A stretch of 62,922 nt of DNA, counting the filler, from Conidiobolus incongruus B7586 (lineage: Eukaryota), in NCBI GenBank assembly GCA_000697335.1. It is 8 parts of 8 records of this genome, joined end to end, with 100 filler letters (N's around TTAATTAATTAA, not from the genome) between each part and the next. Parts side by side here need not be neighbours in the genome. Positions count along the whole stretch, not along the records: positions 43,578 to 55,555 come from JNEM01006624.1; 7 more parts are not named here. One strand, 5' to 3'. The notes below the pieces were generated by a model. That model ran no database searches, had not been told where the DNA came from, and saw only the letters and a program-made list of their open reading frames with translations. Both the position numbers and the translations under genes were made by a program. Position 1 is the stretch's first letter; every line of letters begins with the position of its first letter. Of the stretch, positions 1 through 62,922 are shown piece by piece.

Positions 1-331
1 AATATATGGTAGTTTTAGATAAAGCACCATCTCCATAAGCTGTTTGCAAGTTTTGGATGATTTTAGAGGGTTTATGGTTAAGTTTTAAAGATACAAAAAT
101 AAAAGCCTTTTGATAATCACAATCTGGTTTAAGCATGATTAAATTTAAGTGTAAATTTTAAAATCAAAATATTTTAATAAAAAAAATAATTAAAATTGAA
201 TATATATATATATATAGTTTGAAAATATTTATTTTCCTATATATTTTATATATATATAATCTTTCAAAATGTATAATATGTTTGAAAGATCAGAAATTAA
301 AAAATTTGCCATTTCTTAATTTCCATACTAA
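1..331 (-). mobile_element. Mariner transposon, 5' part (transposase N-terminus and TIR), truncated by the window edge
   Basis: Minus strand from ATG at 136 reads MLKPDCDYQKAFIFVSLKLNHKPSKIIQNLQTAYGDGALSKTTIY, a mariner HTH-type N-terminus. The end ...AAATTTGCCATTTCTTAATTTCCATACTAA|TA matches the end of the copy at 20884. Confidence 0.85.
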
Positions 332-337
332 TAAGCA

Positions 338-1115
338 CTAAAATTTGATATTTTATAAATTAATAAATTTTTATTTAAAATTTTTTTTATAAGTTAATTT
401 TTTAATTTTTAAAATAGTTATAATCAAATATATTATGATCTAAGGAATATACTAGCAATAATAATTTTTTTCCAGTAATTTTTAATATAAATATTCTTTT
501 TAGATTTAGATTTACCTATTTTGCAATTATTATATAACAAAATAGGTTTTTTGAAATTATATTAAATATATTAATCAAAAATAATTTTATTTAAAAAAGA
601 AATATAAAATTTATTATTAATTAATTATTTAAGAATTAAATGAAAATTTCATATAATATTATTAATTATTATAATAATTATTATTTGCTTGATAATAAAA
701 TTCTTATTTAAAGAGAATAATAAATTAAACAAATTTTATTTAATCTATTATTTTGATTTATATTTTTGTAAAGATTTATATAAAAAATCTAAAATTTAAT
801 AATTATAGTAATATATTATAAAAGCTTATATTTTTGGTAATATTTAAATAGCTATTATTTAATAATAAATATTTTGTTTTTTCTAAGTTTTAGTCTAATA
901 ATAAAATACCTATTTTATATTATTATCAATTAATTTAACTTAAATATTAATATATAAAATATAGTTATATATCTTAAATTAATATGTTTTAATAATTTTT
1001 TAACTAAAATAAGTTATCTCTTATGATTTTTAATTTTATTAACTATAAAAAAAATATAAAAATAGTTATATAGAAATTAATAATTTTTAAATAATTTTTC
1101 TTTTATTTTTAAATT
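338..1115 (-). mobile_element. Degenerate mariner copy (internal fragment)
   Basis: Collinear similarity by eye to 1310-1526 and 19800-20600 (e.g. gatctaaggaatatact, tccagtaatttttaat, ttgcaattat). Boundaries are approximate. Confidence 0.6.
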
Positions 1116-1119
1116 AATA

Positions 1120-1526
1120 TATCTAATAATATTACTTTGTATTTTTAATAATGGGAATTTTTTGTGATTGAAAATAAATAAATATTTTAATATATATTAT
1201 ATAAAAATAAATATATAATATAAATTTAATAGTTTCCTTTATTATTAATACCTTTTTGCTATACTTTTGGTAAAGATCTAACACTTAAAAAATAGTTCTT
1301 TTTATTAAAGATTGAAATTTGATGTTTTACTAACCAATTAAATTTTTTTGTAAAAATTTTCTTTCTTGTAAGCTGGTTTTTTAATTGCCTGAAGCAATTA
1401 TAATCACATAGGTTATAATCTAGGGAATATACTGGATATGGTAGTTTTTTCCAGTTATTTTTAATTAGAAAGTTTTTTACAGCTTTAGATTTATAAATTT
1501 TGCAATTATCATATAAAATAATAAGG
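1120..1526 (-). mobile_element. Mariner (DD34D) transposase C-terminal half, pseudogenised
   Basis: Minus strand reads IILYDNCKIYKSKAVKNFLIKNNWKKLPYPVYSLDYNLCDYNCFRQLKNQL...LPKV*QKGINNKGNY*. This matches mariner HDNA..H...LPHPPYSPDLAPSDY...LP.RWQK...G.Y, with exactly 34 residues between the last two Asp. Confidence 0.88.
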
Positions 1527-1626
1527 NNNNNNNNNNNNNNNNNNNNNNNNNNNNNNNNNNNNNNNNNNNNTTAATTAATTAANNNNNNNNNNNNNNNNNN
1601 NNNNNNNNNNNNNNNNNNNNNNNNNN
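1527..1626. other. Assembly linker N44-TTAATTAATTAA-N44 (also at 3532, 10298, 19423, 31190, 43478, 55556)
   Basis: Identical six-frame-stop linker inside N runs at seven positions. Confidence 0.97.
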
Positions 1627-3531
1627 TATCCCTACAACCACCTCCCCCCAAATCAAACGAGCCAGAATCCTTCCCACCACCATCAATAGACCTGGATGGT
1701 TTGAAATGGCTAACCAATTAGCCAAAGAATGGGCCAGAGGAAACATCTCTATATCTGATTTCAAGAACCAAATAGTCAAGAAATCTATAACATTTGAACT
1801 GAACAGAAAGAAAAAATCTATAGCAGAAGTGAGTAAAACCATCCAGCTAATTAATCACTTAAGATCACACCCCCCTTCCTCATACTCTACAAGATAGAAT
1901 GAAAGCTATCATAATGTGGTTAAAAGACTGGATGACCTGATCCAAAAAAGAACAGAGATCAATATACTTGCTACCAAAAGATTATGGACCCAAAAAGGTG
2001 AGACTATCCCAGGCCTTATGAAAACTCGCATCAAGGGTAAACAAAAATCAAATCCTTTTGACTCAGTTTGACTACCCAATGGAAAAATATCCAAAGAGAG
2101 AGCTGATGTAAACAACAAACTCACTGAATTCTACTCATCTCTCTTTGGTGAGAACCCAATTGACACAAAAAAATTAGATGAACTGCTTAATCTATACCTT
2201 AAATCTTTCCCTGATAGAATACTAAACAAAGCTGAAATCAAAACATTAGAGACTCTAATCACCTCTGAAGAAGTCAAGAAAGCAATCAAAATATCTCCTA
2301 ATAACAAAGCACCAGGCCCAGATGGTATACCCTATGAGCTATACAAATCACTAGCAGAGACAATAGCTCACCCTCTAACCATCACCTTCAATAAAGTCTT
2401 TAAAGGAGCCCCTTATGAAAGTGCAAGGCATTCATCCCTAATTCTAATCTACAAGAATAAAGGGGATAGATGTGACCCCAAATATTGGAGACCTATCACC
2501 CTTTCAAATACTGACTCAAAACTCCTATCTAGAATAATCAACTCAAGACTCCAAACCTTCATCCACAAAAAAATAAACACAACCCAATTTGGTTTCACTA
2601 AAGGAAGATCAATATGGGATAATATATGGACTTTTAAAAACATTCTTGAAAATGGCCACCTCCAAAACCTCTCAGGCTGGGTAATGTTTCTAGATCAGGA
2701 AAAAGCATATGACAGGGTTGCATGGAAGTACCTACAAACTCTGATTGACAAACTCAAATACCCCCTACCATTCAAAAACTAGCTAAACTCCCTATGCAAT
2801 AATCCAAAAGCTGAAATACTCACCACCCAAACACCCTACCCTATAATCACAATCAAACAAGGCTTAAGACAAGGTGATCCAGCCTCCCCAATCCTTTTTA
2901 ACATTGCCTTTGATATCTTCTTAAGCCTCACACAGCTACTATTAATTGGAATTCCATCCCCAAATGGCCAAAGGCTTAAAACCTTAGCCTTTGCTGATGA
3001 TGCTGTTGCCCTAATCCACAAAGAAGAAGAACTCATCCCCTTTAAAAAACTTATGGAAGCATACTCTAACGCTACAGGAGCCAAATTCAATTTAGAAAAA
3101 TTTGAATGGCTAAAAATAGGTAACCCTAACTTCAAACCTTCTAACATCCAAAATCATCCCAAACTAACTGTTAGACACCTGGGAATCTTGATGAATGACC
3201 AGGGAGTAGCATTACAAGCCAATGAGGAGATGATTATGAACAAAGTTACAAAAGTATTGGGTATGATCAGAGCTGCTAATCTATCCTTAATTGCAAGAGC
3301 CAAAGCAATCAACACCTTTGCACTATCAATCCCCATCTACTGGGCTCACATCATTCCATTCACTAAACTGTTCCTGGATAAGTTAGATAAACTAATTAGG
3401 GAATCAATATGGTACCCAGGAAAACCAAAAATCAAATTGGAAAACCTACAATACCACCAATCCAAAGGAGGCCTTAGCTTATGGAATTTTAGAAAGCTCT
3501 ATTCTATTATCCTACTAAACCAAACCCTTCC
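1627..3531 (+). mobile_element. Non-LTR retrotransposon (L1/Tx1-like) reverse transcriptase region, pseudogene
   Basis: One frame contains KAPGPDGIPYELY, WRPITLSNTDSKLLSRI, QFGFTKGRSIWDNI, FLDQEKAYDRV, GLRQGDPASPILF, AFADD and KGGL. In-frame stops at 1895 (TAG), 2069 (TGA) and 2780 (TAG). Both ends run into gaps. Confidence 0.93.
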
Positions 3532-3631
3532 NNNNNNNNNNNNNNNNNNNNNNNNNNNNNNNNNNNNNNNNNNNNTTAATTAATTAANNNNNNNNNNNNN
3601 NNNNNNNNNNNNNNNNNNNNNNNNNNNNNNN

Positions 3632-3889
3632 ATACTTTAGAGGAGTTTAATCAAAATAGCAAGATCTAGGGCTTGGCCCTGATCGAAGTGATCCCCCAGC
3701 AAATATCTGTCCAGTGACTATTTTATAGTGTGGTTGACCCTTGGCCAATGTGTTGAGGCTCCAGCTTCTGCTATAGTCTGGAATTTTCCATTGTGCAAGG
3801 GTTGTTCCTGATATTTGTGAGTGGATTACATCTGGAATCTTGACGGACGGTTAAAATTGAAAGGCGAGCGGACCTCCCGATCCGCGACA
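3632..3889 (-). mobile_element. Probable solo LTR (left end lost in gap)
   Basis: GC-rich, CpG-containing non-coding island ending ...GGACCTCCCGATCCGCGACA, similar to the end of the 17.6-18.0 kb island (...GGATCTTCCGGCCTGTGACA). TATAAA on the minus strand. Confidence 0.5.
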
Positions 3890-4264
3890 ATATATAATTA
3901 AATATTTTTATTGTTCTTTACAAATAAAAATGATTGTGATTAATTTTAGATAATAAATTTAATTAAAATAGATTAAATTATATTTAAATTATATCTTCGA
4001 TATATTTTGGAAAATATATATATTTATATCAGTTTTTCAAAATCAGAATTTTGAAAATATTACTCTGAATTTTAAATAATATCACTTTTGAGATTAGAAA
4101 TAAAAAATTATTTTAATATATAATGTACAAAAATAAATATATAATATATAATTGATATTCTTTTTTATTATTAATAACTTTTTGCTATACTTTTAACAAA
4201 TTTCTAACACTTAAAAAACAATGCTTTTTATCAAAAACTAAAATTTAATATTTCTCAAACCAAT

Positions 4265-4482
4265 TATAATAAGGTTAATGTATATAAGTTGTTTGAATGT
4301 AAACAGTGTAGGAAAAAAGTCCTTGTTTATTTAGTAATAGTTCCTTTATTTATATGTAAGAGTTGGTAAGGGTTCAAAGATAAAATAAGACAAGATAAAA
4401 TTAAGTAAATAAAGAGATAAGATAAAGCAAACAAATATAATTAACATGTTATGATGATGATAAAGTAATCTAATCTATAACA
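4265..4482 (-). repeat. 3' LTR of the chromovirus
   Basis: Direct repeat of 9198-9415. TATAAT...TAACA termini (TG...CA decayed to TA...CA). Confidence 0.95.
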
Positions 4483-7400
4483 CTCCCTTTAAATTAAAGT
4501 GTTTTTATTAAGAGATGCTTTAATCTTTAGATGCTTCTTAATATAAACATAATAGGCATTGGTCTTTTTAACACTATTATAGCATTCCCAAGTAGCTTTA
4601 TTTTTAGGGTATCTTTTCCATTGGACAAAGTATAGATTTTAGTTATAATAGTGTTTATAACTAAGGATTTTATTGACAATGAAAGGATAATTATATTGGT
4701 TACTTTAAGAAGGTAGTTTATAATATTTATGTCTTTAGTTATTAGGGTATAATAATAGGTTATGGTATGGTTTTAATATACTAGTATAGAACATAAGATG
4801 AATTTTCATTTCTTAAGGTAAATCTAAAATATAAGTGTCAGGGTAATTTCTTTTATCTATGATAAAATAAGGTCCAAGCTAGTTTGGTTTTAATTTAAGG
4901 TTAGGTTGTTTCTTATCATAAGGAGATTTGATTCCATCTGCTTTAACCATTACTAGTGTTCTAGGTGAATAATTTTTAGTGTAACAGTGGTCTTTGTTAT
5001 AATACTTAGCTTGTTTGTTTTATGTGTGGGTGATTTTTTCTTGTGTAAGTACTAGTAATATATTGTAGTATTCAAGAAAATTAATTGAGTTTTAGGTAGT
5101 TGGGTTATTAAATCTTATGATTGTTAAAACTTTAGGGTGATAACTATAAGTTAAGTAAAATAGAGTTATCCTAGTGGATAAGTTAACAAAATCATTAAGG
5201 GTGAATTCTAAAAAGGGTAGTATTTGTTTTCAATTAATTATATTATGTTTGAGGTATAGCTTTAAAGCTTCTTTAACTACACAGATGTATCTTTCTGATT
5301 GTCCATCAATTTGTTGATATTAGGAAAAACTAAGATTGTTTTGGTAATTAAATAGTTCTATAAGAGTAACCCAAAATTTAGAAGTAAAGTAGGTATTATA
5401 GTCTGTTATAATAGTGTAAGGAAGTCTATAGTATTAAAATATATATTAGACAAACAGTTCAATAACTTTTTTAGTGTTTGTTTTATACTTTACTAAGATT
5501 AGATATAGTATTTTTATAAGTTGATTAACAATGATTATAATACTATTGTAATCTGTATTAGACTTTAGTACATCAATAAAATCCATGATGATATTTTTCT
5601 AGTATTGTTTAGGGATAGATAAAAAATTTAGAGTTTTAGGAGGTAATTAGTTATTGGTTTTGTTATATTAGTATTTATCACAAGAAAGTATATATTTCTT
5701 AACTTTAACTTTAATATATAGCTAGTAAAAATTTCATGCTACTTTTTCATAAGTTTTTAACTAACTTTAGTAACTATTAATTATATTATTATAGTGTATG
5801 GTAAAGATTTTAGCTTTAATATCTGGGATATTAGGGATATAGATATAAAATGGATAGTAAAAGAGATTATTGAGGAATTTATAGCCTTTCACATATTATA
5901 AAACTTTAGCTGTATTTGTTTTGTTAAGTAAGGATTTAATAGTGTTAGATTAATCATAATTTAAAGTAGACTTTATATCTTAAAGTAAGTTAAATTTATA
6001 GCTGATAATAACATTATTTAACTAGGTAATGGGATTTTTACATTTTAAACATAGGGGTATATAATTAATTCTTCTAGATAATAAGTCAATAATATTATTA
6101 TAAGCTCTTTTAATATATTTTATCTTAAGATTAAATTCTTAAATATAGTTGATCTAGTTGATTTATTATTTACTTAGATTCTTTTAATCATTGATATAAA
6201 TAAAAGAATAGTAATTAGTTAAGATATAGATAAAGTTAAAAGACAAGTATAAACAAAAATATTTTAAACACTCAATTAATACAAGTAGCTTTTATTTATA
6301 TACTAGGTAATTATATTCTACAGGTAACATTTTATGTAAGTAAAAAAACAATAGGTGAAGTTTAATGGTATCAAGTAAGAACTTAGTAACACTCACTCTC
6401 CTCTCAATATTATCTAAAGTATTAATGTTAAAGTTGATATTTATAAGTTATTTAGGCTAGCTATTAATTATAAAACAAGAGGCATCTGTCATCATTATAA
6501 CTAAAAAATTAAAATTAAATAAAGTAAGGTAAAGGGTGTTAGTGATAGTATAGATTAAAGTAATGAAGGTAGAGTATTTATTATATAGCTAAAACCAAAG
6601 GTTTTTTTAAGAAGATTAGTTAAAAAAGCACTAATTTTAATAAATAATTGAATAAAATCACAGAAATAGTTGGTTATACAAAGAAATAATTGAAGTAATA
6701 ATATATCTATAGAGTAAAGCTACTCATAAATACTTTGAATTTTGCTAAGGTTAATATATACATCATTAGTTGATAAAAGATAACTATAAAAGGGGACTTT
6801 AGATTATACAAAGAAGCATTTGGATAATTTAATAAGAAGTTTATTTTCTCTAAAAATCTCAAATATATAATAGTAATATACAATGTAAACTTTTATAGTT
6901 TTAAAATAGATTAAAATATTATTAAGATAAGTAAATATAAAAAAATCTTGGATTTCAAAGAATAAGTTATTGATGAGTTATGAGAATATAGCAAGAGTAT
7001 TACAGAAACTAAAAAAATACTATGAATTTATAATATTTATAACAAGTATTAAAGGTAGTTAATGGAATAGAATCTAGATCTATAGTAATATTATAATATC
7101 TATCTTTTATATTAAGTTTATTAAAGATACTATAACCTATAATATAATCTCAGAGTTTAGTTAAGTTTAATAATAAAGTTTTATCCTTAATGGTTTTTTT
7201 GTTAAAAGCTTAGTAATCAATACAAAAGTGTAAACTTCTATCTTTTATCTCTATAAAAAGAATAAATAACCCCTAAAAAGATATAGATGGTTTAATAAAA
7301 CCTTTACTAAATAGTTAAGATAGTGTTTCTTTAAAAATACTATTCTCTTCAAGAGTTATGTAATAAATATGATAATATACTGGTTAAAATCTAGGTTCAA

Positions 7401-9197
7401 GTTTTATTTTATATTTTATATTATATTTGGGTGGTAGTGAGGTTTAAGGTTAGAATAAATTTATATATTCTTTAATTAATATATATAACAGGTGGTTAAA
7501 ATTTAAATTTACATTATTGATGTTTATATTATTTAAGCTAAGTTTAAGGTTATTAGGGGAACTAGGGTTTAACAAGATTAAACCTCTAGATTCATATTAT
7601 TCTTTACTAATAGTATTATTAAAGGTAGATTTAGAGAATATAAGATTACCTAACTTAATAATTAATTTAAGTTGAGTTTAGTGTTGATTATCTTTATATA
7701 TAGATTAAAGTGGTTTTATCTTAACAAGAATAAGCTACAAGTAGTGTATGAATATTAGAGTTTCTTTAGTTATAATTTAGAATAATAAATGGTTATAAAT
7801 CTATAGAGTATTAAAGATTAAATTATAATATAAGGGTGTAATTATAAACTAAAGGGTTTTATAGTAATTAAATGTTAATGATAAAGTAATGATTATATAT
7901 CTAAAAAACTATAAAGTTGTTTTATCTCTTAAGGTGATATTAATAGGTTTTAGAGTTATTTCAAGGTTTAATAAGGAAACTAGATCCTTATTAATTATAT
8001 AGCTATTAGCTTTAGTGTCAATAAGTATAGTGATAGATTTAGAGTTTAAGTGTTTAATAGTTAAAAAAAATATAATATTACCAGTAAATTTGGTTTGCTA
8101 ATTAATAAAAGGTGTAGAACCAACAAAAGTAGTTAGCTCATTTATTTTTACTATTAGTTTTATCTTTTTCTTAAAGGTAGGTTAGGGGTTATTTGAGTAT
8201 TAAACTAATTATTATTGGGGTAATTTTTTAAGTAATAACCACTATTGATTTTATAGCAATAGAAACAACTATTGTTTTTACAAAGATATTTGTATTCTTA
8301 TTATGTTAAAGATTTTAACAGTTGATTATTAGGTGTATTATATGAATAGGTGTTATTGATAACTATGTTGTTTAGGTTATAATTAGTAGGTGTTTAATTA
8401 TTATAATAATAGTAAACATTTGTAGGATAATGTTTATGATGGTTAAGATATTAATAATAATGATTATATTTGTTGAGATAGATAGCTAAATTAGTAATGT
8501 TTTAGAATAAGTTTTTCTGTGGATTCATTTGTTAGAGTATATTACAACAAAGGTAAAACTTTAATTTATCTAAAAAGTACATATTATAATTAAGTTCTTG
8601 TTTTAAAGGTAATTAATTTTTATAATAGTGAATTAGTTTAATAAATTCTTGAATAGATTATTTCTAAACTAAACTTTTTAATTTGCTATACAGAAACATA
8701 ATATTATTAGTGGGGTAATATTCTTGGTGTAATTCTTTAATGAGATCTCTAAAGGTTTAAATATTTTCATTAGGGTATTTGCTTAAGGATACTTGGGTGT
8801 AGATTTATTAGTGATGTTTGAACTAATTTTATGTATTTCTGGTAAAGAACTAAGATGTTATTAATAATTTATCTTTTACATTATAGCTGGTTATATTAAA
8901 ATAATTATTTAATATATTTTTATAATTTTGAAGAGTATAAGTAGATTGTTGTTTATTGTAATTATAGAGTTTTTTATGAAATAGTTTCTGTATTAGGGTT
9001 TTATATTAGCTAGTAGCTAATTGAACAACATTGTTGTTGTTAATGTTTATAGCTGATATATTATATATATACATAGGTATTAAGTTGAGGAAATTAATTT
9101 TAGTTAGTTAAACTATTAATAAACAATTAAATTCAAAGTAATTTAAGTTCATGGTTTTTTTAATATTAATGTAAAAATTAAGTGTTAACTATTATTA

Positions 9198-9415
9198 TAT
9201 AATAAGGTTAATATATATAAGTTGTTTCAATATAAATAGTGTAGGAAAAAAGTCCTTGTTTATTTGGTAATAGTTCCCTTATTTATATGTAAGAGTTGGT
9301 AAAAGTTCAAAGATAAAATAAGATAAGATAAAATCAAGTAAATAAAGAGATAAGATAAAACAAGCAAATATAATTAATATGTTATGATGATGATAAAGTA
9401 ATCTAATTCATAACA
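9198..9415 (-). repeat. 5' LTR of the chromovirus
   Basis: Direct repeat of 4265-4482. Followed on the minus strand by TAATAATAG, a probable decayed TGG... primer-binding site. Confidence 0.95.
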
Positions 9416-10397
9416 CCAATTAAATTAAAAAATTTTTTACTTATAAGCTAGTTATTTATTTACTGAAAATTATTTTAATTATATAATTTATAATTTAATT
9501 AATATATTAAATATTATAGCCTTTTTTAATTAAAAATAATTAGAAAGTTTTTTATAGATTTATCTTGGCATATATTATAACTATTATATAAAATAATAAA
9601 TGCTTTATATTATATTAAGAATATTAATTAGAAATTATTTATATTATCCTAATACTAAAAACTAAGATAGTTATATTAAATTAAGTTAAAGTGTGGGTAA
9701 ATTATAGGATTAAGATATAGTTATATAAAATTTTATTGGAAGTTCTTGATAAGATTTAAAGTTAGTTCCTTCAGATAAATAGGTAAATAGATAGTTAGAT
9801 AGATGGATGAATAGTTAGATAAATCCTTGTTATATTTTCCCTCTGGTATTAGGATATAAATGGATCAATTTAAGGGAAAATAGGATAAGAGGTAAATTAT
9901 AGGTAAACTAACATAAAAGGTAAAATATATATGGATTAATTGGATAGATATATGACTTTATTTGATTTAAAATGATATAAAAGTTATGATTAGTTGATTC
10001 CCTTTTTAAAATTAAATATAATTAATATATGTTAATATAGTTTACTAAATTAAATAATATTTGCTTATAAATAAAATATTTATATATTATAATTAATAAA
10101 AAAGATTATTTTGATTTGTATTATTATAAAAAAGTATATAAGAAGATTTATAATTTATTTATTATAATAATTTATTATAAAAAACTTAGTCTTTAATTAT
10201 TACTTAATAAGTTCTATTTAACTATAATTACTTAATAAGTTAAAATTAAATTATAAAGCATTAATTTTATATTATTATTAATTAAAGGTTAAATTTTNNN
10301 NNNNNNNNNNNNNNNNNNNNNNNNNNNNNNNNNNNNNNNNNTTAATTAATTAANNNNNNNNNNNNNNNNNNNNNNNNNNNNNNNNNNNNNNNNNNNN

Positions 10398-11160
10398 ATT
10401 TAATATATATATAATATATTTATATAACTAATAATAAAATACTCTAATAATTTTTTATCTAAAACAAAATAATGATTTTATATATTTTTTACTCTATTTA
10501 TAATAAAAAATAATGGTAATTAAAATTATTATTCTAAAGTTTAATAAGTTTTAAATAGTTTCATTTCTAGCTTTGATATAATTTACTTCATAATAAACAA
10601 TCAAATTAAATATAATATCATATTTAAAAATTATTTATAGATCTTAAATAATTTAAAATATATATAGCTAAGCTTTAATAATATTATTATAAAAAACCTC
10701 TGATAGTAATTATTTGGTTTAAATATAATTAAATTTAATTTTAAATTTTTAATTAAATATTTTAAAATAATAATTATAAATATATATATATATAATATTG
10801 GCAATATTAGCAACTACATACACTACTATCATTTAATCAAACAATTTTAACTATCCCATAATCACTAAGTTATTTGTCATTACTTAATTACACTTTATTA
10901 ATAAAATCAAACAAGAGGGGAATTGGTGGGTTGGTTTTTCAAAGGATACAAATTACCATTATTGAATTAAGTATAGAAAAAACATAGACTTATATTTATC
11001 TTTTACTGTTTTATTTATAACCCTAATCATACAGAAAACCCAGCATATATTTCAAAATATTAATTCTCTTAAATATTCTATATATAATTAATATTTTAAA
11101 CTAACATATGATTGAAAAATCAGAATTTAAAATATTTGCTATTCCTTTCTAAACTTATAA
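10398..11160 (-). mobile_element. Degenerate mariner 5' fragments
   Basis: 11050-11150 (ttgaaaaatcagaatttaaaatatttgct) resembles the 5' subterminal sequence of the other copies. 10400-10800 resembles 20420-20800. Confidence 0.5.
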
Positions 11161-12104
11161 TTTTATATAAATAAATCTGAAGGATATTTTGAGCAATCAT
11201 TATATTTAAAAAATTACTATTAATATTAACAGTTTTTATTCTATAATAATTTGAATATTATTTATTTCATATATTTAATTCAAAATATATGCATATACTC
11301 ACTTAATAAATGCTTTTAATATTTTTATTGTAATAGTGGTGGTTTAAATAAATATGATAGTTAAAAAAACAACACTCTTCAGCATTTGCAATTAAATAAA
11401 ATTCAAGATTTAAAATGATATTTTGAATACTCTCCTTGAAGATTATTACATACTGATATTAACATATAGTTAAATATTTATATTTTAATTGCCATTTTTA
11501 TACTTAATGAATATTGAAGGAATGAGGATACGATGTTTTAATTCATTGATTGATTGCTAATATTATTGTGATTATTGATATTAAATTTACTAGTTATCAA
11601 ACTTCAAAATTATTCAACTATTCCACCTTTTGTAAAATATTCAATATAAAAATATAATCATCAATATAAATAAATTGCTCTTCTGATATATATATATATT
11701 ATGAATTAATATTGAATATTTTTCAATTTTATAGCAATTTAAAATTAAACACTCTGTTTTGAATTAAGCATTTTAATATAATATTTGGATAAAAAATTAT
11801 ATATAACTTTAAAAAGAATTGAATACTAATATTATTAAAAATATTTTGATTTCATTTTATACTGATGAATTGGTTGAAGAAAAGTGGTTTAGAAATTGCG
11901 AAAATGTTAAATACTATCATGTGATAAAAGTTAATATAGCAATAATTTTTCTCTATGATTGTATCCAATTTCACATATCAACATGAAAACATAATCAAGT
12001 ATGAAAAACATAGTCGAGGATATAATTAGCATTAAATTTAATAATGATATTTACTAGCAATATGTATACACGTATTTCAAAAATAAAACTTGTTCAGACC
12101 TTCA

Positions 12105-12473
12105 TTAGTAAATAACTCTTATTCTCAATAACACTTGGCCAGTGGGTTCAGAACCTTTACCAATTTGATACCATTGTTCGTGAGGTGCATTGGTTTCAAA
12201 GATACCTTTCATTGGAATACTGGTCTTACCAATTAAGTCATCGCTTATCATATCCTTATCGTAAACTTCTAAATGAAGTTCGTCGTTTTGGTGGGAAGGT
12301 AAGCGGTAAACTTCATTCCATTCAGCATGACTTCCAGCCTTGTTCTTAACACTGGACTTGTGTTTTTTACCACCTGCTTTAAAGATGACGTAAGGGTCAT
12401 TCTTACCAAACATACCATCTTCATTTTTAAGGTAACGAGCTTGAACAAGAGTAATCTCAACTTCTCTAGACAT
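12105..12473 (-). CDS. Single C2-domain protein (Ca2+/phospholipid-binding type), intronless
   Basis: 122 aa with ARYLKNEDGMFGKNDPYV, AEWNE, LEVYDKDMISDDLIG and EQWY. The Ca-ligand Asp residues are present. Confidence 0.9.
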   Translation of the reverse strand: MSREVEITLVQARYLKNEDGMFGKNDPYVIFKAGGKKHKSSVKNKAGSHAEWNEVYRLPSHQNDELHLEVYDKDMISDDLIGKTSIPMKGIFETNAPHEQWYQIGKGSEPTGQVLLRIRVIY

Positions 12474-14112
12474 TGTTAATATTTATATTTAATAATGACT
12501 ATCAGTTATTATAAATTTTGATAATGAATCTGAATAGAGTTTGACTGTTTATAAGAATATGTCATTCAATTAGAATGTTGATTAATTATGGGTTAATGAA
12601 GCTGTGCAATTTAACCAGATTTTCATCAAAACAAACAAAAGAAAAAAATTTAAGTACTGAATGGAGAATATGTTTAAAAGTGAGCGCAGTATTATGGTAA
12701 TGTATGGATCATTATGTAAAACATTATATCATGGTATCTTGGTTACTACGTAAGTTTCACTGAGTTGGATTTGCTTGGGATCCGCGAAATTTATATGAGC
12801 GAGAAAAAACTGAGAATTATTAAGGATTGTATAAATATTTAATTTATTTAGAGTTTTGTGTAGTTGAGTATTGAGTTTTGGTAGAGTTAGTAAAGTTGAC
12901 CCAAAATTGGGTTATCAAAATTAAGCTATATACTATAGCTAAAAGCTCAAAATTCAGAATTGATTGATAGAAAAAATGTAATACCATCATATTTCTAGAT
13001 ATTTGCTGAGGACTTACTATCAATCGGTATTATTGCTTATATACTGAGCAGCAAATTCACTGGTATGCTATGATATTGAATTATTAATTCTAATCAACCA
13101 ACCATGATTACGAAATTTAATCAATATTGTGATTTTCTATGGTATATCAATTGTAGTTGAATTGAATAAAGAGCATAATTATACTTATCAATTAATGCAA
13201 TTTTTATTATATATTATATATTGTTATTAAATAAATTACTATGTAACATCAATATTATCAATGATATAATGTAAGAATCGAAACTAGATCAAACATTTTA
13301 GTATTAAATGATGTTTTTAGTAAAACTCTGGTATTTATATTAAATTCTAATGTCTTTATGTTATATGATATTTAATAATATACCACTACTAATGTATCAA
13401 TATAAGCTATTTCTTTGGGTATTGTATAGTTTATCTTGATTATTATCAAAAGATTATAAAATCAAAATACATAACAACAATTTTATATTTAAACAATCGA
13501 ACTGATAAGTTTTTTCCCCTATGTTTTAAACTAATATGAATTATTTTTTATGTTTGAAAATTCAAATCAAATTTCTTAAGATAAAAATATTGATCTTCTT
13601 TTAATACGAAATGAAGCTACATAAATTTTCAGACTTATCAATCAAAATATCATTTAAAAATGGTTATTAAAGATTTGCAATTGTTTGTGATATTTAAAAT
13701 AAATATTGATTCCATTAAAAATTTATCCAATTTCATTTAATAAATTTAACGGATATACTAATTTGTATTCAATAGATTTTAATAAGTATAATTATATAAT
13801 CTCATAGAAAAAATTATTATTATTATTATTATGATTGTTTAGTTGATATAATTTTAAAACAATGACAAAAAGAGTTAATTTTAGAGTTCAAAGTCATACG
13901 TTTATTAAGTGCAAAACACTAATACTAAAAACTGAACCCATAAAATATAAAAATTAATTGATATAAATATTTATATTATTAATCTATTGAGACTGAATTT
14001 TAAATAACTAAAAAATCAAAAAAACACCCTTAATAATTTTAATTTATAAAAACTGTCTATTAAAATTATTTATTACCATTATCTTTCTCTAATATTTTAA
14101 TCATATTTAATT

Positions 14113-14423
14113 ATGTCGTTAAACTGTCAATTATATCATAAAGATAACGAAGGGTATTTGGAAGAAGTAGATTCACAGCACGATAACTCAGAATATCATG
14201 ACGAGTTACTAATGAATGAAACTGAATTACAATTTGAAGAAAATATGAGAACTTTAAACCTTATTTTGGGTGCTGTAATTTTACCTACGATAGGTAGATA
14301 TTTTGGTAGGAAATTTTCTTTTTGGAGTAAGAGCTTTAATATTATTTATTTATCTAAAATTTATTAACATTAATTTTAGTTTGGAAGAGAATTCGTCCCT
14401 TATACTTTACTAATGCCCACTAA
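14113..14423 (+). CDS. MIM2: Mitochondrial import protein Mim2-like (2 exons: 14113-14326, 14380-14423)
   Basis: Acidic N-terminus followed by QFEENMRTLNLILGAVILPTIGRYFGRKFSFW, the Mim2 signature. GT-AG intron at 14327-14379. Confidence 0.75.
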
Positions 14424-15120
14424 TGAAAATATCAATATTGATATATTTTATGTTACTGTTGGTCTTAAATTGGTACTTGATTTTTTAATCCAAAAATTTG
14501 TATTACTTTAAAAATATTAAATATGATATAATATTCGGTATCATATTAGTATCATTATTCTATATAGTTTTTCTTTTTAAAATTCATTATTAGTTTTTCT
14601 GTTGAATATCAATGGTATACTCCCCTTTTCATTTTATTGTTAGATTTAATTCTTGGTTATTTATATCTTAGTTTATTTTCAAAGTATACAACAATCAAAA
14701 CAATTTAATCTTGATTTACAATCTAAGTGTGTATCAAAAATTCTCACTCTGAATTTTTAAGATATCAATCAATTTAATATAGTATATATACAGGAAACAT
14801 TGTATTTCAAAAGTTACCCAAATTCAATGATTTTTACGTCATTAATTATTGATATATAATTATACAATATATATAAAATTCATCTATTTAAATATGGCTT
14901 CAACTAATACAATTGTATGGCATTCATATTTTATTTTAATATTTTGGCTATAGTTATAAATATTAACTATGCTTATAGATTGAACATGAACTATTATGTT
15001 GTTTATTCTTAGATAAAGTTTTTAAATTTATAATTTTAAATTTTAATTAGCAAGATTAGAAAAGGCGAATTATCAATATAAGTAAGTGAAAAATATATGT
15101 TAAAAATTTATAAAAAATGA

Positions 15121-15191
15121 TGCCGTTGCGCGGAATCGAACCGCGGTCTGAGCGGCCACAACGCTTCGTACTACCACTATACTACAACGGC
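15121..15191 (-). tRNA. tRNA-His(GTG)
   Basis: GCCGTTG...CAACGGC-A acceptor stem, TT-GTG-GC anticodon loop, GGTTCGATTCC T-loop, T6 terminator downstream. Confidence 0.95.
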
Positions 15192-16095
15192 CTGAAACTT
15201 CAAAATGAATATTCTTTATATTCAATAATTTCAATTTAATAATTCATATTTTTTCTCTCATCAATTCTCTTCTTTCAAATTTATATCTTTTTATTAATAT
15301 ATTCCTTCAATTTTCATCCACAGTTATTATTATTAATTATTATTATTTACTACATTTGATTCTATTAATAATATTATCAAATCAATTTTTTTCATGACAC
15401 CTTTGAACCATTTTTATGTCTAATTCAAATCTTACATTAATTTTCACAATAATAACTATTTCTTCCAATATTAATTCAATTGGAAATTGAATTTATTGAA
15501 TTATTAGCAATCTATTCTATAATATTTTGAAAATATAATTCGAATAATTTTTGAAATGTTCAATGTAAATAAATTAATCAAATTATAGAAACTAAATACG
15601 TCATAATTCTCTCATCACTCAATCGATCATAAATATGATCTTTCATATTAAATCAAAGATCATCCAATCAAACAAATTTGAAACGTTTACATTAAAATTA
15701 AATTCTAATCCAATTGGTTTAATCTAAATATATTTTCAATCATTTCATTTTCACAATCATTTTAATGCTGTTTCTCATGTTTACAATTAGATATATAAAA
15801 GAATGATTTTATGATATTAAGCCCTTACTATTTACTACAACATATATGCATTATTATTCAGACGAACGAGCTTTTAATTATAAAATTTCCATTCCATTGA
15901 TCCTTGATTTTTATTTTGGCTATTAGTCTTTATTAAATATTCAATTTTTTAATAATTCGAATATAATTATAAATTACTTTACTGATTCAAATTCAAAACA
16001 AACATTAATCTCCCGAGTCCAACTTTTAGAGTTTTTATCAGACAACTTCACCTCCCATTTTCTAATTTCTTACAATTTTGTATTATAATTAAATA

Positions 16096-17553
16096 ATGCT
16101 TAAACAAATTCCTCTTCAATTAATGGAGGCCCTGTCACATTCTGTCAACAGAATAATGAAAGGTATTTCCAGAACGAAATCTCCCTCCGTGAACCCAGCC
16201 CAATTTATGGTGAGACCCACTTATCGAGTTCCGCGAAATCCAGTAGTTTTCTGTCATGGTAAGTGTTGATTCAGTGTATTTTTTTTTCAGCTGAATTACT
16301 TTCACTCGCACTCAACAAATATAAATTAATATGCTGACATTAGTTAGTAAATGGTCTTAACCTTAATTTTTTCTTTAGGACTCTATGGCTTTGATAAACT
16401 AGGTAATTAATTTTAATTAATTTTCAATATTTCTTGTCCCATACATTGAGTTTTATGGTTGATCTATTGTTAATCTTTTATATTGCCCCCTTTTAGTTAA
16501 TGTTTTGAATTGATGATATTTGCTCAATAGTTAATTCAAAACCATATATTTAAATTGGCTAATAGCTCTCATTGTACCTTTGTAATGATCACATATAACA
16601 TAGCAAACTCTTAATATTTTACAATAAAATTGCCAATAAACGATATTAATCATTATATTGTAGGTTTTGAAAAAATACCATTTCTCCAGTTTCATTACTG
16701 GCAAGGCATCTCGGAAGTGTTAGAGAAGATGGGAGTCAAAATTATAGTTGCCAAGGTAGCCAGGTAAGCTTAATAATCCTACCATTTATAAATTCCTTTA
16801 TTTATCTTTTGTAGAACTGGTGGTATCCACACGAGAGGCCAACAACTTCATGATTTGATTGCTACAAAACTTCCAAATCAAAAAGTGAACCTAATAGGCC
16901 ATTCCATGGGTGGACTTGATTCCAGATATCTAATATCACATATTCGCCCTACAGAGTTCCAAGTATCTTCTCTAACAACAATTAGTACACCCCATAGAGG
17001 AAGTGGGTTTATGGACTGGTGTCGAGACAACTTAAGGATTGGAATGAGCAAAGAAACTCTGGAGGATCGTATCCCCAACGATAACATTAGGCAAAATTGG
17101 TTTGAAAACTTCATGAAAATGCTAGACACTCCAGCTTATGCACATTTGACATCGGACTACCTCCAGAAAAAATTCAATCCATCAACGCCTGACGATCCTA
17201 ATATCAAGTACTACTCTTACTCAGCATATTTAGACCAAATGCATTATTTGAGCATCCTCCATCTTCCCTGGAGCATCATCAATGCTAAAGAGGGTAAAAA
17301 CGATGGCCTAGTCAGTGTTGAGAGTGCCAAGTGGGGCAAACACATGGGGACTGTTCGAGCTAATCATTTTGATCTCGTTGCTGGATTCCGATTGGTTACA
17401 ATGATGGGTGAGTGGATCGGATTGAAGGGATACAGGGATCCTTTGTTAATGCCTTGCAATACTCAATTCTTTTTAAAAAACAATGAAAACGAATTTGATA
17501 GGATTGAATTTTATATTAGTGTCATGAACCATTTGTATGAAGAAGGCCATTAA
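16096..17553 (+). CDS. TGL2: Triacylglycerol lipase, Tgl2/lipase 2 family (4 exons)
   Basis: Spliced PRNPVVFCHG|LYGFD, HYWQGI, GHSMGGLDSR nucleophile elbow, STPHRGS, NDGLVSVESAKWG and ANHFDL. Confidence 0.88.
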
Positions 17554-17644
17554 AGCTATTCGTCTAGGTTTTATTAATAATGTAATCAAAATCAATAAAA
17601 ATACAAAAAAATTTACCTCATTTTTTTATTTTCAATATAATATT

Positions 17645-17971
17645 TACACTGGTTGGAAAGTCAGGTGTCTAATAACTTTTAAGTAACCGTCTTCCGTGAC
17701 GGCGCCTGTTAGGTGATATGAAAGGGGTAATTTATTCCTTAACCTGGATTGTTTGGCAGTATCCTAGGAAGAGAACCGACGTGACAACTTGGTCGTAGCC
17801 GGCATATTTATAGTTGCTTGATAGGTCTTCTCAATATAACAGTGGCACGTCGGGTGGAATGATTGAATCGCAGTTTGGGTGTATATGTTAGTCACGCTGT
17901 AGATGGATCTATAACGGAGTCCTCAAATGATCTGAATTGTTAAAGTTGAACGGATCTTCCGGCCTGTGACA
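17645..17971 (-). mobile_element. Probable solo LTR
   Basis: CpG-rich non-coding island in AT-rich DNA ending GTGACA, with an end related to 3632-3889. No clean TSD found. Confidence 0.5.
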
Positions 17972-18924
17972 ATATATTATTAATTGATTATTGAAATATT
18001 TGATTTAATATCAAGCTGAAATAATGTTAAAATTTGAATTTTAATATTAACAAATATTAAGGAAAATTTTGGTACGATCAGTAAGATCAAATTCGTAAAC
18101 ATTTGAAATTGAAATGGATTGAATTTTATTCATAGATATATTGACCATTTACCATCATATTCAATATATATATATATATATATATTTGAATTGAATTTAA
18201 AATTTGAATACACATATTTTTCACAAATTATAAAAATCAAAATATTAAAAAGTACCGGTGATTTAAAATATAATATTTTTGTAAACATGTATTCTTCTGG
18301 TTTGCCATTGCCAATTTTTATTATAAAAATTTATGTATTACCTGATGTATTGGTTAATAATTATACTAACTAATCATTATATCTTTAATTACAGCTTAGA
18401 TATGTTTTATTAAAATAATTGCTTTCATTTCACAATTAAAACTTTCAATTTTACTTTTGGTACATTATATCCAAATACAAAATTACAATGAAACCCATCA
18501 ATATAAATTTATTCAAAATTGTTTATCTAATTTTTTATAAACTTTGAAATCAATAAATTATATTTTTTTATATTTGTTTAAATTGAATAAATTTTTTTTA
18601 AAAGGATAAAACTAATATTTGAATTTCAATAGAAATTTAATACAATTAAATCATAATTATCAGCAGAATTATTATTGATATATCAATATTTACTATTGAT
18701 AAAACCGATCCTATATTAAGATAATATCATAAAAAAAGCTTATATATTCATTATAGTTTTTTATACATAAAATATATAACATTAGTCAATTCATCAGTAT
18801 ATATAAATGATATTTAAATTTTAACAGAATATGATAATATTTTGATTAATGTAAAACTCTTACAATATTATTTATATGAAATTTCAATTAATAAAAACAG
18901 CATTAATATAATATTAATATATTA

Positions 18925-19422
18925 TTAGTATAGAAATTATATAATGGTATAATTTTGAAATTAAAATAATATAAATAAATTAATAAAAAAATATATAATT
19001 TAATAAATAATATAAAATTAATATATTCCTTTATTATTAATAATTATTTTCTATTCTTTTGGCAACCTTTTAATATTAAAAAAAGTTTTTTTATTAAAGA
19101 CTAAAATTTAATATTTTATAAACTAATTTATTTGAAGGAATTTTTTTCCTATAAGCTAATTTTTTAATTGACTAAAACAATTATAATTATATAAGTTATA
19201 ATTAAGTGAATATAATAGTTATAATAGCTTTCTTTAATTTTTTTATATAATAAATCTTTTACAGCTTTAATTTTATATATTTTATAATTATTATGCAAAA
19301 TAATAAGTATTTTTAATTTATATCAAGAATTTTATTTAAAAATACTTTTATTTTAAAAAAATAATATATAATTTATTATTAATTAAATTTCCTTCAGATA
19401 TTAAATAAGAAAATTATATATA
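18925..19422 (-). mobile_element. Mariner copy, 3' half with TIR, truncated by gap
   Basis: Starts TA|TTAGTATAGAAATT and is collinear with 19623-20130. Confidence 0.8.
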
Positions 19423-19622
19423 NNNNNNNNNNNNNNNNNNNNNNNNNNNNNNNNNNNNNNNNNNNNTTAATTAATTAANNNNNNNNNNNNNNNNNNNNNN
19501 NNNNNNNNNNNNNNNNNNNNNNTATTATTTATATTAAATATTATATTGATATCAAAAAGTATTTTAATTATAATTTAATAATATTAATTGACCTAAACCT
19601 GAATTTTTTAATTTATAAAATA

Positions 19623-20884
19623 TTAGTATAGAAATTAAGTAATGATATAATTTTAAAATTAAAATTAAACAAATAAATTAATAAATAATATATAAAAATT
19701 AATTAATAATATAAAATTAATAGCCTTTTTTATTATTAATAACTCTTTTCTATACCTTTAGTAAGCTTTTAATATTTAAAAAATAATTCTTTTTATTAAA
19801 GACTGAAATTTAATGTTTTATAAACCAATTTAATTTGTTTACAAGAATTTTTTTTCTTGTAAGCTATTTTTTTAATTGTCTAAAACAATTATAATCACAT
19901 AAGTTATAATCAAGTAAATATACTAGATGTGGTAACTCCCTTTAATTTTTTTTATATAAAAAATCTTTTATAGCTTTAACTTTATATATTTTACAATTAT
20001 TATATAAAATAATAGATGTTTTTAATTTATATTGAGAATACTATTTAAAAATTGTTTTATTTAAAAAAATAATATATAACTTATTATTAATTGATTTTCC
20101 TTAAGATATTAAATAAGAAAATTATATACTATTATAATCTATTACAATAATTAATATTCACTTATATTTAAAGTATTTATTCATTAGAATTTATAGAGGG
20201 GATTAATTTAGCTTAACTTAATATTTTGTTTTATTTTTAAGTAAAAGATTATATAAAAAATTTAAGATTCATCAATTATAAATATTTACTATAAAAACCT
20301 TTGTTTTTAGTTATACTTTAATAAATTTAATTTAATTATAATTACTCTAGTTTTCTTTTAAGCTTTTGTTAAATTATAAAATATCTATTTTATATTTTTA
20401 TTAATTAAGTTTAAACTTAAGTAAATATAATATACTTATATAATTAATATTAAATTACTTTAATAATTCTCTAATAGAAATAAAAAGATATTTCTTAATA
20501 TATTTTTTTACTCTATTAATAAGTAAAAAAATAATAGTAGAAATTAGTTTTTTAAATTTTAGTAAATTTTAAATAATGTCCCTTTTAGCTTTAAAATCAC
20601 AAATCTAGCAATATATGGTAGTTTTAAATAAAACACTATCTTTATAAGTTATTTACAAGTTTTAGATGATTTTAAAGGGTTTATAATTAAGTTTTAAAAA
20701 TACAAAAATAAAAGCTTTTTAATAATTACAATCTAGTTTAAGTATAATTAAATTTAAGTATAAATTTTAAAATCAAAATATTTTAATTAAAATTGAATAT
20801 ATATATATATAATCTTTCAAAATGTATAATATGTTTGAAAGATCAGAAATTAAAAAATTTGCCATTTTTTAATTTCTATACTAA
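19623..20884 (-). mobile_element. Full-length (~1.26 kb) hypermutated mariner element
   Basis: TIRs TTAGTATAGAAATTAA... and ...TTAATTTCTATACTAA flanked by TA at 19621-19622 and 20885-20886. Internally collinear with the transposase relics at 1-136 and 1230-1526. Confidence 0.88.
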
Positions 20885-21759
20885 TAGGTTATAAAGGATA
20901 TATTTTATATTAATTATATGATTTGTATAAAAATAATTGGATATATATATATATATATAATAGCTTAAGAAAATTCTCAACAATTATATAAATATCATAA
21001 TTGTTTAAATTTATATTCTATGTGATATCATTTCAAATATTGATTCAATAATTTCTAATAAATTATTTATTTGAACTGTAAATATTTCAATATGGTATAA
21101 TTATTAATTAAAGCAATAATTGAGTAGAAAACTAATTAAAAAAGATTATCAATATATTTTAATAAATGATATTCAAGAAGAATTAAGGTTGAAATATCTA
21201 AGATAATGGAATAATAAGAAATAATAATTCATTAAAATGAATAAAAGGATGCATATAATTAATATTAAAATTAGGTGAAATATTGAAAAATTAAAAATGA
21301 TTGAAATTTGATATATTAATAAAAATAAAATTTGGAGAGAAGATGAAAATAAATATTAAAGTATATACGAAGGAAAAGTATAACAAATAAAGGATTGGAA
21401 AAAATTAAAATTATCACAAATATGTATTATATCAAAATAAAATAAAATATTGATGTTGGAATCGTAAATAACATAAATCATATGAGAAAAAAAACGATAA
21501 CTCTCGAACGAACTACTATTTGGAGAAAATTTCAGAGAATAAAACTTGCAGCTGGAAAATCGATTATCAAAAGTGGGAAAGGTCCTAAGTTAAAATTATT
21601 TTAATATGTCAAAAGAATGGTACAAATATGTGTATTAAATTAAAATATTTAAATATGCTGGTATAATATATTTCTAGCACGATAATACATAGCCCTTTGG
21701 GACTTGGCATACACCCATTTATTACAGTTGGTTTTGCCCAAAAGTTATATGCACCTAAC

Positions 21760-23062
21760 TTAGAAAGTGGAGGGGCGCTTAGATTGGTACAAAGAAGCGT
21801 GAGCCTTGCTGGAGGGCTTGACAACACGGTGGGGCAAGGGGAAGGAGAGTTTGTTGTTCTAATTGAAGAGTTAGTATCAATTTTGATCTGGTATTGAAAT
21901 ATGGTATTTACCAAGAGTTGCTTGATGTAGGGACGACGGACATCCTTGGAGGCAATTTCAGCGACACGGATGATTTGGATAGATCTGGAACGAGCACGGT
22001 GACGAGAGGCCATATCTTGATCTAAAAACAGGATTAATAAATTTGGCTTGTGCTTATATTTTATAAAGCTTACAGCAAGCGTGGACGGCATCGGCACGGG
22101 TGAGTTCACGGTATTCCTTGTACATATTGTGGGTACCGGAACGGGAGTCATAACGGAGCCAGATGGCGAAGTTCTTGACCTTTTGGGGTCTCTTTTCGAA
22201 GATCTAATTGCAAAATTAGTGGTAAATATTGACAATGAATAAGATTAAATTACTTCGTTGACGGCAACAATTTCACCGGAAGTCTTCTTGACCTTGGAAA
22301 CCTTCTTTAAGAAGTACCAGTAGCGAGACTTGGCAACAATTTCGTTGGGAGCGAAGAGTCTCATGCGGTATAATCTGGGAACGGGCTCCTTCTCAGTGGG
22401 GAGTCTACGTCCGATGACTTGATATTCGTGCAACTGTAAATAAATCTGCGTTAGAACTTTTGCGATATAATATTTAGTGATATATTTTATTGTATGATGT
22501 ATTATTAAAAGTATTATTGTTGGATATCTAGATGGTTGTATCTTTAATTCATTTCAAAATCTCCATTCACATTATGATCACTTATTTTGATTTTTATATT
22601 TTGATTTTTCAATTAGTTGTTTGTATTTTTATTATTACTTACTCTACTCATGTTAAAAATAAAATTCGAGCAGAGGTTTCTTTGCTATCGAAAAAGAGGA
22701 GCTTGTTTCCAATAATTTTGTATAGTTTTTACCAAACCAAACTTTTTGCACTTCTTTTATCCCACAACTTCATTTGAAATATTTTAAAATCATAATAATA
22801 ATCTTTTTCCCAATTCATTTTTAAGCTTTTAAATTTAATAATGTTTATCAAATTTGATTTTTCTGTTTTATAAAATAAAACTTCTCTTCATTGCCTCAAT
22901 CTAATAATTCTCTTAATTATTTATCATTATTACGTATGTCATTGTAGCTCATGATATTTTACAATTTTAATCATATATTTTATCAACTAAAATATTTTTT
23001 ATATTCAAGTCTATATTTTAACTTCAATTTTATTTACTAACAACCTGTTTAGAAACGTTCAT
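21760..23062 (-). CDS. RPL20: 60S ribosomal protein eL20 (L18a/L20), multi-exon
   Basis: [13 protein letters not shown]...[57 protein letters not shown]...RPSTF*. The first exon MNVSKQ (23062-23045) is inferred. Confidence 0.93.
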
Positions 23063-24231
23063 TTCGTTCGATTTGATTTTATCTATGTCTTTTTTACTGT
23101 TGATATTCAATTTTTTTATTTTGCAAACTACTATATCAACTATATAACATTAAATAATAGCTTATTCTTATATTTAACACTGCTTTCAAATAACATAGTA
23201 ACATTCAATCTTATTTTTCAAAGTTTGATATATTACTAGTTTATGTGTGAATTTTTAGCATCTTTATTCAGACTAATTTCGTCACTTGAATTTTAAATAA
23301 TTGGTATAAAATGATTTAAAAAATAGTTTGATTGGATACAATATGAATTTTATATCTAGTTATATAAAATATCATTCCGATTATATTTATTTGACATAAT
23401 TGTTAAAATACACTCTTAATATTGAACAAATTTATTGAAATTAATTCTCAAATATAAATTTAATTAAGTAGTTTGAGAATTATTTTATTATTTTATTATT
23501 TGAGCTAAATGTAAATGTTTCATATTTTGAGAAATATATTAACCAAAATCCGTATTTCATATATTGATATTTTTATTTTTACTTCTTTTGAATACATCAA
23601 TATTTCTGTTATTTTAGTAACTGAAATAGTATATATCAAATTTAGTAAAAAAATATTTGCTTATAAAATTTGGTAGAACAGGTATATCAAGAAAATTGAG
23701 CGCTAGAAATATATTGTGTTTATACAGATTTTATTTTATTTTGAAAACGTTTCCATTTAGAAAATTTGACCTATAAATTAGTGATGAATAATAACTTAAA
23801 ACGTATTTCTAGAATAAGTTTAAAAACTACTTTAATATTTTAATTTTATTTATATATTGATATATTAACAGGGCAAAAAAAGCTCCTGATGAAAAGTGTA
23901 TAACAAATTTTATATTCAAATTGGGTATTAATTTCAATGCTATAATCATTTTGACAAGGTAATTAAAAATTGAATATAACATAAAAATACAGAAACAATA
24001 ATGTTTAACTTCAATCATAATTTCAAAATATTTTCGTTTCCTCACTATACTTGAAAATATAATTGAAAGAATGGGTAATATGGTGAAAATATTTGTCCTG
24101 AAATATAATTAAAATAAAAATAACAACATAATACTTGTTTTAATGAGAGTATCCAATAATGAATATTCAATTATTATCTAATTTGTGAGAACAAATATAA
24201 ACATAAAATATACAATGGTGGTTGATATCAG

Positions 24232-26335
24232 CTATTTCCAAGGATCAAGCTCTTTATCAGGTCCCAGATAGTCTCTATTTTGTATTCTTCTATATTCTTC
24301 ATCTTTGTTTTTGCCCCATGTTCCACGGAAAGGTAATGATCCCCAGGCAGGATTTTCTCCCACAAGCTCCCTATCTGGATTAAAATCTTGAATATATGAA
24401 TCAGCATGTGGGCGTGAAGGAATTGGCTGGGGCTGAGACTGAGACTGAGACTGAGACTGAGAATGTGGTTCTGCATTATTTGGCAGGGCTCTTGAGTTGT
24501 TAATGGGCGTTCCAGCTTGAATTGGCGAATGACGAGATTTACTGATTTTAGAATTGGGACGAGAATTATTATGGAGCTTAGGCCTGAGTAATAAATATGA
24601 AGGTGGCTCAATAGTTGGGATGTTATAATCACCATAGTCGAGATTTCGACATGATTTATACAAGTTTTCAGCCTCAATGTCTCTTTCTACATCACTAAAT
24701 GATAACTCTATACTAGGAAAGCTTATATAAGTACTTTCTCTAGCAGATTCTCTTCTCTGAGGAATAAGACTTTCATTAGAATTATTTGAGCTATTGGAAT
24801 TTGGATCTACCCAATATTTGCTCTGACCTCCTCTTGAGTACCTTAAGCCTTCCATCATTCTGTTTCGTCTTCCAGCCTCAGAAGGTGAAGCACCTTCAAC
24901 TGGCTCAAATGTTCGATAGTTAAAATGGGTTCCTGAGTATGTTTCTTTTGAATCCAGTATAATATCTCTAATTCCTAGTGCATCTCTAATGGCATAATAA
25001 AGCTTGAGGCGAACAACTATTCCGTTAGGTCTTTTGTAATCTGAAATAGAAAATGCATAACTTTGAGCTAATGCGGCAAATAACATTTCAAAACATATCA
25101 TTGAATCTTGAAGAGCAACAGCGGTATGCTCAGCAGAAAATCCTGGTCCTGAAATTCAATATGGTTAGTGATAATTTGAAACAATTAATAAGTGTAATTT
25201 TACCTAGACTGATTAAACCAGTCGATACGAGGATAGATATAGCTAAACCTTGCCAAAAAGAAAAGAAAATAATGGCCTTTACACATAAGAATTTAGCCAA
25301 GGGTCTAAATGGATATAAATTAATATTTAGCTTAAAAATAGACGGTGGGGAAATTACCTATAATCTTTTAAATCCTTTTTGGTTGTTTGAAAGAATATTG
25401 CTAAACAATATAAACTTATTGAAACGCTCAAGTTATAAATAAAAGTTATATAAAAGTAACCCGAAGTAAGAGATAAATTTCCATCATCAAACTTTTCAAT
25501 ATATTTCAAATATAATGTAGCAAAGGTAATTACAGGTTTTACATACACATATTGAAGAATTCCTCTCTAATAAACAAAAGTTGTTCCATTATTAATAGTG
25601 GACTTTAAACTTTTGAAATATATTTCTAATATTGAATATTTACTTACTTTAATAAATAAAAATGAATAAGGGTCTCCAACCTTAAAATATATAAGTTGAA
25701 TAATTCAATTAAATACACAATATATTAAATACCTCTATTTCTTTCTTAAAATAATATACTGGCCAAAGATGCTGAGTTGGTTCACGATTATGAAGTAGGA
25801 TAATAAGTGCTCTTTCGCCTCCTAAATAGTTTACCATAAGAGTAAAGAAGCAGTAAATGACAAATGCCTGAATAACAAATCGTTATAGTGATATGTATAT
25901 TTAACTAGATGATATAATTTTACCTCATACATGTCTCTAAGAGCATCTACATAAAATGCTGCATTTAATGAAACTAGGCTGATATAAGAAGAGAGTGCAA
26001 AAACTGGAGTCCTACATAAATTAAATTTTAAATTCAAATTATTTCAAATTTTAATATTAATAGCTTACATCCATAATACCCGAATAACAAACCTCTGAAG
26101 ATTCTATGTTATAAATTGCATTAGAAATTGTTTATGAAAAAGATATATTAATAATTACTGGTCTAGAATAATTTTTTAAATGAGAAGCAATAGTGAAGAG
26201 ACTGATTAAGGTAGCAATTATTGATAAAATTAAACAGATTTGTACGAATTTTTTCCCAAGTTTATCACCTGCTCCTCCTGAGTTATCAGAAGCGTCTTCT
26301 TCGATATCAAAAACATAAGGATATTTTAATAACAT
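24232..26335 (-). CDS. Organic solute transporter OSTalpha/TMEM184 family membrane protein (Hfl1-like), multi-exon
   Basis: HLKNYSRP, DALRDMYEAF, GDPYSFLFIKRGILQYVYVKP, SVSISLYCL, KFLCVKAIIFFSFWQG and ICFEM, followed by a disordered C-terminal tail with an SQ repeat. Confidence 0.9.
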
Positions 26336-28615
26336 TATTATTGGATAAAGAAAAAATAATTTAATGACAAAAATAATAAAAGAACTTGTTTATTTAATAA
26401 TGATTAATTGAGTAAGGTGTGTTATTACAAGTTGTTATTGTAATTATTCGAATCAATAAATCAATTTATAGTAAAATATAAGATAAATGAGACGGTTTTA
26501 TTTATATTCCTATTTCTATAATTAAAACATTTAGGTTTGGTTTTAGAGTCAATTGGTATCATAATTTTTATCTATTCCTCTTTCCAATTAAAGTAATAAT
26601 CTATATTTTGTTAAACTAATCAAATATGATAGAACAGTATATCTTAGTTGGTATATGAAAAAAAGTAATTATAAATCATTGTTATATATCCAATATACAT
26701 ATTTTTGAATAAATCTTATTGTTATATAACAATAGTCTATTATAATCAGTAAAGTAAATATATAATATTTTTACATATTTCTCAATCTGAGAAATTATTA
26801 TCCTCTTTTATACTATATTTAACATTTCAATTATTAAGAAAGTTTTCAAAAGACATTAATATCTTTTAAATACTGATTAATTCATATACAAATTTAACAA
26901 AAACCATTAATTGGTTGCATTCCTGTAAACTTGCAATTTATCCAATATATATACTTGGTGATTTTTTACTTTAATTATTATTATATGTTCACTATATTGT
27001 AAATCATTCTCATTTGAATATATTAACGGAAATTAATTTTTTTAAACATAATATAAAAATAACATTTTATTAATAAAACTGTTAGTAGATTCGAGGTATT
27101 TTTTGTTATTAAATAAAATTTGTTCTTTTGTATTGCCTTAATGGCTTACTTTCATAGTTGGAATGATATCAAAATTATCAATCAAAGCTTACCAAATCTC
27201 AGTTGTTATTAAGATATTAATAAATTAATAAATTAATATTATAATATTTTCACAATCGGTATTATATTTTGATATTAGATAAAACATTTAATCTATTGTG
27301 ATAAATTATGTAAGAAATTCATAAACAATAATAGCCAATATGATAATTAATTTCGTTATATTCTGATATATAAATATATTTAACAGTATAATGTGTTTAG
27401 CTATATTAATATTATATAAAATATTGACATCTCACTTTATTTCATTAAAAAATTGAATAATATTAACGTATTTTATTTGATAAAAAATACATAACCAATT
27501 TAATTAGTTAGATCTTGCCTCAATTTACCTTAATTTATTACATTATCTTTTCAGCATATATTTATCATTCTTTGATTAAATAATATTTTTTATTTTGCTA
27601 ATAAAATTATCTATGTTGTTAGTTGACTAATAATTAAAGAGTTGTTCAGTGTTAATAACAAGTTATTGTAGACTTTTTTTACAAAAATGTTCAATTCCTT
27701 GACAGTTAATGCTATATTATAACCATAGTTAATATTCAGTACCTTATTATCAAAATAAACCAAATATTTTTGTTGGAATATTTAAAATTAAAAATTATAT
27801 CATGAAACTGTATTAGATATAGTTTTATCAAGAAAATTTTACCTCATTGAATAATTAATTAATATCTATTGTCAATAAATAATGAATTGTATCAATAGTA
27901 AAAAATACTCCAATTTTGGATTGAAATTTTGTTAAATGTTTGAAATAATATATTATTTATATTAATCAGTATTATATGATATAATAGTGATATCTTTTTC
28001 TTATATATACTGACAATTGTATTACTATTGAATTAATATATATATAATGAATATTATTGTTAAATATCTGTCATATATTTAATATTTTAGTAATAAAATT
28101 ATATATAATTATTATATTATAACAATTCAAATTAATTAGAAAAAAAAAATAAATAAAAAGGAAAATTTTATAATCGGAAAGTTTAATCATGCACATTTTG
28201 TTGTATTACATAAAACTATTGATAAATAAGTACTTGGATAAAATATAATGTGGCTGTATAAGAACATATAACAACAATGATATTAATGATGGTAAAAGAA
28301 AAAAATATAACACATTCTATTAAATAAATATAATAATAATATTATTATTTTTGAATTATCTGTGATCTTAATAATTTTAATCTTTTTATCACAATATTTT
28401 AATATTCTAATTGAAAAATAATTATGCAATAATTAATTTATTTAATAGCTAAAATTTATGACTATGTCAACTAAAATTCTGATCAAATGTTTGATTGGTG
28501 GATGAATCTATAATTGTCTATTTGATGCTTGATTGGTTGGTTCATAGATGATTAAACATATTTTCACTAAGCATTTAGACTGACGATAATCTTTATCTTT
28601 TACTATTCATCCAAA

Positions 28616-29190
28616 ATGGTGAGTTAATCTAAAAATTAAAACAAATATCCATCAATCTTACCTATTTGTTATTAATATTTTATACAGGCTGATCAACTAA
28701 CTGAAGAACAAGTTACTGAATTTAAAGAAGCTTTCTCCTTATTCGATAAAGATGGAGATGGTATGATTACTGCTAAAGAATTAGGAACTGTTATGCGTTC
28801 ATTAGGTCAAAATCCTACTGAAGCTGAACTTCATGACATGATAAACGATGTCGATACTGATGGTAGTGGTACTGTTGACTTCCCTGAGTTTTTAACTCTT
28901 ATGGCTCGTAATATGAAGAATGCCGACTCAGAAGAAGAAATTCGCGAAGCTTTTAAAGTATTCGATAAAGACGGCAACGGTTATATCAGTGCTGCTGAAT
29001 TAAGACATGTAATGACCAACTTGGGTGAAAAGCTTACTGATGAAGAGGCCGATGAAATGATTAGAGAAGCTGATGTTGATGGAGATGGTCAAATTAACTA
29101 TGACGAATTCGTTAAGATGATGGTAATTTGTTTTTTATTCTCACTATTTCTCTTTCGATTTCTAATCTATAATTTTAGATGTCCAAATAA
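28616..29190 (+). CDS. CMD1: Calmodulin (divergent), exons 28616-28618, 28688-29122, 29179-29190
   Basis: [26 protein letters not shown]... with four intact EF-hands, ending VKMM|MSK*. The intron right after the ATG is typical of calmodulin genes. Confidence 0.93.
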
Positions 29191-32079
29191 ATCAACTCAA
29201 GGTGTATTCATTCAAATCTTCGTATATTTTACCAAGTAAACTTTAACTTTTCATTTCGAAAATTTGGTTCTTGCTTCACTGGGTTTGTTTAAAATTATCT
29301 AGGGCCCCTTTTTAATTTCTTTAATACATTCTTTATAAATTACTTCCCCTTAAGTCATTGAGTTTTAATTATTACATTTCTATCCCAATTTCTGTCTTAT
29401 TCAATGATCTCTTTATTGTATTATTGCTGTACTAAATCGTTTCATAAATATGCTTTGCACTATGGAATTTTATTTGTAATTAAAATACTCAATTTATTAT
29501 TTTATTGATCCATATTTTTAATTTTATTCAACAAATCATCTTATAAATATTGTTAATATCATTTTATTCGTCATATCTCAATTAATTATAAAAATTTTAA
29601 TTTCTTGAAGTGTGAATCTTTATAATTCTTTATTGGTCCAGGAATATCGACTTACAAAATATTTAAAGTTATTAGAATTGATGTTTTTATTATTCTCAAT
29701 ATTCATAATAATATATTAATCAAAATTCATTAGTCATATTTCAACTTTATAAATTTCTCAGAATTTGATTTTTTATTATATCTGATATATTTATAACTGA
29801 TAAATTTAAATTATAATATTATTGCCATTCTAATTAAAGTTTTAAAAATTTTTTTATAAGTATTGTTTGGTCATACTTTAATGTATATTTTTGTGTTTCT
29901 CAAGTTATATATTAAATTATCCTAATATTCGTTTCACTTTTCATTATACATTTCTAAAATATATTATCATTAACTTTGAATTTTTTCAAATAATAGTGAA
30001 TAATTTGAAGAATATAACAAATATGAATATGATATTATAATATGATTAACAATGAGAAATAAAATGATATTCAGATATAATTCCAAAATTGAAATATTCA
30101 ATTTAAGTATTCTTAAATATCAAATTGGATTTTATATAACTCATTAAATATTTTCAATATACTATGCATTTTGAAGCAATCTGTCAATGGATAAATTACT
30201 TCATCTCAATTGTCTCATTATATCTTATTCACTCTTTTTGATAAAATTAATTCCAATTATCAACTTCAAAATTATGACTTGTTCAATTCTTTGACCAGTG
30301 AGCTTATTAAATGGATAGTATCATATGCTTCATATATTATGTATTTCAATTTCCTTTGATAATTTTTTATTCAATCATATCATTTCCCTAATATTACAAA
30401 CCATTCATATTTAATATTTATTTTATTTACATAAGTGAATCATTTTAAAGAAATCAATATATAATTTAATTTTTATTTAAGAATTATGCAAATGAAATTT
30501 ATTATATAATCAAAATATCATTTTATATTTTCTTTAATAAAGAATTAATAATCAAAAGTTGAAAATAAAAGAAATGTAATGTTTAGAGTATTTGAAACGA
30601 TTAAACTAGCTTTTTGAGAAGAGTATATTTTCATTGTTTAAATTTGAGTAATTAATAGGAATATTATTTGTATCAAGTCCATAATTTTCGAATAAATATT
30701 TGAAATAATATCAAATTGATTACATATTAAGATATATGTAATTAATTGAAAAAACATATTTAGAGTTATTTAGTAGAATACACATTGATTTGATATCGAA
30801 ATAATATATAAGTTGAATCAGTTTTCTCCCTATTCTATACTTAAAATTATTATGAAAATGTTTATTTTATGTTATTAAACTTATACTAGCATTTGAAAAA
30901 TAATTAGTTCCATATTAATTTTCATTAGAATATATATTATGAAAAACCTTGAATTGTTAAAGTTGAATAGCTGATGGTAACTGAAAAAGAAATAAATATT
31001 ATATTGAAATTCACTGCATTAATTTTTTTATCTTATTTTATACAAATGACTTTTAAAATTAATAAAAAAATTAAAAATTTAAATATTATTTATTTCCTTA
31101 TAATAATTTATTTGAATATTAATTAAATTAAAAAGTTATTTTGTAATATTTTTATTTATTAAACTAAGTTCATTATATATATATATGTANNNNNNNNNNN
31201 NNNNNNNNNNNNNNNNNNNNNNNNNNNNNNNNNTTAATTAATTAANNNNNNNNNNNNNNNNNNNNNNNNNNNNNNNNNNNNNNNNNNNNCTTTTATATAT
31301 TTTATAGTTTTTTATATAATAAAAATATTATTTAATAGTTATATAAAAAATACAAATTTAATATTAATCAATTTATCTTAAAAAACTACAAAAACTCTAT
31401 ATCTTTAATATATTCCTAAAAACTATTTCATAATATCACTGGCAATATTTCAATTTTATTATTATTAGTATTAATAATTAACTAAATTTTTATTACTATT
31501 ATAGATAATTATTATCTATACTACCGAAGCTAAATTATAAATCAATTTTTGAAAAATTAAGTTTTACATAATAATACTTGGAAAACGCTAATATACTAGA
31601 TTTATAATATATTGATAATATATCTCATAACTTAAAATAAACCTTTATATTTGATTACTAACTAAATTATATAAATACCTCTTATATTTAAAAGTTATAT
31701 TTTAAGCAAAATATATAACATTATTAAATCAAAATATTATTTAATATAATTTAATTATTTTAAAAATTATCTATAATAACATTGATTTAAGAAATAAAAT
31801 TCATTATATACTATAATATAAAATTGGTTGTATAATAATTCATCCATTAATAAGATTAATAAAGGCCTAGAAAACTTTCCTTCAATTTTATTAAATATAT
31901 ACCTAGCTTTATATAATTACCTATTTATATAAGCTAATATAACTAAAGCACTAAAACTAACTTTTAAAATTAGGATTGGTATTTATTATAAAATATTAAC
32001 TATATTGATGATATTTCATATATACAATAGTTTTAGCCAATATTATAATTGGCTCTTAAAGCCTAAGCTTGATAATTAC

Positions 32080-32850
32080 TTATTTGGGCTTAATAATTTA
32101 CAAAATTTATCATATTAGTTAATATTTGGTTGTTAAAATTTATTGATAAAATAATTTTAATTTGAGTTTATATTCTGTTTTGTTTTTGAGTAAAAAATTA
32201 TATAAAGATAATAAAGATTTATTAATTTTAATAATTTATTATTAACTTCTCCAACTTTAGTTAAATTTTAATATATTTTGTTTAACTATAATTATTTTAC
32301 GTTTGTTCAAGGTTTTTTTTTTCAAATTTTAAGATATTTATTTCCTATTTTTATTAATTAATTTAAGTTTAAACTCTATATAATATGCTCATATATCTGA
32401 TATTAAATTACTTAGAATATCTTTTTAATTAAAATAGTATTTTTTTTATTTAATTTTTACTTTAATATTAAATTAATATTAATTTTTTTATGTAATTAAA
32501 TATTAAATAATATTTTTTTAAAATAATAAATCCAGCAATATAAAGTGGGTTTAAATATAACATTATCTTTATCAGCTGTTTGAAAATTTTAAATGGTTTT
32601 AAAAGGTTGATAACTATACTCTAATAATGTTAAAATCAAAATTTTTGATGATTATTAATTTATTTAAATATAATTAAATTAAATTTTAAATTTTTAAATA
32701 AAATATTATAATAAAGAAATAGTTATGAATGATATATATAATTTGAAAATATTAATTCTTCTTTATATTCTATATATATAATTAACTTTTCAAAACTAAT
32801 AATATGTTTGAAAAATCAGAAATTAAAATTTTTTTCCAAATTAAAAATTT
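32080..32850 (-). mobile_element. Degenerate mariner copy, 5' half
   Basis: Collinear with 20150-20860 (e.g. ccagcaatataaagtggg...cagctgtttgaaaatttt; atgtttgaaaaatcagaatt). Confidence 0.7.
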
Positions 32851-33093
32851 ATTATATTAGTCTAAAATATATTATTTAAAAACATAAAAATTAACATTGT
32901 TTTTATGGATTTCGTTTCAATCTTAAATCATTAACCTAATGTATTAATATCTCAATAAATAAATAAAAGACTATATTTTTCAAATTGATAGTATTAAATA
33001 TTAACCTTAGTATAATATATACGCACAGATATTACTCAAATGTTAAATTATTTCATTGATCTAAATTAAGATCCAATCTTTTCATTTCAATGA

Positions 33094-33426
33094 TGTTGTA
33101 GGTACTTAGAGAGTAACCTGCCCGACCAACTTCACCTTGCAATTTATTACATTATAGAGATATAGTCCAGGAATATCTACCAGTCCATTACAAGGTCTTA
33201 TTTTTCTGAAGGTCTAATACACTTTTTTGCACCATATACAGCTGGCAAATAGTTTATAAAAGAACTATTGTCGGGATAGGATTTTATCATCACCTACCGT
33301 CTTCTGTGAAGCCCACTGAACCCTTAACAAACCCTAATAAAACGCCTTGGCCCAAACTATAAAGCAAAATACAAGCAAGCCACTCTCCTCCCAATTACCT
33401 ACTTACTAGCAATCGGCAGAACCACA
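33094..33426 (+). mobile_element. Possible solo LTR
   Basis: GC-elevated non-coding island running TGT...ACCACA, with TATAAAA then AATAAA. Shares ACCGTCTTCYGTGA with the 17.7-kb island. No TSD found. Confidence 0.4.
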
Positions 33427-34917
33427 TTATTACGAATTCAAATATCTCAATAATACAAATAGCAATATTCTAATTTGTTTTCAAAATAGCTGTCTATTAA
33501 ATTTATTGAAATCCACTTAATACTAATATTTTGTTCATGTTTTTTACAATTACCTATCAAAGTATCACGGTATTAAAGATTAAAAGTAAACAACCTAATA
33601 AAGTATTGCAAGTTTTTAAATATGAAAAATATTAAATTTCAAATAAATAATTTATGAAAACATATCATTGAATCATTGATATATTAATTATACTATTTTA
33701 CATTATATTCTACTATTAGAAAAATTTAATAATATTTTAAATTTGAAAATAAATTTAATAAAATAAATATTATTTGATAAAAATTTCAATTTAAATTATA
33801 TATCAATTTTACAAAATTTTTAATATTTATTATTTAATATAATAATAGGTTAAAATTATTCAATGTTATTTCATCCATTATTAATCAATTAATAATAATT
33901 TATTATATTGATTCTTTACTTAACAAAAAATTTTTAATACCAAAAAGTAAAAATAATAATAATTTTATATTTTGTTAAAATAAGTCTGGATAGAACCAAA
34001 TTCAATGATTTAGGACTAATATATTATTTTTTAATTAAAATAGTAAAATAATAAAATTTTAAGTTATATACAATCCTTTTTATATTAAAATAAAAACAAT
34101 CAGTCTATATCTATGTATATTACAATTTATATAAAATTATTTCTTAACATTTGTTCATTCAATTTCTTGTATAAAAATGAACTTTATTGTACTTCTGATA
34201 CATACTTAATAGCCTAACAATATAAAATGACAATTAAATCCGATTAAATAATCATTTATACTGATAGATATGTTAATCAAAAAAGTTCAAAAAATTATGG
34301 GTAAATGAACATATATATGTAGAATATTAGATATATATATAATGATATATAGTTGGATCTAACACTATATTATATATTCCATTTTTCACTAAAGTTTTTC
34401 CTTAAATTATTTGATACATAATTAGTTTTGATTTAATTATTTATCAATTCAAAATTTTATATAATATTTATAAAGAATATTTCATAAGAATACTAATAAT
34501 TGTATTAATCATCATTTTATTAAATAATTTGATAATAGACGAACTAATTTTGTATCTTCTATATGATAAAATCTTAATATTCGAATGATGTAATGATCAA
34601 AAATGTGGTAAAGTTGTCCCCATAATCCACTTTGAAGATTTACAGGTGACTATTTTATAGGCAATTTGTGTGATATTCAAAATTAATTGATATGTTAAAA
34701 TTTATAATTTAAATAAATTTCGGAACAAAAATTAGGAGATAAAATAGTTGTAATAATTTGGTCCGTATAAACATTTTTTAAAATAATAGTGATTAAATGC
34801 AGAAAATATTGATATAATGAACGTAAAATAATATATAGAGAATATCAAATTATTGAAGTTTCCATTTGATGTATTGATAAATATTTTATAATTTATTTTT
34901 ATAATTTTTTCAACTTA

Positions 34918-34953
<36 letters not shown>

Positions 34954-35992
34954 GAAACAATTTTTTCAAAGTTTGAATTTTAAAATCAATATTATCGCAT
35001 TTTTACTGTTATTGAAAAAGAAAGCTACTCTAGCAAAATATAAATATCACTTGACAAAGTTATAATACAAAGCGTTGTTATTCATCTTGGATATTTATTA
35101 AAGAATAGTAATAGCTTATTCATGATGTACACTGGCCCTATTTTCTAACAGTCCTTTGTCTTTAATAAATCGGGTTATATTAATAATATTCGAAATATAT
35201 TGAATTAATTAGGGTAAACATGTGATAATGAAATCATTTTCATATTAATAAGTCCGCATGAAATCTATGACATTGAGGAGCTTATAAACTATACTGTATC
35301 AATGTAGAATCAAACCATTGTAAGTTATTTTTCTCTTATCTGACAAGATATTTTATCAAATTATTTTTAGGGAGCTAAATATATCAGGGTTCACAAATTT
35401 CGAACATGTTTTCTCCTTATTAATACTTTATAATATCCACTCAACAGAAATATAATCATATTTAAATAATTCTATGATGACCTTTAATAATCAAATTTAT
35501 TGTATATACTACTATAATAATATAATATTCATTATTCTACATATATAAGGTTGTGTACTGTCAAGTTTTCATGAACCTCACAATTTATGAAATATCAAAA
35601 TCAATTATATCCACAAGTATGAAACTTAAAGAATCGCAACAACTGCCCAAAAATTATCCTTATGTTTTTTAATTACCATATTCAAAAAAAATTTTTTTCC
35701 AGTTTATATAAAATTACTATATACTGAAAATGATTGGATGTTTATAGTAATCACACAATAAAATTTTATTAAATCAACCCATTGATTGGCTCATTGCCTC
35801 AATTAATTAATTTGCACAACCATGTTTAGAAACCTTGAAAGTAGGTATAAATTCACAATGCTAGTCATACTAGACCATCAAAAAATATTGAGAAAAATTG
35901 TAATTTTATTATCCATATAAATACATATTATATATATGATGATTTCTAGAGTTTTGTCTAAATCTAATCAATTACATATTAATTCGTTAATT

Positions 35993-36450
35993 ATGTCAGG
36001 CCCTACTTATACTTCTATTATTAAAAAAGTAAGTGAAATGATTATAAAAATATTATTTTGATTATTAATTTCTTTTTAGTTAACTACACAGTTGGAACCT
36101 AACACGCTAAATGTTATTAACGAATCTCATAAACATAGCCACCATGCCGCTATGAAGGGTAATACCAATCCCGAAACTCATTTCAAGTAATTTATTCTAT
36201 TAAACTGTTATTATATGATCCAAACTAAATCATAATTATAGGATAGAAATTGTCAGTGATAAATTTCAAAATATGGTAAAATATTATAAAACTATTAATA
36301 ATTATAACAAATGTACTAAATTATTATTTATAGAGTTTAGTTCAACGTCACAGAAAAATTTATGAAATTTTAGACGAAGAGTTAAAAGTTAAAGGTGTTC
36401 ACGCTTTAAGTTTATCTACCAAAACTTTAGCTGAAAGTTTACAAAAATAA
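35993..36450 (+). CDS. BOL1: BolA-like protein (4 small exons; absent from the ORF track)
   Basis: Spliced MSGPTYTSIIKK|LTTQLEPNTLNVINESHKHSHHAAMKGNTNPETHFK|IEIVSDKFQNM|SLVQRHRKIYEILDEELKVKGVHALSLSTKT. Confidence 0.92.
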
Positions 36451-36913
36451 GTTAAAAATACTATATAAATATATTACTGATTTTTTGCAAAATATTTATT
36501 TTTTAATTATTTTTTTTCTTTGAATCTAAATTTCGAAATACATAACATTAATCGTATGATCATTTATTCCTATTGCGCAGGATACTAACTCCCATTAATT
36601 AAATGATGTTATCCATTGGCGAAACTAATACCATTGACCTCAGATAAAGATCAATAAAGATGATCTTTCATACTATTCTAGAACATAAATCTACGATTTT
36701 TATAATTTTTTAAAATTTAATAAATGTTAAAAAAATATCGATGACATCATAAATTTTTATTGAGATTCATAATGTATGAAAATTTTTCAACTTTAAATCA
36801 ATTAATTAAATTAGTATAACCTTATCAGGCTGTTACTAAAAGATTCCATATTATTTTTATACAATAATAAAAAATAATTTATTTTAATACAAATCACACA
36901 ATTCTAATATTAT

Positions 36914-38956
36914 TTAAGCTGAAGCTAACCCGTAGACTTCGGGTTTGAGTAATTCTTTGGTAATACCTTGGATCACTTCAGTGGTCTTGATTTGGAGTTT
37001 CTTGAAGCGTTCCTCTACTTGACTGATATCTAAGGTGGGATCGACGGGAGCTGCCAATTCGGAATAGTATTTAATCTTGGGCTCGGTACCTGAAGTTCTG
37101 AGCGTCAATGTGATGTTGGATTCAGGTTGTCCTTGCTCCAGAGCACCTGATAATTCGAAAGTAATCATTTGGCTAGATGGAGAGACAGGTAAGATAGGCT
37201 TATTGTCAGGTTGGCTGGAATCGTAGCCAACGGTAAGATCTCTGATGCTGGTAACTTTGAAACTGTAAAGCTCTTGGGGATAGTTAAGTTTACCAGATTC
37301 AGAATATCTCATTTTATTGAAGATGGTGTTAATCAATTCGGGATCTCTGCAGATATAGTAGCTGTTCTCGTTGACGAATATACCATATTTGTGGTACAAG
37401 CTCATCAAATATTCATAAACGGTGGTTCCGCTTTGGTAAAGTTGGTTAGCGAGATTGACGAATGTGATCATAGCACTGATACCGTCTTTGTCGCGTACGA
37501 TATCTTCACACATGAAACCAATAGCTTCTTCGTAAGCGAAAATAGCCTTCATGTTGGGGTCTCTTTGTTCCCACTTCAAAGCTTGGTTGCCCATCCATTT
37601 GAAACCAGTCAAAGTAACTTCAAAGTCATAGCCTTCGACTTTACCAATGGCTTGGAGCATACCAGAAGAGACGGCACTAGCGAGCATACCAACCTTTTGG
37701 CTACCACCTTGATACTTTTGGAATGTCTTAAAACCAATCAAAGTACCCAATTGATTACCGTTGAATTGAATCCATTGTCCGTTAGGAAGACGTTCGGCAG
37801 CGGAGAAACGGTCAGCATCAGGGTCGTTGGCGAGGATAATTTGAGCTCCAATCTTGGTACCTTCTGCCATAGCTAAATCCAAAGCACCCTTTTCTTCAGG
37901 ATTAGGGAATTTAACGGTAGGGAAGTCCGGATTGTGTTCATATTGATCCTTAACAATCTCAAAAGGATTGAGGCCGCAGTCCTCAAAAGCCTTCTTGGCA
38001 TACTTACCACCAACACCATGGAGAGGAGTGTACAAGTATTTGGGCTGAACTTTTTCGGGATTAGCCTTAGGGAACAATTTGGAAACGCGATCAAAGTACT
38101 TTTCGACCATTTCATCATAAGGGTCAACGCAGAGATCGCTAGTGTTGCAGATTTCAAGATCCCAAGCCCAAGGTTCTTCATTTTGGCGGATTTGGTTGGC
38201 AATACCAGCATCAACGGGTTCGATGATTTGACAACCGTTGGACCAGTAAACCTTGTAGCCGTTGTCATCCTTGGGATTATGGGAAGCGGTAATCATAACA
38301 CCACAGACAGCATTAAGCTGAGTGATACCAAAAGGTACTAAGGGGGTATGGACCTTAGTTCTGTAGAGGTATACCTTGAAACCTTTTTTCAAAAATGGAG
38401 CGGCTGTCAATTTGGCAAATGTTTCAGAGTTGTGTCTGTGATCGTAACCAATAACAACACCTCTGGATAGGGCTTCTTCTCCATATTGTTCGAGAGCGTA
38501 GCAGCATAAACCCTGAAGAGTTTAATTAGAAACTATATATGTTTAAAATGAGATTTATACTTACTTGACTAGCTTGTAAAACGGTGAGGTTATTCATACG
38601 ACTAAAACCAGGTTCCATTTTAGCTCTTAAACCTAGTTGAATGAATTAAATTAAAATCCAATTTGAAAATTCAATATAGATCATAAATAAATTTAAATAT
38701 ATAAAAAAATATTTTGATTATAAACTTACCAGCTGTACCAAATTTGATAGGATTACTCAACAAAGCGTCAACTTCAGCCCAATTCTCTTGTTTGACAAGA
38801 TTATCGATGTAATTAACATTTTCTTGATCCTGATAAAATTTTCTAGATATTAATTTAGATGATTTGATCAAAATAAATTACCTTATCAAATTGACGATAT
38901 TTTTCTACCAAACTTATTAAGTTTTGAATATTATACTGTTGTTGATCTGAAGTCAT
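36914..38956 (-). CDS. PGM3: Phosphoglucomutase/phosphopentomutase (yeast Pgm3/Prm15, human PGM2 type)
   Basis: FGTAGLR, GYDHR, TASHNP catalytic loop, NDPDADR metal loop, YEEAIG and RTSGTEPKIK. Small 5' exons start at ATG 38956. Confidence 0.93.
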
Positions 38957-41167
38957 ATTTTTCAATATTTATACAGTGAATTTAATAATAATCAATTCTA
39001 TTTATATAAGATTAAGGTAAATTGAGTATTTATTGAAACTTGTCTAATTTATTGTGATTAATGATTAATGAGAGATAAAAAGGGTTTATATAATGTTTGG
39101 GGGAACGTCATTCCATTTAGCTTTGAAATTGGTTACATTTTGGATCTATCGATTTTCTCTAATCCACTCACAATGTTCAATCATATTTGAAATTTTATTA
39201 ATATCAAATTCAGCTAAAATTTAATCAATTGTATTTGAATATTATATTTAATATTGATTTATAGTTTGATTTATTAATAGAAATTAATTATTATAGTATA
39301 GTACTATTGAAAATAGTATTTGATTTAATATTTGATACTATGATATTTTTGAAAAGGTTCTATTTTAAGAATAGAAAGTGACACCTGACTATAACTTAGT
39401 GAAATTTTAAACAAGTGATTTCATTATCTGATAGTTCTTTTTGCCACAATTGTCGAAATACTGAAAATTTCAAAGTAATATAACAAAATCACTTTAAATC
39501 TTTGCCTTTTAATAATTGTAGTTGTGAATTATTGCAAGTAATAACATATGACATTTTATTAAGCTTTATTAATTCTGTAATAATTTGAATACCCAATATT
39601 TTTTGATAAAATTCTAATATTGTTAATATAATTTCACAGGAATTGAGTCAAATTAATTCCAAAAGTTTTTATATTATATTTTAATATAAATAGATGGAAC
39701 CCCTTTTGATGCAGGAGATGTATTATAATTATCAGATTGTTGGTTATTGATTATTGATAAATATCGGTACTCCAATCCTGTAGAATGGTATTTTTTTGAA
39801 AAGCCGCTTGAATATTGAAAATCTTATAAAAATTTTGATTACAAAATAATTTGTAACAAATATTATCGAATTTGTACTTTCTTAATTCAATATCCAATAT
39901 TCATTAATAAATTTGTCATTTAATGTTATATTGGTACATTTAAATCATGCTATTATTTAGATAATTTTATTCACATTCTTTTTCCATTAATTCGAATTCT
40001 ATATCCCAATCAATTTTCAAAGTCCTTGTTGTTTGAATTTGGATATATCCTTTTTGGAGATTCGTTGATTTTTTCACCAATTATCAAATTCTAAAAGTTT
40101 AGTACTAAATAGGAAACCTCTTCAAGTGGAACTTATCCAGAATATGTTTACAGCATTATATTTTATTTTTATTAATTTTTCGTAAAATTTAAATTATTTT
40201 CCAAGTATTTCACATAAAACATTTCGTCTTAATACATTTTTAAGATGCATTGATAGAGGATTTTAATATTATTTAATATGTATGAAATAGGCATAAATCG
40301 AGAGTAGTGCGTAATGAGGTGAATATATATATATATCTTCAAAGTCAAAAATATTAAACTTTGATTACTATGAATCTTTATTAGTAATTAATAATTAATA
40401 ATTAATAATTAATAATTTGAAAATTAATCATGATGCAGCTTGTTATATTTCACAGTTCAAATATTATGTAAATAATAGTATTTTTCAAGAATATTTATGG
40501 GGACTATTATATGCTATACCGTTTAAGATAAACCAAGTTATTCAATTATTGTTTTGTAAAGGAAACTTTGATGTTTACTCATATTTCAATATTAAGTGAT
40601 ATTAATAATTTTAATATTTGGATATCATCAAATACCCCTCAATATTATAACAATTCCTAATAATAAATAATCAAAATCTTGAATAAAAAAAAGTTAATGA
40701 TTAATTGAATCATTTTATTCAAATCAAAATTATGATAAACCTTAATTCACCAAAGTATTAATAAAGTTCACCATTATATTAAATAATTCAATCAAAAATA
40801 AATCTAGTTAACTATAAAAAACTATGAGACGTGTTCATTTATATAGTTAGCCAATTAAATGAAAAGTTCAACCTTATTAAATCATGACCAATCAAATTCA
40901 ATTCGCTTTAGGAGATTAAATCAACATATAAAAGTCAAAGTTTTGAATAGAAAATAAAAAAATGTTAAACGAAATAATTTCAGCTTTAAAATACCAATAT
41001 ATTCGATAATATTAAATAATTATTAAATATATAAACCTTAAAATAAAATTTTTAACAGATATTTAATTTAACGCCAATATTATAGTAAGTTATTAATATT
41101 CAATATTGATGAAATTTAAAAGTAATTTATATTGAATTATAGTAATTTGAATTAAATTATAATTACT

Positions 41168-42254
41168 ATGTCAGAAAGCAGAGCTGAATTATTAAATTGG
41201 TTAAATACCTTATTAGAAGAAGATATATTAAAAATTGAACAATGCGGAACTGGTATATCAAATTATTATTCATTAGTTATACTGATTGATAAATATTAAT
41301 TTATTAGGAGCCGCTTATCTACAAATTTTAGATTCAATTTATGGTAATTTATTATATCAAATATTATTAATATAAATATATTCACTTTAGTTTTTCAGGT
41401 GATGTCCCTTTGTACAAAGTTAAATTTTATCCAACTCAAGAATATGAATATATTCAAAATTTTAAAATTTTACAACAGTGTTTTAATAAAAGGGGGATAG
41501 ATAAAGTATTTAGTAGAAAATATGTTATTATACTATATATATAATTAATATTTGATGTATAGGAAATCAACGTTCCTAAATTGGTTAAGAAGAGATTTCA
41601 AGATAATTTCGAATTTTTAACTTGGATGAAGAGGTTTTGGGAATTAACTACTTCCGGTCAACATTATCCAGCTGCCGAAAAGAGAAGAATGGCCCAAGCT
41701 GAAGCTGTGAGAAGTGGGATGCGCTCACCCAGTTCCGGAATGTCCACACCTACATCTGGGACTCGTGGCTTGAGATCTCCATCTGTCAATAATCGTCCTC
41801 CTCTGCAGCACTTGAGATCCATGTCCAGTGATCAAATGGCTGAAGCTTCACCACTCCTGCAAAGGGCGCACTATAGTGTAACTGAACTTATGAAGAATAT
41901 TGCTCGCGTGGAGAGTGAACGCGACTTCTACCTGGATAAATTAAGAGAAATTGAAAAACTTTATCTTGAGCTTTACCCACCACCATCTCATCAAAGTGAT
42001 GTTGCCGAATTACTAAAAAGGATCCAATCTATTATTTATTCAACTCATGTAATCTCATCAAGTAATACAATTATCAATTTTTCACTAACTTTTATATTTA
42101 GAATGGTGTAACTGATTCCATTAAATATGTTCACCCAGCTTCTCCGTCCCCAAGACATGGTCACAGTGGATCTGACGTTTTACCATCTCTCTTGGGTACT
42201 TTAAACTGTCATGAACCCGTCCAAGAAGAAGTGAATGAAGATGAAGTCTTTTAA
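41168..42254 (+). CDS. BIM1: EB1/Bim1/Mal3 microtubule plus-end binding protein
   Basis: MSESRAELLNWLN...IEQCGTG CH domain, FQDNFEFLTW, EB-homology ERDFYLDKLREIE, and a C-terminal EDEVF* (EEY/F-type tail). Confidence 0.92.
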
Positions 42255-43577
42255 TCAGATTTCAATCAATCGCAAATTCTCTATTTATAATCTTCAAAAT
42301 TCGATCAAAAATATTTTGCTGATATTATATTTATTATCAATACTTTGTTTAAAATGTTTTTATTTTAATATATCTCCAATTAATATACCATTTTATTAAT
42401 ATTTTTAAATGCTACTTTGGTGAATTGCTAATTTACATTTGATATAAATAATCAATTTTATAACAAGGAAACAAAAAAAATGAAAAAACTAATATATTTG
42501 GAATCTATTCTCTTAGATATTCATTTGAAACATTTTTCCTTTTTTGCAAAAGCTTGAATATAAATGAATAGTTTTAATCAATTCATTTTATTATCACCTT
42601 AGAAAAATTTAATAGTTAAAATCTATTTAATATTGGTTGACTCTCTTTGAGATATATTATTACAAAGTTATCAAAACCTTGCTATTATTCAAAAATCATA
42701 TTTTATTATATTATTTAATCTATTATTAAATATTATATATTTTCAAAAAATAATCATATTAATCAATATATACTTATTATTTTAATTTCCTATATAATTT
42801 TTTCAAAGTTATAAATTATTATATTAGCTTAGATTTTTCATTTTATATATTTCAAATAAAATCATTATTAATATATTTTATAAATATAATAGTAACAAGA
42901 TTAATATAGTATAAAGGAAAATTTATTATAAAAATAGTGTAAGTTTTAATATGATATTGATTATATGGCAAGATAATATTAATATTAACAAACTTTAATT
43001 AAGCTTTGTAAATAAATAAGTCAATACTCATATATTAGGATTTATATTAAATAGTGCCAATTTATTATAATATTGATAGAATATAGTCTCAACCTAGGAA
43101 ATAATAAAAAAATATAAAATTATAAGAATTAAAAAAAAACCTAGTTTATTAGATAAATAAATATTATTTATATTATTATTTTAATTTTAAAATATGAATT
43201 AATTTAATTATAATTAAATAATATACATAAAAAATATATAAAAATTTTAAAACTTATTTTTTAATATTTTGTTTATAATAATAAATTATATATTTAATTT
43301 TTGATTTTTTCAATATATTTCTTTGAAAAAAAAATATATATAAATTTATGGGAAAAATAATATTTTCAAAAGATATATAAATAATGCAAAATTATTTCTT
43401 ATTAAAGTAATTTGAATTTAAGATATAAATATAATTATATATAAACAATAATTATCAAAAATCTTTTGATTTAATATNNNNNNNNNNNNNNNNNNNNNNN
43501 NNNNNNNNNNNNNNNNNNNNNTTAATTAATTAANNNNNNNNNNNNNNNNNNNNNNNNNNNNNNNNNNNNNNNNNNNN

Positions 43578-43852
43578 TTTAAGATCACCATCTCATGTCT
43601 GTTTACTTTTGCCTACATCTGTTTTATATACTCCTTTAGCGAGAAATTAAGTGAATTGGGTCCTGTCCCAGGAATTACTACGGTTATCCACTTGGATGAA
43701 TTGGAAATATACTATATGCTTTGTAACTATTACGTATACTTGGTAATTACTAAGTGATACGGCGGTTTTATTATGTCATCCCATAAGTTGTCGAATAAAT
43801 CCTTTCCTCATAAAAAAAAGATGATTCAAATTATAATCATTTATACATCACA
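43578..43852 (+). mobile_element. Possible LTR remnant upstream of ORC3
   Basis: GC-elevated non-coding island abutting a gap, containing AATAAA and ending CATCACA. Confidence 0.3.
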
Positions 43853-44016
43853 AAAAAATAATAAGTAATTATAATATTATTTATATTGCAATTAAATACA
43901 ATATTGTTTAATAATACAATATCAAATCAAATTTTAAAAATTAGATATATACTCCTACTTCAATAGTTCCAATTTCCACTATTAAAAATTTAAAATATTT
44001 GTATCAAAGTGGAAAA

Positions 44017-47000
44017 ATGGGTCCTGGTACAGATATACCAGAATTAATTATTCAGCAATCTCCATCGATTAAAAAACGAGGTAGACCTAAGGGTTGGAGA
44101 AAATCAACAGCCTCCCCTTCTAATACTATAACCCCAGTTCCTGATACCGCTCAAAGTGAAGGTATCGTTCAAAAGAAGAGAGGTCGACCATTTGGATGGA
44201 GAAAATCTATCAAAGAAGATGAAATTAGTGTTAATACCCCAATGAATAATTCATCACCAGTGAAGAAGAGAGGTAAACCACTTGGATGGAGTAAGCCCAT
44301 CGCAGAAGGTGTTGATAATGATACTGGTAATAATAGCCAAGCAGAAAATTTGGGAAAACCTATATTAGAAGACGATAACAATAATGCCGATAATAGCATC
44401 CCAACGAATAATTTATCAGTTGTGAAGAAGAGGGGCAGACCATTGGGATGGAGAAAACCTATCACAGAAGATGATAATAATAGCCATAATAATATCAATA
44501 ATGATGATAAAAATGACAACACCCCAGCGAATAATTTATTACAGGTAAAAAAGCGAGGTAGACCACTAGGTTGGAGAAAACCTATCGCAGAAGATGATAA
44601 TATTGATAACTCAGAAAACAGCTCATTATCAGTAAAGAGGAGAGGTAGACCAATAGGATGGAAAAAGCCTATCGTAGAAGATGATAATACTGATAAGGAT
44701 AACAATGATAGTAATAATCCAGAAAATAATTCATCATTAGTAAAGAGGAGAGATAGACCATCGGGTTGGAGAAAACCTGCCTCAGAGGATGATAATATTG
44801 ATAGAGATAATAACAACAATAGTCCAGCGAATAATTCATTGCCAGTAAAAAAGAGAGGTAGACCAATAGGATGGAGAAAGCCTACCATAGAAATCAACAA
44901 TGATGATTCAACGGGTCATGCTGTCGAAATTGAATCAAATCCACTCACAAAAAGAACAGGAAGAAGAAAAGCTACTGGAGCTAATCAAAATCAGAAAATG
45001 GTTAATTTGGATGAATCTGATGATGACTTGATAAGCTACGATGATTTAGCTAAGGACGGCAACTACCAAGTTGAGGATGATGAATCCGAAGATGAAGTAG
45101 CATCCATGGAAGAGGGCGACTGGTATGATTCAGATGAAGATATTGAGCATTATGGAAATTCACCTTCACAGCATGCTATCTCCGATGAAGAAATGCACCG
45201 TCAATTATCTTCAAAATTAGCAAAAGTCAACGGATCAAAGTACATTAGTAATTCAATTAATTATGAGCGATGGGTTGAAGATTATGATCCTTTGCTCAAG
45301 GTAAATTCATTAATTACATAACTCATTCATGGTATCTGACTTGCTATTTATTAAATATTTCTATAGCCTGTTACATATATTCCTCCTCGTTCTACCAAAC
45401 AATCAAACGAAAATAACTTAACCAGCTATTGTGGATTTACTACATTATTCCCTAATGAGAGCCAAGAACTTGTTAAAATGAGATACAATATGATGATACA
45501 AGCTCAAAAATCTTTGAAACAGCATTATGAGGATAATTTTATCCAGAACCATTCCAAGCACCAAAGTGATAATAGCTGGAAAGAAGATAAAATACAATGG
45601 CTTATTGAACAAATGAGCTATTTTCGAGAAGACATCCAAAGTAAAAGGTATAGTAAACACTTCGAATTATTTATTACAGTTATTAAACTATATGCGTTTT
45701 AATTATAGTATGTTCCCTAAGTTACCCATTGTCATGCTTGAAATAGGAATGGAATCGAATTTCCAAAACAACTTTTGTGTTTTATTAAAACGGCATCTTA
45801 TGAATGTGAGTTCCAAATACTTTATTAGATTTTGCAATTTAGATATGAGTTCCATTATGATTAAAAATAGCGCACAAAAGTTAAAGCATATTATTCACAC
45901 TATTTTTAATGATCTTTCCAAAGGGCTGCAGTTAGAGGATTCAAATTTATCTGACTCTGAAGACCGTGACGAAATCCCCAGCCAAGTAAATGAATTCCGC
46001 GATCTTTTAAGGTCCCATGATTCATGTAGGTATGATAGAGGTGATCATAGAATCAATATGAATATTGTTCTATTACCACCATGGGAGAGTTGGGATTTGC
46101 AATTGCTCGAACACTTAATCAAAACTTTACTTCCACTTCAGCCAATTCTTCTCTTACCTACCACTACCAACAGTTCCGATACCTTACCCACTTTACCCTA
46201 TGAAATCACTTCACAGCTTGATGCAATCCACCTCAATTTCCAAATCCCCTGGAAAGATCTGGAGTCTGGACTCAATTTTTTGGATGGCGTGGAAAAAGAG
46301 GGTATTTTCTTGAATATATGGCCTCTACTCCGACTTGGCAAAAAGTTTTGCTACTACGATTACAATGTTGAGAACTGGTATGAAGAAATGAAATGGATTG
46401 TCTTGGATTATTTCAAATCCAATCCATTGAGTACGCTTTGCTTGAAGCCTGATGATCCTCGATCAGTTGATTTGACCTACATCCGTAACGAAATTATCTC
46501 CAAACTATCACATAATCATTTCGAAATTGTGAGGTCGCTCCCTTCATTCATGACTTGGTTTGAGGAGCTCCCAGATAACAAAAAGGATAGAAAAATTCTT
46601 GAAGACGATAATTACTTTGCCACCGAATTTTTGTCTGTCAAGTTGCAATCCTTACAAATGTATTTGATAGACTATCGTTTAGGATTTGAGTTGTTCGTAC
46701 AATTGCAGCGTTGGCTCTATCAACTTGATCCAGACACTTCGATTGACTCTCGTCTATATCTCAAGCTTGAAGGATTATCAAGAGGCCTTTGTGATTCTGA
46801 ACCCATGAGCACAACTTTGAGTCAATTGGGGTCCCTCGATTTCCATAAACTCAGTGTACTTTTAAAAAGTATGCTCCTATTTATTCAACAGCAGAAAAAT
46901 TTCTTATCTCGAAAAGTTACAAGTTTAGACAGTTTGAATAATTATTTGAACAAACTTAAAGGACTCTTAGATGACTATCATGCTGGTAACTATAACAAAA

Positions 47001-47516
47001 AATATACTCCAGCCCAAAAATTGAGTCATATTTTATCAGAGTATTTTAAGTAAGTTTATGTATTTAGTCATCGATTTTATAATTAACTAATAATTTATTT
47101 ATTTTTTTAGAATTGTATTAAAACCACCTTATTTAATAGTATTATACGAGCTAGCATTTTACAACGATGATAAATTGATTCAATCTACTTTCGAACCCAA
47201 TGTATCCGATTTATTACAGCAAGATATCCAGTCACCCGATAATGAATTTTTGAGCTTTAAGGAAAAACGATTCTCTCCCGATATAGCTATAATGTACGAA
47301 ATTTACTCAGAATGTGGTAGACTTATCAACATTTTTGACTGGGGTAATGCCTTCATCAACAAACTTAAAGATCAAGACAGATCAAACAAGTTGAATCAGC
47401 TAAAAGATGATAAAATTTTATGGGGACGATTCTTCAATGGTTTAGAAACTTTCAAATTTTTTGGATTAATCGCTACAACAAAACGAAAGACTGACCATGT
47501 GGTTAAATTAATTTAA
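44017..47516 (+). CDS. ORC3: Origin recognition complex subunit 3 with an N-terminal AT-hook array (exons 44017-45300, 45367-45647, 45709-47049, 47111-47516; ~1103 aa)
   Basis: The C-terminal winged helix PDIAIMYEIYSECGRLINIFDW...RFFNGLETFKFFGLIATTKRKTDHVVKL is the ORC3 signature. GFTTLFPNESQELVKMRY resembles the fungal ORC3 N-terminus. All three GT-AG introns preserve frame. Confidence 0.87.
44068..44885 (+). repeat. Coding tandem repeat: eight K(K/R)RGRPxGW(R/K)K AT-hook units with N/D-rich linkers
   Basis: Six perfect RGRP cores and two variants (RGKP, RDRP). DNA-level similarity between units (AGAGGTAGACCA.T.GG.TGGAGAAAACCT). Confidence 0.92.
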
Positions 47517-47778
47517 TCTGAAGTAATTATAAAATTTTATTTAAACTTATTTTTATTCCATTATTATTATTATTTATTTAATAAATTATATAATTATTAA
47601 CATTATTCATCTTATGAATAGCATTTAATTAAATTTGTAATTTAAATGTGTTTCAAAATTATTATGATACGTAAATAGATATGAAAAAATTAATGATTAT
47701 ATTACAAAAATAATAAAAAGTGAATTAATATAAAAGGATAAATATTTGAAAAAAAAGATAATGTATAGAAATGATATG

Positions 47779-48331
47779 TGTCACGGTTATTAGCTCTTGG
47801 AGCGTCATTGAGGACACTGACACAGCCATTCTGTAGGCCAGATTGTGAAACATGATACCTACCAGCTGGGGTAAACTACCAATGATCAGATCTCTGGCTA
47901 TTCGGCCTTGATCACTTGTAAATGGGGGTTTGTACAGAGCGACTAGACCAGCAGCAACAGTGGCGGCGTTAGGATCCGACATGCTAAAAGATGGAATCAA
48001 GGAATATCAATAGGAACGGGTTTAGAAGGATTAGTGTAAAATGACTCAAGTGGAACTATAAGCAGTTACTTGAGTATACCAAAAGGATTGACTTTGGATG
48101 TAGGCAAAAGGTTTATTAATGTAGGAAAAGTAAAGAGAGAGAGGTCAAGAAGGGAGACGAGCCCTTCTTATACTTAAGTGAAATATATAGGCATAAGTAT
48201 GCACGGATGAGTAACAGTGAGGTCACTCAGACGTGGACTGGTAAAATGTTGATAAGGCCTAATTTGGTTAATCAGGTACTTAATAGTGAATTGGAGTGAA
48301 GAAAGGTATCAATTAGGTAGCAATCGTCACA
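47779..48331. mobile_element. Solo LTR (553 bp)
   Basis: TGTCACG...CGTCACA termini with a perfect 5-bp TSD ATATG (47774-47778, 48332-48336). Confidence 0.88.
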
Positions 48332-48341
48332 ATATGTCATC

Positions 48342-48414
48342 GCCTTCTTGGCTCAGTTGGCAGAGCGTCCGCCTAGTAAGCGGAAGGTCACCAGTTCGAT
48401 TCTGGTAGAAGGCA
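48342..48414 (+). tRNA. tRNA-Thr(AGT)
   Basis: GCCTTCT...AGAAGGC-A acceptor stem, TCCGC-CT-AGT-AA-GCGGA anticodon arm, GTTCGATTC T-loop. Confidence 0.95.
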
Positions 48415-49958
48415 TAACTTGAAAAAAGATTTTCAATTTTTAACACTTATCTTTTTCATCTACTCGATTTTACCATACTTATATTAAACTTGTTTACAAA
48501 TTTTTTTAAATTTTTTTTACTTTATATCAACTTTGAAACATTTTTTGAATTTTTCATGTTTATTAAATTTTATCCTTAAATTTATTAATTACATATATTA
48601 TTATTGACTATATACTAATATTCATTTTACTGCAAAATACAACATATACATATATTCAGTTTAATAAAAAACTTAGTTTCATCATTTTGATTTATTATAC
48701 ATAATTTGGTTAATATTAAATTTAGTAATAATTAAGAATAGCAATATAATGTGATGATTAAATTATCTAATTATAAGAATATAATAAATAATATTATTTG
48801 TTAAAAAAATTTATTATTTTGAAGAAGTAAAAAAAATAATAAGATAAAATAATCTCAATTATTTTATTAAATAATTCACTATCATTTCACATTATTTAAT
48901 TTATAATTATTAATTTTAATTGAAAATATTGAGCAAGTTTTATTATAAATATAAAATTTACATATAAGTATATATAAATGATTATTGTTCATAAAAGGTC
49001 TATTTTTAGAAATGAATCTTCTATTTTAATTTTTTCTTTTTTTTTTTGCTTCTTTTAATTATTAAATTATTAATTGAGAAATTTGGGATTTTTTAATTAA
49101 CTTTTTTTTATTTATTTTTTTTAATGGATGTTTTATGTAGGTAATTATTGGAAATTAAAAGATAGTAAAAAATTATAATAATGAAATTATAGTGCTTGTT
49201 TTTGATAAGTTATATATTTATATATGCATGGATGGATTAGAAGATTTATTATTATATTAAAATAAATAGGTTATTTTTGTTAAACATATGTCAATTATTA
49301 ATACAGTTGAGAATTGTTATTAAAATGAATGTGTATAGTTAAAACTCTTGATCTGGATTGTAATTTGATGAAACTAAGAATCTTACAAACTAATTGGCAG
49401 ATTGATCTAGAAGAATCAAATTACTCGAATTAGTAATCAATCGATCATTTTTCCATAGTTTAGCCACTGTATTAATAGTAATCGTGGAAAGAAGATGACC
49501 AATGAGGTGAATTGGATACTCGCAGGATTGGGTCATTGAATAGATTGAAAAAGATATGGATACTGAGACCATTCAGTCCTATAACTCAATCATAGTGTCT
49601 TTAGTGGTAATTGTGAAACACAATTTAAGTGATGAAAATGAGAGACATTTAGCTCCGTTTCAAGAAATTGCTCCGATTACAATTAATCTGATTGAGATAT
49701 CAAATTATTATTTGATTAGTGATTGGACTTTGATAGGGAAGTTGTGGTGTAACAATGTAGTTGATTGCATCATGTTCAGAAGAAATAAGTGCGGATAATC
49801 ACAAAAAACAATCATCAAGAGCCTGGCTTTATCATGATAATATATCAAGTCGAAGGATGGGAAAACATGTATGTTGGATTGTCGAATTATATGCATAGAT
49901 GGCGTCAAGGGTAAATGAAGGAGTTATTAATTAAGAAGTACTTGGAGGGGTGGAAAGA

Positions 49959-51029
49959 TTATAGTAATATAGGAGTTGGAGAGTCCCAAGACTTAAGGGA
50001 ATCCCTTATCGAGAGATTGCCACCAGGGCTCGACTTTTTGGTTGAACTGGAGATAGAATAAGTTCTGGCGATAGATGCCCTAGAGCGTGAATTGAGACTA
50101 CTTGATGAACCTCCAATAGATGCACGACGTTGAGGAAGCATCATTACACGGATTTGATTGGGAAGGAGAGGACTATCAGGATCCCTTGAGATAGGTACGA
50201 GATCCTGAGGTAAAGAAGTAACATTAAAAGCAGTACCGTTAAGAGGGTGATTCTTAAGACGCTTGAGGATACTTTGGATGAGGATGATTTGTCTAAGATT
50301 TCTGTTAGGTGAATCAGATAATTTTTTCAAGCTTGAATGGTAAGCACCACGCATAGGAGCAGTAGAATAAGAATATCCATTGAAGGCAGACTCAATATCT
50401 TCAGCCATAGCCAAGTTGAAGTCAATATCTGTTCTGTCCAACTCACCATCATCTTCATTATATAATCTGGCAAAATCGGATTTGGTTCTTGGTACTGAAT
50501 TGTTGTAATATCTGCGTGGAAGCTGATTTGAATTGGGCGTGGGTGGCTGTTTGGATTTGAAAAATTTGCTTAAAACTTGTTTGAATTTAGAAGGTTGTTT
50601 GGCTGACTTGAGAGATTGTGAAGGTATCGTAATATTTGAATTGATTTCTGAGGATGAAGATGATTTGGAGCTGGGCAGAGATTCAGAAGAAGCAGAGGAG
50701 AGAGAGGGAGTGGTTGAAGGGGTTTGAGAATTAGGTTGTGGTTGAGAACTGTCAGAATGATCAGATTCAATTCTTTGAGATAAATCAACTATTGATTGAG
50801 TAGGTTTAGAAGATTTTAAACTAAGAATACTGAATGAAGAGCTCTTTCTTAAACTAGACTGACGCTTTTTATCTGAAGAGTTGTCATTTTTTAAAATACT
50901 GATTTCTGAATCAATAGTAGAATTGAGTTTAGCATCGATAGGTGCTGAAAAGTTCATAAATGAGAAGCGCTTAGAAGGGCGACGAGAAGGTGGGATGGTA
51001 TTATGAATAGACAATGTCTCAGTAGTCAT
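49959..51029 (-). CDS. Ser-rich disordered protein with a Zds_C/SERTA-like helical motif
   Basis: 356-aa open frame from ATG 51029 with coding-like GC. Motif MRGAYHSSLKKLSDSPNRNLRQIILIQSILKRL. Confidence 0.7.
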   Translation of the reverse strand: MTTETLSIHNTIPPSRRPSKRFSFMNFSAPIDAKLNSTIDSEISILKNDNSSDKKRQSSLRKSSSFSILSLKSSKPTQSIVDLSQRIESDHSDSSQPQPNSQTPSTTPSLSSASSESLPSSKSSSSSEINSNITIPSQSLKSAKQPSKFKQVLSKFFKSKQPPTPNSNQLPRRYYNNSVPRTKSDFARLYNEDDGELDRTDIDFNLAMAEDIESAFNGYSYSTAPMRGAYHSSLKKLSDSPNRNLRQIILIQSILKRLKNHPLNGTAFNVTSLPQDLVPISRDPDSPLLPNQIRVMMLPQRRASIGGSSSSLNSRSRASIARTYSISSSTKKSSPGGNLSIRDSLKSWDSPTPILL

Positions 51030-54000
51030 CTGAATATAATTAAATGAAAATGTCAACAATTAAGTAACAACACTAAAGGAAGGAATTAACAAATATACAC
51101 TAAAAAATGCTACTTGAAATTGAAGTAACTAAAACTTAAACAGGAGCAGTATTTATAGAATTGAACAAATTCAAATTATGTGAAAATTCAATTACATTTG
51201 TGCTTGTAATAGGGTAAGATATGTGGATTGAGTAAAAGGTGGGTGGTTGGATGATGAAATTGATAACAACTCAATTAACTAACCTAATTGTCACTACTTC
51301 TGCACTGATTGGTTAGTGCTTATCATTGATAGGAATAACACTCTATTTGTAACATCCTAAATTACTTCTATTTAATTAATAACTCTTAATAGAAATTTCA
51401 TATTATACTCAATTCTGAACTAAATTTAAATAGTTTCAATTGTATATTGTTGTTTAATCAAGGGTATTAAATATTTCAATAAGTTTAAACATATTCTCCC
51501 TTAATGAAACTGTATTGTATTTTTCTATTTTTTTGGATAATTATGAGATGACTGCATTTTATTAAAATGAAATAGAATACCCGAAGCTGAGTTAATAAAC
51601 TTAATTTATAATATTATTTTTACTTTAATTGATTTTAAAAAAGATTAACAAAATAATTTCGAGTTACTTGAGTAGTTTTATTATTTCTTATTTAATATTT
51701 TAAGTTACATTGATATAAAAAATATAATAAAAATTCTATACACAAATACAAAAATAATATTTTTAATCCGTTCATTGTTGCTCTTTTAAACCAGTATGAG
51801 TTTAATATTTTTAACCCTAATAATTTGTTAATTTTTGTAATTTTCAGGGTATATTAGCTTGCATTTATAAGGGTCATTGCTCAATATATTTAATCAGTAA
51901 CTTAAAAGTCGACCATTTTATATTTCGTAATATTGAAGATTGATTATATAAACTAAAGAAACCTCTAATAATCCAAATCCAATAGGAGTAAAGAAGTGAC
52001 TATAATCAATTATATTATTTCTCCTTCAACTGTTCTTAATGATTTCATTTATAATCAATGCATGATAATGATCAATAATGGATATATTCAAACATGAAAT
52101 CAGTTGAAAACCTCAATCTGAAATAGAAATTCAAGAAAAATAATCCACTGCTTACGGATGATTTTAAGAATAAAAACCCTATATTAAAAAGATTTAGATC
52201 AAAATATCTATATTGGAAAATATCTTGAGAAAATATCAATCTAATTACTAAATTTGGTAAATGATAAATACAAGTAAAATTTCAAAATAGTAAATATATT
52301 TTATATTATTGAAATTATAGAATAAAAAATATATATATATTCAGTTTTAATATCTAAAAAAATATATGAATTTTTAAAATAATTTTAAATAACTTTTATT
52401 AAAATATTATATTAAAATGATTAAAGGATACAATCTTAATTAAAATTTGAATTATATATGTATATATCAATGCAAAATACAGTCACAAAATTTATATAAA
52501 ATGAGGTCATATATGAATAAATAGTGGAGATAGTATTAGTTATACATCATAATAAACTTTAAAAAATATCAAATTTTTTTGAAAATTATTTGTATAATAA
52601 AATCTTAATTAATACATATTAATATTCTATAATACTTGATCTACGATTTATTCATAAATAACATTTAAGATTTCTAATTCTATAATTGATAGTAAACTAA
52701 TGTTTATTATTAATTGATTAAAACTATATTATGTTTTTTATATCAAATATAATTGATAAGTTTGATGTTAATTATAGTACTAATTGTCAAAATATAATAT
52801 TCTTGAAAAAATTAATTAATCAACAATATTACACATGTCTAATCATTGGGTTATATTATGTAATTGGAAAGTATATTTATTTAACTTTAATTAACAAATG
52901 TTATTTGGATGTATATCAAATAATTCAAGTATAAATTCAATATAAGAGATATAAACTAAAATAATAATTTATTATATTTAAAATATTTTAAGATTTTTAT
53001 TTGGAAAATTTAATAAAAATAACTTTAAGATAATTTTAATGATATTTAAATTTTCCTTTAAAAAATTAAATAATAAACAAAATAAATTGATTTGTTTTGA
53101 TCTTATTAATTTTATTATTATTAATGGATAATTTTTATTAAAATGGGTTTTAATTAAATTCGTATTGTTAATTTGATATATTAAAAAATAATGGTAATTA
53201 TGTTATTAAATGGTAATTAATTTTTTTTATTAATATTTTAATATTAGCTTATTATATATGTGGATAATATTTCGTATTAATAATTACTACTTAATCATTT
53301 ATTAAACATAAAATTGATTGATTTATGATATTTGAAATAAATCTTCAACATGTAAAATGTACTTAAAGAAAATAGTGATTTGAAATCAAAATAAACTGAA
53401 TAATGATAAAACGTTATGAATTGAACAGTATTTTATATACTTTCTTTCTAATTATAAACAGATATTTCAGACCATTGATTCAATATAATTTAAATTAATT
53501 GTAAATAACAGATATGCAAATAGATTGATAGATTAAAGGCTTAATTTTGTATTTGATATAAATGAAAATTCACAATAATTGGTTAATCATGTAATTCACT
53601 ATATATAGATATATCCGCAGCATTATTTTGTTACAGAAAAACTATTGAAAAATATAATATAAAGCCGCATCTTATAACTTTATCCTTTATTCGATATCTT
53701 TCTTTACAATTACTTATTATCTGATTTTAAGATCGGTATTAATTTTATATTTGTATTTATATTAAAAAACAAGTTCTATTAATAATTTTCCCAGTGCATT
53801 ATTCACTTTAATAATCAACAATCTAAATACTATATATTAAAGAAATGTAACTAAATTATTTTAAGTATACGTGTAAAATATTGTTATTAGCTATATCAAT
53901 TTAATTGATTTTATAATTTCAAAATGAAAACAAAAAAATATTTTAACCAGATTATGATCTTTAATTTAATCCATTATATTTATGAATAATTTTTTTGCAT

Positions 54001-56904
54001 AATTTTAATCAAAAAAAATTTTCTTTTTTAAAAATTTATTCAAAAATTGATTGGTTATTGATAAATTAAAATTTTTATATTAATTTATGGCAAAATTTGA
54101 TTAATATTTGTTTTAAAATAATTTAATTTTATTAAAAAAATTTTTGAACCATTTTTTAAATTTTTTTATCAATATATATATGTGTATATATACATTATTC
54201 TCAATAAATTAATATTTAATAGAATTATCATAAAAATATTATTTTTGCTAGATAATAATGTGCCAATTCATTTGAATGATTATTAATTAATATTGCCAAT
54301 TCAGCCTTCTTGACTGATTTTTTTTAAAAATAACTAATATTCAATATTTTAATAATATTACTCAATGACCTAGTTCGTTATATTTGGAGAATATTAAAGG
54401 AAAATAACTATGGTAATTTGAAAGTTAAAGCTAATATATAAATTAATATCACTGTATTTTTGAATTTTAAAAAGTGTTAAAATAAATCAATTTATAATAT
54501 TTTAGATATTTTTTTATTTGATTTAAATAAAGTAAAATGATTTTTTAAAAATTTTTATAATTTATTCTATTTTTAAATTTATATAAAATATTAGAAATAT
54601 TTTTATTTATATTAAATTTAAAATTATTTTATTTATAAGATACGGTTAATAATTAGTTCAAGTTTATAAACAAGTATTTAGATTTTCATGAATACGATTA
54701 TTCTCTATTATTAAGAATTTTCAATTATACTAGGGCGATTGTTACCTTGAATTCATTCAAACTATTAAAACTCATATTATTCATATCACAAAAAATTAAT
54801 AGAATTAAATGAATTATAATTATATGGTATTGATATTAGTAAAATTTAAATTTATTTATTGTATTAATGAAGCGTATCTTTTGTATATATGAGATTAGTA
54901 TATTTATTAATTTAATATAATTGTTAATTTTATTCTAATTATTTGTGATTTTCATCTTTTATAAAACATAAATTGCTATAGATCGATTAAAATTTATGGA
55001 ATGGGTTATAATAATATCTTAAAATCTCAATATCTCAATATCTCATTAACTATATTATGTATTTTAGCACATTTGAATAACTTTTTCTTATATTATTGTT
55101 ATTATAAAAATTCTAATTCAATTTGTGATAATTTTAATCTGTTGAATTAATTAACAAAAGCTTTTCTAACCTTGTAATAAAAGAAGCTATACTTTATTAA
55201 ATTATGTAATATAAATAATATTATATTTGAATTATCATATAAAATAAACTATAATATAAATATTAAACTCTAACTTTATTTTTATCAATAATATAATTTA
55301 AACTTTTTAATATTTTAAATTGCTAAAATCAATTTAATTAATCTTTAAAATATTATAATATTCTTTCTTGCAAATCCATTGACATAAGTTATTAATTATG
55401 GTATTAGTTATAAGGTTAAGTAAATAAATTTCTATTTAAAATTATTTCAATTTTTTATAGTTACAAATTAGATTATAAATAAAATCATATTTTTTTTAAA
55501 CTAATAACCATATTTATAAGTTAATTATTTATACATAATATAATATAATTTAAAANNNNNNNNNNNNNNNNNNNNNNNNNNNNNNNNNNNNNNNNNNNNT
55601 TAATTAATTAANNNNNNNNNNNNNNNNNNNNNNNNNNNNNNNNNNNNNNNNNNNNTTAAAGATATTTTATTATAAAATTAAATAGAACTCTAAATGTCAC
55701 TATTAATATTAAATTAAAACTAATTAAAATAAGGCTATTTAATTTAATAAAATAAAAATATATTTTAGTAGATTTAATAAAAAAAATTAAATACTTTAAA
55801 AAATATAAAATTATTTTATAACCATTATTTTAATTTTATTTAAAAATATATATTATCTTTAAATATAAAATATCTTTATAAAATTAATAAGGGAATTAAT
55901 ATTAAAATATATTAAAATATTTTAAACAATAAATTAAAAAAAAACCATTGAATAATATAAGTTAAGTAAATTTAAATTTTTTTAATAAGATAATACCTTT
56001 TATAATAGTATAACTTTTATTATTAAATAATTTAAAAATAATAAGATAATAGTTATAAAGTAGTTTCTTTAATTTTTTAATTTTAACTTAATTAAATACA
56101 TTTATGATTAGTTAAAAAAAGTTACTAAAGTTTTCCCTTTAATAAAAAATTTAAATCAACTTTAAAATATATGTAAGAAGTATAAAACAAAATTAACCTT
56201 TTTTAATATAAGAAGTTAATTGATTATATACCTTATAATCTTAAAATAGTTAAAAAAGCTAAAGATAAATATATTAATTTTTAATTTTTTTATCACTAAA
56301 AACCTACAAATTTATAACTTATCTTAAGTAAAATTTAAAGTTTTATATTTTAATCAATTAATAACTAAATATCATCATTTAATGATGTAAATTATTAATA
56401 AATATAATAGATTTTAATTATTTAATTTAAGTTCATTTTATTAAATATTAATTAAGTTATTAGTAAAAATATAAGTATTTTTGATTTTATGAGTCACTTT
56501 TATAAGTTAGTGTATTATATTTATTTTTATATTATTTTTAATTTAGTTCATAATTCTTCATTATCAAATTATATTATAACATATTAATAGTTTCATATTT
56601 AATAAGTTTTTGATTTATTATTACATAATAAAATTTATATCATAATTTAAAAAAAATTTATCAAAATTAATGAAATTAATTTCTTAATAAATTTTTTTAA
56701 TAATAAATACATTAACTAAGAATAATTAAAATCATAATATATGGATTGAATTTAATATTATAAATATGATATTGATTTTCGTTAAATATTATTTGATATT
56801 TGAAGAGTATTAATTATTAATCAATTAATATAATAATAAATATTAAAGTGTATAATCAAAGATTGATAAATTATATTTAAATTTAAGCTTTTTAAATGCT
56901 TTAT

Positions 56905-57428
56905 AAGATTCGCAACGATCATCAATGTCAGCTATAGTATTTCATCTCCATGGTCAGAGACATAGGTGATTATGTATTATACAAGCTTGGGGGCCATGAA
57001 GACTAGTTGAGTCGCAATGGCTAGATGGCTGGCTTTATTGTACGCAGTTAATTGTAAAATAGACAAATCAGAGCGAATGTGAGCCATGGTGTAAACTTGT
57101 ACAAAGATGAACAAAATAAATAAAGAGAGGAGCCAAACACAATTGTGTTTTATTAATCTAAGAAATGTATTCCATAGAATATATTATAATGGGGCAAGAG
57201 GATAGGTTGAGTGATTTTCAAGTTCTGGAGATAAAAAGAGAAGTTGATTGGTAGAAGTGTATATTTGATTAGTAAAACCAAAAATCGGGCTTCTATGCTA
57301 GAAACTACCAGGGTATTTAAAGTGTATTTAGGGGCCTTTAGTGCCGTGGTTGAACAATGGCGTATCTTTGGGATGGTTCTCAGTACTGGTTGTTTTTTCT
57401 AGTTTAACTGGAGGAATAAGATAAGACA
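56905..57428. mobile_element. Probable solo LTR or LTR fragments
   Basis: ~520-bp GC-elevated, CpG-containing non-coding island in an AT desert, ending AGACA. No TSD identified. Confidence 0.4.
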
Positions 57429-60155
57429 GTTATAATTTGATTTTTAAATACATATAATAAGTTCTAGTTTTAACCAATTGACTCATTTTAGGAAATAATA
57501 ACTATTTATTTTTGAATTTGGCCTAGTATAATATATAGGAATTAGTAGTTTTTGATTAAAGAATACAATATGCATTATTTAATATTGAAAAATATATTTA
57601 TATTGATTGTTATATATCAATAATATCTAAGATATTGTTTTAATATCTGAGTTAATCAAAATAAATGATTTTTTATTTTATTTTATTAATTTTATAGGAG
57701 AGTATTTTATAAGATATACTGATGTTAAAATTATTATTGAAATGGATTAGGTGTTAATATTTATAATTAGTATTAAAATTTATCTAAACTCATATTGTTT
57801 TTAACTTTATTAGTTATATTATATTATAGTTATATAAGTAAAATAAATCTATAATCTTAAAATTATTTTTAGTTTTGTTTATATTTATTAACTTATAAAC
57901 AATTTTTCATTATTTTTTCATTTAATATCAGGTTGCTAATAAAGTAATAGGGCTTTTGAAAACAGATTTCATTTGACAAAATAAATATATTAATTTTAAT
58001 TTTTAAAAAATTATATATAGGTAGAGTATAGATATATATTAATAATACTATGAATTATTAATAATAAATCCAATTAATAAATTAGTACTTGACTTTTTAA
58101 TATATTATGAAATTTAAAATTAATAAAAAATATATAGTAATAATTATAATTATCATATTTTTCAAAATAATTATTTATTATTTTAATAAATAACTAATAT
58201 GAAAATTTATATAATCAATATTTAACAAAATAAGTTTATTATTAAAATTATATTATTTTATAATAATTATCTATTTTTAAATAAATAATTAAAAGTAACT
58301 ATATTTAATATTAAATTAAATAGAATTATATTTTATTAATAAATTTTTATATTCAATTATATTAAGCAAAGGATCTAATATTATTTATAATTATACAAAA
58401 TATTCCAAATAAAAATTATCTATAATATTTGTTGATTATAATTTTTGTCATAATATATTTCAATATACAGTCAATATATTATAATAAAACTATTATGAAT
58501 AATTAAATAATATTGATTTTTTTATTTCATCAAATATTTGGATATAAATATTATTAATATATAATATTATATTATATTTTAATTAATTATTATGGTATTT
58601 AATTAAAAATATTGTGTATATTATGTTCTATATTATATATTAAGAATTAATATATTTAAATAATAAGTTATATTTGAAAATGTTATGAGTATAATTAATA
58701 TATAGTTTATTTTCATTTATAAAAATCAATTATAATCTTATTCATAATTAATTTAGCCACTTACTTAAAATTTTGAATTTTTGAATTCATCCTATCATAA
58801 TCATTGCATTATTGATATATTTCATTAAGAAATTAAATATTAAGTATTATAATCAAATTAGGGCATGTATATTTAGCAATATTCATAAAATGAAAAAGAC
58901 TGAAAAATGAATAATGTGGTTTCAAAAGTTAATTTACTATAATAATGTTTTTCTGTTCATTTTTTTTATAAATTAGGAACTAAAATATTAATTTTACAGA
59001 GTTTCATCAGTCTATTTTCAATTTAAGGGCAGTTTTTAACTATGAAGTTTATTTTTTGATATATAGATAATACACATATAAAAAGTCGAAATTAGAGCTT
59101 TAATTTTTAATAAATTACATTGTCATTATTTTTCAATATCTTGGGACTTTACAGATCCAATAGTTTTACCATAGATCAAAGCCAAAACACCAGTATACGA
59201 TTATACTGTTTTCCATTTCTGAATTCAAATTAAGAATCATTTTCAAAACTCTAATCCTATCATTAATTGTTTAACAAGTATTAATCCATTATTCTGATAA
59301 TTAATACCTAAATTTTGATATTTTATGTTTATTGATTCGATACAGTTTTGTAAAATGAACCTTATAATCAATATGAATTCGCTAAAATTTCTGATATAAA
59401 CGCAATATCCAAAAATAAAACTATCAATTTATTTTTAGTTATTAAGTAATCTAAAATATTTTATTACAGAAATAATTTTATTTTATTAAAACCTGATTAA
59501 TTCAATATTAATCATTAATAAATTTGTTGAGTTTATAAATATCAACAATGATTAATATAAGAACAAATATAAATGTTCATATTGATAAATTTATCATATT
59601 CAGTATTTGTTAAATAAAATCAAATTAAAATATCAAAAAATATAAATTAGTATAGAATAGAGAAAGTATATTACGAAAACCAAGTAATAAAACTAATCAA
59701 ATATTTATGGTATAACACAAGCATTGTCTAAGATTTAATTATATGTAAAAGTAATGTTTAAATGTATTGAGAGAATAAAAATAAGAAATATATATATTCA
59801 GTTGAATACAATTGAGTCAAAATATGAAAGAATCAATAATGATTAGCTTACGAAATGTAAAGATTATATATAAATAACCTTTAATGATCAAAATGATAAT
59901 TGTTTATTTTACAAATATAAATATCAAGTCCTTTCAATTGAGTCTTTTTAAATTACGATTAAAGTTTTATTTTATGGGATTTGGATTATTGTAACATTTT
60001 GTAATATTATTTGATTATTGAACTGAACCAATTATATAAGAAAATTTTTGTTGATTATTAAATTTAATATTTTTTTTAGTAATTCAATTATTATTTTAAT
60101 ACTAAAAATTATTCAATAATAACAAAACATTAAATTTTTTTATATAGTTAAAAAA

Positions 60156-62126
60156 ATGAGCAAAACTAATATTCCAGAAATTTCTAACAACTCTAATTTC
60201 AGCCAGACTGACCCTATACTCAGTATCGATCATTTTCTTGCGAATTTATCTATTGAAACCAGTTTATTCGACGCTACTCAAGACGATTTTCTTTATCCTT
60301 TACAATTAGATACATTTTTAGACCAATATCAAAAAAGAACCAACATTCAAGAATTATTACAATTTCGTGAAGAGGATAACGAATTAGATAAAAATTCCAA
60401 AATTTATTTAGAAAATGTAATTCAATTAAATTCTGATTCGAGTCAAAAAAACTCTTTTAATAATCCAAGTAATTTTATAAATTTTCATTTTTATTTATTT
60501 TTTATTCATTTATTTAAAAATAATTTAAAATTTAATTTTTTTATATAGTTAAAAATATTTCAACTCCTTTAAAGAATATCACTGACGAATTGGAATTGGT
60601 GATGGAAAGTTGTAACAATCCTGAAGAGAGAGCAAAATTATGTCATCAAATGTGTCAAGATTTAGTAATATTGTTAAATATGATATATATAAATATATAT
60701 TAATATATCAAAATTAAATATTAATAACTACGATTAGTTGGAGTCTTCTTTAAAAAGTGAAATTGAAATTTGCAATTTAAAAACCGAAATAGAAAAACTT
60801 GCTAAAGGAAAGGATTTAGGTAAATCTAGATTTTCGAATTATTCAAACTTAATATTTTTAATTTTATTTAGCAAAAGAAGCTATGAAAAAATCCGAAGGA
60901 GCTAGGAATCAACTAATTGATATTGTTAAAGAGTTAAGAAAAGAAAATATACATATTAGAGTAAATTTAACAATCTAAAATTTTTTCAAACTTAATTAAC
61001 ATACATTAATTTTTAGGAGGTATATACTTAATTCGTATAGTTTTCAAGTTTATTATTAAATTTGAAGTTATTAATTATATTTTTATGAATAGGCATATAA
61101 ATCATGCATACAACAGCTCGAACAGCCTCTATCTAAAGATGAATACTTCCAAAAGTAAACAAATACTATTCCATTGATGAATTTCTGTATTTACTTTGAT
61201 ATAACTAGAATGAAAAACGATTTTGAAGCTCTCATAAAGCATTTTAATTCAAGGGGACGACATTTTAACTGTGTTATTAAATCTAAAGAAATTGATATTA
61301 ACATATTAAGAAGAAAACTACGCCAAAAAGAATTATTGTATCATCAAGAAAATGCCAAGGTAAATTTTATTAGTGTTAATAAAATATATTCTCATTTTTA
61401 TTCAATAGGTAAAAGAATTGCAAGAGCTATTGAGTCAATCAACGATTGCGGAATTGGAAACCAGGAAGCAACTAGAGGCGTATATGCTCAAATTTCGAGA
61501 AGTAGAGGAGACGCTATCTAAAAACATGCTACTTCAACAGAATTTTAGATCAGAATTAGATCTGGTATACTTGAATATTTTTACATATTTAAAATTTTAA
61601 TAATCAATATATGCCATAGATTTTAAAGAAGTGTGGGATGTTAGAGAAGGAATCTAAATCCAAATCTAATAATGATTCGTCTCAGAAAAAGCCAAATGAT
61701 TCAAACGAAGATTCGAAATCCAAACTAGATTTAGAGCAATTAGAGAAAAAGTGCTTAAAACTAGAAGATATTATCAAGTCCTTACAAGTATTATAATCTT
61801 CCTTGATTTTGGCAAATGATTAAATTTGTATCATGCTTTTATAGGAACAAAGAGCCAAAGATAGCTTGAATGAAAAACAAAAGGATGAAATGATCTTAGC
61901 CTTAAAGAAACAATTAGCAAACGTAGAGAGTGCTAATGAAAAATGTAGTCATTGTAATGAATGCATTTCTAAAGCGAATTCTGGTTTTATAAATGGATCT
62001 GTAAATGGTAGTAATACAGAAGTTAAATTTGAAAACGGCAATATGAATCAATTAAACCAACAGTCAATGAATCGTAAGATCAAAACCCCCAAATCCCATT
62101 TTCATTCCGATTCTACCAAACGTTAA
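60156..62126 (+). CDS. Taxilin-family coiled-coil protein, multi-exon
   Basis: ELETRKQLEAYMLKFREVEETLSKN...FRSELD...LEKE...KLEDIIKSLQ resembles taxilin E.LR.QL..Y..KF..V..TL..SN..F..F..EM...LEKE...LE.LCR.LQ. Many short GT-AG introns. Confidence 0.7.
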
Positions 62127-62796
62127 TGGATTTGGTAACTTTGCATCATCCAACTCCACTTGCCTGATTAAATTCAAAAATGATTTTGAATATTAAAATA
62201 AAATATTTAGAATTATTATACCTTCATGGCAGTTTTTATAATGCTAATTAATTGTAAGTTAATAGATCTAATCATCAAGTTTAATCAATTCAATATAATA
62301 TTTACATTTCTTATATTAGTTCAATTAATACTAGAGATATCAAATAATTTATCAATGCATTCATCTAGTGTTGTATATTATTATTATACTTAAGTTACAA
62401 TTAGATTCTGAGATATGATCAAAACATCCTATTTGAAGAATAACAATTTTTTTCTCAAAAAATATTACTAAAAAAGTTCAAATTATTGTGAACATCATGA
62501 CAATCAAGAATTTATATTATAATAATTTTGAATCAAATATTTTCGATATATTTAGACTGCCAGTCATATGAAAATATATACTTTAAAATTAAAATTAAGT
62601 ATAATTTCATATTTGATTTATTATATCCTTATATAATAATCTGGTTTAAAATATAGCCTAGGAGTTATTATGATAGTGTTGAAAAATTTTGATTTCAATA
62701 TCTTCTTAAAAATTTAATATAATTAGAATATCTTTATTAAATATTAATATAATTTTATGTAATATATTTATCAATTATAATTATATCAATTTTTTA

Positions 62797-62922
62797 ATAT
62801 TAGTTTAAAAAGAAAAATATAGCAAGTTTTTTAATTTTTGATCTTTCAAACATATTATTAGTTTTGAAAAATTCATTATATAAAATATATATAAAAGAAT
62901 CAATATTTTGAAAATATATATA
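62797..62922 (+). mobile_element. Mariner-family 5' end, truncated by the window edge
   Basis: ttttttaatttttgatctttcaaacatatta is the reverse complement of the subterminal motif at ~275-305 and ~20828-20860. Confidence 0.6.

What the first reader, a model, noticed from the sequence alone, without database searches (positions are those of the whole stretch)
44017..47516. ORC3 fused to an N-terminal array of eight AT-hooks: a possible independent origin of AT-hook-guided replication-origin selection
Seen: the AT-hook ORF is joined in frame to ORC3 by a canonical 66-nt intron (CTCAAG|GTAAAT at 45301, branch-like CTGAC near 45336, TATAG|CCT at 45366). Two more frame-preserving introns lead to the ORC3 winged helix, giving ~1103 aa, all within one contig. 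Known: S. pombe ORC finds AT-rich origins through nine AT-hooks on Orc4, and ORC3 normally has no such DNA-binding appendage. Inference: this very AT-rich fungus may have evolved the same origin-targeting strategy on a different subunit. I am not aware of this architecture being described but could not search for it.
Basis: partly seen in the sequence, partly recalled or inferred. Interest (0 to 1): 0.92.

Follow-up and report, generated by a model that had tools for sequence, protein, structure and literature searches.

The report
AT-hook-like array fused to fungal ORC3
In a very AT-rich fungus related to Conidiobolus, the gene for subunit 3 of the protein ring that marks where DNA copying starts is predicted to splice onto a long floppy front end with eight AT-hook-like repeats, which likely tether the ring to AT-rich DNA, a trick described for other subunits but not found in print for this one.

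Summary
Four exons give a stop-free 1103-aa protein whose last ~680 aa are ORC3 (own HMM E 7e-70; Pfam winged helix above cut-off; best PDB hits ORC3). The nearest relative is Conidiobolus coronatus ORC3 (48%).

The join across intron 1 has no RNA proof, but four lines support it. Donor and acceptor rank 1 of 48 and 1 of 137 under a splice model from this window. The 37 codons before the rival ATG are ORC3-like. An orthologous hook protein from another genome stops matching at the same codon. Two Entomophthorales-type ORC3s also carry 230-246 aa basic N-terminal extensions.

Corrections: only 6 of 8 repeats keep RGRP. They are a tryptophan-bearing variant below Pfam's AT_hook cut-off, so they are AT-hook-like, not canonical. 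Hooks on a subunit other than Orc4 are already published (seven on sponge Orc1, single hooks on yeast Orc2). No ORC3 case turned up in nine literature searches.

Most likely function (about 55%, inferred): ATP-independent tethering of ORC to AT-rich intergenic DNA. DNA binding, origin use and this organism's Orc4 were not testable. Verdict: new variant of a known strategy.

The parts
44017..45300 (+). Exon 1 (aa 1-428): predicted disordered N-terminal extension of ORC3, made of a hook array, an acidic block and the start of the ORC3 N-terminal motif
   Evidence: mean pLDDT 41.8 with almost no secondary structure from a 2-row alignment; ortholog P0027
44068..44106 (+). Hook 1 (intact RGRP, the only copy with a basic residue after P; preceded by a CDK-type SP site)
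   Evidence: Pfam AT_hook 14.6 bits, below the 17.4 cut-off
44170..44208 (+). Hook 2 (intact RGRP)
44260..44298 (+). Hook 3 (degenerate, RGKP; preceded by a CDK-type SP site)
44422..44460 (+). Hook 4 (intact RGRP)
44545..44583 (+). Hook 5 (intact RGRP)
44632..44670 (+). Hook 6 (intact RGRP); first unit of a 108-nt-period tandem array at 44612-44886
44740..44778 (+). Hook 7 (degenerate, RDRP)
44845..44883 (+). Hook 8 (intact RGRP)
44977..45216 (+). Acidic block (aa 321-400, net charge -22) between the hooks and the ORC3 core
   Evidence: also present in P0027 and before the core in P0023 (last 60 aa net -17)
45262..45300 (+). End of exon 1, conserved with P0027 up to the donor; likely the first half of the ORC3 N-terminal motif
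45301..45366 (+). Intron 1, 66 nt, phase 0, GT-AG, with four in-frame stops (the last is the acceptor TAG)
   Evidence: donor rank 1 of 48 and acceptor rank 1 of 137; not RNA-verified
45367..45647 (+). Exon 2 (aa 429-522): ORC3 N-terminal segment and first long helix; the first ATG is only at 45478
45648..45708 (+). Intron 2, 61 nt, phase 2
   Evidence: best HMM score of the 3 of 6 frame-compatible choices tested
45709..47049 (+). Exon 3 (aa 522-969): ORC3 AAA+-like and insertion domains
   Evidence: Pfam ORC3_N and ORC3_ins below cut-off; PDB ORC3 E 5.8e-11; 48% to C. coronatus KXN69673.1
47050..47110 (+). Intron 3, 61 nt, phase 2
   Evidence: the C. coronatus protein runs continuously across this point
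47111..47516 (+). Exon 4 (aa 970-1103 and stop): ORC3 winged helix
   Evidence: Pfam ORC_WH_C E 6.6e-18, 65.6 bits against a cut-off of 26.4

Best explanation
[quoted passage not shown] Shown: the open frame, the ORC3 core, the repeats and the quality of the splice signals. Strongly inferred (about 0.88): intron 1 is spliced, so hooks and ORC3 are one chain. Inferred by analogy (about 0.75): the RGR cores enter the minor groove of A/T tracts, with several hooks giving avidity. Inferred (about 0.8 given the first two): this gives ATP-independent capture of ORC on the 80-90% AT intergenic DNA in preference to the 57-70% AT coding DNA, as S. pombe Orc4 hooks do. Speculative: the acidic block dampens binding as the HMGA2 acidic tail does, and SP/TP sites beside some hooks let CDK weaken it. 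The array probably grew in place by tandem duplication within a basic extension that Entomophthorales ORC3 already had.
For: Joined model against a 23-sequence ORC3 HMM: E 7e-70, with homology from aa 433. Exon 2 scores 17.1 bits against an N-terminal fungal ORC3 HMM with its pre-ATG part, 0.7 bits from ATG 45478, and at most 5.1 in 200 shuffles. In human ORC, ORC3 residues 10-14 add a strand to the ORC2 sheet (PMC7467728 passage); the matching segment here would lie before ATG 45478. The 13-mer across the junction is the best match in the model protein to the fungal ORC3 N-terminal motif: 11.1, reached by 16 of 40,596 background windows, against -1.3 for read-through. Splice sites rank first. 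P0027 shares the hooks, the acidic block and 9 of the last 13 exon-1 residues, then diverges after the Val (GTN) codon and stops 60 nt later, as an unspliced intron of local size would. P0027 mixes GWRK hooks with canonical-looking ones. Massospora ORC3 has a 230-aa extension with one RGRP, and P0023 has a 246-aa one (950 aa on a 3105-nt contig); the other 21 of 23 aligned ORC3s have 3-26 aa. Mismatches among hook copies fall mostly at third codon positions (40/46/101). GC per kb ranges from 0.11 to 0.43 across the window. Precedent: two-step tethering by SpOrc4 hooks and by Orc1 disordered regions.
Against: Splicing is not observed. The junction motif scores far below true members (22.7-39.2) and is not significant against the profile that includes animals (758 of 40,596). 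Exon 2 alone against the ORC3 profile in hhalign was weak (probability 0.9%, E 0.063). The DNA downstream of P0027 was not found, so its ORC3 link is inferred. No database protein shows hooks and ORC3 joined in this lineage: a search for longer relatives found none (weak), and the C. coronatus model starts inside the core. Seven of 8 copies lack the basic residue after P, linkers are acidic (net -2 to -7) and exon 1 is net -8. Sponge Orc1, despite seven hooks, bound a 50% AT probe weakest and formed heterochromatin-like puncta, so hooks need not mean origin choice. P0023 has the extension but no RGRP.
Confidence: 0.55

Rival explanations
1. The fusion is real and the hooks bind AT-rich DNA, but they mainly anchor ORC or an ORC2-ORC3 subcomplex to heterochromatin, satellites or centromeres, or act as a general chromatin tether without choosing origins.
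For: ORC2 and ORC3 localise to centromeres and may act apart from the other subunits (PMC7467728 passage). The hooked sponge Orc1 region forms puncta its authors think pericentromeric. The same GWRK hook occurs in P0028, which has a weak Mis14-like kinetochore domain (E 3e-4, below cut-off). In a window that is 77% AT, hooks may discriminate little.
Against: The only tested multi-hook ORC array named in the papers read, SpOrc4, is needed for ORC assembly at origins. Intergenic and coding GC differ two- to three-fold here. The two roles are not exclusive.
Confidence: 0.22
2. Two adjacent genes: a stand-alone HMGA-like protein (hooks plus acidic tail, stop at 45321) and a separate ORC3 starting at ATG 45478, or at ATG 45329 through a 35-nt mini-intron.
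For: Hooks plus an acidic tail is the HMGA layout (PMC11773362 abstract). P0027 is catalogued as a stand-alone 520-aa protein and the C. coronatus ORC3 model has no extension. An ATG-only first exon does occur in this window's calmodulin gene.
Against: Only 156 nt separate the stop from ATG 45478, and 111 of them are in-frame ORC3-like codons. ATG 45329 lies 7 nt after the stop, its intron would be shorter than all 10 control introns (50-209 nt), and its donor is not among the top 8 of 48. Conservation with P0027 ends at the GT. Relatives have the extension in the same chain.
Confidence: 0.1
3. The fusion is real, but the GWRK repeats are not minor-groove hooks: they are nuclear-localisation, RNA-binding or protein-binding motifs, or near-neutral repeats in an expandable disordered region.
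For: Below the Pfam cut-off; hydrophobic or serine residue after P in 7 of 8 copies; 2 of 8 cores broken; hook number differs among relatives (8, 7 GRP-type, 1, 0). Some non-canonical hooks prefer RNA (PMC11354804 passage).
Against: The RGR core with basic flanks is the defining contact element (PMC11354804 section 1.1). The motif is kept between two species whose linkers differ, and third-position changes dominate. Pfam also missed the canonical-looking hooks of P0027 and P0005.
Confidence: 0.13

Closest known systems
S. pombe Orc4 N-terminal nine-AT-hook domain (Chuang and Kelly 1999; seen only through citing passages; original not held), with similar Orc4 hooks in many fungi including Neurospora (10.1101/2020.07.04.187286)
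   Same: Array of hook motifs in a disordered N-terminal extension of a core ORC subunit; similar count (8 vs 9).
   Different: Subunit is ORC3, not Orc4; motif is RGRPxGW(R/K)K with acidic Asn-rich linkers; binding and function are untested here. The sequences were not compared directly because no Orc4 was fetched.
Sponge (Amphimedon) Orc1 disordered region with seven AT-hooks; degenerate hooks in echinoderm and S. pombe Orc1 (10.1101/2023.05.11.540405, passages)
   Same: Multi-hook array on an ORC subunit other than Orc4, in a disordered tether.
   Different: Orc1 normally has a DNA-binding disordered region, whereas 21 of 23 ORC3s aligned here begin within 26 aa of the core; sponge hooks are canonical.
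Single AT-hook in S. cerevisiae and C. albicans Orc2 (10.1101/430892, passages)
   Same: Hook on a non-Orc4 subunit in fungi, next to ORC3 in the ring.
   Different: One motif, of speculative role according to the authors.
HMGA1/HMGA2 (PMC11354804 passages; PMC11773362 abstract)
   Same: Disordered chain of hooks followed by an acidic tail; HMGA1 recruits ORC to AT-rich DNA.
   Different: HMGA has three hooks and acts in trans; here the module is predicted to be covalently joined to ORC3.
Entomophthorales ORC3: Massospora cicadina KAI0244818.1 (P0005), unnamed P0023, Conidiobolus coronatus KXN69673.1 (P0001)
   Same: Orthologous ORC3 core; P0005 and P0023 have long basic N-terminal extensions (acidic just before the core in P0023).
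   Different: One hook (P0005) or none (P0023); the C. coronatus model lacks its N-terminus, so its state is unknown.

Membership tests
ORC3 (PF07034 + PF19675 + PF18137) | C-terminal ORC_WH_C winged helix above the curated cut-off | tested here: met
   65.6 bits vs 26.4, E 6.6e-18
ORC3 (PF07034 + PF19675 + PF18137) | ORC3_N and ORC3_ins domains | tested here: inconclusive
   On exon 3 alone, 17.6 vs 25 and 18.7 vs 28 bits, in the right order. The C. coronatus fragment is also below cut-off for ORC3_N. The joined model could only be scored with my own ORC3 HMM: E 7e-70 over profile positions 16-513 and 566-718 of 721.
ORC3 (PF07034 + PF19675 + PF18137) | Best hits among solved structures and named proteins are ORC3 | tested here: met
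   The top 4 of 6 PDB sequences are ORC3. Of the named hits looked up, most are annotated ORC3 and the rest hypothetical or unnamed.
ORC3 (PF07034 + PF19675 + PF18137) | N-terminal strand motif that completes the ORC2 sheet | tested here: inconclusive
   Best match lies across the intron-1 junction but is weak: 11.1 vs 22.7-39.2 for members
ORC3 (PF07034 + PF19675 + PF18137) | Sole ORC3 of the genome and assembles into ORC | not testable with these tools
   No genome held; no ORC2 of this organism available
Canonical AT-hook (PF02178) | GRP core within RGRP | tested here: met
   6 of 8 copies
Canonical AT-hook (PF02178) | Basic residues on both flanks, with K/R directly after P | tested here: not met
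   8 of 8 have a basic pair before the core, but only 1 of 8 has K/R after P; basic residues follow 3-4 positions later, after G-W. Filed as AT-hook-like.
Canonical AT-hook (PF02178) | Pfam gathering score | tested here: not met
   No hit on whole exon 1; 1 of 8 single copies hit, at 14.6 vs 17.4. The controls P0027 and P0005 with canonical-looking hooks were also missed.
Canonical AT-hook (PF02178) | Disordered context | tested here: met
   380 of 434 residues with pLDDT below 50; the alignment had 2 rows, so low confidence is expected in any case
Canonical AT-hook (PF02178) | [quoted passage not shown] | not testable with these tools
   needs a binding assay
SpOrc4-type hooked initiator | Hook array on Orc4 | tested here: not met
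   The carrier is ORC3: it may work like SpOrc4 but is not a member
SpOrc4-type hooked initiator | Hooks required for ORC binding at origins | not testable with these tools
   needs genetics or ChIP

The most novel reading that the evidence does not exclude
Conidiobolus-lineage fungi independently evolved fission-yeast-style origin selection on ORC3, a subunit with no hook array found in print. They did so by repeatedly duplicating a tryptophan-containing hook variant inside an older basic tail, in step with a very AT-rich genome; intron-1 retention may also release the same exon as a free HMGA-like protein.
Probability: 0.35. Interest if true: 0.78.

Novelty: new variant of a known kind. Interest (0 to 1): 0.62.

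Why it matters
How eukaryotes without sequence-specific origins place ORC is an open question (stated in 10.1101/2020.07.04.187286). A hook array on ORC3 would show that the tether can sit on Orc1, Orc3 or Orc4, which supports a modular 'tether, then encircle' model over a special role for Orc4. It gives a direct swap test in S. pombe. It offers a natural series within Entomophthorales (0, 1, 7-8 hooks) to set against genome AT content. It also defines a hook variant that Pfam misses, and it suggests that database gene models in this lineage hide the architecture by splitting or truncating the gene.

Tried and rejected
RNA evidence: no RNA holder was listed, which is no evidence either way, so no reads were laid. 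No genome was held, so ORC1/2/4 were not checked.

The contig of P0027 or other relatives was not found in metagenome, prokaryote or viral collections. A search for longer fused relatives of exon 3 found 0 of 6095 candidates (weak by the tool's own note). None of 6 window ORFs, including 2 controls, is in the protein collection, so the absence of a fused record says little about this genome's annotation. The winged-helix search returned only 14 proteins, mostly insects, so the ORC3 survey is small: 23 aligned of about 45 ORC3-like records, with fragments and near-duplicates left out.

The protein atlas gave no usable hit for exon 1 and did not answer for P0027. The PDB search with the hook region gave only two compositional RING2 matches, rejected. 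Weak Pfam matches (Methyltranf_PUA, Copper-fist, G6PD_N) are below cut-off and rejected. The 248-aa antisense ORF at 44169-44915 is treated as the shadow of the repeats.

The tree is the quick one, because the careful search did not finish. It flags long-branch attraction between the window/Conidiobolus pair and the Massospora group, so I do not claim a single origin of the extension. A Dimargaris gene-model difference (P0020 vs P0026) hints at an intron at the same motif position but could not be checked at DNA level.

No complex prediction was run, since no partner or DNA chain was available. Earlier findings of this scan: nothing relevant. Three papers were not held. No supplements were read; Table S1 of PMC11354804 (list of hooks) and the alignments of 10.1101/2020.07.04.187286 could bear on novelty.
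Full report
1. Observation. The introns are 66, 61 and 61 nt, GT-AG, and clearly lower in GC than the exons. The nearest N runs end at 43577 and begin at 55556, so the gene is on one contig. Exon 1 holds eight copies of KKRGRPxGW(R/K)K, 29-54 aa apart. Six have an exact RGRP, where codon shuffles give at most one in 2000 trials. Copies 3 and 7 have lost the core. Hooks 6-8 lie in a 108-nt-period tandem array with 75% matches.

2. The core is ORC3. The last exon hits Pfam ORC_WH_C at E 6.6e-18, and exon 3 hits ORC3_N and ORC3_ins below cut-off. The top 4 of 6 PDB matches are Drosophila and human ORC3. An HMM from 23 ORC3s matches the joined model at E 7e-70. The closest of 24 hits among 1.84 billion representatives is Conidiobolus coronatus KXN69673.1 at 48%. 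The two pair at 100% support on a very long branch in a quick tree. The organism is therefore a Conidiobolus-like fungus with a fast-evolving ORC3. Intron 3 is backed by the continuous C. coronatus protein. Intron 2 was the best of 3 tested among 6 frame-compatible choices.

3. Is exon 1 joined to ORC3? There is no direct proof, since no RNA run was listed. There are four indirect lines.

(a) Splice signals. I read ten control introns by eye from calmodulin, EB1 and a ribosomal-protein gene in this window (50-209 nt; not RNA-verified; the ribosomal-protein name is recalled). A weight matrix from these plus ORC3 introns 2 and 3 ranks the 45301 donor first of 48 GTs and the 45366 acceptor first of 137 AGs nearby.

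(b) ORC3 homology begins before the first free ATG. Exon 2 scores 17.1 bits against an N-terminal fungal ORC3 HMM, only 0.7 from ATG 45478, and shuffles reach at most 5.1. Human ORC3 residues 10-14 form a strand on the ORC2 sheet (PMC7467728, passages), and the equivalent lies in that pre-ATG stretch. Residues 423-435, across the junction, are the model's best match to the fungal ORC3 start motif (16 of 40,596 background windows reach it). The score is well below true members and not significant once animals are in the profile. hhalign on exon 2 alone was weak, and the full HMM does not separate this donor from two upstream ones.

(c) An ortholog of exon 1 exists. P0027 (JGI/IMG, hypothetical, 520 aa; 1 of 2 hits) has three near-identical GWRK hooks, several canonical-looking hooks, an acidic block and 9 of the last 13 exon-1 residues. 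After the shared Val it runs 19 unrelated residues to a stop, 60 nt in all. That is what a gene caller reading into an intron at the same donor would give. Its DNA could not be fetched, so its link to ORC3 is inferred.

(d) Relatives carry a long N-terminal extension in the same chain. Massospora cicadina ORC3 has 230 aa with one RGRP, and P0023 has 246 aa with none (950 aa on a 3105-nt contig, so essentially one reading frame). The other 21 of 23 aligned ORC3s have 3-26 aa; the Entomophthora model among them may be truncated.

The two-gene rival needs a terminator and a promoter within 156 nt that are mostly ORC3-like codons, or a 35-nt intron 7 nt after a stop. I put the fusion at about 0.88.

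4. Are the repeats AT-hooks? The RGR core with basic flanks is the DNA-contacting element (PMC11354804 section 1.1), and six copies have it. Only copy 1 has K/R directly after P, and Pfam scores only that copy, below cut-off. Pfam also missed the canonical-looking hooks of P0027 and P0005. I file them as AT-hook-like. Selection on the peptide is suggested by the third-position excess among copies and by motif conservation between species whose linkers differ. Exon 1 is predicted to be disordered (2-row alignment). Against strong binding: the linkers are acidic and exon 1 is net -8.

5. Mechanism (inferred). Published work describes two steps for S. pombe ORC, ATP-independent tethering by Orc4 hooks and then encirclement, and proposes the same for animal Orc1 disordered regions (10.1101/2023.05.11.540405, passages). 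Here a flexible ~300-aa hook array on a ~130-aa spacer would do the tethering from the ORC2-ORC3 side of the ring. The window is 77% AT, with non-coding kilobases down to 11% GC and coding ones at 30-43%, so multivalent minor-groove binding would favour intergenic DNA. The acidic block may auto-inhibit as in HMGA2 (PMC11773362, abstract). SP/TP sites precede hooks 1 and 3 here and five basic motifs in P0027, which would allow CDK control. Both points are speculative. Heterochromatin or centromere anchoring is the main functional rival.

6. Novelty. Nine searches showed no ORC3 with hooks. Of the 15 papers listed with both terms I read passages of 4 and saw only listings of the rest. An ORC evolution survey has no mention of hooks (PMC7058166, passages), and a 2026 preprint calls hook-based recognition uncommon (10.64898/2026.03.10.710760, passages). 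Subscription papers and supplements were not covered. The concept has precedent: seven hooks on sponge Orc1, single hooks on yeast Orc2, Orc4 hooks in many fungi, and HMGA1 recruiting ORC in trans. What appears new is the subunit, the tryptophan hook variant and the lineage-specific expansion. Independent origin is likely, because the carrier is a different paralog and the repeats expanded locally, but exon shuffling from another hooked protein was not tested.

7. Verdict. The feature is real and is a new variant of a known strategy.

Noticed in passing
window 2072-3583 (+): Reverse-transcriptase ORF (RVT_1 in both halves) interrupted by an in-frame stop at 2780-2782 and flanked by assembly gaps; looks like a broken non-LTR retroelement.
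   Followed up: partly
window 41169-42260 (+): EB1/Bim1-type gene (Pfam EB1) with at least four short introns, about 1.8 kb upstream of the ORC3 gene and across an assembly gap; used as a splice control.
   Followed up: partly
window 48342-48414 (+) and 15121-15191 (-): tRNA-Thr(AGT) about 0.8 kb downstream of ORC3, and tRNA-His(GTG).
   Followed up: no
window gaps at 1527, 3532, 10298, 19423, 31190, 43478, 55556: Seven scaffold gaps, each two 44-N runs around a 12-base spacer (the spacer read at 43522 is AT-only); an assembly marker, not biology.
   Followed up: no
P0028 (eukprot, 452 aa): An unrelated protein with a weak Mis14/Nsl1-like kinetochore domain (E 3e-4, below cut-off) followed by three GWRK-type hooks; the hook variant is not confined to ORC3 and may hint at centromeric DNA binding.
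   Followed up: partly
P0001 (C. coronatus KXN69673.1): The database model starts at about position 140 of 328 of Pfam ORC3_N, so it is N-truncated; upstream exons, perhaps with hooks, are probably unannotated or split off.
   Followed up: partly
P0020 vs P0026 (Dimargaris cristalligena ORC3 models): The two models differ by a 29-aa insert just after the N-terminal motif, at about the position of intron 1 here; possibly a conserved intron position, unverified.
   Followed up: no
window 49959-51059 (-): A 366-aa Ser-rich ORF with no Pfam match downstream of ORC3 on the opposite strand.
   Followed up: no
window 12105-38521: Ordinary genes: C2-domain protein (12105-12482, -), alpha/beta hydrolase (16792-17553, +), ribosomal-protein-like gene (about 21800-22650, -; name recalled), OST-alpha-type transporter (24232-25155, -), calmodulin (28616-29240, +), phosphoglucomutase family (36914-38521, -).
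   Followed up: partly
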